64,000 bases of DNA, from positions 128,001 to 192,000 of the forward strand of contig BTVY01000003.1 in the NCBI GenBank assembly GCA_045863335.1, given 5' to 3'. The DNA is from Candidatus Hydrogenedentota bacterium. Its GTDB lineage: Bacteria; Hydrogenedentota; Hydrogenedentia; Hydrogenedentales; SLHB01. Shown here in pieces: positions 1 through 64,000 of the stretch (position 1 is the first letter of the stretch; the number at the start of each line of letters is the position of its first letter). Under the pieces are notes generated by a model, which was not told the origin of the DNA, did no database searches, and saw only the letters and a program-made list of their open reading frames with translations. A program made the position numbers and the translations under genes.

Positions 1-2
1 TG

Positions 3-593
3 ACGCCAGAGCGCTTCTACGCGGTATTTCTACCAGCCATGCCCGGCCTGCACTGGTTGGGATACCAAGACGTACACGGCATGCCTTGCGTCAGTCCCGT
101 CGGCGTTACCCCGGCCGACCTTCCCGGCGCGAAACGGTGGCGACCCATGGTTGGCGGAGTTTCCCTGGCCATGCGCATGACGCCCAAGAGCCGCCCCTTC
201 GAAGCAGCCAATGTGAACCGTGGTACGAACCGGCCGGATCGGTGGACCAATCTCTGGATGTCCGACCCGACACACCCGTTTCCCGCGACGCTCGAACTGG
301 GCTGGCCAAAGGCGATTGCTTGTAGCACGATTCAACTGACCTTCGACACCAACGCAAATTACCGCGTACGCGACGCCCTGTTCCGATACCCGGAATGCGT
401 ACGCGACTACCGATTGGATTACCGGGATGGTTCGGCGTGGAAGCGCATTGTGGAAGTAACCGGGAACTATGTGCGCCGCCGCGTACATCGCTTTGATCGC
501 GTCAGGTCCGACGCGATTCGACTGACCGCGCTGGCAACGAACGGCAGCCCCAGCGCGCGGGTTTACGAAGTTCGGGTGTATGACGAAGCGTGA
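3..593 (+). CDS. 5'-truncated CDS: C-terminal discoidin/F5-8-like beta-sandwich, probably the tail of a larger enzyme such as an FAD-dependent oxidoreductase
   Basis: Frame is open from position 3 (TPERFYAVFLPAM...). The motifs NLWMSDP, IQLTFDT and ARVYEVRVY are typical of discoidin-like tails. Confidence 0.55.
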   Translation, partial: TPERFYAVFLPAMPGLHWLGYQDVHGMPCVSPVGVTPADLPGAKRWRPMVGGVSLAMRMTPKSRPFEAANVNRGTNRPDRWTNLWMSDPTHPFPATLELGWPKAIACSTIQLTFDTNANYRVRDALFRYPECVRDYRLDYRDGSAWKRIVEVTGNYVRRRVHRFDRVRSDAIRLTALATNGSPSARVYEVRVYDEA

Positions 594-628
594 GCATGTG
601 AGAAGGCAAAAGCAAAACAGTCACATAC

Positions 629-660
629 CGTCATTCTGAGCGAAGTGAGCAACGAGAATT
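629..660 (+). repeat. Degenerate GTCATTCTGAGCGAAG-type intergenic palindrome remnant
   Basis: cgtcattctgagcgaagtgagcaacgagaatt lies between convergent genes and resembles the GTCATTCTGAGCGAAGCGAAGAATC repeat class (recalled, not searched). Confidence 0.35.
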
Positions 661-661
661 A

Positions 662-1525
662 TCATTCGTCTTCGCTGCCACCGATCTTGAGATGCGCCAC
701 GACGGGAAAATGGTCGCTCGGGTAGCGCCCGTCGTAATTGTACGTCACCGTTTCACACCGATCCGCAACGATGCCGCCGCGGGTCATGATCCAGTCGATG
801 CGCCGGTCGGAATCGACTTCCGGCGCCTTGAAGGCGCCCCACGTGACCGCCGGTCCAACACGTTCCGCTGCCGTGTCCCATGCGTCAGCGAGTCCGCCGT
901 CGATCAGAATCGAATACGGGATGCTGTTTGCAGCGATGGAATTGAAGTCGCCTGTTAGAACCAAGGGAACATCGTCCGGCAATGTCTCGATAAAATCGAG
1001 CACCACCTTCGACCCGCCTTGCCGCGCCGGTTCGCTGCGATGATCGAGGTGGGTGTTGATCAAATAGAAGGCCTGACCGCTGGCGTGGTGGTGGAACCGC
1101 GCCCAAGTCGCCATGCGGTTGCACGCCGAGTCCCAGGAGGAACTGCCAGGCGCCTTGGGCGTTTCCGAAAGCCAGAAGTTGCCGGATTCGATTGGACTGA
1201 TTAAGTCGGCCCGATACAGTACGGCCATCCGCTCGCCGCTGCCGTCCGCTTCGCGTGCCACGCCGAACCAGCGAAAGTGGGGGAGTTGCTCCACCAGATA
1301 ATCCGCCTGGAAGTCGAGGCATTCCTGCGTGCCGATGACGATCGGGTCTTGTTCGCGGATCATGTCGACGACAATTTCTTTGCGATTTTCCCAGGAATTG
1401 TCGCCGTCGTTCGCAGAACCAAACCGGATGTTGAACGACATGACGCGGAGATCCACCTCTTCTGCAAGGGACTGTGCACTTGCGGTGGCAAGCAGACCCA
1501 GCACAACAAGAATTCGAAGGAACAT
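662..1525 (-). CDS. Secreted endonuclease/exonuclease/phosphatase (EEP) family protein
   Basis: Signal peptide; VMSFNIR, GTQE, NTHLDH, LTGDFN, RIDWI and PSDHFPV motifs. Confidence 0.9.
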   Translation of the reverse strand: MFLRILVVLGLLATASAQSLAEEVDLRVMSFNIRFGSANDGDNSWENRKEIVVDMIREQDPIVIGTQECLDFQADYLVEQLPHFRWFGVAREADGSGERMAVLYRADLISPIESGNFWLSETPKAPGSSSWDSACNRMATWARFHHHASGQAFYLINTHLDHRSEPARQGGSKVVLDFIETLPDDVPLVLTGDFNSIAANSIPYSILIDGGLADAWDTAAERVGPAVTWGAFKAPEVDSDRRIDWIMTRGGIVADRCETVTYNYDGRYPSDHFPVVAHLKIGGSEDE

Positions 1526-1559
1526 AAGTGCAAATCCTTTCCCATCTCAATGGCACTGA

Positions 1560-2495
1560 TTACGACTTGGCCGCAGGCGAGGACGCGCAACACGGACATT
1601 CGACGGCGGCGAATAACGCGCGAACCCGGTCTATTGCAGGTTCGGAAAAGAAGCCGGTGCTGGTGCGTTCATAAGATTCCCGCAATGCGTCCACTTCGCG
1701 ATCCAACTGGCTGTGGAGCGCCGATATCCCCTCGCGCGCATCCCGGTCCAACTTCTTTGCAAGCCGTTCCACATGATCGCGCAGGATGCGGATGTCGTTC
1801 CAATCGCCCAGCGTCTGTTGGGTCTCTTTGAGGATAGCTAAAAAAGTCGTCATGGGTTCGTCATACAGGGGATGAAAAACTTCGCAGGTGTAGCGCAGCC
1901 GCTTGAACGCGATTCGGACCTGATGGAGATCTTCGTCGCCGTGGGACTCGATCCACATCGCGTTTTTCGCCACGACTTTGTCCAACCGCTTGTTCAGATT
2001 CGCGGCGGCCGCATCCGCGTAGCACCTCTTTCTACTCTTTACGTTGGAGAGAAGCTTCTCGAGGCTGGTCGAGAAGCGGCCATCCTGAATGAGATGTACG
2101 GAAGCGTCCACATTGGGATCTTCATCCTGACGCTCGGCGCGCAACGCGCGGAGGACTTTGGTGGCGGCGGTACGGGCCGGACCCTTCAGGGTCTTTCGGC
2201 GCTGACTCAGAAGATCAACGGTCACATCCAGTTCTCGAGCCGTACCGAGGCCCCGGGTCACGGCGCGCACCCGGCACTGAAACTCCTCCAGAACCTTCTT
2301 TTTGAATGTTTTTTTGTGCGCGCGGAGGTGGGAGCGGATTCTGCGTGACGCGACCCGGACGTCGTGAATCGCATCGGCATCGTTGTCGCCGGCTGGTCCC
2401 GCGGCAGCCTCCAAGGCTTCCACTCGCTCGGCAAGCGACTGGGTCGCAAATTCCTCATAAAGACTGCAGTGCTTAGGCACGTCGAACTCCGTCAA
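1560..2495 (-). CDS. CHAD domain protein (polyphosphate binding)
   Basis: IHDVRVASRRIRS, LGTARELDV, LHQVRIAFKRLRY and LGDWND motifs; the TTG start overlaps the upstream stop (TTGA). Confidence 0.9.
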   Translation of the reverse strand: MTEFDVPKHCSLYEEFATQSLAERVEALEAAAGPAGDNDADAIHDVRVASRRIRSHLRAHKKTFKKKVLEEFQCRVRAVTRGLGTARELDVTVDLLSQRRKTLKGPARTAATKVLRALRAERQDEDPNVDASVHLIQDGRFSTSLEKLLSNVKSRKRCYADAAAANLNKRLDKVVAKNAMWIESHGDEDLHQVRIAFKRLRYTCEVFHPLYDEPMTTFLAILKETQQTLGDWNDIRILRDHVERLAKKLDRDAREGISALHSQLDREVDALRESYERTSTGFFSEPAIDRVRALFAAVECPCCASSPAAKS

Positions 2496-3205
2496 TCTTC
2501 GTGGCGGATACGGCCCCTCCAGCCTTCCGGAAGGCCATAGGCATGCACAATGCGCACATCCGGCGAACGGGATATTCCGCCAGGATTCAACCCCGGCTCC
2601 CCTTCCGGGACCGGCACTCCCAACTCCTCATAGTAGTCTACCCAAGGTCCGAAAGTCTCTCCGGTCTTCGGGTCGCGAAAGGTCATGGGTTCCACGGCAA
2701 AAACAGGCTCCCCTTCGTTTGCCAGCCGGAAGGCTTCGTACACGAGTTCCGAGCAGTAGAAAGTCGAGTCCTCCATGACATACACCGAGTCGTATGGCAA
2801 TCCCATGAAGCGGCGCGCTGTGTCGAGCGCGTCCGGTATGAGCGCAGCGTATGGTTCGTCCAAGCGGCCAACCAGGACTTTGGGGTGGCCTTGGGCGTCG
2901 TGGCTTCGGTCCAGGAATGTGGACAAGGGTGTCTCGACGACTCCCGCGCTGACCGCTTCCAGGATCAGGGGTTCGGTACCATCCACTTTGGAGACGATTC
3001 CGACGTGCGAAAGGTGCGCCCCATCGATGCCGCGCGTGACGGTTTCAATGGCATCGCAGAGGGGACCGCAGTCGATATCCTGAAACAAGAGATCGCCCGG
3101 TTGCAGCGCGAAGTCCGCGTCATGCGAACGATTCGATTGACACCCCGACGAAACTAGCCCAATTGTCCATAGTGCTATCAGCGTTTTTGCAAGGGGTCTT
3201 CTCAT
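2492..3205 (-). CDS. YiiX/YaeF permuted papain-like amidase (C92) lipoprotein
   Basis: Lipobox-like VSSGC; LQPGDLLF, SHVGI and FYCSELV motifs; ATG at 3205 overlaps the upstream TGA (ATGA). Confidence 0.85.
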   Translation of the reverse strand: MRRPLAKTLIALWTIGLVSSGCQSNRSHDADFALQPGDLLFQDIDCGPLCDAIETVTRGIDGAHLSHVGIVSKVDGTEPLILEAVSAGVVETPLSTFLDRSHDAQGHPKVLVGRLDEPYAALIPDALDTARRFMGLPYDSVYVMEDSTFYCSELVYEAFRLANEGEPVFAVEPMTFRDPKTGETFGPWVDYYEELGVPVPEGEPGLNPGGISRSPDVRIVHAYGLPEGWRGRIRHED

Positions 3206-3825
3206 CTCTCCTCGACTTCTCCGGTAATCTCCACTTCGAGACCGAATGTATCCTCGAATAGCCCGCGTTTTCGCTGCCCGCCCCAGATATCGGTGGGGCT
3301 GGATCGACGGAGTCCCACCGTGATGGCGATCCGGGCATCCTGCAGCTCCGCGCGAAGATCTCGCACGGCCGCGTCGTGCGCGCGGTCCAGTCCGTCCGCG
3401 ATTCGGAGTAGTGCTGCGAGCTTCGTGACCAATGCCTGCGAATCGGAGTCCAACTCGCAAAAAATCTTGTGCGACTTACTTGGATGCGTCTTCCGGTGAT
3501 ACCGGGCAATCATCGCTACAACCGCCCGTTCCGTCTCCGAGAACCCCGGCAGTTCATAACCCAGGATCAAATCTCGTGCGTGTTTATGGTGCCCTTGTTC
3601 GCTAATCGTATGGCCGATGTCGTGCAATAACGCGCCCGCAGACAGCAAGCGACGCGCGTCCGCACCCAGGCCATGGATAAACGTGGTCCGATCAAACAGG
3701 ATCTCCGCCAACTTGCACACCTGGAACGCGTGTTCCGGCTCGGGGTCAACCTCCCGGGCGAGACGCCGTACCGACGCAATTCCTGGGTCGGCGGCACGCG
3801 CTTTATCCGGTTGGCGTCTCGTCAC
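3202..3825 (-). CDS. Stand-alone HD domain protein resembling the Ppx/GppA C-terminal HD region
   Basis: EHAFQV...ALLHDIG...HHKH...IARYHRK...LRIADGLD; the N-terminal ASKHA domain is absent. Confidence 0.85.
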   Translation of the reverse strand: MTRRQPDKARAADPGIASVRRLAREVDPEPEHAFQVCKLAEILFDRTTFIHGLGADARRLLSAGALLHDIGHTISEQGHHKHARDLILGYELPGFSETERAVVAMIARYHRKTHPSKSHKIFCELDSDSQALVTKLAALLRIADGLDRAHDAAVRDLRAELQDARIAITVGLRRSSPTDIWGGQRKRGLFEDTFGLEVEITGEVEER

Positions 3826-3840
3826 AGCGGCGATCCCAGA

Positions 3841-6800
3841 TCATTCCTTGGTGAGCGCGCTCAAACCCAGGTCGACGAATTGCCCGCCACTGGTCTGGCG
3901 GCAGTGCATGGCGATGGCATTTTCTTTTCCGGGTTTGAACAGCTTCCGTTGCTCCGGCGTAAGGGGAATCCGCTCGTAATCGCGGAGGTAGCCCTTGCGC
4001 TCCACCAGCAAATCGCCGTTAACGTACACCTCGACATCCTCATCGTGATGCAGCATCAGCCACGCCGGGGCCGTGTCGAAACCTTTCGGTATAGCGACGC
4101 GCGTTCGCAACCAGATATCTGCGGTGGTCCAGTCAGTGCCGACGCGGGCGTTCGGCGTGCCATTCGTCCCAAACCCCGCCTTTCCGCTGGGCCAACCACC
4201 GTCATCGAAATCCCCCGCGCGCCATCCATCGCCGGGGTCAGCCGTCGTGTACCGCCACTCCGCGCCGTTGGGACCAGTCTTGATCAGCGTTTCCGCGCGG
4301 CTGGCGATCGCGTTCACGGCCTTCGCCGATTCCTCGGGTTTGGCAGCGCCTGGCGTCAATTCCAGCAAGAGCGTCGGATCCATGGGCCACTGCCCCATGG
4401 TCGCGCCGTAGAGCGCCAGGCCGCCGATATGCGTTGCGTCAGCCGCCACTTCGAATCGAATGGGAATGGTGCGGTCACTGCTCATCGCGGATTGAACAGC
4501 TTTCAAGGCCTCGCCTTCGAGCGGCAGGTTCACGATGCGCCCGTAGGAACCGTGATGGTATGCGGCCACGTGCGACAGCACACCCTTGGCGTCGGCGAAG
4601 TCCGAGGCAATCGTGACCGTATCGACCGGCACTCCGGCAATCGACACCGTGACGTCAGTCGGCCATTCCTTCCCGTCGGTCTGCGGGTAGTCTTCGGGCT
4701 TGGTGCGCGCGGGCCAGTCGAGGCGTTCCTGGTCGGCCTTGGCCCCGATCTCCGCGACCAGCCGGGCACCCACGATATCTGCAGGTTTCATCCCCTTCGG
4801 AAACTGGAGTTGATACTCGAAGAAGGTGGATTTGAAACCGCATACCTTATCCGCCTCCGCTGGCATGACTTCCCCGGAATCACCGAGGTTGGTGCCGGAG
4901 TACGACTGGACTGGGAAAGTTGATGCGTACAGATTCGGCTCGTTCCACACGGAACCACCAGTGACGTGGACGACACAATAATTTGCGCCAACCCTTTTGC
5001 CTTCGGCCAACACCTCGGCGACCACCGAAATCAACCCGGTCCCATTCGGCGCGGTGAAGTCAAAGGTCCCTTGCGGCGTGACGCGAAATGGCGTTGCTTC
5101 GACGCCGCGCTCGACCGCGGGAATCCACTCGTTCCAGGGGCGTCCATCGACGGTCTTCCCGTGGACTGAATACCGAATCTTCAAGTTCTGCCGTTGCGAC
5201 CAATGGCTGAGCAGCACGGGAATCTGCACCGTGTCTCCTGCCGCGACCTTCTGGTAGGGTGGACAATCCAGCACGGGAAAATCGGCGCTCTGGAGATCGG
5301 CCACGGAGATGTCGGCGGGATAGTTGTAGACCTTGTCGGATCGGTCGTAATTCATGAATCCGTTGTGTTCCCACTCGATATCGGACAACTCCGTGTAAAT
5401 GTATCCGGTAATCTTGTCGTACTTGCGAAGCAGGTTGGTCAGGAACAGGAAGACCCATGAGATGTCGCGGTCGCCGGAGCCGGCGCTGACCCCACCGTAT
5501 TCCGAATTCATGAGCGGCGCGGTTCCCTGAACCCATCCCTCGGCATAGTTGAACTGCGACCCCGGGTAGGTTTTCTCAACGACCTCCGCGATGTGATCCC
5601 GGGCGCGCTCGAAATTGTCGATGTAGAAGTGCCAGGAATTGATATCCGTCTCTGTGTGGTCGTAATTGCACGGTGAGTTCTCTTCAACAAGTCGCGTAGG
5701 GTCCAGCTCCTTGGTGAGTTTCCACATGGAGTGCGCCCACTCTTGTGCTGCCTTGTCGTAGCCCTCGTGTCCGATGCCCCAGGTCTCGTTAAAATCGACC
5801 CACGCAAAAATGCTCGGGTGGTTGAAATCCCGGTCGACCTGTTTGCGCAGCGTGTATTCCCATGCGCCGTACGCCCGGTCCGACTTGTCCCAGAAATTCG
5901 GCACGTCGCACATGAGCAGCACGCCCAGCTTGTCCGCCCAATACAAGGCCCGCGGTTCCTCGGTCTTGATATGGATGCGCAGGCAATTCAGGCCGTATTC
6001 CTTCGCCTTCTCATAGTCGCGCCGGATGTATTCGTCGTCGGGATGGGTATAGATGCCTTTCGGATTGAATGACTGGTGCAGCGCACCCCGGAGGTAAATC
6101 GGCTTGTTGTTCAGCAGGATATATTCAAACTCGCTGCCGCCGTAGGTTCCGCGCGACACTTTGCGCATGCCGAAGTACGTGCTCACCTCATCGACCACGA
6201 CGTCGCCGCGCTGCAGCCGGACCGTGACGTCGTACAGGGCGGGGAAATCGGGAGACCAGAGCGCCGGGTTCGGAACGGCCAATTCCAAGGTCGCTTGGTT
6301 GGGGCCTTCTTGTAAAGCGACCTGCTGCGACTGCGACACCGTTTGCTCTTCGTGGCGCGCTTCAATTGCCAGCGTGTAATCGCCGGCCTCCGGCGCGAGA
6401 ACGGTCGCATTCACGACCGCGCGCTCGGCATCAATGTCCGGGCTGACGTGGGCGCGCTCGAAATAGGCCGCGCCGCGCGATTCGAGGTAGACCGTCTGCC
6501 AGATGCCGCCGACGTGCGTGTACCAGCGGACCTGTTTGCCGGTCGGGAGGTCCGGCGCGTTGTAGTCCTCGACGCGCAAGGTCACGAGGGCCGTTTCTCC
6601 GGGCTTGACCAGATCACTCAGCTCGATCTCGAAAGGCGTGTACCCGCCTTCGTGCGTCAAAATCTCCTGGCCGTTGACCCAAACCGTGGCCTTCCAATCC
6701 ACGGCGCCAAACACGAGAAAGTATCGCGGTCCCGCGTCGGTTGGAATCGGTATGTCGCGCTGGTACCATGCGACCCCGTCATAGTCGACGTTGTGAATGC

Positions 6801-7038
6801 CGGAAAGTTCGCTCTGCCACGGGTACGGCACATTGATCTGTTCGCCGAACTCGTGCGTCTCGAACCAGCGTTCCGCGACGCCTTTGTCGTCGGGGTCGAA
6901 GTCGAACTGCCACGGTCCGTTTAAATTCACCCACGGACGCGCCCAGTCCGGCCGGGGGTGAGATTCGAGCGACTGCCAGGCTTGGGACCAGGCTGGTGTA
7001 CATGCCAATACCAATGCGACGACACTCCGGCTGCTCAT
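3841..7038 (-). CDS. Secreted glycoside hydrolase family 2 with C-terminal accessory beta-sandwich domains
   Basis: HPRP/NLNGPWQF, FGAVD, HEGGYTPF and GIWQTVYLE motifs; acid/base FNETWG; nucleophile region NSEYGG. Confidence 0.9.
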   Translation of the reverse strand: MSSRSVVALVLACTPAWSQAWQSLESHPRPDWARPWVNLNGPWQFDFDPDDKGVAERWFETHEFGEQINVPYPWQSELSGIHNVDYDGVAWYQRDIPIPTDAGPRYFLVFGAVDWKATVWVNGQEILTHEGGYTPFEIELSDLVKPGETALVTLRVEDYNAPDLPTGKQVRWYTHVGGIWQTVYLESRGAAYFERAHVSPDIDAERAVVNATVLAPEAGDYTLAIEARHEEQTVSQSQQVALQEGPNQATLELAVPNPALWSPDFPALYDVTVRLQRGDVVVDEVSTYFGMRKVSRGTYGGSEFEYILLNNKPIYLRGALHQSFNPKGIYTHPDDEYIRRDYEKAKEYGLNCLRIHIKTEEPRALYWADKLGVLLMCDVPNFWDKSDRAYGAWEYTLRKQVDRDFNHPSIFAWVDFNETWGIGHEGYDKAAQEWAHSMWKLTKELDPTRLVEENSPCNYDHTETDINSWHFYIDNFERARDHIAEVVEKTYPGSQFNYAEGWVQGTAPLMNSEYGGVSAGSGDRDISWVFLFLTNLLRKYDKITGYIYTELSDIEWEHNGFMNYDRSDKVYNYPADISVADLQSADFPVLDCPPYQKVAAGDTVQIPVLLSHWSQRQNLKIRYSVHGKTVDGRPWNEWIPAVERGVEATPFRVTPQGTFDFTAPNGTGLISVVAEVLAEGKRVGANYCVVHVTGGSVWNEPNLYASTFPVQSYSGTNLGDSGEVMPAEADKVCGFKSTFFEYQLQFPKGMKPADIVGARLVAEIGAKADQERLDWPARTKPEDYPQTDGKEWPTDVTVSIAGVPVDTVTIASDFADAKGVLSHVAAYHHGSYGRIVNLPLEGEALKAVQSAMSSDRTIPIRFEVAADATHIGGLALYGATMGQWPMDPTLLLELTPGAAKPEESAKAVNAIASRAETLIKTGPNGAEWRYTTADPGDGWRAGDFDDGGWPSGKAGFGTNGTPNARVGTDWTTADIWLRTRVAIPKGFDTAPAWLMLHHDEDVEVYVNGDLLVERKGYLRDYERIPLTPEQRKLFKPGKENAIAMHCRQTSGGQFVDLGLSALTKE

Positions 7039-7099
7039 GTGACTTCTCCATAGAAAAACGAGGCGCCCCTACAACGATCTGACGTGGAAACGGTATCCT

Positions 7100-8884
7100 A
7101 TGGCGGCTTGGACCGGGGAGTCAACCGATCCTTCAGGGAGGCGATTGGAACCGCTCAGTACAGAACTTATCGCGCCGAACGCAAAGACACGGCTTGTTGT
7201 CGTGCGGCTCGCGCTGGTTTGCGCGACATTGGTCGCGTGCGCAAGTGCTTACTCCGCGCATCTCACGTCCTTCCTTCACGCCAAGGAGTACGCGCTGGCC
7301 ATTGGCGTCGCGGCGTTGGGCATGCTGACCTTGATGAACGGCAGGGTCTCCCGGGTGGGCGTATCATTTCTCATTCCGCTCTTGGCGCTGGTAATCGTTG
7401 CCGTGAGTGCAGGTCTCGCCGGATTTACCACGCTGAACCGCGCAGCGGCCATCGAACTGCTCCGGTGGTCTGTTCTCGCCTTGTTCGTCTTGAACGTGTT
7501 TGACATCTTGGCGGCAGAGCGGGGGAGACGAGTGGTTTGCGCCGGCATAATCGCTTCCGCGGTAGCCGTGAGTGCCTTGGCGCTCGCTCAGTTCGCTGGT
7601 CTCGTGCCGGTGCTCTTCCCGGTGTACGAAGGACATGCGCACCCCTTGTATTCCGTCTTCGGGAATCCGGGTCTCATGGGCGGCTATGTCGCTCTCGGAC
7701 TCCCCATCGCGTTCCATTTTGCGTCCGGAAAAACCGGGGCGAGGTTCGTATGGATGGCGTCTATCGTTCCCATTTGCGCCGGACTAGCGATCTCCGGCAC
7801 CCGGTCCGCCTGGGCCGCTGCCCTGGCTGGGGTCCTATTCGTCCTGGCCTATGAACGCCTGTGGAATCGCTATGCCGCCGCTACCTTGCTGCTAGTCTTG
7901 TTGGCCGTCGCCGCACTTGTCCTCATCGCTCCCGACCAGACCATCGGTCGTTTCGAATCCGCAGCCTTGGGCGGAGATTCCAGTTCGAGCCTCCGCTTCT
8001 GGTTTTGGTCTGGAGCCATTGAACTTATTCGAGAATTCCCCGTCTTTGGCGTGGGACCGGGGAATTTCGCCTATCACAGTCCTGAAGCGCTTGCGCACGT
8101 GCTGCACGGTCCCGGTGGAGTGCAGTTCGCCCACAACGAAGTCCACACCTTGCATGCCCATAACGACTTCCTGGAACTCGCGGCGGAAACCGGTGCCGTT
8201 GGCTTGCTCCTGATACTCTGGTGGTGCCTGAGACTCGTACGATGCCCCGGACCGGAGTGGGGAAGTCTGATTGCGTACGCCGTGTTCGCGGCATTCTATT
8301 TCCCCACCTTCAGCTCTCCGCACGCCCTGGTCGCGCTCATTCTGGCAGCCGTGCTTTTTGCCCGCCGTCATGATGCCGAGGCGAAACCGGCTGGCCGCGC
8401 AGCCGCCTCGCTGGTGGGTCTCATATCCATGGCCGTGTTGGGACTCGTGGTCTGGATGGTCCTGATCCCAAGCTTCGAGTACCGCGAAGCATTGGACCGG
8501 CATCTAGCGAAGGACGATCCCATTCCAGCCTACGAACGTCTTGCCGCGCACCCTTGGGCGCCGACCGGAGTCCATGAGAAACTGGGGCTGGCGTTGCTCC
8601 AGGCGGGTCAGAACGAGGCTGCGGAAACCGAGTTCAAGAATGCACTGATCTCGATTGACACCGGCGCCGTGTATCTCGGACTCGGTGTCGCCCTTTTCCA
8701 GCAGGGCAAGTTGGACGAAGCGCGAGAAGCCTTTGAATCCTGCGTTTACCGCTGGCCGTCCCACGCTTACGCCTGGGAATTGCTCCTTCGTGTCACGCCG
8801 CAGGAAGATCGCGGCAAGGTCCTTGAGCGCGCCACCACCTGGTTAAGCAGGGAAGATATCGAGCGGATCGATAAGTTGGAATAG
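7100..8884 (+). CDS. O-antigen ligase family (Wzy_C) membrane protein with C-terminal TPR
   Basis: Multiple TM segments; FGNP, SGTRSAW, GVGPGNF and HAHNDFLE motifs; TPR-like tail. Confidence 0.85.
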   Translation: MAAWTGESTDPSGRRLEPLSTELIAPNAKTRLVVVRLALVCATLVACASAYSAHLTSFLHAKEYALAIGVAALGMLTLMNGRVSRVGVSFLIPLLALVIVAVSAGLAGFTTLNRAAAIELLRWSVLALFVLNVFDILAAERGRRVVCAGIIASAVAVSALALAQFAGLVPVLFPVYEGHAHPLYSVFGNPGLMGGYVALGLPIAFHFASGKTGARFVWMASIVPICAGLAISGTRSAWAAALAGVLFVLAYERLWNRYAAATLLLVLLAVAALVLIAPDQTIGRFESAALGGDSSSSLRFWFWSGAIELIREFPVFGVGPGNFAYHSPEALAHVLHGPGGVQFAHNEVHTLHAHNDFLELAAETGAVGLLLILWWCLRLVRCPGPEWGSLIAYAVFAAFYFPTFSSPHALVALILAAVLFARRHDAEAKPAGRAAASLVGLISMAVLGLVVWMVLIPSFEYREALDRHLAKDDPIPAYERLAAHPWAPTGVHEKLGLALLQAGQNEAAETEFKNALISIDTGAVYLGLGVALFQQGKLDEAREAFESCVYRWPSHAYAWELLLRVTPQEDRGKVLERATTWLSREDIERIDKLE

Positions 8885-8896
8885 ACCGGACTGGCT

Positions 8897-10348
8897 TCAC
8901 AGTCCAATCGTGAGGGGCAGGAAGCCCGTGACAGTTCCCTGGAACGCCCCATCTTCGGGCGTGGCAATTCGCAGCGTGTAACGTGTTTCGGGCGTGATTG
9001 GGTGTACAAATCGATACGGTGCCTGGCTTGTCGCGTGCTGGATGGCACCGTTAGCGGACAGTTCCACGGTCATGGGCAAACCTGGGCTTCCGGTTTCGAG
9101 GTTGAAAAAGACGCGATCGCACTGCGCGTCCAGCCAAGGGGAGCCCGAGGTCGACCAGACCAGAGTGCATATGTAAGGCGCTTTACCCCCGGGAATGGGC
9201 AATTCACGGGGTTCGTTCTGCGAGAGTTCGGCGTAGCGCGCGATCAACGGCCAGTCCCGCACCGGCTCCATTCCGACCATGCTGATCCAAACGACGAGCG
9301 CAAGGGTCGTGGCGAGCAGCGAGTGCGCTAGCCACGCGACTACCACCCGGCCGTAATTTCCATCCGGGAGAAATAGTGCAAGCACGAACGCGCTCGCGGC
9401 CGCCGGCCCGGCAATCGCATAGGGTTGATACTTCAACGGTGTCCAGAGCAGCAGGTACGTGCACGATGCGACAAGAAGTCCCGCGCCGGACGCGTCCACG
9501 AGATTGAGTCCTCGAATCCTTGCGATCCGAAAGATGGCAAACAACAGGAAGGGACCGCCCACCGCGAGCGAGACTCCCACGGCCGCACGGGGCATATACA
9601 GGCTCTGGCCGAGTGCTTCGTAAAGGCTTGCAGGCATTTCCGCGACCGCCGTTTCCGAAGGGAATCGGACCAGCGCGACGTAGAGGGCCGCGGCAAAAGA
9701 GGCGACTGCTGCGATTCCACCCAGCAAGGGCCTGAGCCAGAGCATAACGGACGACGGAGCGGCCTCACTTGGTCGAAGGTCTGCCGGAGTATGCCGTTGA
9801 TTCAACTGGGCGTGGCACTGCCAACAGCGATCAAATTCCTCACTATTCTGAGCGCCGCAGTTCCTGCAGACCCTTCCCGTGCTGAGATTGATTCCGCTGT
9901 CGCTGTCCCCGAGGTGAAGTTTGTCCCGAGGCGTATCGGCGGGACCAATCCGAAGGCGCTCGATGGCCCGGCCCGCAATGGAATGATCGGGATCGAGCCG
10001 AACTACCTCTTCCCATGCTTCGGCGGCCTTCTCGTAGTCGCCCATGACCTCCCGCACTTTGGCGAGTTGTTCCCAAACGGGAAGCTCCAAGGGCCACTGG
10101 CCGAGGATGCCTTCCAATTCGTCGACCGCCTCCTGGTAACGCCCTAAACGATAGAGCGTTGCGGCCAGATACCGGAGCACGTTCAGTTTCCGGGTCCAGT
10201 CTTTCTTAAGGATGAGGAGATGCCGGAGGGCTTCGTTATACTCCCACGCCATGTACAGCTTCTTCGCGAGGCGCCAACGGTAATCGTAGGCCTCGGGATG
10301 CTCGACGACGTAGTCCGCCAACTCCTTCAGATCGTTCATTTCGTTCAC
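8897..10348 (-). CDS. TPR + zinc-ribbon + multi-TM hypothetical protein
   Basis: N-terminal TPR-like helices, CRNC...CWQC, about 6 TM helices and a soluble C-terminal domain. Confidence 0.7.
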   Translation of the reverse strand: MNEMNDLKELADYVVEHPEAYDYRWRLAKKLYMAWEYNEALRHLLILKKDWTRKLNVLRYLAATLYRLGRYQEAVDELEGILGQWPLELPVWEQLAKVREVMGDYEKAAEAWEEVVRLDPDHSIAGRAIERLRIGPADTPRDKLHLGDSDSGINLSTGRVCRNCGAQNSEEFDRCWQCHAQLNQRHTPADLRPSEAAPSSVMLWLRPLLGGIAAVASFAAALYVALVRFPSETAVAEMPASLYEALGQSLYMPRAAVGVSLAVGGPFLLFAIFRIARIRGLNLVDASGAGLLVASCTYLLLWTPLKYQPYAIAGPAAASAFVLALFLPDGNYGRVVVAWLAHSLLATTLALVVWISMVGMEPVRDWPLIARYAELSQNEPRELPIPGGKAPYICTLVWSTSGSPWLDAQCDRVFFNLETGSPGLPMTVELSANGAIQHATSQAPYRFVHPITPETRYTLRIATPEDGAFQGTVTGFLPLTIGL

Positions 10349-10400
10349 AAACCTGATTCCAGCCCGGTTCCGGGCGGAGCTGCTTGCCGGACCTGATGGA

Positions 10401-10661
10401 TCATCGCTTTTTGGACTTCTTGCGCGCCGTTTCGTGGAACCGTTTGGCGCGCAGGTGGAGTACCGCGTTCACGACCCAAGCGACGATTCCCGCAATGAAT
10501 CCGGCGAGTATGACGCCCATGCCCACCGGGATGGGTGGGGCCTGGTCTTCGTTCACAATCTGAAACGCGAAATACACGGAAGGTATCAACGCAACCGCGA
10601 ACACGATGAACCAAAACAACCAGCCGACACTGTCCAGGGGTTTACGCTCTTGCTTTGCCAT
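10401..10661 (-). CDS. Small two-TM membrane protein
   Basis: 86 aa with two hydrophobic helices and a basic tail; operonic spacing. Confidence 0.65.
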   Translation of the reverse strand: MAKQERKPLDSVGWLFWFIVFAVALIPSVYFAFQIVNEDQAPPIPVGMGVILAGFIAGIVAWVVNAVLHLRAKRFHETARKKSKKR

Positions 10662-10668
10662 ATATCTT

Positions 10669-11946
10669 CTACGAGTGATTCCGCGGGATCACGATGCGAA
10701 ACAGCGCGCCGCCTTCCTTGGATTGTCCCACGGTTATGTTTCCATGATGTTCTGCGATGATTTTCTGACAAACAGCCAATCCAAGTCCAGTTCCCTGTGA
10801 TCCCTTCGTCGAAAAGAACGGATCGAAGATTCGCTTGCGATCGCGCTCGGGAATCCCCGGCCCGTTGTCGCCCACCTCGATCACCAGCGTATCCGTTTCG
10901 GCGATTCGCGCGGCAATCCGAATGAACCCGCCCTCCTTGGGCATCGCTTCGGCGGCATTGAGGACGAGGTTGAGAAGACAGCGATACAATCCACGCGCGT
11001 CCACCTCGAATGGTCCGGCGAGTTCGGTCACGACCACATCTAGTTCGACCTTCTTCCTCGACAGCATTGCCCAGAACGTCTGCGAAACATCCTCGATAAG
11101 CGCCTGGATATCGGCGGGTTCCCGTTTCGGCACGCGCGGCTTGCTGAAGGCGAGCATGTCCTCCACAAAATTGGCGATCCGCCTCGTACTCCGCTTCAGA
11201 ATGGGCCAACTTCGTTCCAAAAACTCCGTATTGTTTCGTTCCAGTCCCTGATCGATCAGGTCCACGCTGCCGCTCATCCCGGTGATGATGTTCTTTGTGT
11301 AATGGGCGAGCCCCGCTACGGCCTGTCCTAAAGCCGCGAGGCGTTCGGCCTGGAGGTTCTCTTCAATGAGGCGCGCGTTGGCAATGGATGTGGCGACGAG
11401 CCCCCCGAAGATCTCCATGACATGGAGGTCGGTGTCGGTGAAGTGCGGCCCGCCCACTTTGTTGACCACTTCAATGACGCCGATGAGTTCATCCCGATCC
11501 AGGAGCGGCACGGCCAGGATCGATCGCGTCTCAAAACGGCTGGTCTCGTCCGCAAAACGGAAAAACCGGGGATCTTTTCGCACGTCGTGTACGTTAACCG
11601 ATTGCCGCTCCCCGGCAGCCACGCCCGCGATTCCTTCGCCTTTGGCCAGCCGGATTTCGCGTTTCAGTGCTTCCTGGTCACCCGATTCGCCCAAGGCGAC
11701 TTCAAAGTACAATTCCTCCGTCGACGGGTCGTACAACATGAGCGAACAGGCTTCGGCCTTGGCCACCTGTTTGCTCTCTTCCATGATGCGGGCGAGCAGG
11801 GTGTTGAGGTCGGTAATCAGGGAAATAAAGCGATGAACCCGGTAGAGCACGTCAACGATACGGCGAAGCTCTTCCGGGGAGACGTTGTCGAGCCAGGCGG
11901 CGTTTTCTGGTAGGTTGGCACTCACGTCAGTTTGGCGCCCGCTCAT
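10669..11946 (-). CDS. Cytoplasmic GAF-domain sensor histidine kinase
   Basis: GAF region (GEGIAG, ETRSILAVPL, IGVIEVVNK); H-box LAHYTKN; N-box NLVLNA; DNGPGI, FFSTK and GTGLGL motifs. Confidence 0.9.
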   Translation of the reverse strand: MSGRQTDVSANLPENAAWLDNVSPEELRRIVDVLYRVHRFISLITDLNTLLARIMEESKQVAKAEACSLMLYDPSTEELYFEVALGESGDQEALKREIRLAKGEGIAGVAAGERQSVNVHDVRKDPRFFRFADETSRFETRSILAVPLLDRDELIGVIEVVNKVGGPHFTDTDLHVMEIFGGLVATSIANARLIEENLQAERLAALGQAVAGLAHYTKNIITGMSGSVDLIDQGLERNNTEFLERSWPILKRSTRRIANFVEDMLAFSKPRVPKREPADIQALIEDVSQTFWAMLSRKKVELDVVVTELAGPFEVDARGLYRCLLNLVLNAAEAMPKEGGFIRIAARIAETDTLVIEVGDNGPGIPERDRKRIFDPFFSTKGSQGTGLGLAVCQKIIAEHHGNITVGQSKEGGALFRIVIPRNHS

Positions 11947-12964
11947 TAAGGACAAGATCCAAGTCCGGCAAGGCATGATAGAGCACGTCGCCAACCACCT
12001 GCAAACTGTCCGCGCTCACGTGTTCGATGGTGTCATTGGGCGTGTGCCACAGATTGCTATGGTCAAGACGGGAGCCCCCGTACTCAAAGTCGATGAGGTT
12101 GATGGCCGCGATACCCGCCAGCCGGAACGGCATGTGATCGTCCTGAATGACCGAGGACTGGGCCAGAAAGTGGCCGGAGTACCCGAGCCCGGCCGCGGTC
12201 GACCAGATAAGGTTGCTCAGCCAGGCCGGCGCGCCAGAATCCCGAATAATGCCCAGGTACTTGTCGCCGATCATGTCCACGTTAATCATGGCTTCGACGG
12301 AATTGAGCTTCCCTTGCGTTCTCAAATCGCGGACGAACTGCCGGCTCCCGTACAGGCTGTCGGACTCCGTCCACTCCTGAAACGCCTCTTCGCCATCGAA
12401 CCACACCAGCCAGACACTGCGCCCCTCGCGGCGGGGACCCAACGCGCGCGCCATTTCGATCATCCAGGCCGTCGTGGAACCGCCGTCGTTCGCGCCGACG
12501 AACCGGAATTCGGGAAAATACTTGGTGTCGTAATGGTTCCCGAGAATGATGATGCCGTCCTCGGTGCCTTCCACGTATCCCACCACATTGACCATTTTCT
12601 TGGGACCGAGCGGTGTTTTCGCGTCAAAGGGATATTCTTTGGACGGCACGCCGCAGGCTTCCAGTTCCGCGTGGATGAGCGCGCGCAATTGCGCGGCCTC
12701 GGGAGAACCGGGTGGACGCGGTCCCAGCGCGCAGATGCGCTCCAGATCGGCAAAGGCTCGCTGCCCATCAAAAGACGACCGCGCCCGTACCGCGTTCGGG
12801 ACTTGCGAATCGTCCCGAACCGCAAGTTGCCGCATCCCCGCATTGAACAGCAACAGCAGCGCGAATACACCAACTCCACCAGCCACGATGACCTTGAGCG
12901 CGGTCTTTCCCTGGTTTGCTCGCTGCCGTTTGATTGGTGCGTTTGCTCTCTTCGCTTCTTTCAT
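11927..12964 (-). CDS. M28 family peptidase / glutaminyl cyclase-like, membrane anchored
   Basis: GNHYDTK, GANDGGS, FDGEE, DMIGD, DDHMPF and WHT motifs. Confidence 0.88.
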   Translation of the reverse strand: MKEAKRANAPIKRQRANQGKTALKVIVAGGVGVFALLLLFNAGMRQLAVRDDSQVPNAVRARSSFDGQRAFADLERICALGPRPPGSPEAAQLRALIHAELEACGVPSKEYPFDAKTPLGPKKMVNVVGYVEGTEDGIIILGNHYDTKYFPEFRFVGANDGGSTTAWMIEMARALGPRREGRSVWLVWFDGEEAFQEWTESDSLYGSRQFVRDLRTQGKLNSVEAMINVDMIGDKYLGIIRDSGAPAWLSNLIWSTAAGLGYSGHFLAQSSVIQDDHMPFRLAGIAAINLIDFEYGGSRLDHSNLWHTPNDTIEHVSADSLQVVGDVLYHALPDLDLVLNERAPN

Positions 12965-13012
12965 GCCGGCATTATGCGCGTCTGAGACTGCAAGGACAAC
13001 TGTCTGACCGGG

Positions 13013-13738
13013 TTAGCCAGGGATACTCGACGCGAGTGAACAGTGCCGGATAAACGCGAGAAGAAGCCAGTTCGGTTGCGAGGGATCGCGTTCCGGATGC
13101 CATTGCACTCCAATGACGAATTCGCGATCGGTACGCTCCATGGCTTCGATGATTCCGTCGTCGCTTACGGCTGCAAGCCGGAATCCAGAGGGTACTTCAC
13201 GAATAGCTTGATGGTGCGAAGACGTGATCGTGATGCGTTCCGATGGCGCCAACGCCGCCAGCCTGGTCTCCCGCTGGATTGCCACCTCGTGGCGAAGCAT
13301 TCGGGACTCGTCTCCGTGGGTCCCGCTCCCCGGCCGTTGATCGGGAATGTCCTGAATCATGCCGCCCCCGGCGACGACATTCATGACTTGCATCCCCAGA
13401 CAGATCCCCAGAATCGGCTTCTCAAGGGCCATGGCCCCTTCGAGCCAACGCGTCTCGCTTTCCCACCGCTCCATGGGGAGTGGGACCGACGCCGGATGCT
13501 GGGGTTCCCCGAGAAGGTGCGCGGGAATATCGTCATTGCCTCCGGAAAGGATGATCCCGTCCAGGCGATCGAGTATCGGCTCCACGATGCCGGGCTCCGC
13601 GGTCGGAAGAATAATGGGCAGACCCCCTGCATGGATAACGCCGGTGCAATAACTGGAGAGAAGATGGTTTGCGTTCCACGGAACCCCCTGCAGTACGCCG
13701 GGCAGAAATTCGCTGGTGACTCCGATAAGTGGTTTCAT
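13013..13738 (-). CDS. Gamma-glutamyl-gamma-aminobutyrate hydrolase family (peptidase C26, class I glutamine amidotransferase fold)
   Basis: KPLIGVT, LSGGND, GICLGMQ, HHQA and GVQWHPE motifs. Confidence 0.9.
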   Translation of the reverse strand: MKPLIGVTSEFLPGVLQGVPWNANHLLSSYCTGVIHAGGLPIILPTAEPGIVEPILDRLDGIILSGGNDDIPAHLLGEPQHPASVPLPMERWESETRWLEGAMALEKPILGICLGMQVMNVVAGGGMIQDIPDQRPGSGTHGDESRMLRHEVAIQRETRLAALAPSERITITSSHHQAIREVPSGFRLAAVSDDGIIEAMERTDREFVIGVQWHPERDPSQPNWLLLAFIRHCSLASSIPG

Positions 13739-14129
13739 TTCAGAGGTATCTCCTGGGGGTAACATCCAATTCAAGGGTATCGATACTGAGTGATCGCTGG
13801 CCTGCTCAAATCGTCGGCGCGTCTTGTTAAGCTATTCATAATAAAGTGCTTACATTGGAAACGCATCCCCGCATCGCATCGGCCTGGGCTGAAGTCGCCG
13901 GGAGTATACCACGAGGGAGGATGAAGAACCTCACCCCCGGAGAGGATTCAGAAAGAATTTGTATACAGTTGCGAAACCTGCGGCGGGGCGGAGCAGTCTA
14001 AATCCGTGAATTGAAGTACGTCACGTCGGCGCGCACTACTTTAGTAGATCGAAGAAATTTTCGTAATCGCTACAGTCCGGATCGCATGGCGTGAATTGTA
14101 AGTAGCTTGTTTACAGCGTTTTGGAGGCT

Positions 14130-15359
14130 ATGATGCAAAGGGTCATTCTTGGGTCGGTTCTCGTGCTCCTCGTCACAGTCCTGACGGGTTGTCCGGATTC
14201 GGAGAAGAAGGAAGCCAGTGCGGCGGCGACCCCACCGGCCGCCGAGAAGCGCACGTCCATTCCGGTTGAGGCCCAGCTGCCCACCCGTGGTCCCGTTTCG
14301 GAGTACTTCGAGACCGATTCCCGCGTCGAGGCGGAACGCAAGGTGACCGCCACCTCCGAAGGCATGGGGAAATGTGTTCGCGTCTTTGTGGACGAGGGCG
14401 ATCGGGTCAGTTCCGGTGACGTGCTTGCGGAGTTGGACAAGGAAGAGTTGAATGCCCAACTTCGGTCTGCCAACGCCCAGCTGCAGAAACTGAAAAGCGA
14501 CTACGATCGCTCGAAGCAGCTCTACGAAGAGGGCTTGGCGGCCAAGGCCGAGTACGATAACGCCCGGTACAGCTACGAGCAGCAGCTTGCCTCGGTCAAC
14601 CAGCAACAAGTCCAACTGGATAACATGACGATCCGCGCTCCCATCAGCGGCGTCGTCACGATCCGGCACATCCAGCAGGGTGATTTGGTGTCTTCCGGCG
14701 CGCCTGCCTTCGATATCGTGGACACCAATTCCTACATCCTCACCATCAATCCCCCGGAGCAGTTGCTTCCGCGCGTCGAGAAAGGGCAGAAGGCCCTCGT
14801 TAGTATCGACGCCGTAAAAGGAGATCCTTTTGAAGCCACCGTTCGCCGGATCAACCCGGCGGTCGATCCTGCCACGGGGACAGTGAAAGTGACGCTCGAT
14901 TTTCGCAAGGACATTATGAGTCAGCTTCGCGAGGCTGCTTTTGCGCGTGTCCGCTTGGTCATGGATACGCGGGAGAATGCGCTGCTGGTTCCGAAAGACG
15001 CGGTCATCGAGGAAAACGCGCGCAAATATCTCTTCATTGTTGGACCCGAAGAGCAGGTGTCTCCGGAAGGGACCGAGGCATCCGATGCCGCTGCAGATAC
15101 GATGATTGCAACCCGCGTCGAAGTGAAAACTGGACTCGAAGACAACGCGAAGATTGAGATCCTTGAGGGAATCGACGAGAACTCCCCGATTGTCACGGTG
15201 GGTCAGCAGACCTTGAAGTCCGGTTCGGAAGTGAAATTGACCACGACCCAGGAAGAACTGCTGGCGAAGGCGGGCCTGAGTGCGGAAGAGGCCCTGGCCG
15301 CGGCAGAAGCGGAACGTGCGCGCGGCGCGAAGAACGTCGATCGTCGAACCGGCTTGTAG
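14130..15359 (+). CDS. RND efflux periplasmic adaptor (membrane fusion protein), lipoprotein
   Basis: GGAGG RBS; LTGC lipobox; VDEGDRV, IRAPISGVV, INPAVDPATGT and LLVPKDAV motifs. Confidence 0.92.
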   Translation: MMQRVILGSVLVLLVTVLTGCPDSEKKEASAAATPPAAEKRTSIPVEAQLPTRGPVSEYFETDSRVEAERKVTATSEGMGKCVRVFVDEGDRVSSGDVLAELDKEELNAQLRSANAQLQKLKSDYDRSKQLYEEGLAAKAEYDNARYSYEQQLASVNQQQVQLDNMTIRAPISGVVTIRHIQQGDLVSSGAPAFDIVDTNSYILTINPPEQLLPRVEKGQKALVSIDAVKGDPFEATVRRINPAVDPATGTVKVTLDFRKDIMSQLREAAFARVRLVMDTRENALLVPKDAVIEENARKYLFIVGPEEQVSPEGTEASDAAADTMIATRVEVKTGLEDNAKIEILEGIDENSPIVTVGQQTLKSGSEVKLTTTQEELLAKAGLSAEEALAAAEAERARGAKNVDRRTGL

Positions 15360-15423
15360 TACGAGGACGCGGCGTGCGGCGTCATGGATGATGTGGTGTT
15401 GACCTACTGCGGATTGAATTTCT

Positions 15424-18400
15424 ATGTCTGATCCCCTTTCTGAACCTTCCGAGAAACACTTTAGTTTGCCTGTCCGGCGGCCCGTCACGATGGCGATGCT
15501 GTTTCTCACCATCGTCGTGTTCGGGTGGAAGTCCTACCAGGAACTTCCCATCAATCTGATGCCGGACATTTCCTATCCCACGCTTACGGTGCGCACCGAA
15601 TACGAAGGCGCCGCCCCGGAAGACGTGGAGAAACTCGTCACGCGCCCGCTTGAAGAACAACTGAGCATCGTGAGCGGGCTCGTCGAACTCACCAGCACCT
15701 CCTCAGCGGGACTTTCCGAAATCGTGATGGAGTTCACGTGGGGCACGGACATGAATCTGGCCCAGCAGGATGTTCGCGACCGGCTCGACCTCTTCGATCC
15801 CCCCCGTGAGGTGACGGAAAAACCCGTAATCCTCCGCTACGACCCAACCTTAGACCCGGTAATGCGCGTTGCCGTCACTGGCGAGGACCTGTCCCATATT
15901 GCGGATCCCGCGGAACGGGAAGCCCGCAGCCGCGAACAGCTCACGGCCATTCGCGAGGCCGCCGAACGCTACGTGAAGAGCGACCTTGAAGCCGAAATCG
16001 GAATCGCCCAGGTGCTCGTGAAAGGCGGCCGGGAAATCGAAGTCGAGGTCATGGTCGACGCCGCCATCGTGAAGAATATCGGCCTCTCAGTCGAAGGCGT
16101 CGTCCAGGCCCTCGCGCAACAGAATATTAATCTCTCGGGCGGTATTCTGCGGGAAGGCAAGACTGAATACCTCGTTCGTACCAAGAACGAGTGGCAGGAC
16201 GTGAACGAAATCCCGGACTCCGTAATTGGCAGCACCAGCACCGGCCAGCCCGTCCGGTTGTCCGATGTCGCGACCGTGCGTATTGGAGAAAAGGACCGCG
16301 AATCCATCGTCCGCATCAACGGCAGTGAAGCCGTCGAACTGGACATCTTCAAATGGGGCGACGCCAATACGGTGCGCACCTGCAACACGGTGAAGGATCT
16401 CCTCGGCTTCGCGCGCGAGAAGAATAGCCTGGAACGTTTGCGCGACTACATGAACGAGGCATCCCAGCCGCCGCCCGACGCGGACCTGCCATCGGTCATC
16501 GTCATGCAGCAACTCGCGAAGGAAATGGAAAAGTCGCGTACCCTGCGCAACAAGCTTCCGGACTACGCCCAATTCCACATCGTGAGCGACCAGTCGCGGT
16601 TCATTTCGTCGGCAATTAAAGAGGTCCAGTCGGCGGCGGTGAACGGCGGGTTCCTCGCGATTATCGTGCTCTACTTCTTCCTGCGGAAGTTGAAGCCTAC
16701 GATCATTATGGGGGTCGCGATTCCCATCTCGATCGTCGCTACCTTCATCCCGATGTTCATGCAGGATCTCACACTCAACATCATGTCTCTTGGCGGACTC
16801 GCCATGGGTGTTGGCATGTTGGTGGACAACTCCATCGTCGTTATGGAGAGCATCTCGCGATGCATGGAAGAAGGGGACGATACCTCGGCCTCGGCCAATC
16901 GCGGCCGGCAGGAGGTCTTTGGCGCGCTCATCGCCTCGACACTGACGTCAATTGCCGTTTTCATGCCCCTCGCCTTTGTGCAAGGCGTGGCGGGCCAACT
17001 CTTTCGCGACCACGCGCTCACAGTAACGTACTCGCTGCTTGCCTCGTTGCTCGTGGCGCTGTATCTCGTGCCTATGATCGCGTCCCGCACGAAGCTCGCC
17101 CTCATCGCTTCAGGCGACGTGGTATGGATCCTGAAAGCTTATCACCAGTCACGCCAGGAAGACGGGAAAGGCCGGCTCGCGTCAGCCCTGGCGATCCCCC
17201 TCAACGCGGCGCTGGCTTCCGCACAATGGCTGATCGATCAGGCAACCGTGAACTACGGCCCGGCCCTTGCCCGGTTGCGCTCCGCCCTATCCGGCGGCGA
17301 AGGACCAGCGTTGCTCGGACCCCTGCGTAGAGTCTGGAATCTCGTCATTGGCGCGGTCCTGATCGTCCTCGTCACCTTGTTGTTCAGTATTCAATGCGCG
17401 CTGCAAGTATTCCTGCAGTTTCTTATCACGCTGCTGTTTTTTGTCAGCATCTTGTTCGGCGCGCTCTTCGGGCTCGTGGCTGGACTATTGCACGTCATCC
17501 TCTGGATTCCCTTGTATCTCTTCGACCTCCTGTTTGAAACCTTTCGGAGTAGCTACGCCGTGTGGCTCCGGTACGCCCTGCGGTGGAGCCCGGCAATTCT
17601 CCTTCTGGTCGCGTTACTCGCCGTCCACAGCGCGACCCTGGTGCCCACACTCGGCAGGGAGTTGATCCCGGCCATGAATCAAGGGGAATTCGGCGTTCGC
17701 CTCGAAGAGCCGCCCGGAACCCGGCTGGAAGAAACCGAACGCCGCTCTCTGGATATCGAACGCCTGGCGCTCGCCATGCCCGAAATAGGCAATGTTGCCG
17801 TCGAAATTGGCCAGGAGTCGGAGAAAGCGAACTCCGAACGCGGCGAGAACGTCGCAGAGTTTTCAATTTCCCTCAAGAATCCGAAGGAAGACGTCATCCA
17901 TCAAGACGCAATCATGAACCGGTTGCGCGACGCCATCGCCGGCGTTAGCAGCGGCGAGGTTACGTTCTCGCTGCCGAGTCTCTTCAGTTTCAAAACGGCA
18001 ATTGAACTGCAGATCCGCGGTGACCAGTACGACGAGTTGGAACGAATCGGAAAGCGCGTCGTGGACGCCATCGACTCCGTGCCCGGTGTGAAAGACCCCG
18101 AACTGAACATGAAGGAAGGGTCTCCGGAGATCATCATCGAACTGGATCGCGATCTGCTGGCCGCCAAAGGCATCGCGCCGGAAACGGTGGCGCAGCGCCT
18201 GCGCACTGAGGTCCAGGGCGATCTCCCCACCGAACTCAACCGGCAAGGCGAAAAAGTCGACATCCGCGTTCGCACCGATCGAAAGATGCTTAGCAGCGTC
18301 GACGACTTGCGGCGCCTTTCCGTCACGGACGGGTATCCGCCCATTCCTTTGGATTCGGTCGCTCGCATCAGCGTCCAGGAAGGTCCTAACGAAATCCGTC

Positions 18401-19059
18401 GAATTGACCAACGGCAAGTGGCGCTTGTAACCGCAAACGTTACCGGCCGCGACCTTGGTGCAGTCATGGACGATGTGCTCGTGGCAGTCTCGGATGTTGA
18501 CGTGCCGCGCGGATACGAGATTAGCCCGAGCGGCCAGGATCGGGAATTGCGCACGGCCTATTCAAGCCTGCAGTTCGCGCTCATCCTCGCCATTTTCCTC
18601 GTATACGTGGTGATGGCCTGTCAGTTTGAATCGATCTTACACCCCGCGCTCGTCATGACAACCGTGCCGCTTGCGACCATCGGCGTGATCTACACCCTGG
18701 CCGCCATGGAAGTCAGCATCAGTATTCTCGTGTACATCGGCGTTATCGTGCTCGCCGGTATCGTCGTGAATAACGCCATCGTACTGGTCGATTACATCAA
18801 TCAACTCATCGATCGCGGCATGACCAAGACGGATGCAGTCGTGGAAGCGGGTCGCGTCCGGCTTCGTCCGATTTTGATGACGACGCTCACGACCATTCTC
18901 GGCCTTTGGCCCATGGCCGTCGCCACGGGGGAAGGCGACGAAATTCGCCGTCCCATGGCGCTTACGATCATGGCGGGTCTGGCTTCGTCTACGCTGCTCA
19001 CCCTCGTCGTGATCCCGATGGTCTACCACCTCTTCGGCGGGCGGGACAAGAAAGCATGA
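15424..19059 (+). CDS. RND efflux permease (AcrB/AcrD/AcrF family), subunit 1
   Basis: RRPV, GMLVDNSIVV, GIVVNNAIVLVD and RLRPILMT motifs. Confidence 0.95.
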   Translation: MSDPLSEPSEKHFSLPVRRPVTMAMLFLTIVVFGWKSYQELPINLMPDISYPTLTVRTEYEGAAPEDVEKLVTRPLEEQLSIVSGLVELTSTSSAGLSEIVMEFTWGTDMNLAQQDVRDRLDLFDPPREVTEKPVILRYDPTLDPVMRVAVTGEDLSHIADPAEREARSREQLTAIREAAERYVKSDLEAEIGIAQVLVKGGREIEVEVMVDAAIVKNIGLSVEGVVQALAQQNINLSGGILREGKTEYLVRTKNEWQDVNEIPDSVIGSTSTGQPVRLSDVATVRIGEKDRESIVRINGSEAVELDIFKWGDANTVRTCNTVKDLLGFAREKNSLERLRDYMNEASQPPPDADLPSVIVMQQLAKEMEKSRTLRNKLPDYAQFHIVSDQSRFISSAIKEVQSAAVNGGFLAIIVLYFFLRKLKPTIIMGVAIPISIVATFIPMFMQDLTLNIMSLGGLAMGVGMLVDNSIVVMESISRCMEEGDDTSASANRGRQEVFGALIASTLTSIAVFMPLAFVQGVAGQLFRDHALTVTYSLLASLLVALYLVPMIASRTKLALIASGDVVWILKAYHQSRQEDGKGRLASALAIPLNAALASAQWLIDQATVNYGPALARLRSALSGGEGPALLGPLRRVWNLVIGAVLIVLVTLLFSIQCALQVFLQFLITLLFFVSILFGALFGLVAGLLHVILWIPLYLFDLLFETFRSSYAVWLRYALRWSPAILLLVALLAVHSATLVPTLGRELIPAMNQGEFGVRLEEPPGTRLEETERRSLDIERLALAMPEIGNVAVEIGQESEKANSERGENVAEFSISLKNPKEDVIHQDAIMNRLRDAIAGVSSGEVTFSLPSLFSFKTAIELQIRGDQYDELERIGKRVVDAIDSVPGVKDPELNMKEGSPEIIIELDRDLLAAKGIAPETVAQRLRTEVQGDLPTELNRQGEKVDIRVRTDRKMLSSVDDLRRLSVTDGYPPIPLDSVARISVQEGPNEIRRIDQRQVALVTANVTGRDLGAVMDDVLVAVSDVDVPRGYEISPSGQDRELRTAYSSLQFALILAIFLVYVVMACQFESILHPALVMTTVPLATIGVIYTLAAMEVSISILVYIGVIVLAGIVVNNAIVLVDYINQLIDRGMTKTDAVVEAGRVRLRPILMTTLTTILGLWPMAVATGEGDEIRRPMALTIMAGLASSTLLTLVVIPMVYHLFGGRDKKA

Positions 19060-22000
19060 AACGGTCCCTCCCCGGTATAGCGCTCAGCCGTCCCATCACG
19101 GTGATCATGCTCGTTATCACGGTAATCGGATTGGGCATTATTGCGCGCTACCGGATTCCCCTGGAATTCCTGCCGCCTATGGATCTGCCCTTCATCATCT
19201 GCCAGATCCCCTATGTGGGCGCTACACCGGAACAGGTCGAGAAGGAAGTCGCCATTCCCGCCGAAGGCGAGTTCCGCACCGTGTCCAGTCTGAAACGAAT
19301 CCAGACCACATCGGACATGAACGGCTGTCTCGTGCGCATGTTCTTTGACATGGGCACGGACATGTCGCTCGCCACAGCGGAAGTGCGGGACCGTATCGAA
19401 CGGCTCAAGCTAGTCCTCCCGGACGAGATCGAGCGCGTGGCCCTCAGGAAGTTTAGCGCCAACTCCATGCCGGTCATGGCGCTCGCCCTGTACAGCCCTG
19501 AAGACGACGAAGAACTCACCTACCGTGTGCGCACCATTCTTCAGCCCCGCATGATGCGCCTCGAAGGCGTCGCGGATGTCAGCGTATTCGGAAAGCCCGA
19601 ACGGGAAGTCTTGATCGAGTTTAATCAATCCGAACTCCGCAGCCGCGGGCTGAGCCTCTTCCAGGTCGTGTCGTCGTTGCGCCAGACCAGCATCAATATG
19701 ACCGTGGGCGACATGGTCGACGGCAATATGCGCTACTACGTGCGCGCCATCGATGAGTTCACCACGCCGGAAGACCTCGGCCAGTTGGTAGTCGGTCCCA
19801 ACTCCCTCCGCCTGCGCGACGTGGCCAATGTGGGTTACCGTACGCGCGAAGTGGATTCCGGCTATGCCATCGACGGCCAATCCGGCACCTTCCTGCTGGT
19901 GCGCAAGGAATCCGAGGCGAACGCCATCAACACCTGCGCCGAAGTGCGCGCGGAACTGGCGCGTATGACCGAAGATCCGCTCTTTAAAGACGTTCAGTAC
20001 TTCATGTTCTTCGATCAGAGCGAGGTCATTCTCTCCGCGCTCGAGGGCCTCGTCGCGGCGGGCCAATTCGGCGGTGCGCTCGCGGTCGTCGTATTATTCC
20101 TGTTCCTCGGCCGCATCCGGCCAACCCTTATCGTCGCGCTCGCCATTCCCGCATCGGTCGTCGTCGCACTTGTGTTCATGTTTTTCATCGGCATGAGCCT
20201 GAACCTCGTCACTATGATCTCGCTGATCATTGGACTCGGCATGCTCGTGGACAACTCCATCGTCGTGATCGAGAACATCACGCGCCACGTGCAGCTCGGG
20301 TACAAGCCGAAGGAAGCCGCACTGCGCGGCGCCTCGGAAATGGCCATGGCGATCACCGCGTCGACCCTCACCACCTGCGTGGTCTTTATTCCCATCCTTT
20401 ACATGGGCGTGGGGGAGATGTCGACCTACATGCGCGCCTTCGCCGTGCCCATCACCGTATCGTTGGGCGCAAGTTTGGTGATCGCCCTCACCGTGATCCC
20501 GCTCGCCGCAAGCCGCATGAAACCCCGGCATGAGTTGGCCCTCGCGCGCGTATTCAATCGCCCCGCCATGGCCCAAACGCCGGGCAGCGCCGCGGTGACA
20601 ACCGAAAAGCGCCGTTCGCGGTTCCCGAAACTCATGCATCCCATTCATTATCTCATCAGCACCTACATCAAATGCCTCGATTGGGTGCTGCGCTGGCGCT
20701 TGGCAACCGCCATCGTGGTTCTCTTTGTGCTGGCGCTCACGTACCTCATACCCTTCAGTCATCTCAAACGCCAGGGCATGCCTACGGTAGACACACGACG
20801 GATTTCCATTGAAGTCGTCTTGGACCAGGGATTCACGTTGGATCAGTCGCGCGCCACTTTCCTCGAAATCGAGGACATTCTCGATGAGCAGCGGGAAGAA
20901 CTAGGCATCAAGAACGTGTTCAGCCGCTACGACCCCTCCGGCGGCGAAGTCGATATCTACCTCTACACCGACGAGGATCTCGAGGAATCCGGCGAAGAAC
21001 TCGCCTACTCCACGGAAGACGCCATGGACATCCTCTGGCAGCGTCTCCCGTCCCGCGTGCCCGGCGGCGAACTGCGCTTCTCCATCGCCGAAGCCAGCGA
21101 GACGTCGTCCCGATCGTTCGCGCTGCAGATCCGCGGCGACGACGCACGCACGCTGGCTACCTACGCCGACCGCCTCAAGGTGCTCATGCAGGAGAATATC
21201 CCCGAGATTACCGAGGTCATCACCGATTCGGAACGGGCCAAACAAGAAGTGCAGCTCGACGTCAACGAGACGCTCGCCGAGTTCTACGGACTCACGCCCC
21301 TCGCCATCGCGCAGACTGTCGATTTCGCCCTCCGCGGCATACAGATCACCAAGCTAAAGCAGGGCGGACGCGAGATCCCCGTCTGGGCCCAGTTCCAGGA
21401 AGAAGACCGCAAGTCGCGCGGCAACCTCGAGAACGTGACCGTCTACGGCGCGAAAGGCGAGCCCGTCCCCATCAACCGCGTCGTGGAGTTCTCCAAGGGA
21501 CGCAGCCCCCAGGCCATCTCGCGCGTGAATGGAAAGAACGTGGTGACCGTCACCGCCAAGATCCGCGGCGAGAACCTCGGCGGCGTCCTGGATGAACTCA
21601 AGACGATCCTGAACGACTTCGACATGCCCACCGGATACAGCGTCGAATTCGGCGACGAACTCATGGCCCTCGACGAAAACATGGCCAGCTTCAGCACGGC
21701 GCTCTTTCTGGCCGTAATTCTCATCTACATCGTCATGGGCTCAGTATTTGAGTCCTATCTGCTGCCCTGGTCCATCCTGACCACCTTGCCCCTCGCCGGT
21801 GTGGGCGTCGCGTGGTCCCTCTACATTTTCGACTCCGCCGTCGACACCGTCACCATGATCGGCGTTATCCTCCTCGCCGGCATCGTCGTCAACAACGGCA
21901 TCGTGCTCATCGACTACATCAACCAGATGCGCAAGACCGGCATGGACCGGCACGACGCGATCATCGGATCCGGCCGCGACCGCTTCCGCCCCGTCATGAT

Positions 22001-22226
22001 GACCGCCCTCACCACCATCCTCGGCTGCGTGCCCCTCGCCCTCGGCAGCGCCATCGGCGGCGAAGTCTCCTTCGGCGGCCTCGGCCAGGCCCTTATCGGC
22101 GGCCTCACCACCGGCACCGTCCTTACCCTCTTCATCGTCCCCCTCACCTACACCGTCTTCGACGATATCCGCATCTGGTTCCTCGAATTCTTCTCCAACG
22201 TCGCCGGCATCTTCCACCGCGCGTAA
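19056..22226 (+). CDS. RND efflux permease (AcrB family), subunit 2
   Basis: ATGA overlap with subunit 1; GMLVDNSIVV, GIVVNNGIVLID and RFRPVMMT motifs. Confidence 0.95.
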   Translation: MKRSLPGIALSRPITVIMLVITVIGLGIIARYRIPLEFLPPMDLPFIICQIPYVGATPEQVEKEVAIPAEGEFRTVSSLKRIQTTSDMNGCLVRMFFDMGTDMSLATAEVRDRIERLKLVLPDEIERVALRKFSANSMPVMALALYSPEDDEELTYRVRTILQPRMMRLEGVADVSVFGKPEREVLIEFNQSELRSRGLSLFQVVSSLRQTSINMTVGDMVDGNMRYYVRAIDEFTTPEDLGQLVVGPNSLRLRDVANVGYRTREVDSGYAIDGQSGTFLLVRKESEANAINTCAEVRAELARMTEDPLFKDVQYFMFFDQSEVILSALEGLVAAGQFGGALAVVVLFLFLGRIRPTLIVALAIPASVVVALVFMFFIGMSLNLVTMISLIIGLGMLVDNSIVVIENITRHVQLGYKPKEAALRGASEMAMAITASTLTTCVVFIPILYMGVGEMSTYMRAFAVPITVSLGASLVIALTVIPLAASRMKPRHELALARVFNRPAMAQTPGSAAVTTEKRRSRFPKLMHPIHYLISTYIKCLDWVLRWRLATAIVVLFVLALTYLIPFSHLKRQGMPTVDTRRISIEVVLDQGFTLDQSRATFLEIEDILDEQREELGIKNVFSRYDPSGGEVDIYLYTDEDLEESGEELAYSTEDAMDILWQRLPSRVPGGELRFSIAEASETSSRSFALQIRGDDARTLATYADRLKVLMQENIPEITEVITDSERAKQEVQLDVNETLAEFYGLTPLAIAQTVDFALRGIQITKLKQGGREIPVWAQFQEEDRKSRGNLENVTVYGAKGEPVPINRVVEFSKGRSPQAISRVNGKNVVTVTAKIRGENLGGVLDELKTILNDFDMPTGYSVEFGDELMALDENMASFSTALFLAVILIYIVMGSVFESYLLPWSILTTLPLAGVGVAWSLYIFDSAVDTVTMIGVILLAGIVVNNGIVLIDYINQMRKTGMDRHDAIIGSGRDRFRPVMMTALTTILGCVPLALGSAIGGEVSFGGLGQALIGGLTTGTVLTLFIVPLTYTVFDDIRIWFLEFFSNVAGIFHRA

Positions 22227-22228
22227 TC
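22187..22228 (+). repeat. 42-bp direct repeat, copy 1 (3' end of RND gene including its stop codon)
   Basis: attcttctccaacgtcgccggcatcttccaccgcgcgtaatc is identical to 24470-24511. Confidence 0.97.
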
Positions 22229-22548
22229 AGCACGAACACCGCCCGCACCGCCGTGTTCCCATTCACCACCACATTCACCGGGTTCGCCGTCCCCGACGCC
22301 CCGCCTTCCCAATGGTCGAACACCGAATTGGTCCCCGCCGCCGCCGTCAACGTAACCGTCGTGCCCTCTGCCACCTCGTAGAACGCGCCCGTCACGCAGC
22401 TATCGCTAATCTGATATCCCGTCACGGGTTGAATCGGCGGCGAGAGCGACACAGTCCCCGTCTCTGCCCCCGGCATGCACGGCGCCATGTCCTTGGATAC
22501 ATCCAGTTCCCGCAGTGGGTGGAATGCCGCATTGACGGACGTATCGAC
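22229..22548 (-). pseudogene. Start-less fragment of an InlB B-repeat (divergent bacterial repeat) surface protein
   Basis: Translates VDTSVNAAF...GTVSLSP...EGTTVTLTAAAGTNSVFDHWEGGASGTANPVNVVVNGNTAVRAVF; no RBS or start, and cut at the direct repeat. Confidence 0.7.
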
Positions 22549-22558
22549 ACGTCTACAT

Positions 22559-23533
22559 CTATTTGTCCTCCGGCTTCTCGGGCGCAATGAAGGTCAGCGA
22601 ATCCAGCGTAACCTCGGTAATCTTCCCCTCGTGCCATATCTTGAATGTATCGCCTTCGATGGGGAAGGTAATCACCTCGCCCGGCAGTACGCATTGTGTG
22701 TCCGTTTCAATGTTCAAGAGTGTGTCGCGGAAGATGCCAGAAGTCTGCGATGGCCTGATCAGAATCGAGTCGTTCAACCATCCTCGTGGCCAGAAGATTG
22801 CATCTTCGCCAATACTCGTCACGCCTTCCGTCACGTCCGTGTCGGATTCCGTCAAGTACAGCACAAATGGACTGCCCTCGTACGACGGCCGAAAGTAATG
22901 TCTTCCATTAGGGGAAAAGAAGATCGCTCGATGAGGAGTTTCTCTGGTTTCCTTGTCGCGCGGGTCATATTGATAGACGTTGACCCCGGTCTTGAATCCG
23001 AGATCTCGGACATACAGGTTTCCATCGTGCTCCGCCCACGCAAGATCGTAGCCTAGGCAGGTCAGTTTGCGCGCTACTGAATCGTCAATCCGATAGACCC
23101 AGATACTCGCGGGCCGGAATCCCGGGTAGTCTTCATCGTTTATTCCCAGAATGTAAGCAATTGATTTTCCATCAGGTGCCCACGAAAAATGATATACGTC
23201 CGGAATTCTTAGCGTGATTTCCCCCTTCATATCGACAAGTATGAGCGATCTCTGCCCGCCGATGGCTTCTGTGCATGCGACATAGTCGCACCGAGGAGAA
23301 AGCGCTACCTCGATAAGCGTTTCGGCGGCGGTGTACAGCACCTCCTTGTGTCCATCTTCTGGATCGATAATGCACAGTTCCTTCCGGCTAAGGTCCTTAT
23401 CGTGCAGGCTATAATAGACGCCTCCTGCAACGATGAAGTTACACCTACTTTGTGCCGAGATTCCCGATATCTGCCCAAGCGCCGATGCAGCGATAAGCAT
23501 TGGTGTCAGGATACGAATCGTCCTCGCGATCAT
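22559..23533 (-). CDS. Secreted TolB-like beta-propeller hypothetical protein
   Basis: AGGAG RBS before ATG at 23533; signal peptide; PD40/WD-like motifs (LSPRCDYVA, FSWAPDGKSIAY, FSPNGRH); lower GC. Confidence 0.7.
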   Translation of the reverse strand: MIARTIRILTPMLIAASALGQISGISAQSRCNFIVAGGVYYSLHDKDLSRKELCIIDPEDGHKEVLYTAAETLIEVALSPRCDYVACTEAIGGQRSLILVDMKGEITLRIPDVYHFSWAPDGKSIAYILGINDEDYPGFRPASIWVYRIDDSVARKLTCLGYDLAWAEHDGNLYVRDLGFKTGVNVYQYDPRDKETRETPHRAIFFSPNGRHYFRPSYEGSPFVLYLTESDTDVTEGVTSIGEDAIFWPRGWLNDSILIRPSQTSGIFRDTLLNIETDTQCVLPGEVITFPIEGDTFKIWHEGKITEVTLDSLTFIAPEKPEDK

Positions 23534-23568
23534 CGTTCGACTCCTATCAGTTGTCCAGCCCATCCGGG

Positions 23569-23601
23569 TGCAATAAATGGGGACAGAAACCATTTATTGC
23601 A
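23569..23601 (+). repeat. REP-like hairpin, left of RAYT
   Basis: tgcaataaatgg-ggacagaaa-ccatttattgca forms a perfect 12-bp stem. Confidence 0.9.
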
Positions 23602-23709
23602 ACCCTTTCTTCTTTGATCCCTCGCGGGTAAATCCGTGCTCCCGTGAGCCTTTTGTAATACTAGCACTTCGGCCCGGAATTAGCAATGGAGTCGCGTGCT
23701 GGCTCCCAT

Positions 23710-24411
23710 TCACCGGCGTTTGCGGCGGACGCGGTCTTTGCTGCCGTGGGGGCGGCCGCGGGGGATGGCGCGTACGCGACGGCCCAGGTAGGTCTCGACC
23801 TTGCTGAGGAAGGAGCCGCTGCCGAGAGGGCGCCCCGTGCGCGTGTGCAGGCGAAGGAGATCCACCTCGGGGCCGGAATCTGCAATAGCGGCAAGCGTGG
23901 CCTTCCATCTGGCGGCGGGGATTTCCTCAAACCACGCGCCGAGGTCCAGCAACCGGGCCGGGTCGCCCCCTTCGCCGCAGTGGGCAGCCGCGCTGGACCA
24001 CGCGTAGTCCCATGCCGAAGCAGTCATTGCCGCGCGCACGGGATTAAGTTCCACGTACGCCCTCGCATTGTGCGCGTAGGCCTCATCCATGGGGCACGAG
24101 TAAAACCGGCTTTGCCAAAGGTGGCCCAGGCGTCCGTGGAGCCGGTGGATGTACTGGGCGTACATGAGGTGCGTACGCCCCATGGTGTTCGCCAACGATT
24201 CTTCCCGCTCCGGCGTGACCACGAGGTGGACGTGATTCGTCATGAGGCAATACGCCGACACTGCCAGGCCATGGCGTTGCGCGCTCTCCCGCAGAAAGGA
24301 CAAGTAGACGCGCCGGTCGTCATCGGTGAAAAACACGTCTTGCCGGTAGTTGCCCCGCTGCGTGACATGATGAGCCACTCCGGGGAGAACGATTCGCGCC
24401 TGTCGTGCCAT
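23710..24411 (-). CDS. REP-associated tyrosine transposase (RAYT / TnpA-REP, HUH Y1 family)
   Basis: HHVTQRGN, YCLMTNHVHL (HUH), GHLWQSRF, YVELNPVRA (catalytic Tyr) and YAWSS motifs. Confidence 0.92.
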   Translation of the reverse strand: MARQARIVLPGVAHHVTQRGNYRQDVFFTDDDRRVYLSFLRESAQRHGLAVSAYCLMTNHVHLVVTPEREESLANTMGRTHLMYAQYIHRLHGRLGHLWQSRFYSCPMDEAYAHNARAYVELNPVRAAMTASAWDYAWSSAAAHCGEGGDPARLLDLGAWFEEIPAARWKATLAAIADSGPEVDLLRLHTRTGRPLGSGSFLSKVETYLGRRVRAIPRGRPHGSKDRVRRKRR

Positions 24412-24417
24412 GATGAG

Positions 24418-24447
24418 ACGATAGCACGGGGCGGGGAGGGGATGCAA
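24418..24447 (-). promoter_or_regulatory. Putative sigma70 promoter of RAYT, with the -35 inside the REP arm; leaderless
   Basis: Minus strand reads TTGCAT-N18-TATCGT, with TG upstream of the -10 and ATG 6 nt later. Confidence 0.5.
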
Positions 24448-24473
24448 TAAATGGTTACTGTCCCCATTTATTC
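24443..24473 (-). repeat. REP-like hairpin, right of RAYT (inverted copy of 23571-23601)
   Basis: Reverse complement gaataaatggggacagtaaccatttattgca versus caataaatggggacagaaaccatttattgca: 29 of 31 identical. Confidence 0.9.
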
Positions 24474-24511
24474 TTCTCCAACGTCGCCGGCATCTTCCAC
24501 CGCGCGTAATC
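24470..24511 (+). repeat. 42-bp direct repeat, copy 2
   Basis: Identical to 22187-22228; overlaps the outer end of the right hairpin. Confidence 0.97.
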
Positions 24512-24548
24512 CACCTTCAGCGCGAAAGCTGAAGTGCTCCCCCCTCAA

Positions 24549-24723
24549 GTAGGTCGGGAATGATTCCCGACCAGTGCATGCAGATAACCCGCGTCACAAC
24601 CCAACGCGCTATCCCTGCGCCAGGCCGCACGAATGACCGTCCCCCTTCCTCAGAACGCGCGCCGCCCCTCGCCGGAATCGAAACCGCCGCCCTGATTCAG
24701 GTCGGGAATCATTCCCGACCTAC
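24549..24723. repeat. GTAG-type REP doublet (REPIN-like)
   Basis: gtaggtcgggaatgattcccgacc (24549-24572) and its exact reverse complement (24700-24723). Confidence 0.9.
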
Positions 24724-24857
24724 GGGGGCACGCTACCATCTCCCCGTGAACGTCGCTCGGTATGTCGCTGCCTAGGCTAGTCGTCTGTGACCGGAGCGGC
24801 TCAGACAGGGGTGACTTGAGTAGATTGCTGTCAATGACGCTTGGTTTCAAGAGTCTT

Positions 24858-26993
24858 TTATCGGATTGGTAGCTCATCGGCCCCTTGGGAGCCGTCCACA
24901 AGCGAAACCGCAACATGGCTGTCCCCGTCGAGGGCCGCTGTGGCAAACGCTTCGATATCCTGCAAGGAATTGGCGGGCGAGACGGCTTGCCATTCCTCGA
25001 TGTTCCACACACCATCATTGTCTGCATCGCGTTCCCATAAGAAGTACACTTGCGACGACCGGTCGTAATTGTTGCGGTCAATGGTAACTCCAGACAACGC
25101 GTTCTCAACCAAATCCCGCACGCTCTCCACCGTATCAAAATCCCCGAGCGTCATGTATCCGGCAACGATGCGGACAATGCGCGGGTCGTAGCCACTCAGG
25201 TCAATGGATGCTCGTGCAAGGTTGGCGCGCCAGGCCTCCCAAACCGGTTCGTGAGCGATGGCACTCCGTGCGGTCCAATCGAGATGGCGGGTCTTGAGCA
25301 CCGTTTCGAGGAGGTATAGTTCCGCGGCATCTAGAATACCGTTGCCCACGTACACGCGCTCCCCGGAATCGAACACCACTTCGTTCCGGTCGAACGTGGC
25401 CGACGTCGCACTCTCGCCCACGGCCTGAAGGAAATAGTCGAGATCGCCCACCATATCCAGGTCGGTCAATCCCGGCCTCTCGATAAAATGAGCATAGACT
25501 TCCAACGCGCCTTCGATGGTGGCCGAAGTCTTTTCTGAAAGCCAATTCACATGACCGGGAAAGTTTCCAATCCAATAGTCAAAAGCCCAGTTCGGCGCCG
25601 GGGTGGCCGTGAACTCCACCTTCGTGCCTTCGCGCAAGAGACCTGATTCTGGCGTGATGGTTCCGTTGCCGACAACGCCGGTCCTGACCTGATGGTACCG
25701 CGGTCCCGTGTCCGAGATGTCGGGGCGAGTCGCGGTGCTTGCGTGGATGCGCTGTATCGCTCTCGAAAGCTCCTCATTGATGTATGGAAACAGTTCCGAG
25801 CCTGAACCGTTACCGAATTCGGTCTGAATTACGCTCTGGATACTTCTCAGTAGTCCCTCCTGCACTCCATAGAGGTCTTGTCGCCACTGGCCTTTTTCAG
25901 TGGTTTCATAAGCGTGCAATGCTGCGTCAAAACATTGCCGGGCCGCTTCTATGTCCGCCGCATCCTCCCTGGCCGCTGCACGCTGGCACACGGAATGCAG
26001 CGTGACATCGATTTGGAGTCCGCGGCGCATCAGATTGACAAGTTCATCTGAAGCAGCGCTCCCGCCGACCTGCGTTCCATCGATGGCGAGCCGTCGAATA
26101 GCGGTCTTGGTTACGAGGTCGCCGTTCGGAAACGCGTCATCCCTGTGTTTCATCGCGATACGCGCCAGCCGCTCCGGCGGCGCGTCCATCAAGGAAAGGA
26201 ATGTTTCTTCCGCGACCAGTCTGCGATTCCCTGTAAGCCCTGTCAACGGATCGACTTTAGTTCCGGACAGCGCGTTCTCGTCACGATACAAACGCTGTTC
26301 GGGCACGTTTTCTGTAAGGAATTGTAGAATCTCGTCGTAACGCTCCTGGCAGACAAATCCAATCCAGGAGACTTTGCGGCGTACCAACCAGCGCACCTCT
26401 TGATCGGGATGTGCCACGTATTCCTTCAGAATCTCCAGAATTGCGCTTGTACCGTCGCGGGGAGTAACCTCCGGCGCATAAAACGTCGTGGCGTACGCGA
26501 CTTTTAAGATCGCACCAATCTCTTCCGGATCCGATGTGGCGCTCAGTTGCGCCTCCAATGCCTTCAGCAAGACACCTCGGTGTCGTGCGCGATCGTCGGG
26601 CGACTCAAAGCGCATGCGTTTGTTGCACTCCGCCAGCCACAACAGAATCTGCAGCTCACCAGACGGTAGATCCTCTGTCCAATCATCTATGAATCGCTCC
26701 TCGAATGCGTTGGCGAGTAGTTTGTCGTCAAGTGGTTGAGTTCGTTCCTCAGCCCGCAGCAGCAAGGTGTCGAAATACCGATCGAGGTTGGTCTCGGACT
26801 CGGTGGCGATAATCAAGAGTTCCGCGCCCTCGGTTGGGTCTCCATTCATGACACGTTCGATGTTAACCGGCCGGCTGCACGCGGCCATGGCGAGTGAGAG
26901 AACAACAAGCGCCAATGGGGCGCTCCTCCGAGTTGATCGCAGGTTGATCCGCTGCGGGTTCCTGCGCGTGCGGTAGTCCTCAATGCCCTTCAT
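24858..26993 (-). CDS. Putative lipoprotein: helical N-terminal region + InlB B-repeat + acidic Ca-binding-like C-terminal domain
   Basis: AAGGAGGT RBS before ATG at 26993; LAMAAC lipobox; GNGTITP...EGTKVEFTATP...FDYW repeat; GNGILDAAEL...DADNDG motifs. Confidence 0.7.
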   Translation of the reverse strand: MKGIEDYRTRRNPQRINLRSTRRSAPLALVVLSLAMAACSRPVNIERVMNGDPTEGAELLIIATESETNLDRYFDTLLLRAEERTQPLDDKLLANAFEERFIDDWTEDLPSGELQILLWLAECNKRMRFESPDDRARHRGVLLKALEAQLSATSDPEEIGAILKVAYATTFYAPEVTPRDGTSAILEILKEYVAHPDQEVRWLVRRKVSWIGFVCQERYDEILQFLTENVPEQRLYRDENALSGTKVDPLTGLTGNRRLVAEETFLSLMDAPPERLARIAMKHRDDAFPNGDLVTKTAIRRLAIDGTQVGGSAASDELVNLMRRGLQIDVTLHSVCQRAAAREDAADIEAARQCFDAALHAYETTEKGQWRQDLYGVQEGLLRSIQSVIQTEFGNGSGSELFPYINEELSRAIQRIHASTATRPDISDTGPRYHQVRTGVVGNGTITPESGLLREGTKVEFTATPAPNWAFDYWIGNFPGHVNWLSEKTSATIEGALEVYAHFIERPGLTDLDMVGDLDYFLQAVGESATSATFDRNEVVFDSGERVYVGNGILDAAELYLLETVLKTRHLDWTARSAIAHEPVWEAWRANLARASIDLSGYDPRIVRIVAGYMTLGDFDTVESVRDLVENALSGVTIDRNNYDRSSQVYFLWERDADNDGVWNIEEWQAVSPANSLQDIEAFATAALDGDSHVAVSLVDGSQGADELPIR

Positions 26994-27140
26994 CCGATTG
27001 ACCTCCTTTTGAACGCGTCTGCAATAGAGGTGCGAAAGATTGTAGAGGCTTGTACCCCGGAATCCGCGCTTGACCGCCCGTGGCTGATTTGGTTGAATGG
27101 CCGGATGCCTTGACGCGGAATGGTTGGGAAGGAGCGGACT

Positions 27141-29273
27141 GTGGAGCGCGCGATTAAAAATCCCCTGTGGAAACCTTCGAGCATCTTTTTGATTGCTTTG
27201 TCCTTGTCGATGGGGTGGGGGATGCGCGGGAACTTTGGACACGAGTCCGGCGCGTGGATCCCGGGGGCCTTGGCGGCCATGGCCATCGCCATCCTGTCGC
27301 AACGGGAGGACTGGCGGCAGCGCGTTCATTTCTTCGCTCTCTTTGGCGGGTTGGGCCTCGGGTTCGGTGGCTCCATTTCGTACATGTACGCCATCTCCTT
27401 CACCATGTCCGGACACCTGCCGTCCATCTGGTATGGCTACCTCCTCACCTTCTTCGAGGGCGCGCTCTGGTGCGGACTCGGCGGCGCGGGCATGGCCCTG
27501 GCCGCGACGGCCAAACGCGAGCGCTTGACCGGCCTCATCGTCCCCATGTGTTACGTCATCGTCGCGCTGGTGGTTCACAAACTCATTGAAGAACCCGTCG
27601 CGCGCCTCCTGAATCCGCCCGCGGCGGAGGCCATGGACGCGGTCTGGCACCGGCAGAAGAGTCCCCTTTACTGGTTCGACGCGGACTGGTTCTCGGCGCT
27701 GATGGCCTTCCTCGGCGTGTGCGTGTACGACCTCGTGAGCCGCGCGCGGGACAAGGCGTTCCCGCTGTCCGCCGCGATCCTGGTCATGTTCCTCGTGGGC
27801 GGCGCGGCGCTCGGCTTCCTCGTGCAGACGGGCGTCCGGGCTGTGGGCGTGGAAGACGCGATCACCAACGCGCTGAACGTGCCCCTTGGCGATCCCGCTG
27901 CCATCAATCCCGAAACGGGCATCGCGTATGGCGACGAGATCGATGAGCGCACGGAAGCGCCCTACGGGCTGACCAACTTCCTGACGAACTGGCCGCAACC
28001 CTTCAGCGACTACCCGCAACACGTGGGCTGGGTGCTCGGGCTTCTGATCGGTTGGACCCTCTATTTCCTCATTTTCGGCAAGTGGTATAACGACAGCGGG
28101 CTCTTCCTCTACATGTCCCTCGGTTGGCTAGTGAGTTTCATGCTCTTTCCCGTGCTCGGCACGGCCCTGCTGTACCATATCGGCATGGCCCTGCGCGAAG
28201 GCGGATCGGACGTGTACGTCCCGCTCTTCGGCGGGTTCCGGTTGATGCCGCCGCGCAGCGACGATTGGGCCGGCATCTTCGGCGTGTTCGTCGCCGCGAT
28301 CCTGTACTGCATGCGCAAGGGTTGGAAACCGGTTGCCCTCGGCGCGAGCCTGAGCGCCCTCATCGGCGGGATCATGTTCGCCACCATGCAACTTATCCGC
28401 AGCCTGCTCGTCGCGCCCGGCAACCAATTCCTGAACGACGGCACGACACCGCCGGAATGGGCCCACTACCAGAGCGCGAACTGGCACAGCTTCCTCGAAC
28501 AATCCCAGGGCTTCGGCCACGGCATGGCCTTCGCCGTCACCGCGGCCGTGTTGTGGTCCGTCGTGAAGACCCACAAGGACGAGCCGCGCGTGCGACCCTG
28601 GACCGAGATCTTCGCGGTCGCCTTCGTGCTGCTCTTCATGGTCTACGCGAACCTCTACAAAAACGTGGCGCAATGGACCGGCGGAGGCAAACCGCTCGTG
28701 CCCGAATCCATGAAGCCGCCGCTGATCGCGGAACTGTTCACGGGGCCGGAAAACCCCGTCACCTTCAGCGCGCTCACGTGGTTCAACCTCGTCTGGATCG
28801 CGGCGGGCGCGGCGCTCATCGGACTCATGATCGCCCACCTCCGCGGACGCCGCGTGGAGATCGTGCCGTCCAGTTGGGTGGGGAAGGGGCAGCTCCTCTA
28901 CGTGCTCGTCCTGTGGGGGATGGTGATCGGCAACTTCGAACGCGCCCTGCCCGGCTTCGCCGAAGGACGCCTCATCACCGAGTGGGTCATCTTCATCAAC
29001 GCGGCCCTCGCCACGTTCCTCCTGGGTTACCTGCCGCGTCCAACGGCGGAGACCCTCACCATCGAAGAGCCGGAACCTTTCCGCCCGCGCCTCGGCAAGG
29101 TCTGGGCCATCGGCCTGCCGGTTGCCATCGTCCTCATGACGCTCTACACCGGCATCATCCGCGGCGTCTACGGCGACGCCTCCGTCGGCCACCCCGACCT
29201 CTCCCACAAACGCTTCGGCCCTGAAGCCGTCTGGGCCGTGAAGCCGATCCTGAAAGAGGGCAAGCACCGGTAG
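27141..29273 (+). CDS. Large multi-pass membrane protein of unknown function
   Basis: AAGGAG RBS and GTG start; many TM helices; GNFGHESGA motif; strong codon bias. Confidence 0.8.
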   Translation: MERAIKNPLWKPSSIFLIALSLSMGWGMRGNFGHESGAWIPGALAAMAIAILSQREDWRQRVHFFALFGGLGLGFGGSISYMYAISFTMSGHLPSIWYGYLLTFFEGALWCGLGGAGMALAATAKRERLTGLIVPMCYVIVALVVHKLIEEPVARLLNPPAAEAMDAVWHRQKSPLYWFDADWFSALMAFLGVCVYDLVSRARDKAFPLSAAILVMFLVGGAALGFLVQTGVRAVGVEDAITNALNVPLGDPAAINPETGIAYGDEIDERTEAPYGLTNFLTNWPQPFSDYPQHVGWVLGLLIGWTLYFLIFGKWYNDSGLFLYMSLGWLVSFMLFPVLGTALLYHIGMALREGGSDVYVPLFGGFRLMPPRSDDWAGIFGVFVAAILYCMRKGWKPVALGASLSALIGGIMFATMQLIRSLLVAPGNQFLNDGTTPPEWAHYQSANWHSFLEQSQGFGHGMAFAVTAAVLWSVVKTHKDEPRVRPWTEIFAVAFVLLFMVYANLYKNVAQWTGGGKPLVPESMKPPLIAELFTGPENPVTFSALTWFNLVWIAAGAALIGLMIAHLRGRRVEIVPSSWVGKGQLLYVLVLWGMVIGNFERALPGFAEGRLITEWVIFINAALATFLLGYLPRPTAETLTIEEPEPFRPRLGKVWAIGLPVAIVLMTLYTGIIRGVYGDASVGHPDLSHKRFGPEAVWAVKPILKEGKHR

Positions 29274-29767
29274 GGCATGAGTCGGTCGAGCTAGAACTTT
29301 GTCTCGCTCCGCAAACGCAGGGAACGTTCAGAAGTGGCGGACGACCCCGATGCACCCTGGTGATAGGGTGTCCTCTCACCGAGTTCACGATCTGCGCGAT
29401 TGCATCCTTATCAATGATCAGTAATTGCAATGCGTGTTCGACTTCATGAAAAGGGGGGTGAGGTGTTTCGTGGAAGTGCGGTGCGATAAATTCGATAATT
29501 TACGGGTATTCTAAGATATCTTAGAATTGACTTTTCGGGTGTCTTGACGTAATCTGAACTTGGTGTGGCTGGGCATATCTTGGGACCGTTTTCTGGGACA
29601 GCATCTTTGAACTGAACTCGGTGCAGAGCATCGCTGTGTCTCGCCATCGAGGGTTGGCGCTGCGCCCACCGCGCAGGGAAGGGAGTTTATGTATGTTTGC
29701 TTTAATAGCACGACCCGTTTTTCGAAACCGGGTGGATGGCGTTGGGTACTTAATTTGGCGATCGCGC

Positions 29768-32401
29768 GTGAAGCGACAACTATTGGCAGTCGGGATGCTA
29801 ATGATTCTGGTCGCGCCACTGGCTGTCTCACAGGACGCCGATCTCGATCTTGATGTTTTCGCCATCGGCACGCCGCGCGCCGGCGGGGCGATGCACTACG
29901 AGTACAGTATCAAGAATTTGGGACCAGATCCCGCTGAGAACGTCACGCTCCGTGATTTCTTACCGGACGAGATTGAGTTCATCGATGCCTTTCTCGATCC
30001 GGATGGAGACGGACCGATCAATCCCCAGCCGCTGGGCATTACGATCGGGTCTGGCGCCATGTTTTGCAGCCTTGGCGATGTTCCCGTGACGGTTGACGTC
30101 CCAATATTTGTCTTCCTGAACTTCCGGATACTGCCGGACGTTCCCGATGGGACCGCATTCAGCAACAGCGCCGATCTCTTTCTGAGCGATACGAATGATC
30201 CCGACTTCTCCAACAACAGTGACAGTACAAATATCAATGTGCAGACGACTGCCGATGTGGCGATTGCTGCCACGGCTTTCCCCAATCCAGTGGTTGCCGG
30301 CGACATTTTGACCTACGACTTGGGAGTCTCCAACCTGGGACTAAGTGATGCGCAGGGCGTGGTCGTGTTCGCCGTGCTGCCGGACGAGGCCGAGGCGCTA
30401 CTTGGCAAGTCCATTCCCAATTGCACGCAACCCCCGAATCTGGTGGGACTACGGGCCTTACTGAACGGAGCGAATGAGGTTCCGCCTGCCGTCGCGCCCA
30501 CGGACCCGACTGGTGTGGCCACGTTTGTTCTGAATACGGATACGAACGAGTTGATCTACTCGATCGAGGTCTCGGACATTACGAGCGATATCACGCTATC
30601 GCATATCCATGCCGCCCCTGCGGGTGTGAACGGACCCGTCGAGGTCACCCTGTTCAGCGGCGGCCTGGATTTTGATTCCACCAAACCGCTCGTGGATTCC
30701 GTCACGATCGCGCCGGCTCAGACGGCCGACCTGATTGCGAATCCGCAGAATTATTATGTCAACGTGCACACGTCCGACTTTCCCGCGGGCGAGATCCGCG
30801 CACAGCTCGCACTGACCACGAATTCACCGGTCCGCTGCGAGATCGGCACGGTCGCGGCTGATGGCGAAGTTGCGTTCGAACTCCCGGCCCTCGTCGATCC
30901 GAATGCGACACCACTCGGCGAAATCCACAATGTCGCCATCGTGACGAGCGAGACAGACGACGATTCGGGCACGCACTTCAATGACATCGCCGCAACGGAC
31001 ACCTTGGTCGACACGTTGGCCGACCTGCAGGTGACTCAAGTCAGCGCGAAATCCACCACCGTTCAAGCGGGTGAAGTGTTCACGTACAGCATCTACGTGG
31101 ACAACTTCGGGCCCAGCTTCGCGTCGGGCGTCGCCGTTGGCGCTGTGCTTGAATCGACGGGCACCTTTGACCTCATCGATGTCACCTCCGATCGCGATAC
31201 CGATGTCTCCCTGACGCCGGGCGGCGGACCTTTTGCCGTCGCGGGTTCGGCGCTGCCTCCGGCGGCTCCGCCGGCGCCCTTCGGCGTGAACGCGCCGACG
31301 GGGATCGCCGACATCGACCGGCACCTGGAATTCACCTGCGATCTGACCGGCGGCGACGATCCGCTGTTGGCGGGATCGCTCGGGCTGCTGGATTCCGGCA
31401 CGCCGCCATCGACCGGGCGTTGGACGCTGATCGTCCGTGCCCGCGCGCGCAGTGCGCAGACGATCAATAGCGTGGTGACCGTGGTCTCGGATACGGCTGA
31501 AACCAATACGAGCAACAACCAGGCGGTGGACATGGTTTCCGTGCTGAACACCGCCGACCTGGAGATCACGAAGACTGCAACGGCCGGTCCGGTTATCCCC
31601 GGCGACACGATCACCTATGACATCACCGTGACCAATCTCGGGCCCTCGCCGGCGGCCGATGTCGTCATTCAGGACAATCTGCCCGCGGGCGTAGAGGTCG
31701 TGAGCGTGAGCGGCCTGACGCCGGGCGGCGGTGCGGCGGCCTGCGTGGGCGGAACGCCGGGGAATCCATTGGATCCCGCAACGTGCTTCCTCGGCACGGT
31801 TCTCGCGGGCGAGAGCGGCTCCATGTCCATCGAAGTGCGCGTGGGCGGAGACATCCCGCTGGATCCCTTGACCGGCGATCGCATTCTTCACAATGCCGCG
31901 CGCGTGTCGAGCGCGACCTTCGATCCGGTCAATGCAAACAACCTCGCGGGCACCTTCACGACCGTCGAATGCGCGATACTCGCCGCTCCGACCGGCTTGA
32001 CCGCAAGCGACGGCACCGAGTTCCACTCCGTCATTCTGACCTGGGACGCAGTGCCCGGCGCCGTGGAGTATGCCGTGTACCGGAATAGCATCAACGATTT
32101 CGGCACGGCGGACCGCCTTGCAACCGTTGTGGGGACCACCTATGTGGACCTGGAACCCTTCACCACGGGCGGATTCCTGAGCTGCAACCAGGGCAACCTC
32201 GTGGAGTTCACCTACTGGGTAGCCGCAGTGAACACCTGCGGCGAGAGCGACCCCAGCGCACCGGACGTGGGATTCGAGAATCCGGCCAAGTCCGCTTCGC
32301 TCGTTCCGAGCACGGAACAGGCCGGAGACCTCGCAGTGATCGGCGGTCTTCTCATGGCCCTGGCGCTTTTCCGCGTACGGCAAGTCCGTAGATCCGCATA
32401 A
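29768..32401 (+). CDS. Secreted DUF11-repeat protein with CHRD domain, FN3-like domain and C-terminal membrane anchor
   Basis: Signal peptide; four DUF11-like repeats (ADL.ITK...YDITVTNLGPS.A); CHRD motifs (GANEVPP, SHIH, YVNVHT, GEIRAQL); APTGLTASDG; GDL-TM-RRS tail. Confidence 0.8.
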   Translation: MKRQLLAVGMLMILVAPLAVSQDADLDLDVFAIGTPRAGGAMHYEYSIKNLGPDPAENVTLRDFLPDEIEFIDAFLDPDGDGPINPQPLGITIGSGAMFCSLGDVPVTVDVPIFVFLNFRILPDVPDGTAFSNSADLFLSDTNDPDFSNNSDSTNINVQTTADVAIAATAFPNPVVAGDILTYDLGVSNLGLSDAQGVVVFAVLPDEAEALLGKSIPNCTQPPNLVGLRALLNGANEVPPAVAPTDPTGVATFVLNTDTNELIYSIEVSDITSDITLSHIHAAPAGVNGPVEVTLFSGGLDFDSTKPLVDSVTIAPAQTADLIANPQNYYVNVHTSDFPAGEIRAQLALTTNSPVRCEIGTVAADGEVAFELPALVDPNATPLGEIHNVAIVTSETDDDSGTHFNDIAATDTLVDTLADLQVTQVSAKSTTVQAGEVFTYSIYVDNFGPSFASGVAVGAVLESTGTFDLIDVTSDRDTDVSLTPGGGPFAVAGSALPPAAPPAPFGVNAPTGIADIDRHLEFTCDLTGGDDPLLAGSLGLLDSGTPPSTGRWTLIVRARARSAQTINSVVTVVSDTAETNTSNNQAVDMVSVLNTADLEITKTATAGPVIPGDTITYDITVTNLGPSPAADVVIQDNLPAGVEVVSVSGLTPGGGAAACVGGTPGNPLDPATCFLGTVLAGESGSMSIEVRVGGDIPLDPLTGDRILHNAARVSSATFDPVNANNLAGTFTTVECAILAAPTGLTASDGTEFHSVILTWDAVPGAVEYAVYRNSINDFGTADRLATVVGTTYVDLEPFTTGGFLSCNQGNLVEFTYWVAAVNTCGESDPSAPDVGFENPAKSASLVPSTEQAGDLAVIGGLLMALALFRVRQVRRSA

Positions 32402-32421
32402 TCGCAACGACGGTATCGACT

Positions 32422-32461
32422 CCGGGCTCCGGCAGGCCACCCGCCCGCCGGAGCCCGGTTT
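32422..32461 (+). terminator. Putative intrinsic terminator after the DUF11 gene
   Basis: ccgggctccggc...gccggagcccgg 12-bp stem followed by ttt. Confidence 0.55.
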
Positions 32462-32607
32462 GGGTTCGGGGTTGACAAAAACGTTGCCCAATTTGCCTCC
32501 GCCCCCGGCCTTGTGCTAGGCTACGTTGTTTGTTTTCAACGCCCGCGCGTTCCTAATTCATGTCTTATTCGGGATCGATGGAAGTGGGGTAGAAAGGGGT
32601 AATTGTT

Positions 32608-33363
32608 GTGAGAAGGCCGCTTGTAGCTGGGAACTGGAAGATGAACCACCTCGTGGGGACGGCGGTGGAGACGGCGAACGCGCTGAAGGCGCTGGTCGCG
32701 GACGTGGATTCCGCGGATATCGTCATCTGCCCGGTGTTTACGGCGTTGGACGCGGTTGGGAAGGCCCTGGCGGGGTCGAACATCCAGCTGGGCGCGCAGA
32801 ACTGCTACCTCAAGGAGAGCGGGGCGTATACGGGCGAGATTTCGCCGCAGATGTTGCTGGACGTGGGCTGCGCGTGGACGATCGTCGGCCACAGCGAGCG
32901 GCGTCAGTATTTCGGCGAGACGGACGATATCTTGAATCAGAAGCTGAAGTTCGCGCTGGGCGCGGGGTTGAAGGTGATGTTCTGCATCGGCGAGACCCTG
33001 GAAGAGCGCGAAGGCGGCAAGATGAACGACGTGTTGATCCGCCAGGTGACGCATGGGTTGCAGGGCCTCGCGGAATCGGATTTCGCGAATGTGTCCGTCG
33101 CGTATGAACCCGTCTGGGCCATCGGCACGGGCGTGACGGCGACGCCGGATCAGGCGCAGGAAGCCCATGCCTTCGTGCGCGGGCTGGTGAAGGACCAGTT
33201 TGGTGCAACCGTCGCGGACGGATTGCGGATACAATATGGTGGCAGCGTCAAACCGGACAATGCCGCGGAACTGATGGCGAAGCCGGATGTGGACGGGTCG
33301 CTCGTGGGCGGCGCCGCGTTGAAGGCGGACAGCTTCGCAGGTATTGTTAAGGCTTCGGTTTAG
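32608..33363 (+). CDS. tpiA: Triosephosphate isomerase
   Basis: AGNWKMN, GHSERR, AYEPVWAIGTG, YGGSVK and LVGGA motifs. Confidence 0.98.
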   Translation: MRRPLVAGNWKMNHLVGTAVETANALKALVADVDSADIVICPVFTALDAVGKALAGSNIQLGAQNCYLKESGAYTGEISPQMLLDVGCAWTIVGHSERRQYFGETDDILNQKLKFALGAGLKVMFCIGETLEEREGGKMNDVLIRQVTHGLQGLAESDFANVSVAYEPVWAIGTGVTATPDQAQEAHAFVRGLVKDQFGATVADGLRIQYGGSVKPDNAAELMAKPDVDGSLVGGAALKADSFAGIVKASV

Positions 33364-33436
33364 TGCCTGGACTCTGGACGACGACTTGGAGTGCGTGACG
33401 TTTGACGCTCCGAAGTAAAGGTAAGAGACATAGCCC

Positions 33437-33715
33437 AAATCCGAAATCCGAAGCACGAAATCCGAAACAAATTCGAAGGACCCAAATTCTAAAGGGTTAG
33501 TTCCCACGCGGCGCGTGGGATTAATGCGCGGCGCGTCCTGCCGTCATCTGTGGTTGCGCCATAGACTTCGTCGAGGCGCGACCAAGATTGAATTTCGTGT
33601 TAAGGGCGTTGATTGGTTTGGATGGTACGTGTACGTGTCCACGGGACGCGTTTCGGATATTTGAATTTTGATTATTGGTGCTTGTTTCGGATTTCGTGCT
33701 TCGGATTTCGAATTT
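33437..33715. repeat. Inverted pair of heptamer-periodic repeats (AAATCCG-like)
   Basis: aaatccgaaatccgaagcacgaaatccgaaacaa (33437-33470) versus the reverse complement at 33682-33715, one mismatch. Confidence 0.85.
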
Positions 33716-33774
33716 AGCGCGCCAACGCGGTACTGGCTTGTTGGCAAATACCCCATCGGAGGTAGTTGGTTCTA

Positions 33775-34356
33775 ATGTTAGATGCCATTTTTTCGTGGAA
33801 CACGCTCTGGATCATCATGTGGATCCTGTATCTGCCGGCGTGCATCGGGCTTATCGTGATCGTGCTGTTGCAGAAGGGCAAGAGCAGCGGGTTCGCGGGC
33901 GCGTTCGGCGTCGGCGGCGGATCGGAGACGGTGTTTGGACCGCGCGCGCGGAAGAGTTTGCCGGTGAAAATGACCTACGGCATGGCGGCGCTGTTCATGA
34001 TTCTTTCCATGAGCATGTCGCTGGTAGCGGGCCGGGTGCATCGTGGCGTCGCGCCGGAAGCGGTCGAGGTGGAGGAAACCGCGACAGCGGATCAGGTTTA
34101 CAACGAACTGCTGAGCGATGTGCCGCAGGCGGAATCGACCGGAGCAGCCGAGTCGACCATGGGACCGGGGGATGAAGCGCCTGCCGCGGAACCCGCGCAA
34201 GCAACCGAAACGCCGGCGGAAACGCCCGAAGAAGCGGCAGCGCCGGAGGCCGAGGCCACGCCGGAACCGGAGTCCGAACCAGCCGAGGCGGCCGCGCCTG
34301 CGGCGGAAGAGCCGTCCGGTGAAGCGCCTGCGGAAGAGGCTCCTAACGCCAGTTGA
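33775..34356 (+). CDS. secG: Preprotein translocase subunit SecG with long acidic tail
   Basis: LIVIVLLQKGK...AFG.GGG...FG motif with two TM helices; follows tpiA. Confidence 0.9.
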   Translation: MLDAIFSWNTLWIIMWILYLPACIGLIVIVLLQKGKSSGFAGAFGVGGGSETVFGPRARKSLPVKMTYGMAALFMILSMSMSLVAGRVHRGVAPEAVEVEETATADQVYNELLSDVPQAESTGAAESTMGPGDEAPAAEPAQATETPAETPEEAAAPEAEATPEPESEPAEAAAPAAEEPSGEAPAEEAPNAS

Positions 34357-34450
34357 CGTGATTCGCGTGTATGACGATTTTGTTCCGGCCCAAGGCGCGC
34401 AGAAGGCTTTGGGCCGGTCGTTTTTGAGGCCCTTGAGCGGGAAGCGAAGA

Positions 34451-34608
34451 ACATCCCCCTTGATCCCCCTTCGAAGGGGGAATTGGCGGACATCAAGGTC
34501 CGGCAAGGTGGGTACGCGATTCGCTCCGAATTGAAGGCCCGACTCCCAATGTGGCAACGCAAAGCGTTGCGTCAAATTCCCCCTTTGAAGGGGGACTAAG
34601 GGGGATGT
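34451..34608. repeat. Inverted pair of CCCCCTT-AAGGGGG palindromic repeats
   Basis: acatcccccttgatcccccttcgaagggggaatt (34451-34484) versus aattccccctttgaagggggactaagggggatgt (34575-34608), 3 mismatches. Confidence 0.85.
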
Positions 34609-34680
34609 TGTTTGGGGGTATGTTTCGCGTAGTGGCTGAAGTCTGACTGGTTTCTGGCACAGGATGAAAGGAAGGACGCG

Positions 34681-35934
34681 TTGGATAGAATCCTGATTCG
34701 TGGCGGACGGCCCTTGCGTGGGGCGGTGCAGGTGCGGGGTGCGAAGAACTCGGCCCTGCCGCTGATGGCCGCGTCCATTCTGGCCGAAGAGGCGTGCACA
34801 CTTCACAACATTCCCTGCCTCCACGACGTGTTCACCATGGACAAGCTCCTGTCGTCCTTCGGCGCGAAGATTGAGTTCACCGGGCGCTACATGACCATCG
34901 ACGCGTCGACCCTCGACAACTTTGTCGCCCACTACGACCTGGTGCGGAAGATGCGCGCTTCGTTCTTCGTGCTGGGGCCCATGCTGGCGCGGTTTCACAA
35001 GGCGCGCGTTTCCTTGCCCGGCGGGTGCGCCATTGGCACGCGCCCCGTCGATATCCATCTCAAAGGTCTGGAAGCGATGGGGGCCAACATCGCGATTGAA
35101 GACGGCTACGTCATCGCCGAGGGCGCGTTGAAAGGCGTCGACTTTTCGCTCGACTTTCCCAGCGTCGGCGCGACGGAGAACCTCCTTATGGCGGCCAGCC
35201 GCGCGCGCGGCGTGACGCGCCTGAACAACGTGGCGCGGGAACCGGAGATCGTCGACCTGGCCCACTTCTTGAACGCCATGGGCGCGCAGATTTCCGGCGC
35301 GGGCACCGACCTGATCACGATTGTCGGCGTGGACGCCCTAGGCGGCACGGAGCACGTTGTGATTCCCGACCGCATTGAGACGGGGACCTTCCTCATTGCG
35401 GGTTTGGCGACGGGCGGTGATGTGACGGTGCAGAACGCGAACCCGGATCATTTGCCTACCTTCCTGAACAAGCTCCGCGATGCGGGCGGGGAAGTGGAGG
35501 TGCACGGGACCCGCATTCGCGCGTCCGCGAAGAACGGCCTCAAAGGTGTCGATATCACGACGCAACCCTTCCCGGGATTCCCGACCGATCTCCAGGCACA
35601 GATGATGTCCATGCTCTGCCTGGCGCAAGGGGTGAGCGTCATGCGCGAATCGGTGTTTGAAAACCGCTTCATGCAGGTGGCCGAGCTGATCCGTATGGGC
35701 GCCGACATTGATCTGGACGGCAACGCGGCGATCGTTCGCGGCGTGAACGGGTTGAGCGGCGCGCCGGTGATGGCATCCGACCTGCGCGCGAGCGCGGCGC
35801 TGGTCGTGGCGGGCCTCAGTGCGGCTAAGGGCGAAACGTCCATCGCCCGGGTGTATCACATCGACCGCGGCTACGAACGGATTGAAGAGCGTCTCGCGAG
35901 CCTCGGCGCGGATATCGAACGCGTCCGGGATTAG
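34681..35934 (+). CDS. murA: UDP-N-acetylglucosamine 1-carboxyvinyltransferase
   Basis: GAKNSALP, LPGGCAIGTRP, PGFPTDLQAQ, ENRF and DLRA motifs. Confidence 0.98.
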   Translation: MDRILIRGGRPLRGAVQVRGAKNSALPLMAASILAEEACTLHNIPCLHDVFTMDKLLSSFGAKIEFTGRYMTIDASTLDNFVAHYDLVRKMRASFFVLGPMLARFHKARVSLPGGCAIGTRPVDIHLKGLEAMGANIAIEDGYVIAEGALKGVDFSLDFPSVGATENLLMAASRARGVTRLNNVAREPEIVDLAHFLNAMGAQISGAGTDLITIVGVDALGGTEHVVIPDRIETGTFLIAGLATGGDVTVQNANPDHLPTFLNKLRDAGGEVEVHGTRIRASAKNGLKGVDITTQPFPGFPTDLQAQMMSMLCLAQGVSVMRESVFENRFMQVAELIRMGADIDLDGNAAIVRGVNGLSGAPVMASDLRASAALVVAGLSAAKGETSIARVYHIDRGYERIEERLASLGADIERVRD

Positions 35935-36002
35935 GTGCGCATGGGAAGTTGTATTCTTGGGAAAACTGAAGATCGCCATTTTCCCAGGACTGGGGAAAGA
36001 TC

Positions 36003-37303
36003 ATGAAAGTAACCGAGATTAAAGACGACGCGACCTTCGCCGCGGTCGTGAAAAGAATCAGCGGCCGGAGCGACGATAGCGACAGCGCGACACAGGAAGC
36101 CGAGAAGCTCGCGGCAACGCAGTCGATCGTCAACGACGTGCGGGACCGTGGAGACGCGGCGGTCGCCGAGTACACGGAACGCTTTGATGGCGCAAAACTC
36201 GACCCGGATCAGTTCGAAGTTACCATCAAGGAAATGGACGTGGCGCTGGGTTCGGTCGACAAGCAGACGCTGGCCGCGCTCGAACGCGCGCACGAGAATA
36301 TATCCGCATTTCACGAGAAGAACCTTCGGCAATCCTGGGAGGAGACGGCTCCAGATGGGTCTGTTCTCGGGCAGCGCATCACGCCAATCGATAGCGTGGG
36401 CCTTTATGTGCCGGGGGGAACCGCCTTCTATCCGTCTTCAGTCCTCATGAACATCGTGCCTGCGCGTGTGGCGGGCGTGAAGGAACTGGTCATGGTGTCG
36501 CCGCCCTCGTACGAAGGGGGCATTCACCCGCTGGTGCTGGCTGCCGCGCGGATCGCGGGAGCATCCCGCGTGTTTCGCGTGGGCGGGGCGCAATCCGTTG
36601 CCGCGCTGGCGTATGGGACCGAGACGATCCCGTCGGTATCGAAGATCGCAGGACCCGGCAACATTTACGTAACCTTGGCCAAGCGGTTGGTTTCGTCCAT
36701 CTGCGACATCGACAAGGAAGCGGGACCATCCGAAGTGGTGGTACTTGCGGACGATCGGTCTGATCCCGACCAAGTTGCGTTGGAGCTGCTGGCGCAGGCG
36801 GAACACGATGTCGATGCGCGGGCCATGCTGGTGACAACGTCCGCGAGACTTTTTGAGTCCGTGAAGGAATCCATTAGCAAACACGTGGAGACGCTTTCCC
36901 GGGCCGCGATTATCCGTAAGGCGCTTGCCGATTGCGGCGAAGTCTTTATCGTACGCACGGTCGCAGAGGCCGTGCAGCTCACAAATGTGATCGCTCCCGA
37001 GCATCTTTCCATTCAGGCCGACGACCCGCGTGGACTGTTCGACGCGATTCAGAACGCTGGTTGCGCGGTGTTGGGCGGCGGGACTTCTGTCGCGGTGGGC
37101 GACTATTACGCGGGACCCAATCACATTCTGCCGACAGGGCGCCGGGCGCGCTTTGCATCGCCTCTGACAGCGGAGGATTTCCGGAAAGTCACCAGCATCA
37201 TTTCCTTCTCGCCCGCGCGCATGAAGGAAGTGGGGGATGACATCATCCGTCTCGCCAAGGCGGAGAAGCTCGACGCCCACGCGCGTGCGGTGGAGATTCG
37301 CAC

Positions 37304-37307
<4 letters not shown>
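36003..37307 (+). CDS. hisD: Histidinol dehydrogenase
   Basis: GLYVPGG, GPGNIYV, AGPSE, AQAEHD, APEHL and GDYYAGPNHILPT motifs. Confidence 0.95.
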
Positions 37308-38416
<1,109 letters not shown>

Positions 38417-38423
38417 GAGGGAG

Positions 38424-38524
38424 CATGGGCTTCCAGCCCGTGTAGTCGTCGCGGTGGCAACGAGGTGCCAGCGAGGTGCCACGGGCTTCCAGCCCGTGTC
38501 TTCCCATGGGCATCTTGCCCATGG
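38424..38524. repeat. Cluster of three related REP-like hairpins between convergent genes
   Basis: catgggcttccagcccgtg, cacgggcttccagcccgtg and ccatgggcatcttgcccatgg. Confidence 0.8.
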
Positions 38525-38536
38525 AACTCTTACTAC

Positions 38537-40201
38537 CTACGTCCCGCCGCCAGCCGCCATCTCCCGCATCGCCACCAACTCGTCCAACTGACGCTGCAGC
38601 AGATCATACTCCGGATTGAGTTCGATGGCTTGCCGCTGCCATTCAATTGCCTCTTCCAGATTGCCCGTCAACTGGGAAAGACTTGCAAGCACATAGTAGG
38701 GCATCCAGTCGTCGGGGGACATGGCCAGCGCGCGGTACGCAGCAGTGCGCGCCTCGTCGAATTTGCCTCCCCATAGGTAGACATGTGCGACGGTGAGCAG
38801 CGCGCGACCATGTTCGACCGTATCGATCTCGCTTTCCACACGCGTCTTCACGCGGTCGATGGTTTCACCGTTCCAAGTGGCTGCGGGAGCGGCAATGCCG
38901 GTGCGAATGAAGTGTTCCACAATCGACAGCGACAGTTGCCGGTTGCCTTCGATGGTTGGATGAACGTGATCGAGAAACCAGTCATTGCCCGGAATGCCGT
39001 GTTCGCTGAGGGTGCCTATCATCGAATCGAAGTCTATGGCCCCGGCGGCTTCTTTGGAAACTACCTCGTCAATCGCCGCCAGCAGCGGTCCAGTTGCCCG
39101 CAGCGGGCACACGTCGTCGTCACGAGCCCTCTCGAACGACCGGTGCGCGTTCTCGTATTCACCCAGTTCCCAGAAGATACGCCCACGGAGAAAGTGGGCT
39201 TCGGCGTATCCGTCGTCGATAGCCAGGCAATCGTCCAGGGCAATTAACGCATCGGGTAGCCTGCCTTCGTCAATGAGCATCCGCGCGCGATTCAGGTCGC
39301 GCCGGAATTGCGCGTACGCGTCTTCCGATAGTCCGTCGCTCGATTCACTCTTGAAGGGCGAGCAGTCACGCAGGTTTGACGGGGGTGTGACGAAGAGGAT
39401 AGGGGCGTCTGCGTCGCGGGCCAACAGGACCAGTCGTCTCAGATTGTGTTTGAACTGTTCGCGGACCAGGTTCGCGTACGCGTCGTCGCGGTGGTACGCG
39501 CTGGGACCGATTGAATTGTCCAGTATCGTATCGACTTCCGCTGGAAGGACAACTTCAGATGAGGCGGATCGGAACGGGGTGACCCATCGCTGTATGACCG
39601 TGTACACGCGCGAGCGCGACACGAGCGTTCCGATGCGCCGTTCCAATGGATGAGTATTGAGCACACCTTCGAAGGTGCGTCGCTCCAGGAATTCATTGTG
39701 ACCCGTATAGACGATGAACAGATCCGGTTCGTATTGGCATAACTCTTCCATAACCCGGGCGAGCCGGTAACTGGCATAGCTGATGCCGCCGCAGTTGACC
39801 ACCTCCCAGTGCCGGGAGGGATCGACCTCCGGCAGGTACGCGCGCAACCATCCGGAAAAGGACGTCGCGTCGTCGTAGGGATGTCCGAACGTGGTTGACC
39901 CGCCCAAGGTGAAGATCCGGTAGCCGTTCGCCGGTTTCGTCGACCGAAACGATTGCGTGTTGAAGTACTTGCGCTTATTTTCGGCGGTAACCTTGACCGA
40001 GTTTCCGTCCGAATCGACGCCATCGGCGAAGAGGGGTAGATAGGAGGCGAAGCCAATGTACGGGTCCTCGTGCCGGATCATCGGCGTCACCCCGGAAAGT
40101 GCCAGAAGGGCCTCCGCACCCGCAAAAAGGCACGCTGTGATCAGGACTGGCGCCGCATAGCCCGACAGGCGGCGCAACCAGGACTTTGAACCCTCTGCCA
40201 C
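38537..40201 (-). CDS. Membrane-anchored SGNH-like + TPR protein
   Basis: RIFTLGGSTT, VNCGGISY, YTGHNEF and FLDHVHP motifs; TPR-like repeats. Confidence 0.8.
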   Translation of the reverse strand: MAEGSKSWLRRLSGYAAPVLITACLFAGAEALLALSGVTPMIRHEDPYIGFASYLPLFADGVDSDGNSVKVTAENKRKYFNTQSFRSTKPANGYRIFTLGGSTTFGHPYDDATSFSGWLRAYLPEVDPSRHWEVVNCGGISYASYRLARVMEELCQYEPDLFIVYTGHNEFLERRTFEGVLNTHPLERRIGTLVSRSRVYTVIQRWVTPFRSASSEVVLPAEVDTILDNSIGPSAYHRDDAYANLVREQFKHNLRRLVLLARDADAPILFVTPPSNLRDCSPFKSESSDGLSEDAYAQFRRDLNRARMLIDEGRLPDALIALDDCLAIDDGYAEAHFLRGRIFWELGEYENAHRSFERARDDDVCPLRATGPLLAAIDEVVSKEAAGAIDFDSMIGTLSEHGIPGNDWFLDHVHPTIEGNRQLSLSIVEHFIRTGIAAPAATWNGETIDRVKTRVESEIDTVEHGRALLTVAHVYLWGGKFDEARTAAYRALAMSPDDWMPYYVLASLSQLTGNLEEAIEWQRQAIELNPEYDLLQRQLDELVAMREMAAGGGT

Positions 40202-40360
40202 GACTACCTCGCCTTTCCTGAACGCCCGACGTCACCCCCACGGAATGGCCGCTTATGGTACGATGTTACTATATTGAGGGCAAGATCTTCCGTTCTGCAG
40301 TCTGACCTGCTGCGAAGATCCAACTTGTGGAGTCGTGCCGTGAATACGCTGCTAACACCG

Positions 40361-41167
40361 ATGCGCATTTTGGTTCTTTTCGTTATGGTGTGTGGCCTTT
40401 CGCTTCAAGGGTGCGTCACGCCCGAGGGGGGACAGCAGCCCAACATACTCTCGACCGAACAGGAGATTGCACTCGGCGACAAGATGGCCACGGAAGTCGA
40501 GGCCAACGAAAAGATCCTGAACGATCCCATCATTGACGACTATGTGAAGGAAATCGGCGTTCGCCTTGCCCGCATTTCGCCAAGGCAAGACGTTCCGTAC
40601 CGCTTTACCGTCGTCGACAACCCAGACACCGTCAACGCATTCGCCCTGCCCGGGGGCCACATGTACATCTACACTGGGCTCATGAAACTCTGTCAGAACG
40701 AGGCGCAACTCGCATCCGTCATGGCCCACGAGATCGGCCACGTGGCCGGCCACCATCATGGAGAAAGCCTCACTCGGCAGTACGGCTACAGTATGTTGAT
40801 CGGATTCATTCTCGGTGACCGGTCTTCGCAGGGCGCGGAAGTGGCGGCCCAACTCATCGGAACCATCGGTGAGTTGCGCTTCAGTCGTGGCCAGGAAAAC
40901 GAATCGGACCGGATTGGAATGGACATGATGTGGCGGGCGGGATACAACCCGGAAGCCATGGTAAGCTTCATGGAGCGCATGCTGCAAAACGAACAGCAGC
41001 AGGGGAGGGGGCAACCTGCGTTGAAGTTCTTGTCTTCCCACCCCGCAACAGCCGAGCGCATTGCCGCGTTGCAGGCACTCGTCGCGCAATACCCCGCCGA
41101 CCTTCGCGCGACCAGCCCAGTTTATGCGGAACGCTATCAGGAGAAGGTTCTGAATCGGTTGAAGTAG
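40361..41167 (+). CDS. M48 family metallopeptidase lipoprotein (BepA/YfgC-like)
   Basis: LQGC lipobox; NAFALPGG, AHEIGH (HExxH), E..SD..G and LSSHP motifs. Confidence 0.92.
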   Translation: MRILVLFVMVCGLSLQGCVTPEGGQQPNILSTEQEIALGDKMATEVEANEKILNDPIIDDYVKEIGVRLARISPRQDVPYRFTVVDNPDTVNAFALPGGHMYIYTGLMKLCQNEAQLASVMAHEIGHVAGHHHGESLTRQYGYSMLIGFILGDRSSQGAEVAAQLIGTIGELRFSRGQENESDRIGMDMMWRAGYNPEAMVSFMERMLQNEQQQGRGQPALKFLSSHPATAERIAALQALVAQYPADLRATSPVYAERYQEKVLNRLK

Positions 41168-41276
41168 CACTTTGGAGTGCGACGCCTTGGTGTCACTGAA
41201 TTCCGGGTCATCGACGCGGGGAGCGCATTCGAAACGTGGACTTTCGTGATCCGCACGTGACAGATGTGCGGCGAAT

Positions 41277-41344
41277 GTAGCGCAGGCGTCCTCGCCTGCA
41301 TCTTGCATTGTACCGGGAATTGCAGGCGGGGACGCCTGCGCTAC
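41277..41344. repeat. GTAG-type REP doublet
   Basis: gtagcgcaggcgtcctcgcctgca (41277-41300) and tgcaggcggggacgcctgcgctac (41321-41344), one mismatch. Confidence 0.88.
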
Positions 41345-41380
41345 ATAACGGAATCCGGCGAGAGCCGTCTCTCGCAGTCA

Positions 41381-41414
41381 GAAGAAAAGACCCCCGGCCT
41401 TTCGACCGGGGGTC
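41381..41414 (-). terminator. Intrinsic terminator of ppdK
   Basis: gacccccgg...ccgggggtc stem followed by TTTTCTTC on the minus strand. Confidence 0.75.
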
Positions 41415-41440
41415 CATTGTAGCGTCAATGAATCGGCAGG

Positions 41441-44200
41441 TTACTTCTTCTTTTTCTTGCCGCCGGACTTCTTGCCCTTCTTCTCTTCCTTACGCGGCGT
41501 TTCGATGGCGGCTTGTGCCGCGGCGAAGCGCGCGATGGGTACGCGGAAGGGGCTGCAGCTCACGTAGTTCAAGCCGACGCGGTGGCAGAACTTCACCGAG
41601 CTGGCCTCGCCGCCGTGCTCGCCGCAGATACCGACTTTCAGGGCCGGGCGCGCCGAACGGCCGCGTTCGACGCCCATGGCGACCAACTGGCCGATACCTT
41701 CCTGGTCCAGCGCCTGGAAAGGATCCTGCGGCAATATCCCCTGCTCGATGTAGTGCGGCAGGAAGCCGCCCACGTCGTCGCGGGAGTAGCCGAAGCCCAT
41801 CTGCGTCAGGTCGTTCGTGCCAAAGCTGAAGAACTCGGCGTCCGCGGCGATCTTATCCGCAACCAAGCAAGCACGCGGGATTTCGATCATCGTGCCGACC
41901 ATGTAGTTCAGCTTGAGCTTGAATTCCTTTTCGACCTGTGCCGCGACGTTGCGGACGATGGCGGCCTGATTCTTGAACTCGTTCTCGTGACCCACCAGCG
42001 GGATCATGATTTCCGGAAGCACCTTGACCTTCTTCTTGGTCAATTCTGCGGCCGCTTCCAGGATGGCCCGCGCCTGCATTTCCGTGATCTCCGGATAAGC
42101 GACGCCCAGACGGCACCCGCGGTGACCGAGCATCGGGTTCAGCTCGTGCAACTGGTGGATGCGTTCCTTAATCTTGCTTGCCGGTACGTTGATCTGCTTC
42201 GACAACTCGTCGACCTGCTTGTCCGTCAACGTGACGAACTCATGCAGCGGCGGGTCCAGCAAGCGAATGGTCACCGGTTTGCCGGCCATGACCTTGAGGA
42301 TGCCGATGAAGTCCTTCTTCTGGTAAGGAAGGAGCTTCATGACGGCCTTGCGGCGCACGTCTTCGTTCTCCGCCAGAATCATCTCGCGCATGTGCACGAT
42401 GCGTTCCGGCTCGAAGAACATGTGCTCCGTGCGGGCGAGACCGATGCCTTCGGCGCCGAACTGGATGGCCTGCTCGGCGTCTTCGGGGCGTTCGGCGTTG
42501 GTGCGAACGTTGATCTGCCGCACCTGGTCCGCCCACGTCATCAACTTCTTGTACCACGGGTTCCGTTCAGGCTGTGCAGGAAGGACGCCAACCTGGCCAA
42601 CGTACACCTTACCGGCCGAACCGTTCAAGCTGATCCAGTCGCCTTCCTTCAACACCGTGCCGTTGGCGGAAACCGTCTTCTCTTTGTAGTTAATCGCCAG
42701 GGTGCCGCAACCCACGATGCAGCATTTGCCCCAACCGCGCGCGACGAGCGCCGCGTGGCTGGTCATGCCGCCCTTCGCCGTGAGAATCGCCTGGGCCACG
42801 TGCATTCCGTGCACGTCTTCCGGCGAGGTCTCGTTGCGGACCAGCACGACCTTTTTACCCTGCTTCGACCAGGCTTCCGCCGTGTCGGCGCTGAGCGCGA
42901 TCTGACCCACGCCACCGCCGGGACCGGCCGGAAGACCGCTCGCGAGAACTTGCGCCTTCTTCTCGGCGGCCGGGTCCAGCATGGGGTGCAGCAGTTCGTC
43001 CAACTGCTCCGGCTTCACGCGCATGATGGCTTTGGTCTTGTCGATGAGCTTGCTCTCGGCCATCTCGACGGCCATGCGAATCGCGGCCGTACCCGTGCGT
43101 TTACCCGTACGGGTCTGGAGCATCCAAAGGACACCATCTTCGATGGTGAATTCGATGTCCTGCATGTCCTTGTAATGGCTTTCCAACTTCAGGCGGATCT
43201 TGTCGAGCTGCTTGTACGCCTTCGGATTCACTTCTTCCAGCGACTTGTGGCCCTTGGACTCGGCGCGCTTGGTGGCCTTGTTCAGGGGGGACGGTGTGCG
43301 CGTACCGGCCACGACGTCTTCACCCTGCGCATTGACCAGCCATTCGCCGTAGAACTGGTTCTCACCGGTGGCCGGGTCGCGCGTGAACGCCACGCCGGTG
43401 GCCGACGTTTCGCCCATGTTGCCGAAGACCATCGCCTGCACGTTCACCGCGGTGCCCCAGTCGTGGGGGATGCCTTCGATGCGGCGGTAGGAGATGGCGC
43501 GCTTACCGTTCCAGGATTGGAACACGGCCTTGATGCCGCCCCAGAGCTGGGCGTTCGCATCGTCGGGGAATTCCTTGCCCAGCGTCTTCTTGACGATCGC
43601 CTTGAACTCTTCACAGAGTTCTTTCAAATCTTCCGCGGTCAACTCGGGATCCAGCGTCACGCCGCGCTTCTTTTTCAACGCGTCCATGGCATGTTCGTGT
43701 TGCTCGCGCACCGAGTGGCCGTCTTTCGTTTCCACGCCCGCGGCTTTCTCCATCACCACGTCCGCGTACATCGTGATGAGGCGGCGGTAAGCGTCGTAGG
43801 CGAAACGCTCATCGCCGCTTTTGGCGATGAGGCCCGGGAGGGTCTTCGACGACAGGCCGATGTTCAGCACCGTGTCCATCATGCCCGGCATGGACATGCG
43901 CGCGCCGGAGCGAACCGACATGAGCAGGGGGTTCTTCGGGTCGTCGAACTTCTTGCCCATGACCTTTTCGGTGCGGGCGAGCGCCTTTTCGACTTCCTTG
44001 GTGAGTTCCTTGGGAAGCCGGCCCTTGTTGTTGTAATACTCGGTGCACATTTCGGTCGTGATGGTGAACCCGGCGGGCACCGGGATTCCCAGGCTCGACA
44101 TCTCGGCAAGGTTGGCGCCTTTGCCGCCGAGCAGTTCCTTCATGCCGGCGCGCCCCTCGGCCTTGCCGCCACCAAAGAAATAAACGTTCTTTTTAGCCAT
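41441..44200 (-). CDS. ppdK: Pyruvate, phosphate dikinase
   Basis: LLGGKGANLAEM, SVRSGA, GGMTSHAA, NPMLGHRGCRL, FSFGTNDLTQ and GICGEHGG motifs; AAGGAG RBS. Confidence 0.98.
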   Translation of the reverse strand: MAKKNVYFFGGGKAEGRAGMKELLGGKGANLAEMSSLGIPVPAGFTITTEMCTEYYNNKGRLPKELTKEVEKALARTEKVMGKKFDDPKNPLLMSVRSGARMSMPGMMDTVLNIGLSSKTLPGLIAKSGDERFAYDAYRRLITMYADVVMEKAAGVETKDGHSVREQHEHAMDALKKKRGVTLDPELTAEDLKELCEEFKAIVKKTLGKEFPDDANAQLWGGIKAVFQSWNGKRAISYRRIEGIPHDWGTAVNVQAMVFGNMGETSATGVAFTRDPATGENQFYGEWLVNAQGEDVVAGTRTPSPLNKATKRAESKGHKSLEEVNPKAYKQLDKIRLKLESHYKDMQDIEFTIEDGVLWMLQTRTGKRTGTAAIRMAVEMAESKLIDKTKAIMRVKPEQLDELLHPMLDPAAEKKAQVLASGLPAGPGGGVGQIALSADTAEAWSKQGKKVVLVRNETSPEDVHGMHVAQAILTAKGGMTSHAALVARGWGKCCIVGCGTLAINYKEKTVSANGTVLKEGDWISLNGSAGKVYVGQVGVLPAQPERNPWYKKLMTWADQVRQINVRTNAERPEDAEQAIQFGAEGIGLARTEHMFFEPERIVHMREMILAENEDVRRKAVMKLLPYQKKDFIGILKVMAGKPVTIRLLDPPLHEFVTLTDKQVDELSKQINVPASKIKERIHQLHELNPMLGHRGCRLGVAYPEITEMQARAILEAAAELTKKKVKVLPEIMIPLVGHENEFKNQAAIVRNVAAQVEKEFKLKLNYMVGTMIEIPRACLVADKIAADAEFFSFGTNDLTQMGFGYSRDDVGGFLPHYIEQGILPQDPFQALDQEGIGQLVAMGVERGRSARPALKVGICGEHGGEASSVKFCHRVGLNYVSCSPFRVPIARFAAAQAAIETPRKEEKKGKKSGGKKKKK

Positions 44201-44316
44201 TCGAATCTTCTCCTTCCGTGCTGTTCCCTTAAGCACGATACCCCGTTGAGCGCGGGGAGAAACGGTTACGGTGTGCAGTTCTCGTTCAACTGAACCCCCA
44301 TGCACAAAATCGCCAG

Positions 44317-44346
44317 ATTATAGCGGACGGCGTCGTGGGGTTGCAA
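44317..44346 (-). promoter_or_regulatory. Putative sigma70 promoter of ppdK
   Basis: Minus strand TTGCAA-N18-TATAAT. Confidence 0.6.
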
Positions 44347-44901
44347 AGTTTACGCGCGGATGGTGTTGGACAGCCCGTGGGGCTGGCGCGATTTCGCATT
44401 AATCCGGTATGCGGTGCGGACTGGGAAGACGGGCTGATTGCGTCACGGTACACTTTTGCCCACACTCCGCGCAGTATCGGGGCGCATCAAGCCGTGGCTC
44501 CCGTCCAAACGCCCGGAAATTGTGTATTATAGGAGTAGCCTACATACATATAATCAGAGACGGCCGCATCTGCGATTGCTCTCGTTTAATCCGGTGCGTT
44601 CGGTCGCGTCCCCTGGATGTTCGCCGGCAGGCATGCCGCCGGTCGATTGAAGGCGTTGACTTGGTCGCGTGCAGTCCGTTCTAATAGGACCGACAAATGA
44701 CAAAAAACGTCGCTGGGGCAACGTTTACGTCAGTTCAATTTACAGGAATCGACGATAGCGCGGCCTGCGGATGCAACGTAAGTCCTTGGTTGGCAATCCT
44801 CAGGCCTGGATGAGGGGGAGCATGGCACAAGTCCTGCTCATGCAAGTCTGCGCGAACGCGGTTGGGCTGGAAATACGAAGTCGGTATACGGGAGTCGCGC
44901 T

Positions 44902-45390
44902 ATGAAACGTACACACGGTTTCACGATGGTCGAGCTGATGATCGTCATGGAGATCATCATGCTCCTGACCGCGCTCGCCTACCCTCAACTTCGGCGGGCG
45001 CTGATCAACGCCCGCGAAGGCAACGCCGTTGGTTCCATGAAGATGATCGTCACCGCCCAGGCTGGGTTCAAGGAAGCGGGATTCGTCGACCTCGACGGAA
45101 ACGGCGAAGGCGACTATGGAACCCTTCCACAACTATCCGACCCTGACGGCGCGGGCGCGACCCAGGGGTTCATCGACACCGTGCTCGCTACGGGCGTGAA
45201 GTCGGGATACATTTTCACCATCGCCGTGACACCCGGCACCGCCACCAACCCGCCCTCGTACACCGTCACCGGAATCCCCACCATACCCGGCAGCACGGCA
45301 TACAAGATGTACTACGCCGACGATACCGGGATCATCCGTTTCACCGGAGACGGAACACCCGTGGGACCCACATCGCCGGTACTGGACTAG
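44902..45390 (+). CDS. Type IV pilin / pseudopilin-like protein with prepilin N-terminal cleavage motif
   Basis: MKRTHG/FTMVELMIV; KSGYIF and YYADDTGIIR C-terminal motifs; GGGAG RBS. Confidence 0.85.
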   Translation: MKRTHGFTMVELMIVMEIIMLLTALAYPQLRRALINAREGNAVGSMKMIVTAQAGFKEAGFVDLDGNGEGDYGTLPQLSDPDGAGATQGFIDTVLATGVKSGYIFTIAVTPGTATNPPSYTVTGIPTIPGSTAYKMYYADDTGIIRFTGDGTPVGPTSPVLD

Positions 45391-45657
45391 CCGATCAAGG
45401 TCGTGCTTCCGATTCCGCGCCACACCACAGCGCAGCCATGCATCGCGTACGTAGCGCCTGGTAGGTCAGACTGAGTCTGCCGGTTCCGGCATCCCGATCA
45501 TGTCGGCCACAACGGCGTTCGTGACTTGATAAATCCATTTCCGATCTGAGATCTCAGATCTGGAAATGGCGACGTCAAGGCGTGGCCTGGTTCGAGGGCG
45601 AACGCCCGTGCGTTGAGAGATTTCTCCGTTCGGATCCACTGCTAACGAAAGAAAGCC

Positions 45658-45736
45658 TTGGCCACAAAGGAACGCATAGAACTCAATTAAGAAAGTACGA
45701 GATCTTTTTGTGTTCTATGCGTTCTTTTGTGGCCAA
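45658..45736. repeat. Long inverted repeat with roughly 9-bp periodic arms
   Basis: ttggccacaaaggaacgcatagaactcaa (45658-45686) versus the reverse complement at 45708-45736, two mismatches. Confidence 0.85.
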
Positions 45737-45811
45737 TCCATGCATTACGCGAAACGAACGGGATCGCAGAGAGACTTGCACCCAAGAGGCTGGCCGCGCG
45801 CACGGTGCGAC

Positions 45812-45841
45812 TTGCCACGCCTTCCCGCTCCGCGCTACACT
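45812..45841 (+). promoter_or_regulatory. Putative sigma70 promoter of tRNA-Arg
   Basis: TTGCCA-N18-TACACT. Confidence 0.5.
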
Positions 45842-45926
45842 ACCGCCCATACCGCATCAAACCTGACCAAGCGGGGCTTCGCAATGAAGAAGACATCGAG
45901 CTTCCCGTGTGGTTAGCGACCTCTTC

Positions 45927-46000
45927 GCGCCTGTAGCTCAGTTGGATAGAGCAACGGCCTTCTAAGCCGTAGGTCGAGCGTTCGAATCGCTCCAGGCGCG
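45927..46000 (+). tRNA. tRNA-Arg (anticodon TCT), CCA not encoded
   Basis: Acceptor stem gcgcctg/caggcgc; D-arm tagctcagttggatagagc; anticodon arm acggc-cttctaa-gccgt; T-loop gttcgaatc. Confidence 0.97.
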
Positions 46001-46266
46001 CTTCTTTTTACAGCCAGGCCGTCCGCGGCTTCCCGCCGGACAACGGTCGCAACCCCTTGTCCAATGAATTCCGCTGTGCACATGATATTATGTCGTGACA
46101 GGATTCGGTACGCTGGTGGACACCGGGAGTGGGGCAGCGTGTGAGCCTAACGCGTGGGCAACGGAGTAGGGCGGCATCGCTTGTTGCAGTTGCGGAGACG
46201 TTCTTGCGACTACTCAGCGGGTGCCGGCACGCACCTCGCGCGCGAAGAGCGTGAAAGGAGACGGGT

Positions 46267-49080
46267 TTGGGTATTCTTGGACTGCGAATAGGCCGCACAA
46301 ACACACACGCAGTAGTCATGAAAGATGCCAACGGACCCGTTCCGCTTGGTCACCCGAATGATCCAATTCCCACAATGGCCGTCATTGAAGACGGTCACTG
46401 GATCATTGGTGAATCCGCCCTAAACCTATCAGCGTACCGTCCCGGGTGTATCGCGCGCCTGCCCGCCAGCCTAAGCGACCCGATATGCGCGGGTAACTCG
46501 ATGTACGATTCGAGTACGCTATTGACAGGTATCGCAAGTCTCGCGAAGCAGGCCGCCGAAAGAGAGTTGGAAACGCGAATCGAGTCGTGCGCACTTTCCA
46601 TTCCCACATGCTATACCGCCGCCGATTTGACTGTCCTTCGCGACGCGTGTATCGCGGCAGGATTCAAAAGGGTGGAGTTCGTCGTCGATCCCATAGCGGC
46701 AGTAGCGGATGCGTATCCTGATCCCGAAGCTGGGCCCGAGTGTATCCTTGTAGTGCGAATGGGCGGTCGAAGCTTCGAGGCTGCCGTGATTAGCTCGCGC
46801 GACGGAGAATACTCGGTCGATGCCTTCGAAAGCGATTCCTTTCTTGGCGGCGAGGACTTCGATCGCGCCATTGTAAAGTGGTTCATTGAGGGTGCCGAAC
46901 ATGACAATCCGAAGCTGGCGGAAACCATTCGAAATGACCGCACGGTGTATGATCATTTGACTTGGGCGGCAGTGAGCGCAAAGCATACCCTCTCATCGCG
47001 CGTCAGCGCACACCTGATCCTACCGATCGGAAACGAGTCACTTCACCGCGAGCTTAGCCGGGACGTTTTTAACGATTTGACGCGCCCACTCGTGGACCGA
47101 GCAGGAGCAATGGTAGCGTCCTTGTTGCTGCAAACCAGATGCACAGACGATATAGCGCCGAATTTGATCCTGACGGGCGGCAGTGCGGCAATTCCTGCCC
47201 TCGTTGACAGAATACAACTAGGCGCGAATACCAGGCTTCAGCCGATCCAGAATTCCGCCAATGCCTCTGCCAGAGGGGCGGCCCGTTTTGCGAATCGGAT
47301 GTTACATCCCGCCACGGGAGTTGACGCAGCGGCCAACAGACGAGTACTCTACGCGCCTAGAATAGATTTGAGCAGCGATCGTATGCGCCTCTTGCTCGAG
47401 GAGATTACGTTGTCGGCCGCCGCACCGCCGCCACCCTCTCCTCTGCATCTGCCGAAGGCGCTTCATGCCGAGTGTCAAAGACTCGCAGCGTTTCGCGATT
47501 CGTTGAGCGCCCGCCTCGGTTCAGCCCGGTCGGAGTACGCCGCAAAGATTGAGCAGTCCCGAGAGGACCTGGAATGTCTGGCCTGCGACATCTCATCTCT
47601 CACGGACGCGCAAATGACCGCGGAACGCGGACGTGAGTTGTACCTTCGACTTCAGCGCGTTCTCGCCGGGCTTCAGTCCATTTCAACACATCTAGACGAG
47701 GGCGGACCTTGCGAGCCTACCAAGCCTGCCGTTCCGCAACACGTGGAGGAACCTCTCTCCCACAGCCTGAGCCTGGACGAGAACGTTCAGTTCAGCGTCT
47801 ACCGGCCGAGGACCGTAGAGCCATCAAAATGGTATCCGATGCTGGCATTTGCTCATTTGGACGCACTGTCGGAGGATGCGGCGCCTGACGAGGCAGATCC
47901 TATCGAGGAAGTCCATCGTCAGGCGGAATCGATTCTCGGTGAGAAACTCACGGAATACCGGGAGAGCACCCACGATAGCCGAGCTACCGTTCCCCATGAA
48001 GGAGAGATTACTTTTCTTCCGGAGGTTACCGGCATCCAGTTCAATCCTCCGCGCCGCGTATTTCTTTGGGTGGAAAACGTTCACCGTGAAGAATTTCGAC
48101 TGCGGGCCGACGCTTCCCTGGAGGGCCAGACCGCGCGTGGATCGCTCAGCGTCTTCCTGGGTAGCATTCTTCTGGCTGAAGTAACACTCGCGATACGCGT
48201 CCAAACCGGGGTCAGCGTGAGTGCAGTCGAGCCGGCGCACCTCAGTACCGCGCGGCCCTATCGGAAGGTATTCGCGTCCTACTCGCATCAGGATACCGCG
48301 ATTGTCCAAGAGTTCGAACGGTATGCCCGGGCCTTGGGTGACACCTATCTTCGGGATTGGATCGATCTTCGTGCAGGAGAGATTTGGAACGACCGCTTGC
48401 TCGATATGATTCGGGAGGCCGATGTCTTCCAGCTCTTCTGGTCTTCGAATGCGATGCGTTCGGAATATGTCGCGCGGGAATACCAGTACGCCTTGGCCCT
48501 GAATCGGCCTCACTTCGTTCGCCCCACCTATTGGGAGCAACCTCTTCCCGAAAACCCATCGGCCGGGTTACCGCCAGAAGAATTAAAGCGGCTCCATTTT
48601 CAGTGTCTGACCGTCAGTGACGGCGCCTCACATGGTTTGGCCTCTCAAACGCGGAGTGAGTCTCGCGAGGAAATCACGTCACGTTCGGTCTCTTCAGCCA
48701 GCCCCAGTGTTCCACCTTCCCCGGCCCCGCGTCCGCAGAGCAAAGATACAGGCATGACTGATTTTAAAGATGCCTTTGGAGCGCCCACATCGGCACCTAG
48801 CGCCGCCTATGATCTGGACTTTGATAGCGCTGCTGAGACGTTTGACGATTCCGTTGGCCAGTTCCAATTGCCGGACGAATTTCCTATGCCGGCACCAACA
48901 GACGGTTCCCGCGGTCAGGCCCCCTTCCCAGATGAAATGCCCATGGCGGCACCAGGGTTCGCGCCGCCACCAGCGGCAAGGTCGAGACGCGGTAGACCCA
49001 TCGAATTGTGGGGCATAGCAGGGGTGACGATTCTGGTCCTTCTGCTCATCGGGATTATGGCGTACATCGCCATCCGATGA
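46267..49080 (+). CDS. Hsp70-like (degenerate ATPase) - coiled coil - TIR domain - C-terminal TM protein
   Basis: AAGGAG RBS and TTG start; Hsp70 motifs LGGEDFD, LTGGS..IP and ARGAA; TIR motifs KVFASYSHQD, DLRAGEIW, ADVFQLFWS and SEYVARE; terminal TM helix. Confidence 0.85.
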   Translation: MGILGLRIGRTNTHAVVMKDANGPVPLGHPNDPIPTMAVIEDGHWIIGESALNLSAYRPGCIARLPASLSDPICAGNSMYDSSTLLTGIASLAKQAAERELETRIESCALSIPTCYTAADLTVLRDACIAAGFKRVEFVVDPIAAVADAYPDPEAGPECILVVRMGGRSFEAAVISSRDGEYSVDAFESDSFLGGEDFDRAIVKWFIEGAEHDNPKLAETIRNDRTVYDHLTWAAVSAKHTLSSRVSAHLILPIGNESLHRELSRDVFNDLTRPLVDRAGAMVASLLLQTRCTDDIAPNLILTGGSAAIPALVDRIQLGANTRLQPIQNSANASARGAARFANRMLHPATGVDAAANRRVLYAPRIDLSSDRMRLLLEEITLSAAAPPPPSPLHLPKALHAECQRLAAFRDSLSARLGSARSEYAAKIEQSREDLECLACDISSLTDAQMTAERGRELYLRLQRVLAGLQSISTHLDEGGPCEPTKPAVPQHVEEPLSHSLSLDENVQFSVYRPRTVEPSKWYPMLAFAHLDALSEDAAPDEADPIEEVHRQAESILGEKLTEYRESTHDSRATVPHEGEITFLPEVTGIQFNPPRRVFLWVENVHREEFRLRADASLEGQTARGSLSVFLGSILLAEVTLAIRVQTGVSVSAVEPAHLSTARPYRKVFASYSHQDTAIVQEFERYARALGDTYLRDWIDLRAGEIWNDRLLDMIREADVFQLFWSSNAMRSEYVAREYQYALALNRPHFVRPTYWEQPLPENPSAGLPPEELKRLHFQCLTVSDGASHGLASQTRSESREEITSRSVSSASPSVPPSPAPRPQSKDTGMTDFKDAFGAPTSAPSAAYDLDFDSAAETFDDSVGQFQLPDEFPMPAPTDGSRGQAPFPDEMPMAAPGFAPPPAARSRRGRPIELWGIAGVTILVLLLIGIMAYIAIR

Positions 49081-49148
49081 GTTCGACCTCGGTACGCGAG
49101 AGCGCCCTATCAAAACGCGCCCTCAACAATTATGGGCGTGTCATCTTC

Positions 49149-49190
49149 GAATGGTGGCGACCGTCTCTTGATGTCGGGCCGCCGCCATTC
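49149..49190. terminator. Hairpin between the convergent TIR gene and small ORF
   Basis: gaatggtggcg...cgccgccattc stem, without a clear U-tract. Confidence 0.4.
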
Positions 49191-49212
49191 AAGGTGAATC
49201 CTTAAGGGACCA

Positions 49213-49314
49213 TTACGCGAATTCGAAGATGGCGAAGAGTGCGGCGAGGAACTCTTCGATGTCGAGTCCAAAGATTGCCGTGACCAGTCCGAGGATGACC
49301 AAGAGGATTTCCAT
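49213..49314 (-). CDS. 33-aa small hydrophobic protein (absent from the ORF track)
   Basis: AAGGAG RBS 8 nt before ATG; MEILLVILGLVTAIFGLDIEEFLAALFAIFEFA*; host-like C-ending codons. Confidence 0.7.
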   Translation of the reverse strand: MEILLVILGLVTAIFGLDIEEFLAALFAIFEFA

Positions 49315-49606
49315 TTTCTGTACTCCTTGACGTGTTCGTTTTCGCGGTTGCGTCACCGCGATTCGGGCCAGTTCTCAAGTCAGTAGACGTTTGCGGCGCC
49401 CGGCTTATTCATGATACGCCTGTTGTGGAGTCGGGAAAAGCTTTGCTGAACGAATCCAAAAGCGCATGCAAGGCATGCGTTACATTGTTCTGGGCGGGCG
49501 GAAACGCAAAGGGATCGTTCATGTTTTGTAAGTATTTTTAGAACAGTCTATTACCGCAAATCTGGCGACTAGCAGCCCGTGGCAAGGAACCTGCGTATTC
49601 GAATTA

Positions 49607-50082
49607 CGCCCGGCATGGAAACCGGGCGCTACAGGACTTCTGGCACGGGCTGTTAGGGTTCCCGCAAATTGGATGCATCTTTTCCGAGTCATTGTGGATA
49701 GATAAGGGGAGGGGGAGATTGTACCCATTGATCTGAACGTATAGGGGGAACTCGATGACAACCCACGCATGCGAAACCTGCCGAATGCGCACCCACTACG
49801 AAGAAAACCCGCGATCCTGGCGGGGACGGCTCTGGTTGTGGCACACCAAGTGGTGTCCCGGTTGGAAGGCGTACGTGAAATCACGCAAACAAGAGATTTC
49901 GAAGCAGGAAGCGGGGGAGCCAGAGGCCTCCTGAGACGATTGGGGGTTCAGTTCAGCGATTGGTTGTTGTTGCGCCGTAGGCAACTTCAAACCGACGCTT
50001 CGACGTTGCGCTGTAGCGTCCGGCTTCCACGCCGGACGTCTTCGACTCCGTCACTCGCCCGGGGTGGAACCCGGGCGCTACA
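49607..50082. repeat. Three copies of a TGTAGCG-type REP hairpin (49607-49633, 50012-50038, 50056-50082)
   Basis: cgcccggcatggaaaccgggcgctaca; tgtagcgtccggcttccacgccggacg; cgcccggggtggaacccgggcgctaca. Confidence 0.8.
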
Positions 50083-50295
50083 AAGAGGTGCCGCGAGTTA
50101 GCCGCATTCCCTCAATCCTCGAGGTCGGCGACCGTACCGACACGATGGCATGAGGAAGAAGACCCCCTCCCCAGCCTTCACCGAAGACGGGTAGGGCGCA
50201 AGATCGCGCAGGTGGGGGATGTTCTCCGGATCGTTTTGCTATAGTGCCTTGGCCCACGCGGCAGGCGTGGCAAAACGAATCAAGGAGGTTTCCCC

Positions 50296-51468
50296 GTGCG
50301 TCAAGCCCTGATCGGGTGTCTACTGACCGCCGTCGTTGTGATCCTCGCGCTTGCCGGCGGCGCAGCACTGTATGTATATGCGCCGTTCGGTTTGTCTGAA
50401 CTCTTCGGGTTTGATGTATACGACGAGGGTCCGCCGGAAGGCGTCCACGTGGGGGAAGGGCTGTTCGCGAAGCAGTCCGTTGAACTCGACGGGCGCATCA
50501 ACTGGGTGACCGACATCCTCGACGCGGACCTGGATGGCCAACCTGGCGCCGATCTGGGCATGGCAAGCCCCGAGGGGATTCTTTTTCGCGACAGCGCCTC
50601 TAAGCAACTGCGGTACGCGCCGATTGTTGAGTATGTGGACAACATCCGCTTCGTGCACGTTCCTTCTCTCGGCCAATACGCTGTGTACAACAACCAGTCC
50701 TGGTATGAAGAAGACGCTCTGGCGCTGTTCGATTTGAACGGGAAACAACTCTGGACTTTCGAGAATCCCAACGGACCCGCCGCGATGGTGCCCGGCGACC
50801 TGGACGGAGATGGCGAGCCGGAGTTCTGCGTGATCTATTCGGACGACGAGTCCGAGGAATCCGAAACCCTACTCGTGCTGAACGCATCCGGCAACGAGTT
50901 GTGGCGCAAGGCCATACCGTATACGTGGGATTTTGAAGTGGCGGATATCACCGGAGACGGGCTAGATGACATCTGTGTCTTCGATGAGACCGACGAAGTG
51001 TTTATCGAGCGACGCGAGGGTGAACGCCAACGGGTAACCACTGATCCGGTTATGGAGGCGTCCGTTTTCACGACAGTCGCGTGGCCGGCCAATGAATCTG
51101 GCGCCGAGAACATCTGTTTTGAAGTGTTCGAACGGCTGTCCTTCATCGACTCCGCCGGGAATCCACTGCTGGAACTCGATGCGCCCGGTCTGGACTATCC
51201 GGATGACATCCGCGCGGAGGCGTTTACCGTCGAACCCGGAGGCCCAGCCCATCTCGCGGTGATCGCGAATGCGTTTTACCCCGAGTACACGCAGTTCTAC
51301 GTCTACGACCCGGACGGGGCGCTCATGTACTACGAGGTGTTGGGCTCGTATACGTCCGCCTTGACGCCGATCTATACGGAGTCCGGCGAATGCCGCATCC
51401 TGGTTGGCGGCGACGACAGTTTCTACGATTACACGCTCGCCGCCACTCCTCCCGAGGGTGAAGGTTAG
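50296..51468 (+). CDS. Membrane-anchored acidic beta-propeller protein with FG-GAP-like Ca-binding loops
   Basis: AAGGAGG RBS; N-terminal TM; DLDGQPG, DLDGDGEPE and DITGDGLDDI motifs. Confidence 0.75.
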   Translation: MRQALIGCLLTAVVVILALAGGAALYVYAPFGLSELFGFDVYDEGPPEGVHVGEGLFAKQSVELDGRINWVTDILDADLDGQPGADLGMASPEGILFRDSASKQLRYAPIVEYVDNIRFVHVPSLGQYAVYNNQSWYEEDALALFDLNGKQLWTFENPNGPAAMVPGDLDGDGEPEFCVIYSDDESEESETLLVLNASGNELWRKAIPYTWDFEVADITGDGLDDICVFDETDEVFIERREGERQRVTTDPVMEASVFTTVAWPANESGAENICFEVFERLSFIDSAGNPLLELDAPGLDYPDDIRAEAFTVEPGGPAHLAVIANAFYPEYTQFYVYDPDGALMYYEVLGSYTSALTPIYTESGECRILVGGDDSFYDYTLAATPPEGEG

Positions 51469-51475
51469 TCCATTC

Positions 51476-54094
51476 CTACTCCGCGGCCTCTATCGATTCG
51501 TAAAACGCCTGGCGGTGCCGCTCGCCCGCTTCCGCAAAGTGGGTGATGCCTTCCCGCTCGACGATGGCCGTGAACCGTGCCAGGGTACCGTCAGCCTTGG
51601 CCCGCGCCGGCATGCGTTTGCACTTCAAGTACATGATCGGTAGGCGCGCCACCTCGACCCGTTCGCGAACTTCCGGCGAATCGGCAACGATCTCCGCCTG
51701 ATCGAAGATGGCTTCCGCCTCGCGCACGAAATCATCGCTGAAGAGCGTGTCGTCCGGCTGCAGTCCCAGGTGGATGTGCGTGTTCGGAGTGAGTTGATCG
51801 TGGAGCAGATCAAAATACTGCCGGACGTATTGGCCGCTGCGTCCGTAGTAGCCGTACATGAAGTCGTCGATGGTGGCGTTGACGTCGCAGTTGTCGGGGT
51901 CCCAGAGCAGCTTGGAAATCACGTAGGCCCGCAATTCCGCGAACTCCCCGCCCCGGCTCTGGTAGGCCGCCTGTTCCATGATGCCAATCGCATTGTGATC
52001 CCGGAAGAACTGGATGTTTGGTTTCAACACGCGGAAGTTGGGGTAGGGCATGATGTAGTGGCTGAAGTTGACCACATAGTCCCAGATGTAAATGTGCGGC
52101 GCGATCGCGGCCCAGCCTTCCATGTCTTCCACAAAGGACGCGTTCTCCGGACACTCCGTGAAGGGGTGTGCGAAGCAGCATTCGATGCTGCAAAAGCGGA
52201 CGACCACGTTGTGTCGCGGTTTTAGTGTGGCGCAGGGCTTCCGGGTGTAGCTGTAGGCCAGCGTGCCGATGAACTTATCGGGGAACTCCGCTTCCACCGC
52301 TTCAGCAACCTGGTTCACGAACCAGATGATGGGCCCCGACTGGCTCATCTCGCGATCCACGATGGCCTGACACTGATCGCATTCGCAGGGGTTCGACCAG
52401 TCGTTCTGCGACACGGAGTAGATCAGATAGTGTGGATTCTCGCGCATGACCTTGCGAACGCGTTCGGTGATGATGCGCAGCACGTCCGGGTTGGTCAGGC
52501 AGAGCTGGGCATGGTCATGGACCCGTTCGCCGTCGAGGAGGCTGTAATACTCGGGATGATCCGCGAAGAACTCGTCGGGCGGCATGAGCGGGTAAAACGT
52601 ATGTACCGCCCAATAGCCCTCGACGCCGCCGGGCTGTTCGCGGTAGCTCATGGCGCCGTTGATCCGGTTCCGCGCGGCCCAGATGGGCTCGAAGGCCTCG
52701 AAATAGAAATCGTTGCGCACGCGAATCCCCGGCGCTTCGGAGTGGTTAAGACGCACGAAGCGGTAGTCGGTTTTCTTCGGCGCGACCGTCACGCGGGGGG
52801 TGTAGAACCGCAGCCCCAGTTCCCGCTCGAGGAAGCTCATCACACCGTACATGGTTCCGCGTGCGCGGCCTCCCCAGATTGCCAGGTCCGCGCCGACATT
52901 TCTGTAGCGGAAGGACTCGTCATTGAGATCCGGCTCGGCCGTCTCGGGTAAGGCGTCGAGCAAGGGCTTTCCGTAGCCAAGCAGGATCGCCGGGCCGGAC
53001 TCGGGCCGTTGGTCGACGATCGGAAAGTCCGCGCCGCTGACTTCGGCAAGCCAGTGTTTGAGTTCTTCCGCGGCCCAACGCTCCGAATCCGATGCTTCCT
53101 CCGGCAGCACGATGGAGTAGTCGGTCTTACCATCCTCAAAAAGTGCGTATTCGACGCGGATGCCGGCGCTGAAGGGTTGCTCCATCACGATGCGTTGTCC
53201 TCCGGCGAAGGTGGCTTCCGCCCGCAGGGTATACTCGTCAAACTGCGTTGTATCCACCGGAAGCGCCACGTCGGGTTCCTTCGACCATTCTCCCTGCCAG
53301 ATCGTGGCGCCGGGATCCGATACGGGCGATACAGTCAACGACACGTTCTGCAAGAACCCGTCCAATAGTTTTTTCGTTTGGATGTACTGAAGGTGGGGTA
53401 CGCCGTTGGTATCTGTGACGACCCGGAAGGGTTGAAGGTTGTCACGCACGAGTTTGTCGTCGAAGGGGATCAGCCTGCAGGCAAACTGCCAGAGGTTTCC
53501 ACGTTCCTCGACTTTCAGCAAGAGTTGATTGCGGCCCGGTTGGAGGACCACCGGCACGATGTCACCATCGATCCGCAAACCGCGTGCGCCAGGGTGATCC
53601 CACACGCGCTCACCGTTCATCCAGACCTGCACGCCGTCGTTGGTGCCAAGGGCGAGCGCGCAGGCCAGTGTTTCCGTGCTTTCGATTTCACAGTAGGCAT
53701 AAGCGATAACGGCATTCTCTTTGGAGATGGCTTCGTCGAGATCGACATAATCCGCCGGACTCTCGTGTAGAACCCAAGGCAGGGTCGCGCCATCGAGAGA
53801 GATGGTTTGCGCAACGTCGACCTTACCGGTGGTTTCACCTCCGGACCCGGCGAGGTAGTCCTGATAGAAGGCGTCGATCCGGATCGTGTCGATTGTTTCG
53901 TCGGCATCCAACGCCAGAGGAAATGGCCCGCACAGCGACCACGTGCGAAGAAACTCGCCGGACGGTTGATCGGTGTATACCGGCGCATCTGCAAACGTGA
54001 GACTGGCCGTGCAACACAAAAGCGCCGCGGGAATAGAAAACCGAAAGAGCTGAATTGGCGAATTGCCTTGCGTGCGAAGTACGTCGTGATTCAT
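51476..54094 (-). CDS. DUF4838 domain protein (putative secreted glycan-active enzyme) with N-terminal beta-sandwich
   Basis: AAEELKHWL, RGTMYGV, HPEYYSL, QLCLTNP, QND...CEC..C, GTLAY and YIWDY motifs; start uncertain (54094, 54112 or 54187). Confidence 0.8.
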   Translation of the reverse strand: MNHDVLRTQGNSPIQLFRFSIPAALLCCTASLTFADAPVYTDQPSGEFLRTWSLCGPFPLALDADETIDTIRIDAFYQDYLAGSGGETTGKVDVAQTISLDGATLPWVLHESPADYVDLDEAISKENAVIAYAYCEIESTETLACALALGTNDGVQVWMNGERVWDHPGARGLRIDGDIVPVVLQPGRNQLLLKVEERGNLWQFACRLIPFDDKLVRDNLQPFRVVTDTNGVPHLQYIQTKKLLDGFLQNVSLTVSPVSDPGATIWQGEWSKEPDVALPVDTTQFDEYTLRAEATFAGGQRIVMEQPFSAGIRVEYALFEDGKTDYSIVLPEEASDSERWAAEELKHWLAEVSGADFPIVDQRPESGPAILLGYGKPLLDALPETAEPDLNDESFRYRNVGADLAIWGGRARGTMYGVMSFLERELGLRFYTPRVTVAPKKTDYRFVRLNHSEAPGIRVRNDFYFEAFEPIWAARNRINGAMSYREQPGGVEGYWAVHTFYPLMPPDEFFADHPEYYSLLDGERVHDHAQLCLTNPDVLRIITERVRKVMRENPHYLIYSVSQNDWSNPCECDQCQAIVDREMSQSGPIIWFVNQVAEAVEAEFPDKFIGTLAYSYTRKPCATLKPRHNVVVRFCSIECCFAHPFTECPENASFVEDMEGWAAIAPHIYIWDYVVNFSHYIMPYPNFRVLKPNIQFFRDHNAIGIMEQAAYQSRGGEFAELRAYVISKLLWDPDNCDVNATIDDFMYGYYGRSGQYVRQYFDLLHDQLTPNTHIHLGLQPDDTLFSDDFVREAEAIFDQAEIVADSPEVRERVEVARLPIMYLKCKRMPARAKADGTLARFTAIVEREGITHFAEAGERHRQAFYESIEAAE

Positions 54095-54283
54095 GGAAGG
54101 CTGCTCCTGCATTGTGCGGATTCCCCGTGACGTCGCCTGCGCTCCCCGCAATGTGCACCCGGTCGGCGACAGTCTTCGATGGTACACGATTGTGGCGGGA
54201 GTTTTCCTGTTGGGGTGACGGGAGATTTGTCGGCTATGAGAGGGGAAGTAGCGGTGGCTGGCCCTGATCGCTACTTCCAGGTG

Positions 54284-54706
54284 TCAAACGATGCGGCGGC
54301 GGCCGCCTATCGCTTTTGCGACCACCAGCGTGGCGACGGCTCCGGCGGTGGCAACCGCGATTCCGGACGCGACCGCGAGTATGCGATCGACCTGACGGCT
54401 CTCGCAGATGCCCGTGGCGCACCAGCGGGCGAAATGTTCGCAGTTGTTGGCGAAGGCGCAGTACCCGCTCTCGCCCAGGCGCGATTCGGCGCGTTCCACG
54501 ACCGTGTCGGGGTCGTAGGTGAAGGACTCCGTCACCGTCCGGACGTCGCCATTCCGCGCGAATTCCCCCATGGTCACCCGCCGAACCTTGGCGAACTTGG
54601 CGCGGAACACCTCACCCTCGTAGTGGATGACTGTACCGTCGCCACAGTCGATGCCGTGGTGCCAATACCCGAACCGCCGGGCCCGAATGTGATCTCCCCG
54701 CGCCAT
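54284..54706 (-). CDS. Lecithin retinol acyltransferase (LRAT)-like permuted NlpC/P60 protein
   Basis: HHGI..GDG.VIHY and NNCEHFA.WC motifs; C-terminal hydrophobic helix. Confidence 0.9.
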   Translation of the reverse strand: MARGDHIRARRFGYWHHGIDCGDGTVIHYEGEVFRAKFAKVRRVTMGEFARNGDVRTVTESFTYDPDTVVERAESRLGESGYCAFANNCEHFARWCATGICESRQVDRILAVASGIAVATAGAVATLVVAKAIGGRRRIV

Positions 54707-54871
54707 ATTCCGTTCCCTTACACGAGTGTTTTATCCGAGGCACTTATAGAAACGCCCCTGTGCATGGAGATCTTCCCGATACTCCATCCTATGGGATGCT
54801 CGCAAGTCCATTATGGTTTATATGGGGCGCCCATTCCACAACCGCTGTTTGGGGCTGGCGGATGTCCGGAT

Positions 54872-55855
54872 TCAAAGCAGTGGCGCGATGATTTCCGCCA
54901 AGGCCGTCCCGACGCGGCGGTGTCCTTCCGTCTTGAGGTGGACGCCATCCAGGTAAAGGTCGGGAGTAATCTCAATGCGATCCGCAAGGTTCACGAACGA
55001 TACTTCATCAGCATCAAGCGCTTTTTCGATGTCACCAATCCGGTCTGCGTCCTTCGTCCCCTCAGCCGTGGGCATGAGTACGACAAGAATGGAGCCTGCG
55101 GGTATTTCAGCGGCAAGCGCTACGACGGAAGCCACGTTTTCTTCCAACGCGTCGCCCGTGGATTGACGTTCCGGCAGCACGTCAGGCCTGGGTTGCAGCC
55201 ATTTCCAGCCATAGCGGTGGGCAGCGGTAAAACGCGCCAGGTTCGCGGCGGCGAGTAAGGCACTCCTGGGGGGCTCTTCGGGAAATGCCACGCCAGTCCC
55301 CGTCAGGCGCACCACCGGAGGTCGAGTAAAATCGCGGGGTATGGCAAAAAACACGACGAAATCGGGATTGAGCAGGGTCAAGTGGTGGCGGTACATCGCG
55401 ACCATCTGGGTAACGGAGTATCCGTTTACGCCGCAATTGATGACTTCGGTGCCCTCTAGCCGGGACTCGGCTACCGACGTGAAGAGATTCTCCTGTTTCT
55501 CTCGAATGCCCCCCCAAGTCACGGAATCGCCCAGGACGAGGATGCGAGGCGTGTCAGGATTCTTGGTTTCCAGCGCGCGCGGTTCGCGGACTCCCCACCG
55601 GTTGATCGCGATTTCGTTGCCGAGGATGGAGACGTGCTGATCCGGCTGCAACCGGTATCCAGCGTGTTCGTCGGCCGTGTACAGCACTGGGTCTGCGAGG
55701 CCCATGACGCGAAGGACTCCTTCCAGGAGCAGGAGCGTCACCAATAGAATCGCGGCAGTTTCAATCATGCGGCGCTTCCAGGTGGGCGGCTTGGGAGTGA
55801 CTGCGGAATCGCCTCCGTTCCATGAAGGCGTGGGGGATTCCGCAGACTCGCTCAC
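54872..55855 (-). CDS. SGNH/GDSL hydrolase-like membrane-anchored protein (possible glycan O-acyl modification)
   Basis: LGDSVTWG, NCGVNGY and DGVH motifs; GTGA overlap with the upstream gene. Confidence 0.85.
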   Translation of the reverse strand: MSESAESPTPSWNGGDSAVTPKPPTWKRRMIETAAILLVTLLLLEGVLRVMGLADPVLYTADEHAGYRLQPDQHVSILGNEIAINRWGVREPRALETKNPDTPRILVLGDSVTWGGIREKQENLFTSVAESRLEGTEVINCGVNGYSVTQMVAMYRHHLTLLNPDFVVFFAIPRDFTRPPVVRLTGTGVAFPEEPPRSALLAAANLARFTAAHRYGWKWLQPRPDVLPERQSTGDALEENVASVVALAAEIPAGSILVVLMPTAEGTKDADRIGDIEKALDADEVSFVNLADRIEITPDLYLDGVHLKTEGHRRVGTALAEIIAPLL

Positions 55856-56796
55856 TCACTGGACTCCAGTGGCTGTTCGCGCCAATAGTCGAGCAAGTCC
55901 TGAAGCATGGTCTCGAAAGTTGCCTTCGGTTCCCAGCCCGTAGCCGTCGAGAGCTTCTCGCGTGAACCCCGCACCTCGGGAATGTCGACGCGCCGGAGCC
56001 GCTCCGGGTCGACGTGGATTTGGACGTCGACCGTCGCCAGCTTCTGCAGCGATTCCAGTGCCGAACCAATGGTCCATGAATCGCCGGAGCAAACGTTATA
56101 GGCTTCGCCAGCCTGACCGTGAAGCGCGATGGCCTCGTAGGCTCGAACGACATCTTTCACGTGCAGGAAATCCCGCGCCACGTCCAAGTTCCCAACCTGA
56201 AGTACCGGTTCGGCCAGCCCCCGTTCGATTCGTGCAAACTGCCGGGCGAAGTTCGACAGCACGAACTGCGGCGACTGGCCGGGGCCTGAATGATTGAAGG
56301 GGCGGACGCGAATCGCGTCCATCCCGTAGTTCCGGAAGAGGTACTCGCAATAGGCGTCCGCGGCGGCCTTGGAAATGGCGTAGGGCTCATTCGGCTGAAG
56401 CGGGTGGTTTTCGTCGATGGGGATAGCGCGGGGGATGCCATAGACGGCGGCGCTTCCGATGTACAGGAAGCGCGCTTTCGGCGTCAATCCGCGAACTGCC
56501 TCGGCGAGCCGGATGGTCCCGTTGAGATTGATGTCCATGGTCCGCGCGGGATAGGCCTGCGACGAGGGGATAAAGGTGACTGCCGCCAGGTGGAACACGT
56601 GGGTAACCGGTCCCGCCCATTGGACGAGCGCCTCTACTTGGGCATCGTCCGAGATGTCGCACCCAAAGGCCGACTCGTCCTCGGCGGTCCCCGGCAGGAC
56701 GCTGGACCGCAGATTCCATCCCGAAGCGCGAAGATGGCCGGTCAAAAAGCGTCCGACGAATCCATTTGCTCCGGTTACCAGCGCCAATCGTTCCAT
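55852..56796 (-). CDS. Extended SDR, GDP-4-dehydro-6-deoxy-D-mannose reductase (Rmd)-like
   Basis: TGANGFVG, YAISK, RPFNHSGPGQ and GNLDVARDF motifs. Confidence 0.8.
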   Translation of the reverse strand: MERLALVTGANGFVGRFLTGHLRASGWNLRSSVLPGTAEDESAFGCDISDDAQVEALVQWAGPVTHVFHLAAVTFIPSSQAYPARTMDINLNGTIRLAEAVRGLTPKARFLYIGSAAVYGIPRAIPIDENHPLQPNEPYAISKAAADAYCEYLFRNYGMDAIRVRPFNHSGPGQSPQFVLSNFARQFARIERGLAEPVLQVGNLDVARDFLHVKDVVRAYEAIALHGQAGEAYNVCSGDSWTIGSALESLQKLATVDVQIHVDPERLRRVDIPEVRGSREKLSTATGWEPKATFETMLQDLLDYWREQPLESSE

Positions 56797-56805
56797 GAGG
56801 GAATC

Positions 56806-58113
56806 TTACACGCTGGGACGGCCGACACTGAAGTACCGGAAGCCCGCCTTTTCGAGCACGCTCGCCGTGTAGAGATTGCGGCCGTCGAAGATGACCTTCT
56901 CCCGCATCAGATCGCCCATGCGCTCGTAGTCGGGCCGCCGGAATTCGTTCCATTCCGTGGTAATGACCAAGCCGTCCGCTTCCTGCAACGCCGCGTAGTT
57001 CTTCGGCACGACGGTAATACGGTCGCCATAGACGTGCGCGAGATTCCGGTCGGCCACGGGATCGTACACCGTGATTGCCGCGCCCGCCTCTAGCAACGCG
57101 TCGATAACATGCAACGCCGGCCCGTCCCTAAGGTCGTCCGTCTTCGGTTTGAAACTCGCGCCCCACACAGCGATACGCTTTCCTTTGATCCTCTCGCCGT
57201 AGTGAGCGAGGATCGTTTCGATGAAGCGTTGCTGCTGCTCGCGGTTTACCGCCGAAACCGCTTTCATGATGTGGGTATCGAGCCCTCTCGCCTCGGCCAT
57301 CTTCGCGCAGGCCACTACGTCCTTCGGCAGACAGGAGCCCCCGAAACCAATGCCGGGGAATAGGTACGCGGGTCCGATGCGGGAATCGGCGGCGACGCCT
57401 TCGCGGACCTCTCCGATATCTGCTCCATAGGCTTCGCACAGAGTCGCCATCTCATTCATGAAGGAAATGCGCGTGGCAAGCATGGCGTTGACGGCGTACT
57501 TCGCCATTTCCGCGCTGCGAATGGACATAAGCAACAGCGGTTTGCCCGTCCGGAGAAATGGCGCATATAGCTCCTTCATGATCTCCTCGACGCGCACGTC
57601 GTCGCATCCGACGACAATGCGGTCGGGCCGCATGAAATCGTCCACCGCCGATCCTTGCCGCAAAAACTCCGGATTCACGACCACGTCGAAGGATTGAGAC
57701 GTGGACTCGGCAAGCCGGTCGCGGATTTCTTCGGTAGAGCCGACGGGACAAGTGCTTTTGTTCACCACGATGCGGTACCCGTCGATGGCCTTACCGATGG
57801 CGTCAACCACGCTGAAGACCTGGGACGTGTCAGCTCCCCCATCGGGAAGAGGAGGTGTGCCCACGCAGATGAAAATCAGGAGTACGTCTTTGACCGCCTC
57901 GTCGAGAGCGGTTGTAAACTTGAGCCGCTCTTCTTCCATGTTACGAACGACGAGTTCTTCGAGGCCGGGTTCGTAGATGGGCATCTCGCCCGCCTGTAGC
58001 ATGGCGATCTTGGCCTCGTCGATGTCCATGCACTTGACGTAGTGGCCGTTTTCGGCGAGACCGGTACCGACGACCAGCCCGACGTGCCCGGTGCCGACAA
58101 CCGCGATTTTCAT
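56806..58113 (-). CDS. ugd: UDP-glucose/GDP-mannose dehydrogenase family
   Basis: GTGHVG, CVGTP, KST.PVG, NPEFLRQG, GFGGSCLPKD and FKPKTDDLR motifs. Confidence 0.9.
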   Translation of the reverse strand: MKIAVVGTGHVGLVVGTGLAENGHYVKCMDIDEAKIAMLQAGEMPIYEPGLEELVVRNMEEERLKFTTALDEAVKDVLLIFICVGTPPLPDGGADTSQVFSVVDAIGKAIDGYRIVVNKSTCPVGSTEEIRDRLAESTSQSFDVVVNPEFLRQGSAVDDFMRPDRIVVGCDDVRVEEIMKELYAPFLRTGKPLLLMSIRSAEMAKYAVNAMLATRISFMNEMATLCEAYGADIGEVREGVAADSRIGPAYLFPGIGFGGSCLPKDVVACAKMAEARGLDTHIMKAVSAVNREQQQRFIETILAHYGERIKGKRIAVWGASFKPKTDDLRDGPALHVIDALLEAGAAITVYDPVADRNLAHVYGDRITVVPKNYAALQEADGLVITTEWNEFRRPDYERMGDLMREKVIFDGRNLYTASVLEKAGFRYFSVGRPSV

Positions 58114-61100
58114 TAGTTCTCGCCCCCAAGATATCCGAGTGCGCCAAGTTCTTCTTCGAGAGCGGACGTGTCCGCGACCGCTTGAGGCTCTACCGCGTTC
58201 TCCAACGCGGCCGCCTGCATCTGATCGATAAGGCCAAACATGGTCTCTTCCAACGTGGGATTCTGCCCGGCCAGGTTGTTGGTCTCACCCGGGTCAGTCG
58301 CCACGTCGTACAGCTCCACGGGCAACAGTCCGCGTTTGTTGCCTTCGTTCGCTTTGATGAGTTTGGCGTCCATCGTGCGCGCGGCCTGAAGAACGATTCC
58401 CTCGAAGTCGAGGTGTGAATAGGTAATGCGGCCGTCGGCATTCCCGGCACTGAGATTGTCCGCAAGGAACAACGACTTACCCTGCATGGCCGGTGCGGGA
58501 GGCAGCCCGGCGAACTGCAGCAGCGTGGGGGCGAGATCCACGTGGCGTGTCATGTGCGCGTTGGTTTCGCCGGCCAACTGGTTTCCCGGCAGCTTAATCA
58601 TCAAGGGAATTCCGATCTGCTCGTCGTACAAGGTCAGGCCATGCCACCAGCCGCCATGTTCGCAGAACTCTTCGCCGTGGTCGGACGTGAACACGATGAC
58701 GGAGTTGTCGTAAAACCCGCGATCTTTCAACTCCTGAACCAAATTGCCAAGAGACGCATCAAAATGCTCGATCTCGCCGTTGTACACGCGCTGGAAGAGT
58801 TCCCGGTATTTCGCGGGGTCCAAATCCGTTCCCAGCCGTACCCGCGCGTAGCCCACGCCAGGGTCGGTGTGATCCATGTAGGGATCATGCGGGTCCATGT
58901 AATGCAGGAAAAGCAGGAACGGCGCATCGGACGGCCGCGCTTCGCTATCGAGCCAATCCACAGCGCGACTCGTTACGTCCTCCGCGGGCTGATAGAAGTC
59001 TCGCACGTTGATACGTCCGCCGGTCAGTTTGCCCACGAGCATCTGATAAACCTGGCGCAGCGTCTTGTAGAGTACCATTTTCTCAGCGGACTGTCCTGCC
59101 CCGAAGAGATACTGCGGCCGCAGGTACTCGTACTCCACGAACCCCTGGCCATAATTGTAGGTATCGGCGATGTTGGGATTGTTGGCGTAGCCCTGCGTAA
59201 AGTAGCCCGCCTCGCGAAGAACCTCCGAAAACGTCGTCACATCATCCGGCAGCACGGAATCTTTTTGCACCGCCGTATGGGCTTCGGGATACATGCCGGT
59301 GAAGATCGTCGCAAAAGACGCTTTTGTCCACGACGACTGCGCAAACGCGTTGTCGTAGAGAACGGAATCGGCCCGGAGCGCGTCAATGTTCGGCGTGTTT
59401 GCCGCTGCGTCCGGGTTGTAGGCGCGAAGGTAGTCCGCGCGCAGGGTATCTACCGCGATCAGGATGATGTTGGGACCTGATGCGCCTGCGGTGCCCTCGA
59501 AAGACAGCGCCTTCGCGGGCGGAAGCTTGCTGATGGACAGACCCAAACCAATCAACACGATACCCACAAAAAGCACTGCGGCGGTGATACCGGTCTGCAC
59601 GCGGGTACGTCCACTGATGGCCATGATGGCAGCGCCGCCCAGCACACCCAGCACCGCGACGAGCAGAGCCAATCCCCCCAATGCGGCAAAGTTCAGGATC
59701 GAGAGCCCGTGTTCCCCGAGCACGTCCTGGGAGTACCGGAATCGTCCGATAACGATCAGACCTGCTCCGAGCGTGCCGCCGAGACACAAACCGAACGCGA
59801 TAGCCCTGGAGACGAAGCGGTCGACGAGAAGGGAAAGGAAACCCAGCGCGCCCGCAATCCCGAGGCCTAGTCCGGTGAATAGAAGCCCATAGACCAGGGG
59901 ACCCCACCAGAACGCGACCATCTCGGTGAGGCCGGCTTGACGGCTGACGAGCCAACTGCCCTCGCCAAGACCCACGATGGCGCCGCCCACGAGCCCGGCC
60001 GCCGCACCCGCGACCGCGTAGTCCGTCAGTTTCTCGCGATAGCCGGCGATCGCCTCCGGCGCGAGGTGGAGACCCTCGCCCTCGATCTCCCTCGCCGCCT
60101 CGCGCGCTTCCGCCAAGCGCTCCTGGACCTGCACTTTGGACGGACGCCGGTGGAAGGGCAGCATCACGATTCCGATGAGAAAGGGCACGAGTTCGCCTAT
60201 CCACCAGCCCAAGTGTGCAAAGGTGGCCGCTGTCGCCGCGCCGCTCTTTCCGGACAACAAGGTGACGAACACAATCTCGCGAATGCCCTCGCCGCCGATC
60301 GACGGTCCGAGCACGGTACCGTAGATCATCAACGGACTGGCGAAAAGGATATCGGTCAACCCGGTGTTCTCGGCGCGAATCGACATCATGGTTCCGAAGT
60401 ACATAAAACACGTGGCCAGGTGAACGCCCAAGCCAAAAAGCACCGCCAGCATCAGATTGCGGCGGCTACCGCTGTACGCCGTTACTGCGGCCCCCAGCTT
60501 GTCGATCTTGGTCCGGATCGCTGCGGGCGTGGGGAAGACCGCGACCAGCACTTGGATGATGCGGGGATTCAGAAGGGTTACAAATGCGACCGTCACGAAC
60601 GATGCCAGAATCAACAGAATGATGCCGAGTACGGCAACATTGATATTGAGCAGTGCGAATCCTAGCGGAAATGTGAGAAAAACCAGGAACGTAAGCGCGA
60701 CGAACCCGATGAGTTTTTCGACCGCGATGACGGTCGTGCATTTGATCACCTCGCCGGTGTACCGGGACGAGTCGATCAGGCGCCATCCATCGAGCCCAAT
60801 CGTCCCTGGCAAAAAAATCCCGATAGTTCGCCCAATGAACCAGCTACGAACCATGTAGATGAAAGGAAGGGAAATACCTTGTCCATGCAGCAACAATCGC
60901 CAGCGCATGATGCCGCAGAGCAGCCCCGAGAGCTTAATGACCGTCGCAAAGGTTAGCCAGAAGGCGATATTGTGCGCCCCTGCGTCGCGCAGTTCTTGAA
61001 GCATATCGGCCGGCTTGACGCCGCCAAAGGTATCGGGCGCGAAGCCAAAAGCCTGCGGGTAGAACAATAACGTCAATAGTCCTACCGAGACAATAAGCTT

Positions 61101-61145
61101 GATGAGAAACAAAACTACATGCTTGATCTTCATATTGGTTGTCAC
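58113..61145 (-). CDS. Fusion of a UPF0104/LPG-synthase-like flippase TM domain, extra TM helices and a sulfatase-like (alkaline phosphatase superfamily) domain
   Basis: RWRLLL, LPGTIGLD and GEGIRE (UPF0104-like); PNIILIAVDTLRAD, SSWTKAS...TG, HYMDPHDPY, SDHGEEF and LGYL motifs. Confidence 0.85.
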   Translation of the reverse strand: MTTNMKIKHVVLFLIKLIVSVGLLTLLFYPQAFGFAPDTFGGVKPADMLQELRDAGAHNIAFWLTFATVIKLSGLLCGIMRWRLLLHGQGISLPFIYMVRSWFIGRTIGIFLPGTIGLDGWRLIDSSRYTGEVIKCTTVIAVEKLIGFVALTFLVFLTFPLGFALLNINVAVLGIILLILASFVTVAFVTLLNPRIIQVLVAVFPTPAAIRTKIDKLGAAVTAYSGSRRNLMLAVLFGLGVHLATCFMYFGTMMSIRAENTGLTDILFASPLMIYGTVLGPSIGGEGIREIVFVTLLSGKSGAATAATFAHLGWWIGELVPFLIGIVMLPFHRRPSKVQVQERLAEAREAAREIEGEGLHLAPEAIAGYREKLTDYAVAGAAAGLVGGAIVGLGEGSWLVSRQAGLTEMVAFWWGPLVYGLLFTGLGLGIAGALGFLSLLVDRFVSRAIAFGLCLGGTLGAGLIVIGRFRYSQDVLGEHGLSILNFAALGGLALLVAVLGVLGGAAIMAISGRTRVQTGITAAVLFVGIVLIGLGLSISKLPPAKALSFEGTAGASGPNIILIAVDTLRADYLRAYNPDAAANTPNIDALRADSVLYDNAFAQSSWTKASFATIFTGMYPEAHTAVQKDSVLPDDVTTFSEVLREAGYFTQGYANNPNIADTYNYGQGFVEYEYLRPQYLFGAGQSAEKMVLYKTLRQVYQMLVGKLTGGRINVRDFYQPAEDVTSRAVDWLDSEARPSDAPFLLFLHYMDPHDPYMDHTDPGVGYARVRLGTDLDPAKYRELFQRVYNGEIEHFDASLGNLVQELKDRGFYDNSVIVFTSDHGEEFCEHGGWWHGLTLYDEQIGIPLMIKLPGNQLAGETNAHMTRHVDLAPTLLQFAGLPPAPAMQGKSLFLADNLSAGNADGRITYSHLDFEGIVLQAARTMDAKLIKANEGNKRGLLPVELYDVATDPGETNNLAGQNPTLEETMFGLIDQMQAAALENAVEPQAVADTSALEEELGALGYLGGEN

Positions 61146-61357
61146 GGGATCCTGATGGTTAAGTCGTCACGCAGATCTCACACCTACAACGGATCCGCGC
61201 GAAGCCGAAGTCTAGCACGTGGGCACCTGCGGCGCAACTGGTGACGTGCTTGATGCGGCGCGACTTACGGTATCGTTGATGCACAGCGGTTGACACGCGT
61301 CCTTGTCCCCGGTTAGATTCTGCGTCGTTACACTCGCGTGGGAAGGGAAGTTGCAGT

Positions 61358-62368
61358 ATGTCTGTGCAGATGTTGTTTGTCATCAGTTCGCCGCGATCCG
61401 GGAGCACGATGCTGGAGCGCATGCTCGAATCGCACTCCATGATCAAAGGCGGACCAGAACCGCACCTGCTCACCCCGCTGGCCCATCTTGGCGTGTGGGA
61501 TAATGTGCAGAAGGCCCCCTACGACCACGTCCTCGCCGCGGAAGCGCAGAAGCTCTTCATCGACCAGCTCCCGAACAAGCAGCAGGACTACTGGGACGCC
61601 TGCCGCGCCTATTGCGATACTTTGTACGGCCGGTACTTGGAAGGGGGTAAGGAAACCATCTGCCTCGACAAGACTCCTGCCTACGGGTTAATCCTGCCCT
61701 TCATGATGAAGGTATTTCCGGACGCCAAGTTTGTGGTTCTTACACGGCATCCGCTGGCGACGTTCTCATCCTTTGCGAACTCGTTTTTCGACGGCGACTA
61801 CCAGGTCGCCCAGAAGTACAATCCCATTCTCAACCGCTACGTCCCGGCGATTGCCGCGTTCTTGCGGCAGGACACCGTGCCCTATTTCCACGTGAAGTAC
61901 GAGGACCTGGTGAAGGACCCGGAATTGTGGATGGAGAAGATCTACGGCTACATCGGCGTACCCTTTGAAAAGGACACGATCGATTACGGCAGCAAGGAGC
62001 CCGAAACGGCGAAAGGCCTGGGCGATCCGATCGGCGTCAAGCAGTACTCGCGGCCCACGACCGCGTCGGTGAAGAAGTGGGTGGAAGATCTCGCCGCCGA
62101 TCCGGCGAAACTGGCGCTGATGCAGGAAGTAATCGCCCAGATCGATTCCGAAGATCTGGCGACCTGCGGGTATCCTGCGGACACGATTTGGAAGCCCCTC
62201 GAAGAGCTGGGGGACCGCCGCCCGGAGATGAAGAAAGCGCCCATGAGCCGCTACCGGCTCCAGCGTAAGCTCATCGTGAAACTCCGCGCCATGGCGCAGC
62301 GGGGTGGAGCCTTCCGCAAAGTCCTCCAGAAACTGCGTCTCACCTGCGATGTGCTCCTTAGAGAGTGA
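61358..62368 (+). CDS. PAPS-dependent sulfotransferase family protein
   Basis: 5'-PSB loop SSPRSGSTML; DKTP; 3'-PB RHP...SS; KYEDLV. Confidence 0.9.
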   Translation: MSVQMLFVISSPRSGSTMLERMLESHSMIKGGPEPHLLTPLAHLGVWDNVQKAPYDHVLAAEAQKLFIDQLPNKQQDYWDACRAYCDTLYGRYLEGGKETICLDKTPAYGLILPFMMKVFPDAKFVVLTRHPLATFSSFANSFFDGDYQVAQKYNPILNRYVPAIAAFLRQDTVPYFHVKYEDLVKDPELWMEKIYGYIGVPFEKDTIDYGSKEPETAKGLGDPIGVKQYSRPTTASVKKWVEDLAADPAKLALMQEVIAQIDSEDLATCGYPADTIWKPLEELGDRRPEMKKAPMSRYRLQRKLIVKLRAMAQRGGAFRKVLQKLRLTCDVLLRE

Positions 62369-62390
62369 CCGCGTATTTAAAATAGTGGTC

Positions 62391-62951
62391 TTACCCCTTG
62401 TAGGTGAAGTTATACTCGGCGTCGCGAAGCGAAGGTGCAACCGCATCCTTATCCGAAACCACGGTTGGCTCGAAGGGCCACTCGATCCCGATCTCCGGGT
62501 CCGCGTAGTGGAGCGCGCGCTCGGCTTCCGGTTTCCACGTTGACGTGCACTTGTACAAGACCAAGGTGTCCGGCTCCAGCGCGAGAAATCCGTGGGCAAA
62601 CCCCACCGGCACCCACAAGGCCTCTCCGTGTTCGGCGCGCAGAGTGCGGCCAACCCATTTCCCAAAGGTCGGAGAACCCTTGCGAAGGTCTACGGCCGCA
62701 TCAAAGATGGAACCCGAAACGGGCCGCACAAACTTGCCCATCCCGTAGGGATCAATCTGATAATGCATGCCGCGGATGGTCCCCTTCGCGGAGAAGCTGA
62801 GGTTGTCCTGTACGAAGGTCTCGTTAAACCCCGCCGCCTCGTAGTTCGGCTTCGAATGGACCTCCGTGAAGTATCCCCGGCTGTCGCGAAACAAGGGGGA
62901 CACGACGAACTGAACGGCCTCGATCTCGGTCGGGGTAATCGTTACAGGCAT
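62391..62951 (-). CDS. rmlC: dTDP-4-dehydrorhamnose 3,5-epimerase
   Basis: DSRGYF, FVQDN.S.S, RGMHYQ, VDLRKGSPTFG and GFAHGF motifs. Confidence 0.92.
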   Translation of the reverse strand: MPVTITPTEIEAVQFVVSPLFRDSRGYFTEVHSKPNYEAAGFNETFVQDNLSFSAKGTIRGMHYQIDPYGMGKFVRPVSGSIFDAAVDLRKGSPTFGKWVGRTLRAEHGEALWVPVGFAHGFLALEPDTLVLYKCTSTWKPEAERALHYADPEIGIEWPFEPTVVSDKDAVAPSLRDAEYNFTYKG

Positions 62952-62967
62952 GAACCACTCGTCTCCA

Positions 62968-63978
62968 TCAAGGAACTGGGGCGGCGCCGGCGTTTTGCTC
63001 GTATTGCGCGAGCCGCAGGTCCGCGTCGGTCATCAATCGCGCCAGTTCTTCAAAAGTCACCTTGGGTTCCCACCCCAATTCCTTGTGCGCCTTGCTCGCG
63101 TCGCCGACCAGGACATCAACTTCGGTGGGCCGGAAATAGCGCGGATCGATCTCGACGTACTTCTTGTAGTCCATATCGAGGTGGGAAAAGACCACATCCA
63201 GGAACTCGCGCACCGTGTGGGTCTCGCCCGTCGCGATGACGAAATCGTCGGGCTTGTCATGCTGCAGCATGAGCCACATGGCCTCGACATAATCTTTCGC
63301 ATACCCCCAGTCGCGCTTCGCATCCAGGTTGCCCAGGTAGATCTTGTCCTGAAGTCCCAACTTGATGCGAGCCGCCGCACGGGTAATCTTCCGCGTGACG
63401 AACGTTCCTCCGCGCCGGGGCGATTCGTGATTGAAGAGGATGCCGTTGCAGGCGAACATGTCGTAGGCTTCGCGGTAGTTCACGGTCACCCAGTAGGAGA
63501 ATACCTTCGCCGCGCCGTAGGGGCTGCGGGGATAGAACGGCGTCTCCTCACTTTGCGGCACTTCGCGGGCCTTGCCGTACATCTCGCTGCTGGACGCCTG
63601 GTAAAACCGGGCCTTGGGTGCAACCTTTCGGATTGCTTCCAGCAATCGAATGGTGCCCACACCAGTAACGTCCGACGTGAATACGGGCGCGTCGAAGCTC
63701 ACACGCACGTGGCTTTGCGCGCCCAGATGGTAAACTTCGTCCGGCTGAATCCCGCCGACGACGGAAACCAGTCCTGCATCATCCGCAAGATCGCCGAAAT
63801 GGAGAAAGAGGCGGGTGCCGGATTGGTGCGGATCCTGATAAATATGATCGATGCGCGCCGTGTTAAACGAACTCGAACGGCGGATCAGGCCGTGGACTTC
63901 GTAGCCCTTCTCCAACAGCAACTCGGCGAGATACGATCCATCCTGTCCGGTGATTCCGGTGATCAGTGCTTTCTTCAC
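62968..63978 (-). CDS. gmd: GDP-mannose 4,6-dehydratase
   Basis: [31 protein letters not shown] and NHESPRRG motifs. Confidence 0.97.
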
Positions 63979-64000
63979 GTGATGCCTTCCACTGGCCGGC

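Follow-up and report, generated by a model that had tools for sequence, protein, structure and literature searches.

What is a protein that joins an Hsp70-type nucleotide-binding domain (NBD) to a membrane-anchored TIR domain in one chain, and is it a solitary invention or part of something larger? The question is raised by a gene on the forward strand of a contig from a Candidatus Hydrogenedentota bacterium, for which a stretch of 64,000 nucleotides (hereafter the window) was analysed. In the 937-aa product, an Hsp70-type NBD is followed by three helices and a beta-sandwich, then by a TIR domain, a disordered linker and, at the C-terminus, a transmembrane (TM) helix.

Gene architecture and locus

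The features to which we refer below are as follows.

45927..46001, + strand: tRNA-Arg, anticodon TCT (ARAGORN; Rfam tRNA, 73.6 bits)
46255..46260, + strand: Shine-Dalgarno-like AAGGAG, with 6 nt between it and the TTG start (read from the sequence)
46267..49080, + strand: whole gene, 937 codons plus stop (ORF, Pfam, AlphaFold model)
46267..47313, + strand: Hsp70/actin-fold NBD, residues 1-349, catalytically degenerate (Pfam, DnaK structures, pLDDT)
46285..46287, + strand: codon of Arg7 in phosphate-1, at the position of DnaK Asp8 (invariant in a five-member clade)
46756..46758, + strand: codon of Arg164 in phosphate-2, at the position of Asp191 of the genome's own DnaK (invariant in the same clade)
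47314..47751, + strand: disordered segment (350-391) and three long helices (392-478) (AlphaFold model)
47752..48210, + strand: conserved beta-sandwich (496-648), UPA-like by fold, with a predicted homodimer interface (module model, VIA-align)
48256..48612, + strand: TIR domain (664-782) (Pfam TIR_2; VIA-align Z 10.8 to 8.7)
48478..48480, + strand: codon of Glu738, a Glu of catalytic type in the motif S..[WY]...E, here SEYVARE (invariant in 150 of 150 sequences)
48613..49005, + strand: disordered linker (783-913) rich in Pro, Ser, Ala and Asp (pLDDT <50; composition)
49006..49074, + strand: C-terminal TM helix (914-936) (AlphaFold helix; hydropathy window 911-929)

The fusion ORF starts with TTG, and a stop codon lies four codons further upstream. 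Codon usage is atypical along the entire gene and lowest in the NBD and the tail; GC3 is 0.60 against 0.69-0.83 in 16 window genes, and CAI is 0.56 against 0.63-0.82. Both this and the neighbouring tRNA, which lies upstream of the gene, had been pointed out in an earlier reading made from the letters alone (the sequence-only reading). In public annotation, only a 565-aa product from M373 (47383) is recorded, and this start hides the NBD, so that censuses of called proteins may undercount such architectures. A full 937-aa call of the protein is present in another assembly. Furthermore, identical pieces of the gene occur in contigs of public runs from three studies, one of them possibly the source sample. 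Two of the studies hold just two 151-nt pieces each, some of the identical pieces cover the NBD-to-linker junction, and one contig (possibly from the source sample) covers the whole gene with 0 differences.

A degenerate Hsp70-type nucleotide-binding domain

The Pfam HSP70 profile matched residues 80-342 (E 3e-32), and solved DnaK NBDs align with residues 3-317 (E 2e-23). In the full-length AlphaFold model, residues 1-349 are well folded, with block pLDDT mostly 80-97. Since the profile was matched at positions 108-372 of 599 only, the protein has no Hsp70 substrate-binding domain, as the sequence-only reading had recognised, and helices 392-478 occupy its place. Aligned to the solved DnaK NBDs, phosphate-1 reads GLRIGRTNT in place of GIDLGTTNS, phosphate-2 reads VVRMGGRSFE in place of VYDLGGGTFD and VVDPIAA stands in place of INEPTAA; LGGEDFD and GGSAAIP are retained. 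These motifs, including both Asp-to-Arg changes, had been read correctly from the sequence. The catalytic tetrad, which we take to be Asp8, Lys70, Glu171 and Asp194 in E. coli DnaK numbering, corresponds in the genome's own DnaK to positions 8, 70, 169 and 191. In the fusion NBD, these positions hold Arg, a gap without a Lys counterpart, Asp and Arg, the last being Arg164 and presumably equivalent to E. coli Asp194. With both metal-coordinating Asp residues replaced by Arg and the catalytic Lys lost, canonical ATP hydrolysis is predicted to be impossible for this NBD, which nevertheless retains its fold and part of the adenosine-pocket motifs.

Canonical DnaK and the fusion NBD have in common the fold and the LGGEDFD, GG..IP and A..AK..LS motifs, whereas the R/no Lys/D/R tetrad and the lack of a substrate-binding domain or lid set the fusion protein apart. 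It scored 92.9 bits against the DnaK equivalog TIGR02350, whose cut-off is 822.55. Thus, a functional DnaK chaperone is ruled out: what the protein has of one is the NBD fold, and the tetrad, the substrate-binding domain and lid, and the equivalog score are all missing. Two canonical DnaK genes exist in the genome, with 26-27% identity to the fusion NBD.

A census of 30 NBDs that precede the module described below found Arg at both Asp positions in five (five representatives only, all singleton clusters from metagenome-type sources, one of them on 5 contigs). The catalytic Lys was absent from all five, and the full D-K-E-D tetrad was kept in 11 of the 30. The double-Arg NBDs were monophyletic in the NBD tree, with a support of 0.992. 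R7 and R164 are among 30 invariant columns, though the clade is only 23-31% identical to this NBD; K239 and S243 (A..AK..LS), G194-G195-D199 and G304-G305 were also retained. Conservation of the Arg pair in homologues, which had been put forward as a check, thus extends to every representative of the clade, and supports the earlier proposal of a repurposed pseudo-ATPase, here a conserved one, over neutral decay of the Hsp70 part. In the module tree, the same five proteins did not group together, owing either to domain shuffling or to a lack of tree resolution, so co-evolution of NBD and module cannot be claimed.

The beta-sandwich and TIR module

No Pfam domain was found in residues 496-660. 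The model of the module (pLDDT 88.5) turned what had been described as a beta-rich domain into a beta-sandwich at residues 496-648. By VIA-align, it matched UPA domains with Z 10.3 to 8.7 (7crv_B, Z 10.3, rmsd 2.9, 120 residues; 6m3q_E, 10.2; 3g5b_A, 9.8; 6x6a_G, 9.2; 7jkq_B, 8.7) and other sandwiches with Z up to 9.0, a margin of about 1 Z. In UPA proteins (the FIIND of NLRP1 and CARD8; UNC5, ankyrin and PIDD), ZU5-UPA is followed by a CARD or Death domain. The fusion protein likewise places its sandwich, here predicted to self-pair, directly before an oligomerising signalling domain. However, that domain is a TIR instead of a death-fold, helices precede the sandwich where the ZU5 half would be, and the protein lacks an autoproteolysis motif or a match at the sequence level. 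Judged by its model, and with unrelated sandwiches scoring nearly as high, the beta domain resembles UPA but is not placed in the UPA family.

When two copies of the module were co-folded, the dimer score, which is the model's own confidence and may reflect memory of solved UPA or TIR assemblies, was 0.46, against 0.01 for the best of three controls. As a benchmark, 20 of 30 proteins with structures solved as same-chain pairs attained this value, as did 1 of 23 solved as single chains. Contact agreement between runs was at least 34% and partner pLDDT at least 73, but of the three runs, one gave a score of 0.00. The predicted interface comprises module residues 27, 60-61 and 98-118, and holds the invariant or near-invariant W27, N98, P99, F104, W106, E108, H111, F115 and R116. 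The surface by which the beta domain is predicted to form a homodimer is thus its most conserved one.

Pfam TIR_2 matched residues 668-757 (E 6e-12; 46.5 bits, cut-off 28). The TIR fold (module residues 170-292) was recovered by VIA-align against MyD88 (Z 10.8), SpbK (10.2), RPP1 (9.3), SARM1 (8.9), ThsB (8.9) and Cat1 (8.8); SpbK, SARM1, ThsB and Cat1 are known NADase TIRs. All 150 of the 150 sequences in the alignment share Glu738, Ser732, Trp725 and the FQL.WS motif, in keeping with the TIR domain and putative catalytic Glu of the sequence-only reading. SEYVARE aligns, weakly, with the matching motif of Cat1 (E 0.84) and of a TIR-TPR chain (E 0.23). PADLOC returned weak TIR matches, the best at E 8e-6 and ThsB at E 1.3e-3 to 1e-2.

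Behind the TIR domain come the Pro/acidic linker and the single terminal TM helix that had been noticed earlier; Pro, Ser, Ala and Asp are the commonest linker residues, and only one residue lies beyond helix 914-936, which is thus a predicted tail anchor. Given that the full-length model shows no confident packing between domains (pTM 0.45), any gating of the TIR domain by the parts before it is purely something that we infer.

A widespread modular family

The beta-sandwich and TIR domain form a constant module of about 285 aa, which is 52-69% identical to 149 representatives (from the best 150 of the 1560 that reach E<=1e-30). In species genomes, 267 relatives were confirmed, belonging by their record titles to at least six phyla (Planctomycetota, Acidobacteriota, Myxococcota/Deltaproteobacteria, Verrucomicrobiota, Chloroflexota and Actinomycetota). 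Family motifs include LDENVQF..YRP, FNPP, ESVHREEF, FASYS, FQLFWS, E.(E/Q)YAL and RP.YWE. All invariant family columns are present in the module of this protein, and so is a TM helix behind the module, a feature of 120 of 149 representatives and of 59 of 75 genome loci.

The part before the module varies. At 70 loci found with the module alone as query, the N-terminal partners were Pkinase (24), HSP70 (6), STAND domains (NB-ARC, AAA_16 or nSTAND1; 5), TIR_2 only (2) and DUF4062 only (2), with no Pfam domain at 31. Of the 149 best representatives, which the query had skewed towards Hsp70, 29 carry an Hsp70 NBD ahead of the module. C-terminal fusions to GAF-SpoIIE phosphatase, TonB_C and T2SS E/F domains were also found, and one member (P0035) combines Hsp70, vWA, the module and a DO-GTPase in a single protein. 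Judging from these sequences, the family is widespread, uncharacterised and unnamed, and the Hsp70 NBD is one of several swappable N-terminal domains. A one-off fusion, which would have spoken against the sequence-only reading, is not what was found, as the Hsp70-module fusion recurs in both sets; on the other hand, the impression of a lone new invention gave way to membership of a very large modular family.

Module identity across phyla is 50-65%, and 50-63% for the genome loci. This is unusually high for an immune effector, which tells against an immune reading, and could mean a conserved cellular role.

Genomic context and horizontal acquisition

The tRNA-Arg(TCT) marks a slot whose cargo varies between congeners: in genomes G105 and G104, the same tRNA follows a pilin-like gene and has different cargo behind it. 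No orthologue of the fusion gene was found in five congeners, nor among the listed matches in 133 genomes of the order. In a search of 135 genomes from the phylum, the NBD scored 485.7 bits against itself and no more than 184.5 bits against anything else. The gene is single copy in its genome and a singleton in the phylum, and no att repeat or integrase was seen at the locus. The lack of orthologues, the variable tRNA slot and the atypical codon usage show that the gene was horizontally acquired.

The expected defence context did not materialise. No defence genes were found near the gene in the window, where the neighbours are housekeeping genes, and the 20 window ORFs scanned contained no DO-GTPase, GAP1, tubulin, GrpE, DnaJ, SLOG or SIR2. 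Among 112 immediate neighbours of family genes, mostly housekeeping or without assigned function, there was likewise no classical restriction, CRISPR or Abi gene. The family has no universal partner. Its largest neighbour cluster, a SLOG-like and DUF4231/SLATT gene, is near 10 of 75 family loci and directly upstream in seven of these (among nine members scanned, DUF4231 was found in eight, SLATT_3 in two and YAcAr in one). In this genome, a gene of that kind lies on another contig (C36), unlinked to the fusion gene. Other family neighbours include TIR/NB-ARC fusions, TPR-S cyclases and a protein that combines caspase, FGE and sulfatase domains. An M48 peptidase neighbours 7 of the 75 loci, mostly from one family (Pyrinomonadaceae by record titles), and these cases therefore represent shared synteny rather than independent links.

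Comparison with known systems

Activation by self-assembly is the rule in bacterial TIR effector systems, and in Thoeris, a TIR-made signal is read by a SLOG domain. We compared the fusion protein with bacterial TIR NADase effectors and signal generators, namely Thoeris ThsB, SpbK, Cat1, TIR-STING and the TIR-TM effectors of cyclic-nucleotide systems. The TIR fold is in common (Z 8.7-10.2), the S..W/Y...E motif is present with an invariant Glu, and the SLOG-like and SLATT gene near some family loci mirrors the TIR-SLOG logic of Thoeris. Unlike those systems, the window contains no ThsA, cyclase or CRISPR partner, and the family TIR always follows the conserved beta-sandwich, usually precedes a TM tail anchor and has its own N-terminal switch domain. 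Membership in Thoeris itself was rejected, with ThsB matched only at the E values given above and neighbours devoid of SLOG or SIR2.

Recruitment of an Hsp70-type NBD, sometimes without the peptide-binding domain, into conflict effector proteins has been described by the Aravind group, with TIR among the shared effectors of HSP70-bearing conflict systems (PMC7159879; preprint 10.64898/2026.10.19.760177, in the accessible parts of both). The available text of the preprint (10.64898/2026.10.19.760177) further states that the STAND switch of tripartite conflict proteins can be replaced by an HSP70- or HSP90-like NTPase. Hsp70 in conflict receptors is accordingly not new. In the systems with tubulin and HSP70 outlined in the corresponding part of Kaur et al. 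2020 (PMC7159879), the DO-GTPase and GAP1 are linked to HSP70; an Hsp70-type NBD within an effector protein is common to those systems and the present family, and P0035 joins Hsp70, module and DO-GTPase. Assignment of the fusion gene to such a system was rejected, with no DO-GTPase or GAP1 in the 20 window ORFs. Neither the beta-sandwich and TIR-TM module nor the double-Arg clade is described in the accessible text of PMC7159879 and the preprint, whose supplementary tables may list them. The fusion is a further variation on a known theme, that of a TIR effector joined to an NTPase-like switch.

Proposed function and alternatives

On balance, we favour, as probable by a modest degree, a single-chain sensor-effector tethered to the inner membrane that belongs to a large modular TIR family and acts in conflict or stress signalling. 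The UPA-like sandwich would pair the protein and be followed by the TIR domain with its intact catalytic-type Glu, and the flexible linker and C-terminal TM helix would hold the module to the membrane on its cytoplasmic side. A switch or sensor role would fall to the variable N-terminus, mostly a protein kinase among relatives with a recognisable domain. Here, the beta-TIR units might be kept apart by the NBD, either through a ligand that it binds (a nucleotide or anion in the proposal of the sequence-only reading) or through a conformation that it holds. Upon a trigger, which may be infection, a change in nucleotides or energy, or a partner protein, the TIR domains would assemble in two dimensions on the membrane and cleave NAD+, and cell arrest could follow from its depletion or from a nucleotide signal.

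A more specific form of this sensor-effector reading seems to us rather improbable as a whole. The double-Arg NBD would be a metal-independent adenine-nucleotide receptor whose occupancy acts through the UPA-like dimerisation domain on TIR assembly at the membrane. As two Arg replace the Mg2+-coordinating Asp pair, the ligand would be held and never hydrolysed; candidates are ATP, as an energy gauge, and NAD+-derived ADPR or a cADPR isomer. The occupancy state might be relayed via the retained interdomain-linker region. If so, the UPA-driven death-fold assembly of animal inflammasome proteins would have a parallel in bacteria, realised in a single chain, and the module would be a general output cassette for kinases, STAND NTPases and Hsp70 NBDs. 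More broadly, should the sensor-effector reading be correct, a very large, phylum-spanning and unnamed family of membrane-tethered TIR proteins would be defined, whose fixed output cassette and exchangeable inputs offer a ready system for studying how TIR assembly is gated in bacteria. It would also provide a natural case of an Hsp70 NBD that a conserved pair of Asp-to-Arg changes has turned into a sensor incapable of hydrolysis, and suggest that animals are not alone in placing a UPA-like fold immediately ahead of an oligomerising immune domain.

The most serious rival, to which we give distinctly less credence than to the sensor-effector reading, is housekeeping or developmental signalling rather than immunity. 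On this view, the module would serve as a conserved unit for signalling or as an adaptor close to the membrane, much as in stress or envelope pathways coupled to kinases. Its TIR would be either a regulated enzyme of NAD+/nucleotide signals or a domain for protein interaction, and the dead Hsp70 NBD would be just one input domain. The strong conservation across phyla, the Ser/Thr kinase domain as the commonest partner (24 of 70 loci), the phosphatase, TonB_C and T2SS E/F fusions, and the housekeeping-dominated neighbours with a recurring M48 peptidase are all consistent with such a role, although the M48 cases are not independent. However, the module is also fused to NB-ARC/STAND, TIR_2 and DUF4062, and its links to SLOG-SLATT, caspase-FGE-sulfatase and TPR-S cyclase belong to conflict-system vocabulary (PMC7159879, in its accessible part). 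Furthermore, the patchy spread, ending in a singleton for this phylum, together with the variable tRNA slot and foreign codon usage, fits an accessory, horizontally moving gene.

It is unlikely that the dead NBD is a guard or decoy, as the sequence-only reading had considered, that mimics the host DnaK NBD, such that binding of an invader protein, or of perturbed DnaJ or GrpE, leads to TIR assembly. By model and alignment, the NBD seems to keep its fold and surface with catalysis lost; the two canonical DnaK genes would leave the fusion copy free for another role, and a bacterial NLR-related protein that senses phage through DnaJ has been published (PMC12169576, as its accessible part has it). 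Nevertheless, none of the present analyses favoured a protein ligand, the two Arg residues are located in the nucleotide cleft instead of the co-chaperone surface and so point to an altered cleft ligand, and 26-27% identity to the genome's own DnaK makes for poor mimicry.

Least likely of all is an inert remnant of horizontal transfer, with the gene or its NBD drifting towards a functionless pseudogene: the codon usage, the NBD skipped by public annotation and the single copy without orthologues in relatives would suit it, but the 937-codon frame is intact behind a good ribosome-binding site, the NBD has a well-folded predicted structure, the module departs from the family consensus at no invariant position, the residues that look unusual are those conserved in the clade rather than random hits, and identical pieces of the sequence occur in runs of three studies.

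Architecture of the Hsp70-TIR fusion

P0001 is encoded by a single open frame of 937 codons. The frame begins with TTG, is preceded by a stop four codons upstream and has an AAGGAG 6 nt 5' of the start. Promoter and terminator scans around the gene gave chance-level results, and the Rfam search found a tRNA as its sole hit, with two miRNA-family matches far under their cut-offs.

The P0001 gene and its landmarks
45927-46001: tRNA-Arg(TCT)
46267..49080 (+): gene of P0001
47383: codon of M373, start of the product in the public record

The public product has 565 aa, is annotated as TIR_2 only and lacks the Hsp70 nucleotide-binding domain (NBD); because it begins at M373, censuses of called proteins would miss the fusion. 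The 937-aa call is present in another assembly. Furthermore, four public runs, belonging to three studies, have contigs with identical pieces of the gene and no within-gene differences listed (eight pieces in run X2 and two 151-nt pieces each in X4 and X5); run X1 may be the source sample of the window DNA.

Pfam assigned HSP70 to residues 80-342 (E 3e-32, covering 108-372 of 599 profile positions) and TIR_2 to residues 668-757 (46.5 bits against a cut-off of 28), while the NCBIfam DnaK and HscA models matched far below their cut-offs (e.g., 92.9 vs 822.55 bits). Solved DnaK NBDs align to residues 3-317 (E 2e-23), and in this alignment the Hsp70 motifs quoted by the sequence-only reading, including its two Asp-to-Arg changes, all read as claimed: GLRIGRTNT, VVRMGGRSFE, VVDPIAA, LGGEDFD and GGSAAIP. 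The full-length model (pLDDT 72.9, pTM 0.45) has the following parts.

Domain order in the full-length P0001 model
1-349: NBD, well folded
392-478: three helices
After the helices: beta domain, then TIR domain
783-913: disordered stretch
914-936: terminal helix

A crude hydropathy flag for a transmembrane (TM) helix at residues 627-645 was rejected, as the model places this segment in a buried beta hairpin of the sandwich.

A conserved module with swapped N-terminal domains

When 1.84 billion protein representatives were searched exhaustively with P0001, 16540 matched at E<=1e-3; tightening the threshold to 1e-10 left 5101, and to 1e-30, 1560. The top-scoring stretch of the best 150 fell within query residues ~365-935 in all cases but one, P0026, a full-length match over 90-791. 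Segment 496-795, comprising the beta-sandwich and the TIR domain and hereafter called the module, aligned at 52-69% identity to 149 of these 150. Its invariant positions include H530, P545, P594, F610, Y672, D676, G691, the motif FQL.WS (721-726), S732, the catalytic-type E738, W756, P759 and P761. Further, two module motifs were used to scan species genomes; 267 relatives were confirmed, of which 80 loci (49-63% identity) were kept. According to record titles, the relatives come from Planctomycetota, Myxococcota/Deltaproteobacteria, Verrucomicrobiota, Chloroflexota, Actinomycetota and Acidobacteriota, the last represented by Thermoanaerobaculia, Pyrinomonadaceae, Blastocatellia and Vicinamibacterales. 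Three MAGs carry two module loci each, so paralogues occur. A crude hydropathy scan placed a TM helix C-terminal to the module in 120 of the 149 representatives and at 59 of 75 genome loci, and a single TM helix ending <=25 residues from the C-terminus was found in 75 of 149 and 34 of 75, respectively. Word-index protein searches with P0001 or with the profile of the Arg-pair clade described below recovered nothing beyond the truncated self record and Hsp70-like proteins of the ordinary kind; such searches are uninformative on rarity, since relatives known from the exhaustive search were missed. Cluster names in the ESM Atlas were limited to 'hypothetical protein' or generic TIR/SEFIR-domain labels and gave no name for the module. 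A full-text literature search likewise returned no description or name of the beta-sandwich, TIR and TM module or of the Arg-pair NBD; the possibly relevant supplementary tables of PMC7159879 and PMC8195603 lay outside its scope.

An Hsp70 NBD precedes the module in 29 of 149 of the best representatives, a list skewed to Hsp70 because the query itself contains an NBD. Among 53 of them, Pfam identified HSP70 in 21, Pkinase in 12 and DUF4062 in 4, as well as FHA, WD40, vWA, NPHP3_N, GAF-SpoIIE, TonB_C, T2SS E/F and DO-GTPase. The loci found by the module alone provide an unbiased set. The ORF caller recovered the module gene at 75 of the 80, and the tally below covers the 70 with >=60 residues before the module.

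N-terminal domains before the module (70 loci)
Pkinase: 24
HSP70: 6
STAND-type NTPase (NB-ARC, AAA_16/NPHP3_N, nSTAND1; some with TIR_2 or DUF4062): 5
TIR_2 only: 2
DUF4062 only: 2
No Pfam domain: 31

The domains in front of the module are therefore swapped, and fusion to an Hsp70 NBD is recurrent. The main rival to an immune receptor is a conserved non-immune signalling role for the family, to which both the very high conservation of the module and its kinase partners point.

Predicted fold and self-pairing of the module

AlphaFold modelled the module from a 53-row alignment with pLDDT 88.5 and pTM 0.84. Whole-module Foldseek matches were a mixture of beta-sandwiches at low TM-score. VIA-align against 48161 chains split the module into two domains, module residues 1-150 and 170-292 (P0001 residue = module residue + 495). 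The second is a TIR domain, matching MyD88 (Z 10.8), Hydra TRR-2 (10.2), SpbK (10.2), RPP1 (9.3), SARM1 (8.9), ThsB (8.9) and Cat1 (8.8). In profile-to-PDB comparison, the S..F/W...E motif of the family fell on the same motif in Cat1 and in a TIR-TPR chain, both as weak matches (E 0.84 and 0.23, respectively). The first domain is a beta-sandwich whose top matches are UPA domains.

Top VIA-align matches of module residues 1-150
NLRP1 FIIND 7crv_B: Z 10.3, rmsd 2.9 over 120 residues
Ankyrin-B 6m3q_E: Z 10.2
UNC5b 3g5b_A: Z 9.8
NLRP1 6x6a_G: Z 9.2
CARD8 7jkq_B: Z 8.7

Given that unrelated sandwiches score up to Z 9.0, we treat 'UPA-like' as a lead rather than as membership. In the passages of PMC8195603 that bear on them, ZU5, UPA and FIIND appear only in metazoan or general contexts.

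Co-folding of two module copies scored 0.46, against 0.01 for the best of three controls; among proteins solved as same-chain pairs, 20 of 30 come up to that mark, as does 1 of 23 solved as single chains. Contact agreement between runs was at least 34% and partner pLDDT at least 73, with one of three runs at 0.00. The two copies are predicted to meet symmetrically through the beta domain, at module residues 27, 60-61 and 98-118, and this interface coincides with the most conserved surface residues, W27, N98, P99, F104, W106, E108, H111, F115 and R116. The pair score may reflect memory of solved assemblies.

A clade-wide arginine pair in the Hsp70 domain

We read the catalytic positions of 30 module-linked Hsp70 NBDs aligned to the two canonical DnaKs of the window genome. 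The catalytic tetrad D-K-E-D is kept in 11. In five (P0001, P0013, P0014, P0017 and P0047), Arg replaces each of the two Asp and position 70 lacks a Lys, and the remainder show varied partial losses (e.g., H-K-E-H and D-K-E-H), two rows being without an N-terminus. In a 32-tip tree of the NBDs, the five with the Arg pair make up a single clade (SH-like support 0.992). Although the other members share only 23-31% identity with the P0001 NBD, the invariant columns, only 30 in number, include R7 and R164 as well as G5, G9, T11, G166-G167, G194-G195-D199, A235, A238, K239, S243 and G304-G305. This indicates a single origin of the pair and its retention through deep divergence, and it rules out neutral decay of the Hsp70 part.

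The five proteins do not group in the module tree, where the closest module to that of P0001 belongs to P0010, a kinase fusion; either domain shuffling or poor resolution could account for this scatter. In the position after the NBD where P0001 has its helices, P0013 and P0014 seem by eye to retain a vestige of the substrate-binding beta domain. Each of the five is a singleton cluster of metagenome-type origin. Metagenome scans with the Arg-pair NBD profile and with P0017 confirmed no locus. The pair was absent from the extra Hsp70-like matches of the word-index searches, in which P0158 has Arg at the second position only. The Arg-pair NBD profile gives P0001 itself 485.7 bits and its best other match in 135 genomes of the phylum 184.5.

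Our analyses best support a reading of P0001 as a self-contained, membrane-tethered TIR sensor-effector. Its input would be a hydrolysis-dead Hsp70 NBD, which may still bind a ligand and gate the protein, and its output would be TIR assembly aided by the beta-sandwich, possibly leading to NAD+ cleavage and serving immunity. Related arrangements have been described: passages in Kaur et al. (2020, PMC7159879) report that DO-GTPase conflict systems contain HSP70, in some cases reduced to its NBD, and that TIR is among the shared effectors, and part of a 2026 preprint (10.64898/2026.10.19.760177) describes HSP70- and HSP90-like NTPase domains as able to replace STAND switches in tripartite conflict architectures.

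Neighbouring genes across the family

No universal partner gene was found across the 75 family loci. The largest neighbour cluster occurs at ten of them, directly upstream of the module gene in seven:

L020, L037, L040, L046, L052, L058, L069, L075, L086, L090

Its proteins, of ~600 aa, are SLOG-like in the N-terminal half and DUF4231/SLATT in the C-terminal half; among nine scanned, DUF4231 was detected in eight, SLATT_3 in two and the SLOG family YAcAr in one. The TIR/SLOG/2TM-effector arrangement at these ten loci is reminiscent of the logic of Thoeris. Their module partners have DUF4062, NB-ARC or unassigned N-termini, and none of the ten has Hsp70 or a kinase. The window genome encodes a relative of this cluster (625 aa; L114 8043-9917 (+), contig C36 ~44042-45916; profile E 8e-34 and 1e-30), which is unlinked to the TIR gene and adjoins an 847-aa AAA+RyR protein and a TrkA_N+RyR protein.

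Other recurrent neighbours were M48 peptidases (7 loci), TPR-S cyclases (6) and kinases (6), the M48 genes representing shared synteny because these loci are mostly from Pyrinomonadaceae. Two Hsp70 fusions are followed on their 3' side by a caspase-FGE-sulfatase gene (L067 6697-8346 (+)) and by a gene for a 1393-aa WD40 protein (L019 7338-11516 (+)), respectively. Caspase with FGE-sulfatase and WD40 are domain types of conflict systems in multicellular bacteria. The proximity to defence islands proposed as a check of an immune role was not found: the window holds no island, and 112 immediate neighbours across the family, most of them housekeeping or Pfam-less, included no classical restriction, CRISPR or Abi gene.

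Genomic setting and acquisition

Neighbours of the P0001 gene in the window are housekeeping or envelope genes, encoding pyruvate phosphate dikinase, a pilin-like N-methyl protein, an FG-GAP protein, a DUF4838 protein, MurA, HisD, HisC, an M48 peptidase and sugar-nucleotide enzymes. PADLOC gave only weak TIR matches for P0001. The genome (6.75 Mb, 99.4% complete) carries one copy of the gene. No orthologue was found in five congeners or among the matches listed for 133 genomes of the order; the module was represented there by just two distant relatives (29% identity), whose N-termini differ and which lack a TM tail.

Distant module relatives in the order
L016: 1984-4725 (+) and 4745-5878 (+)
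L015: 647-2146 (+)

By eye, one of them follows DUF4062-like, coiled-coil and zinc-ribbon segments and adjoins a gene for DUF4062 with a P-loop NTPase; the second follows a T2SS-E N-terminal-like domain.

The flanks are syntenic in congeners. The cargo that follows tRNA-Arg(TCT), in the slot bounded by the pilin-like and FG-GAP genes, varies.

Cargo of the variable slot
Congener G105 (L115, contig C13): PAS hybrid histidine kinase, sulfatase, BNR protein
Congener G104 (L116, contig C10): URO-D-like protein
Window genome (44902-50296): TIR fusion gene

The atypical codon usage and the place after a tRNA, both pointed out from sequence alone, were borne out (GC3 0.60 and CAI 0.56, vs 0.69-0.83 and 0.63-0.82 in 16 window genes). 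Together with the variable slot, the codon usage shows that the P0001 gene was horizontally acquired, into a slot that is not defence-specific. Within 44300-51500, neither a direct repeat of the tRNA 3' end nor an integrase-like ORF marks an island boundary.

Two more open frames of the window genome, 772 and 1011 aa long, carry TIR_2 and were not recovered as relatives of the module (L110, contig C1, match 39212-39571; L112, contig C53, match 2791-3144). About 190 nt upstream of the tRNA lies an inverted repeat (45658-45736; 29-nt arms, 93% complementary, 21-nt loop) with only chance-level miRNA-family matches in Rfam. Convergent with the TIR gene and ending 133 nt past its stop is P0162, a strongly hydrophobic 33-aa ORF (49213-49314 (-), AAGGAG 8 nt upstream) within a 1.2-kb stretch of lower G+C without a long ORF; it may encode a small membrane peptide. 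A palindrome-containing 27-nt element that looks like a REP-type repeat occurs in two intergenic copies (49607-49633 and 50056-50082, 89% identical) downstream of the P0001 gene.
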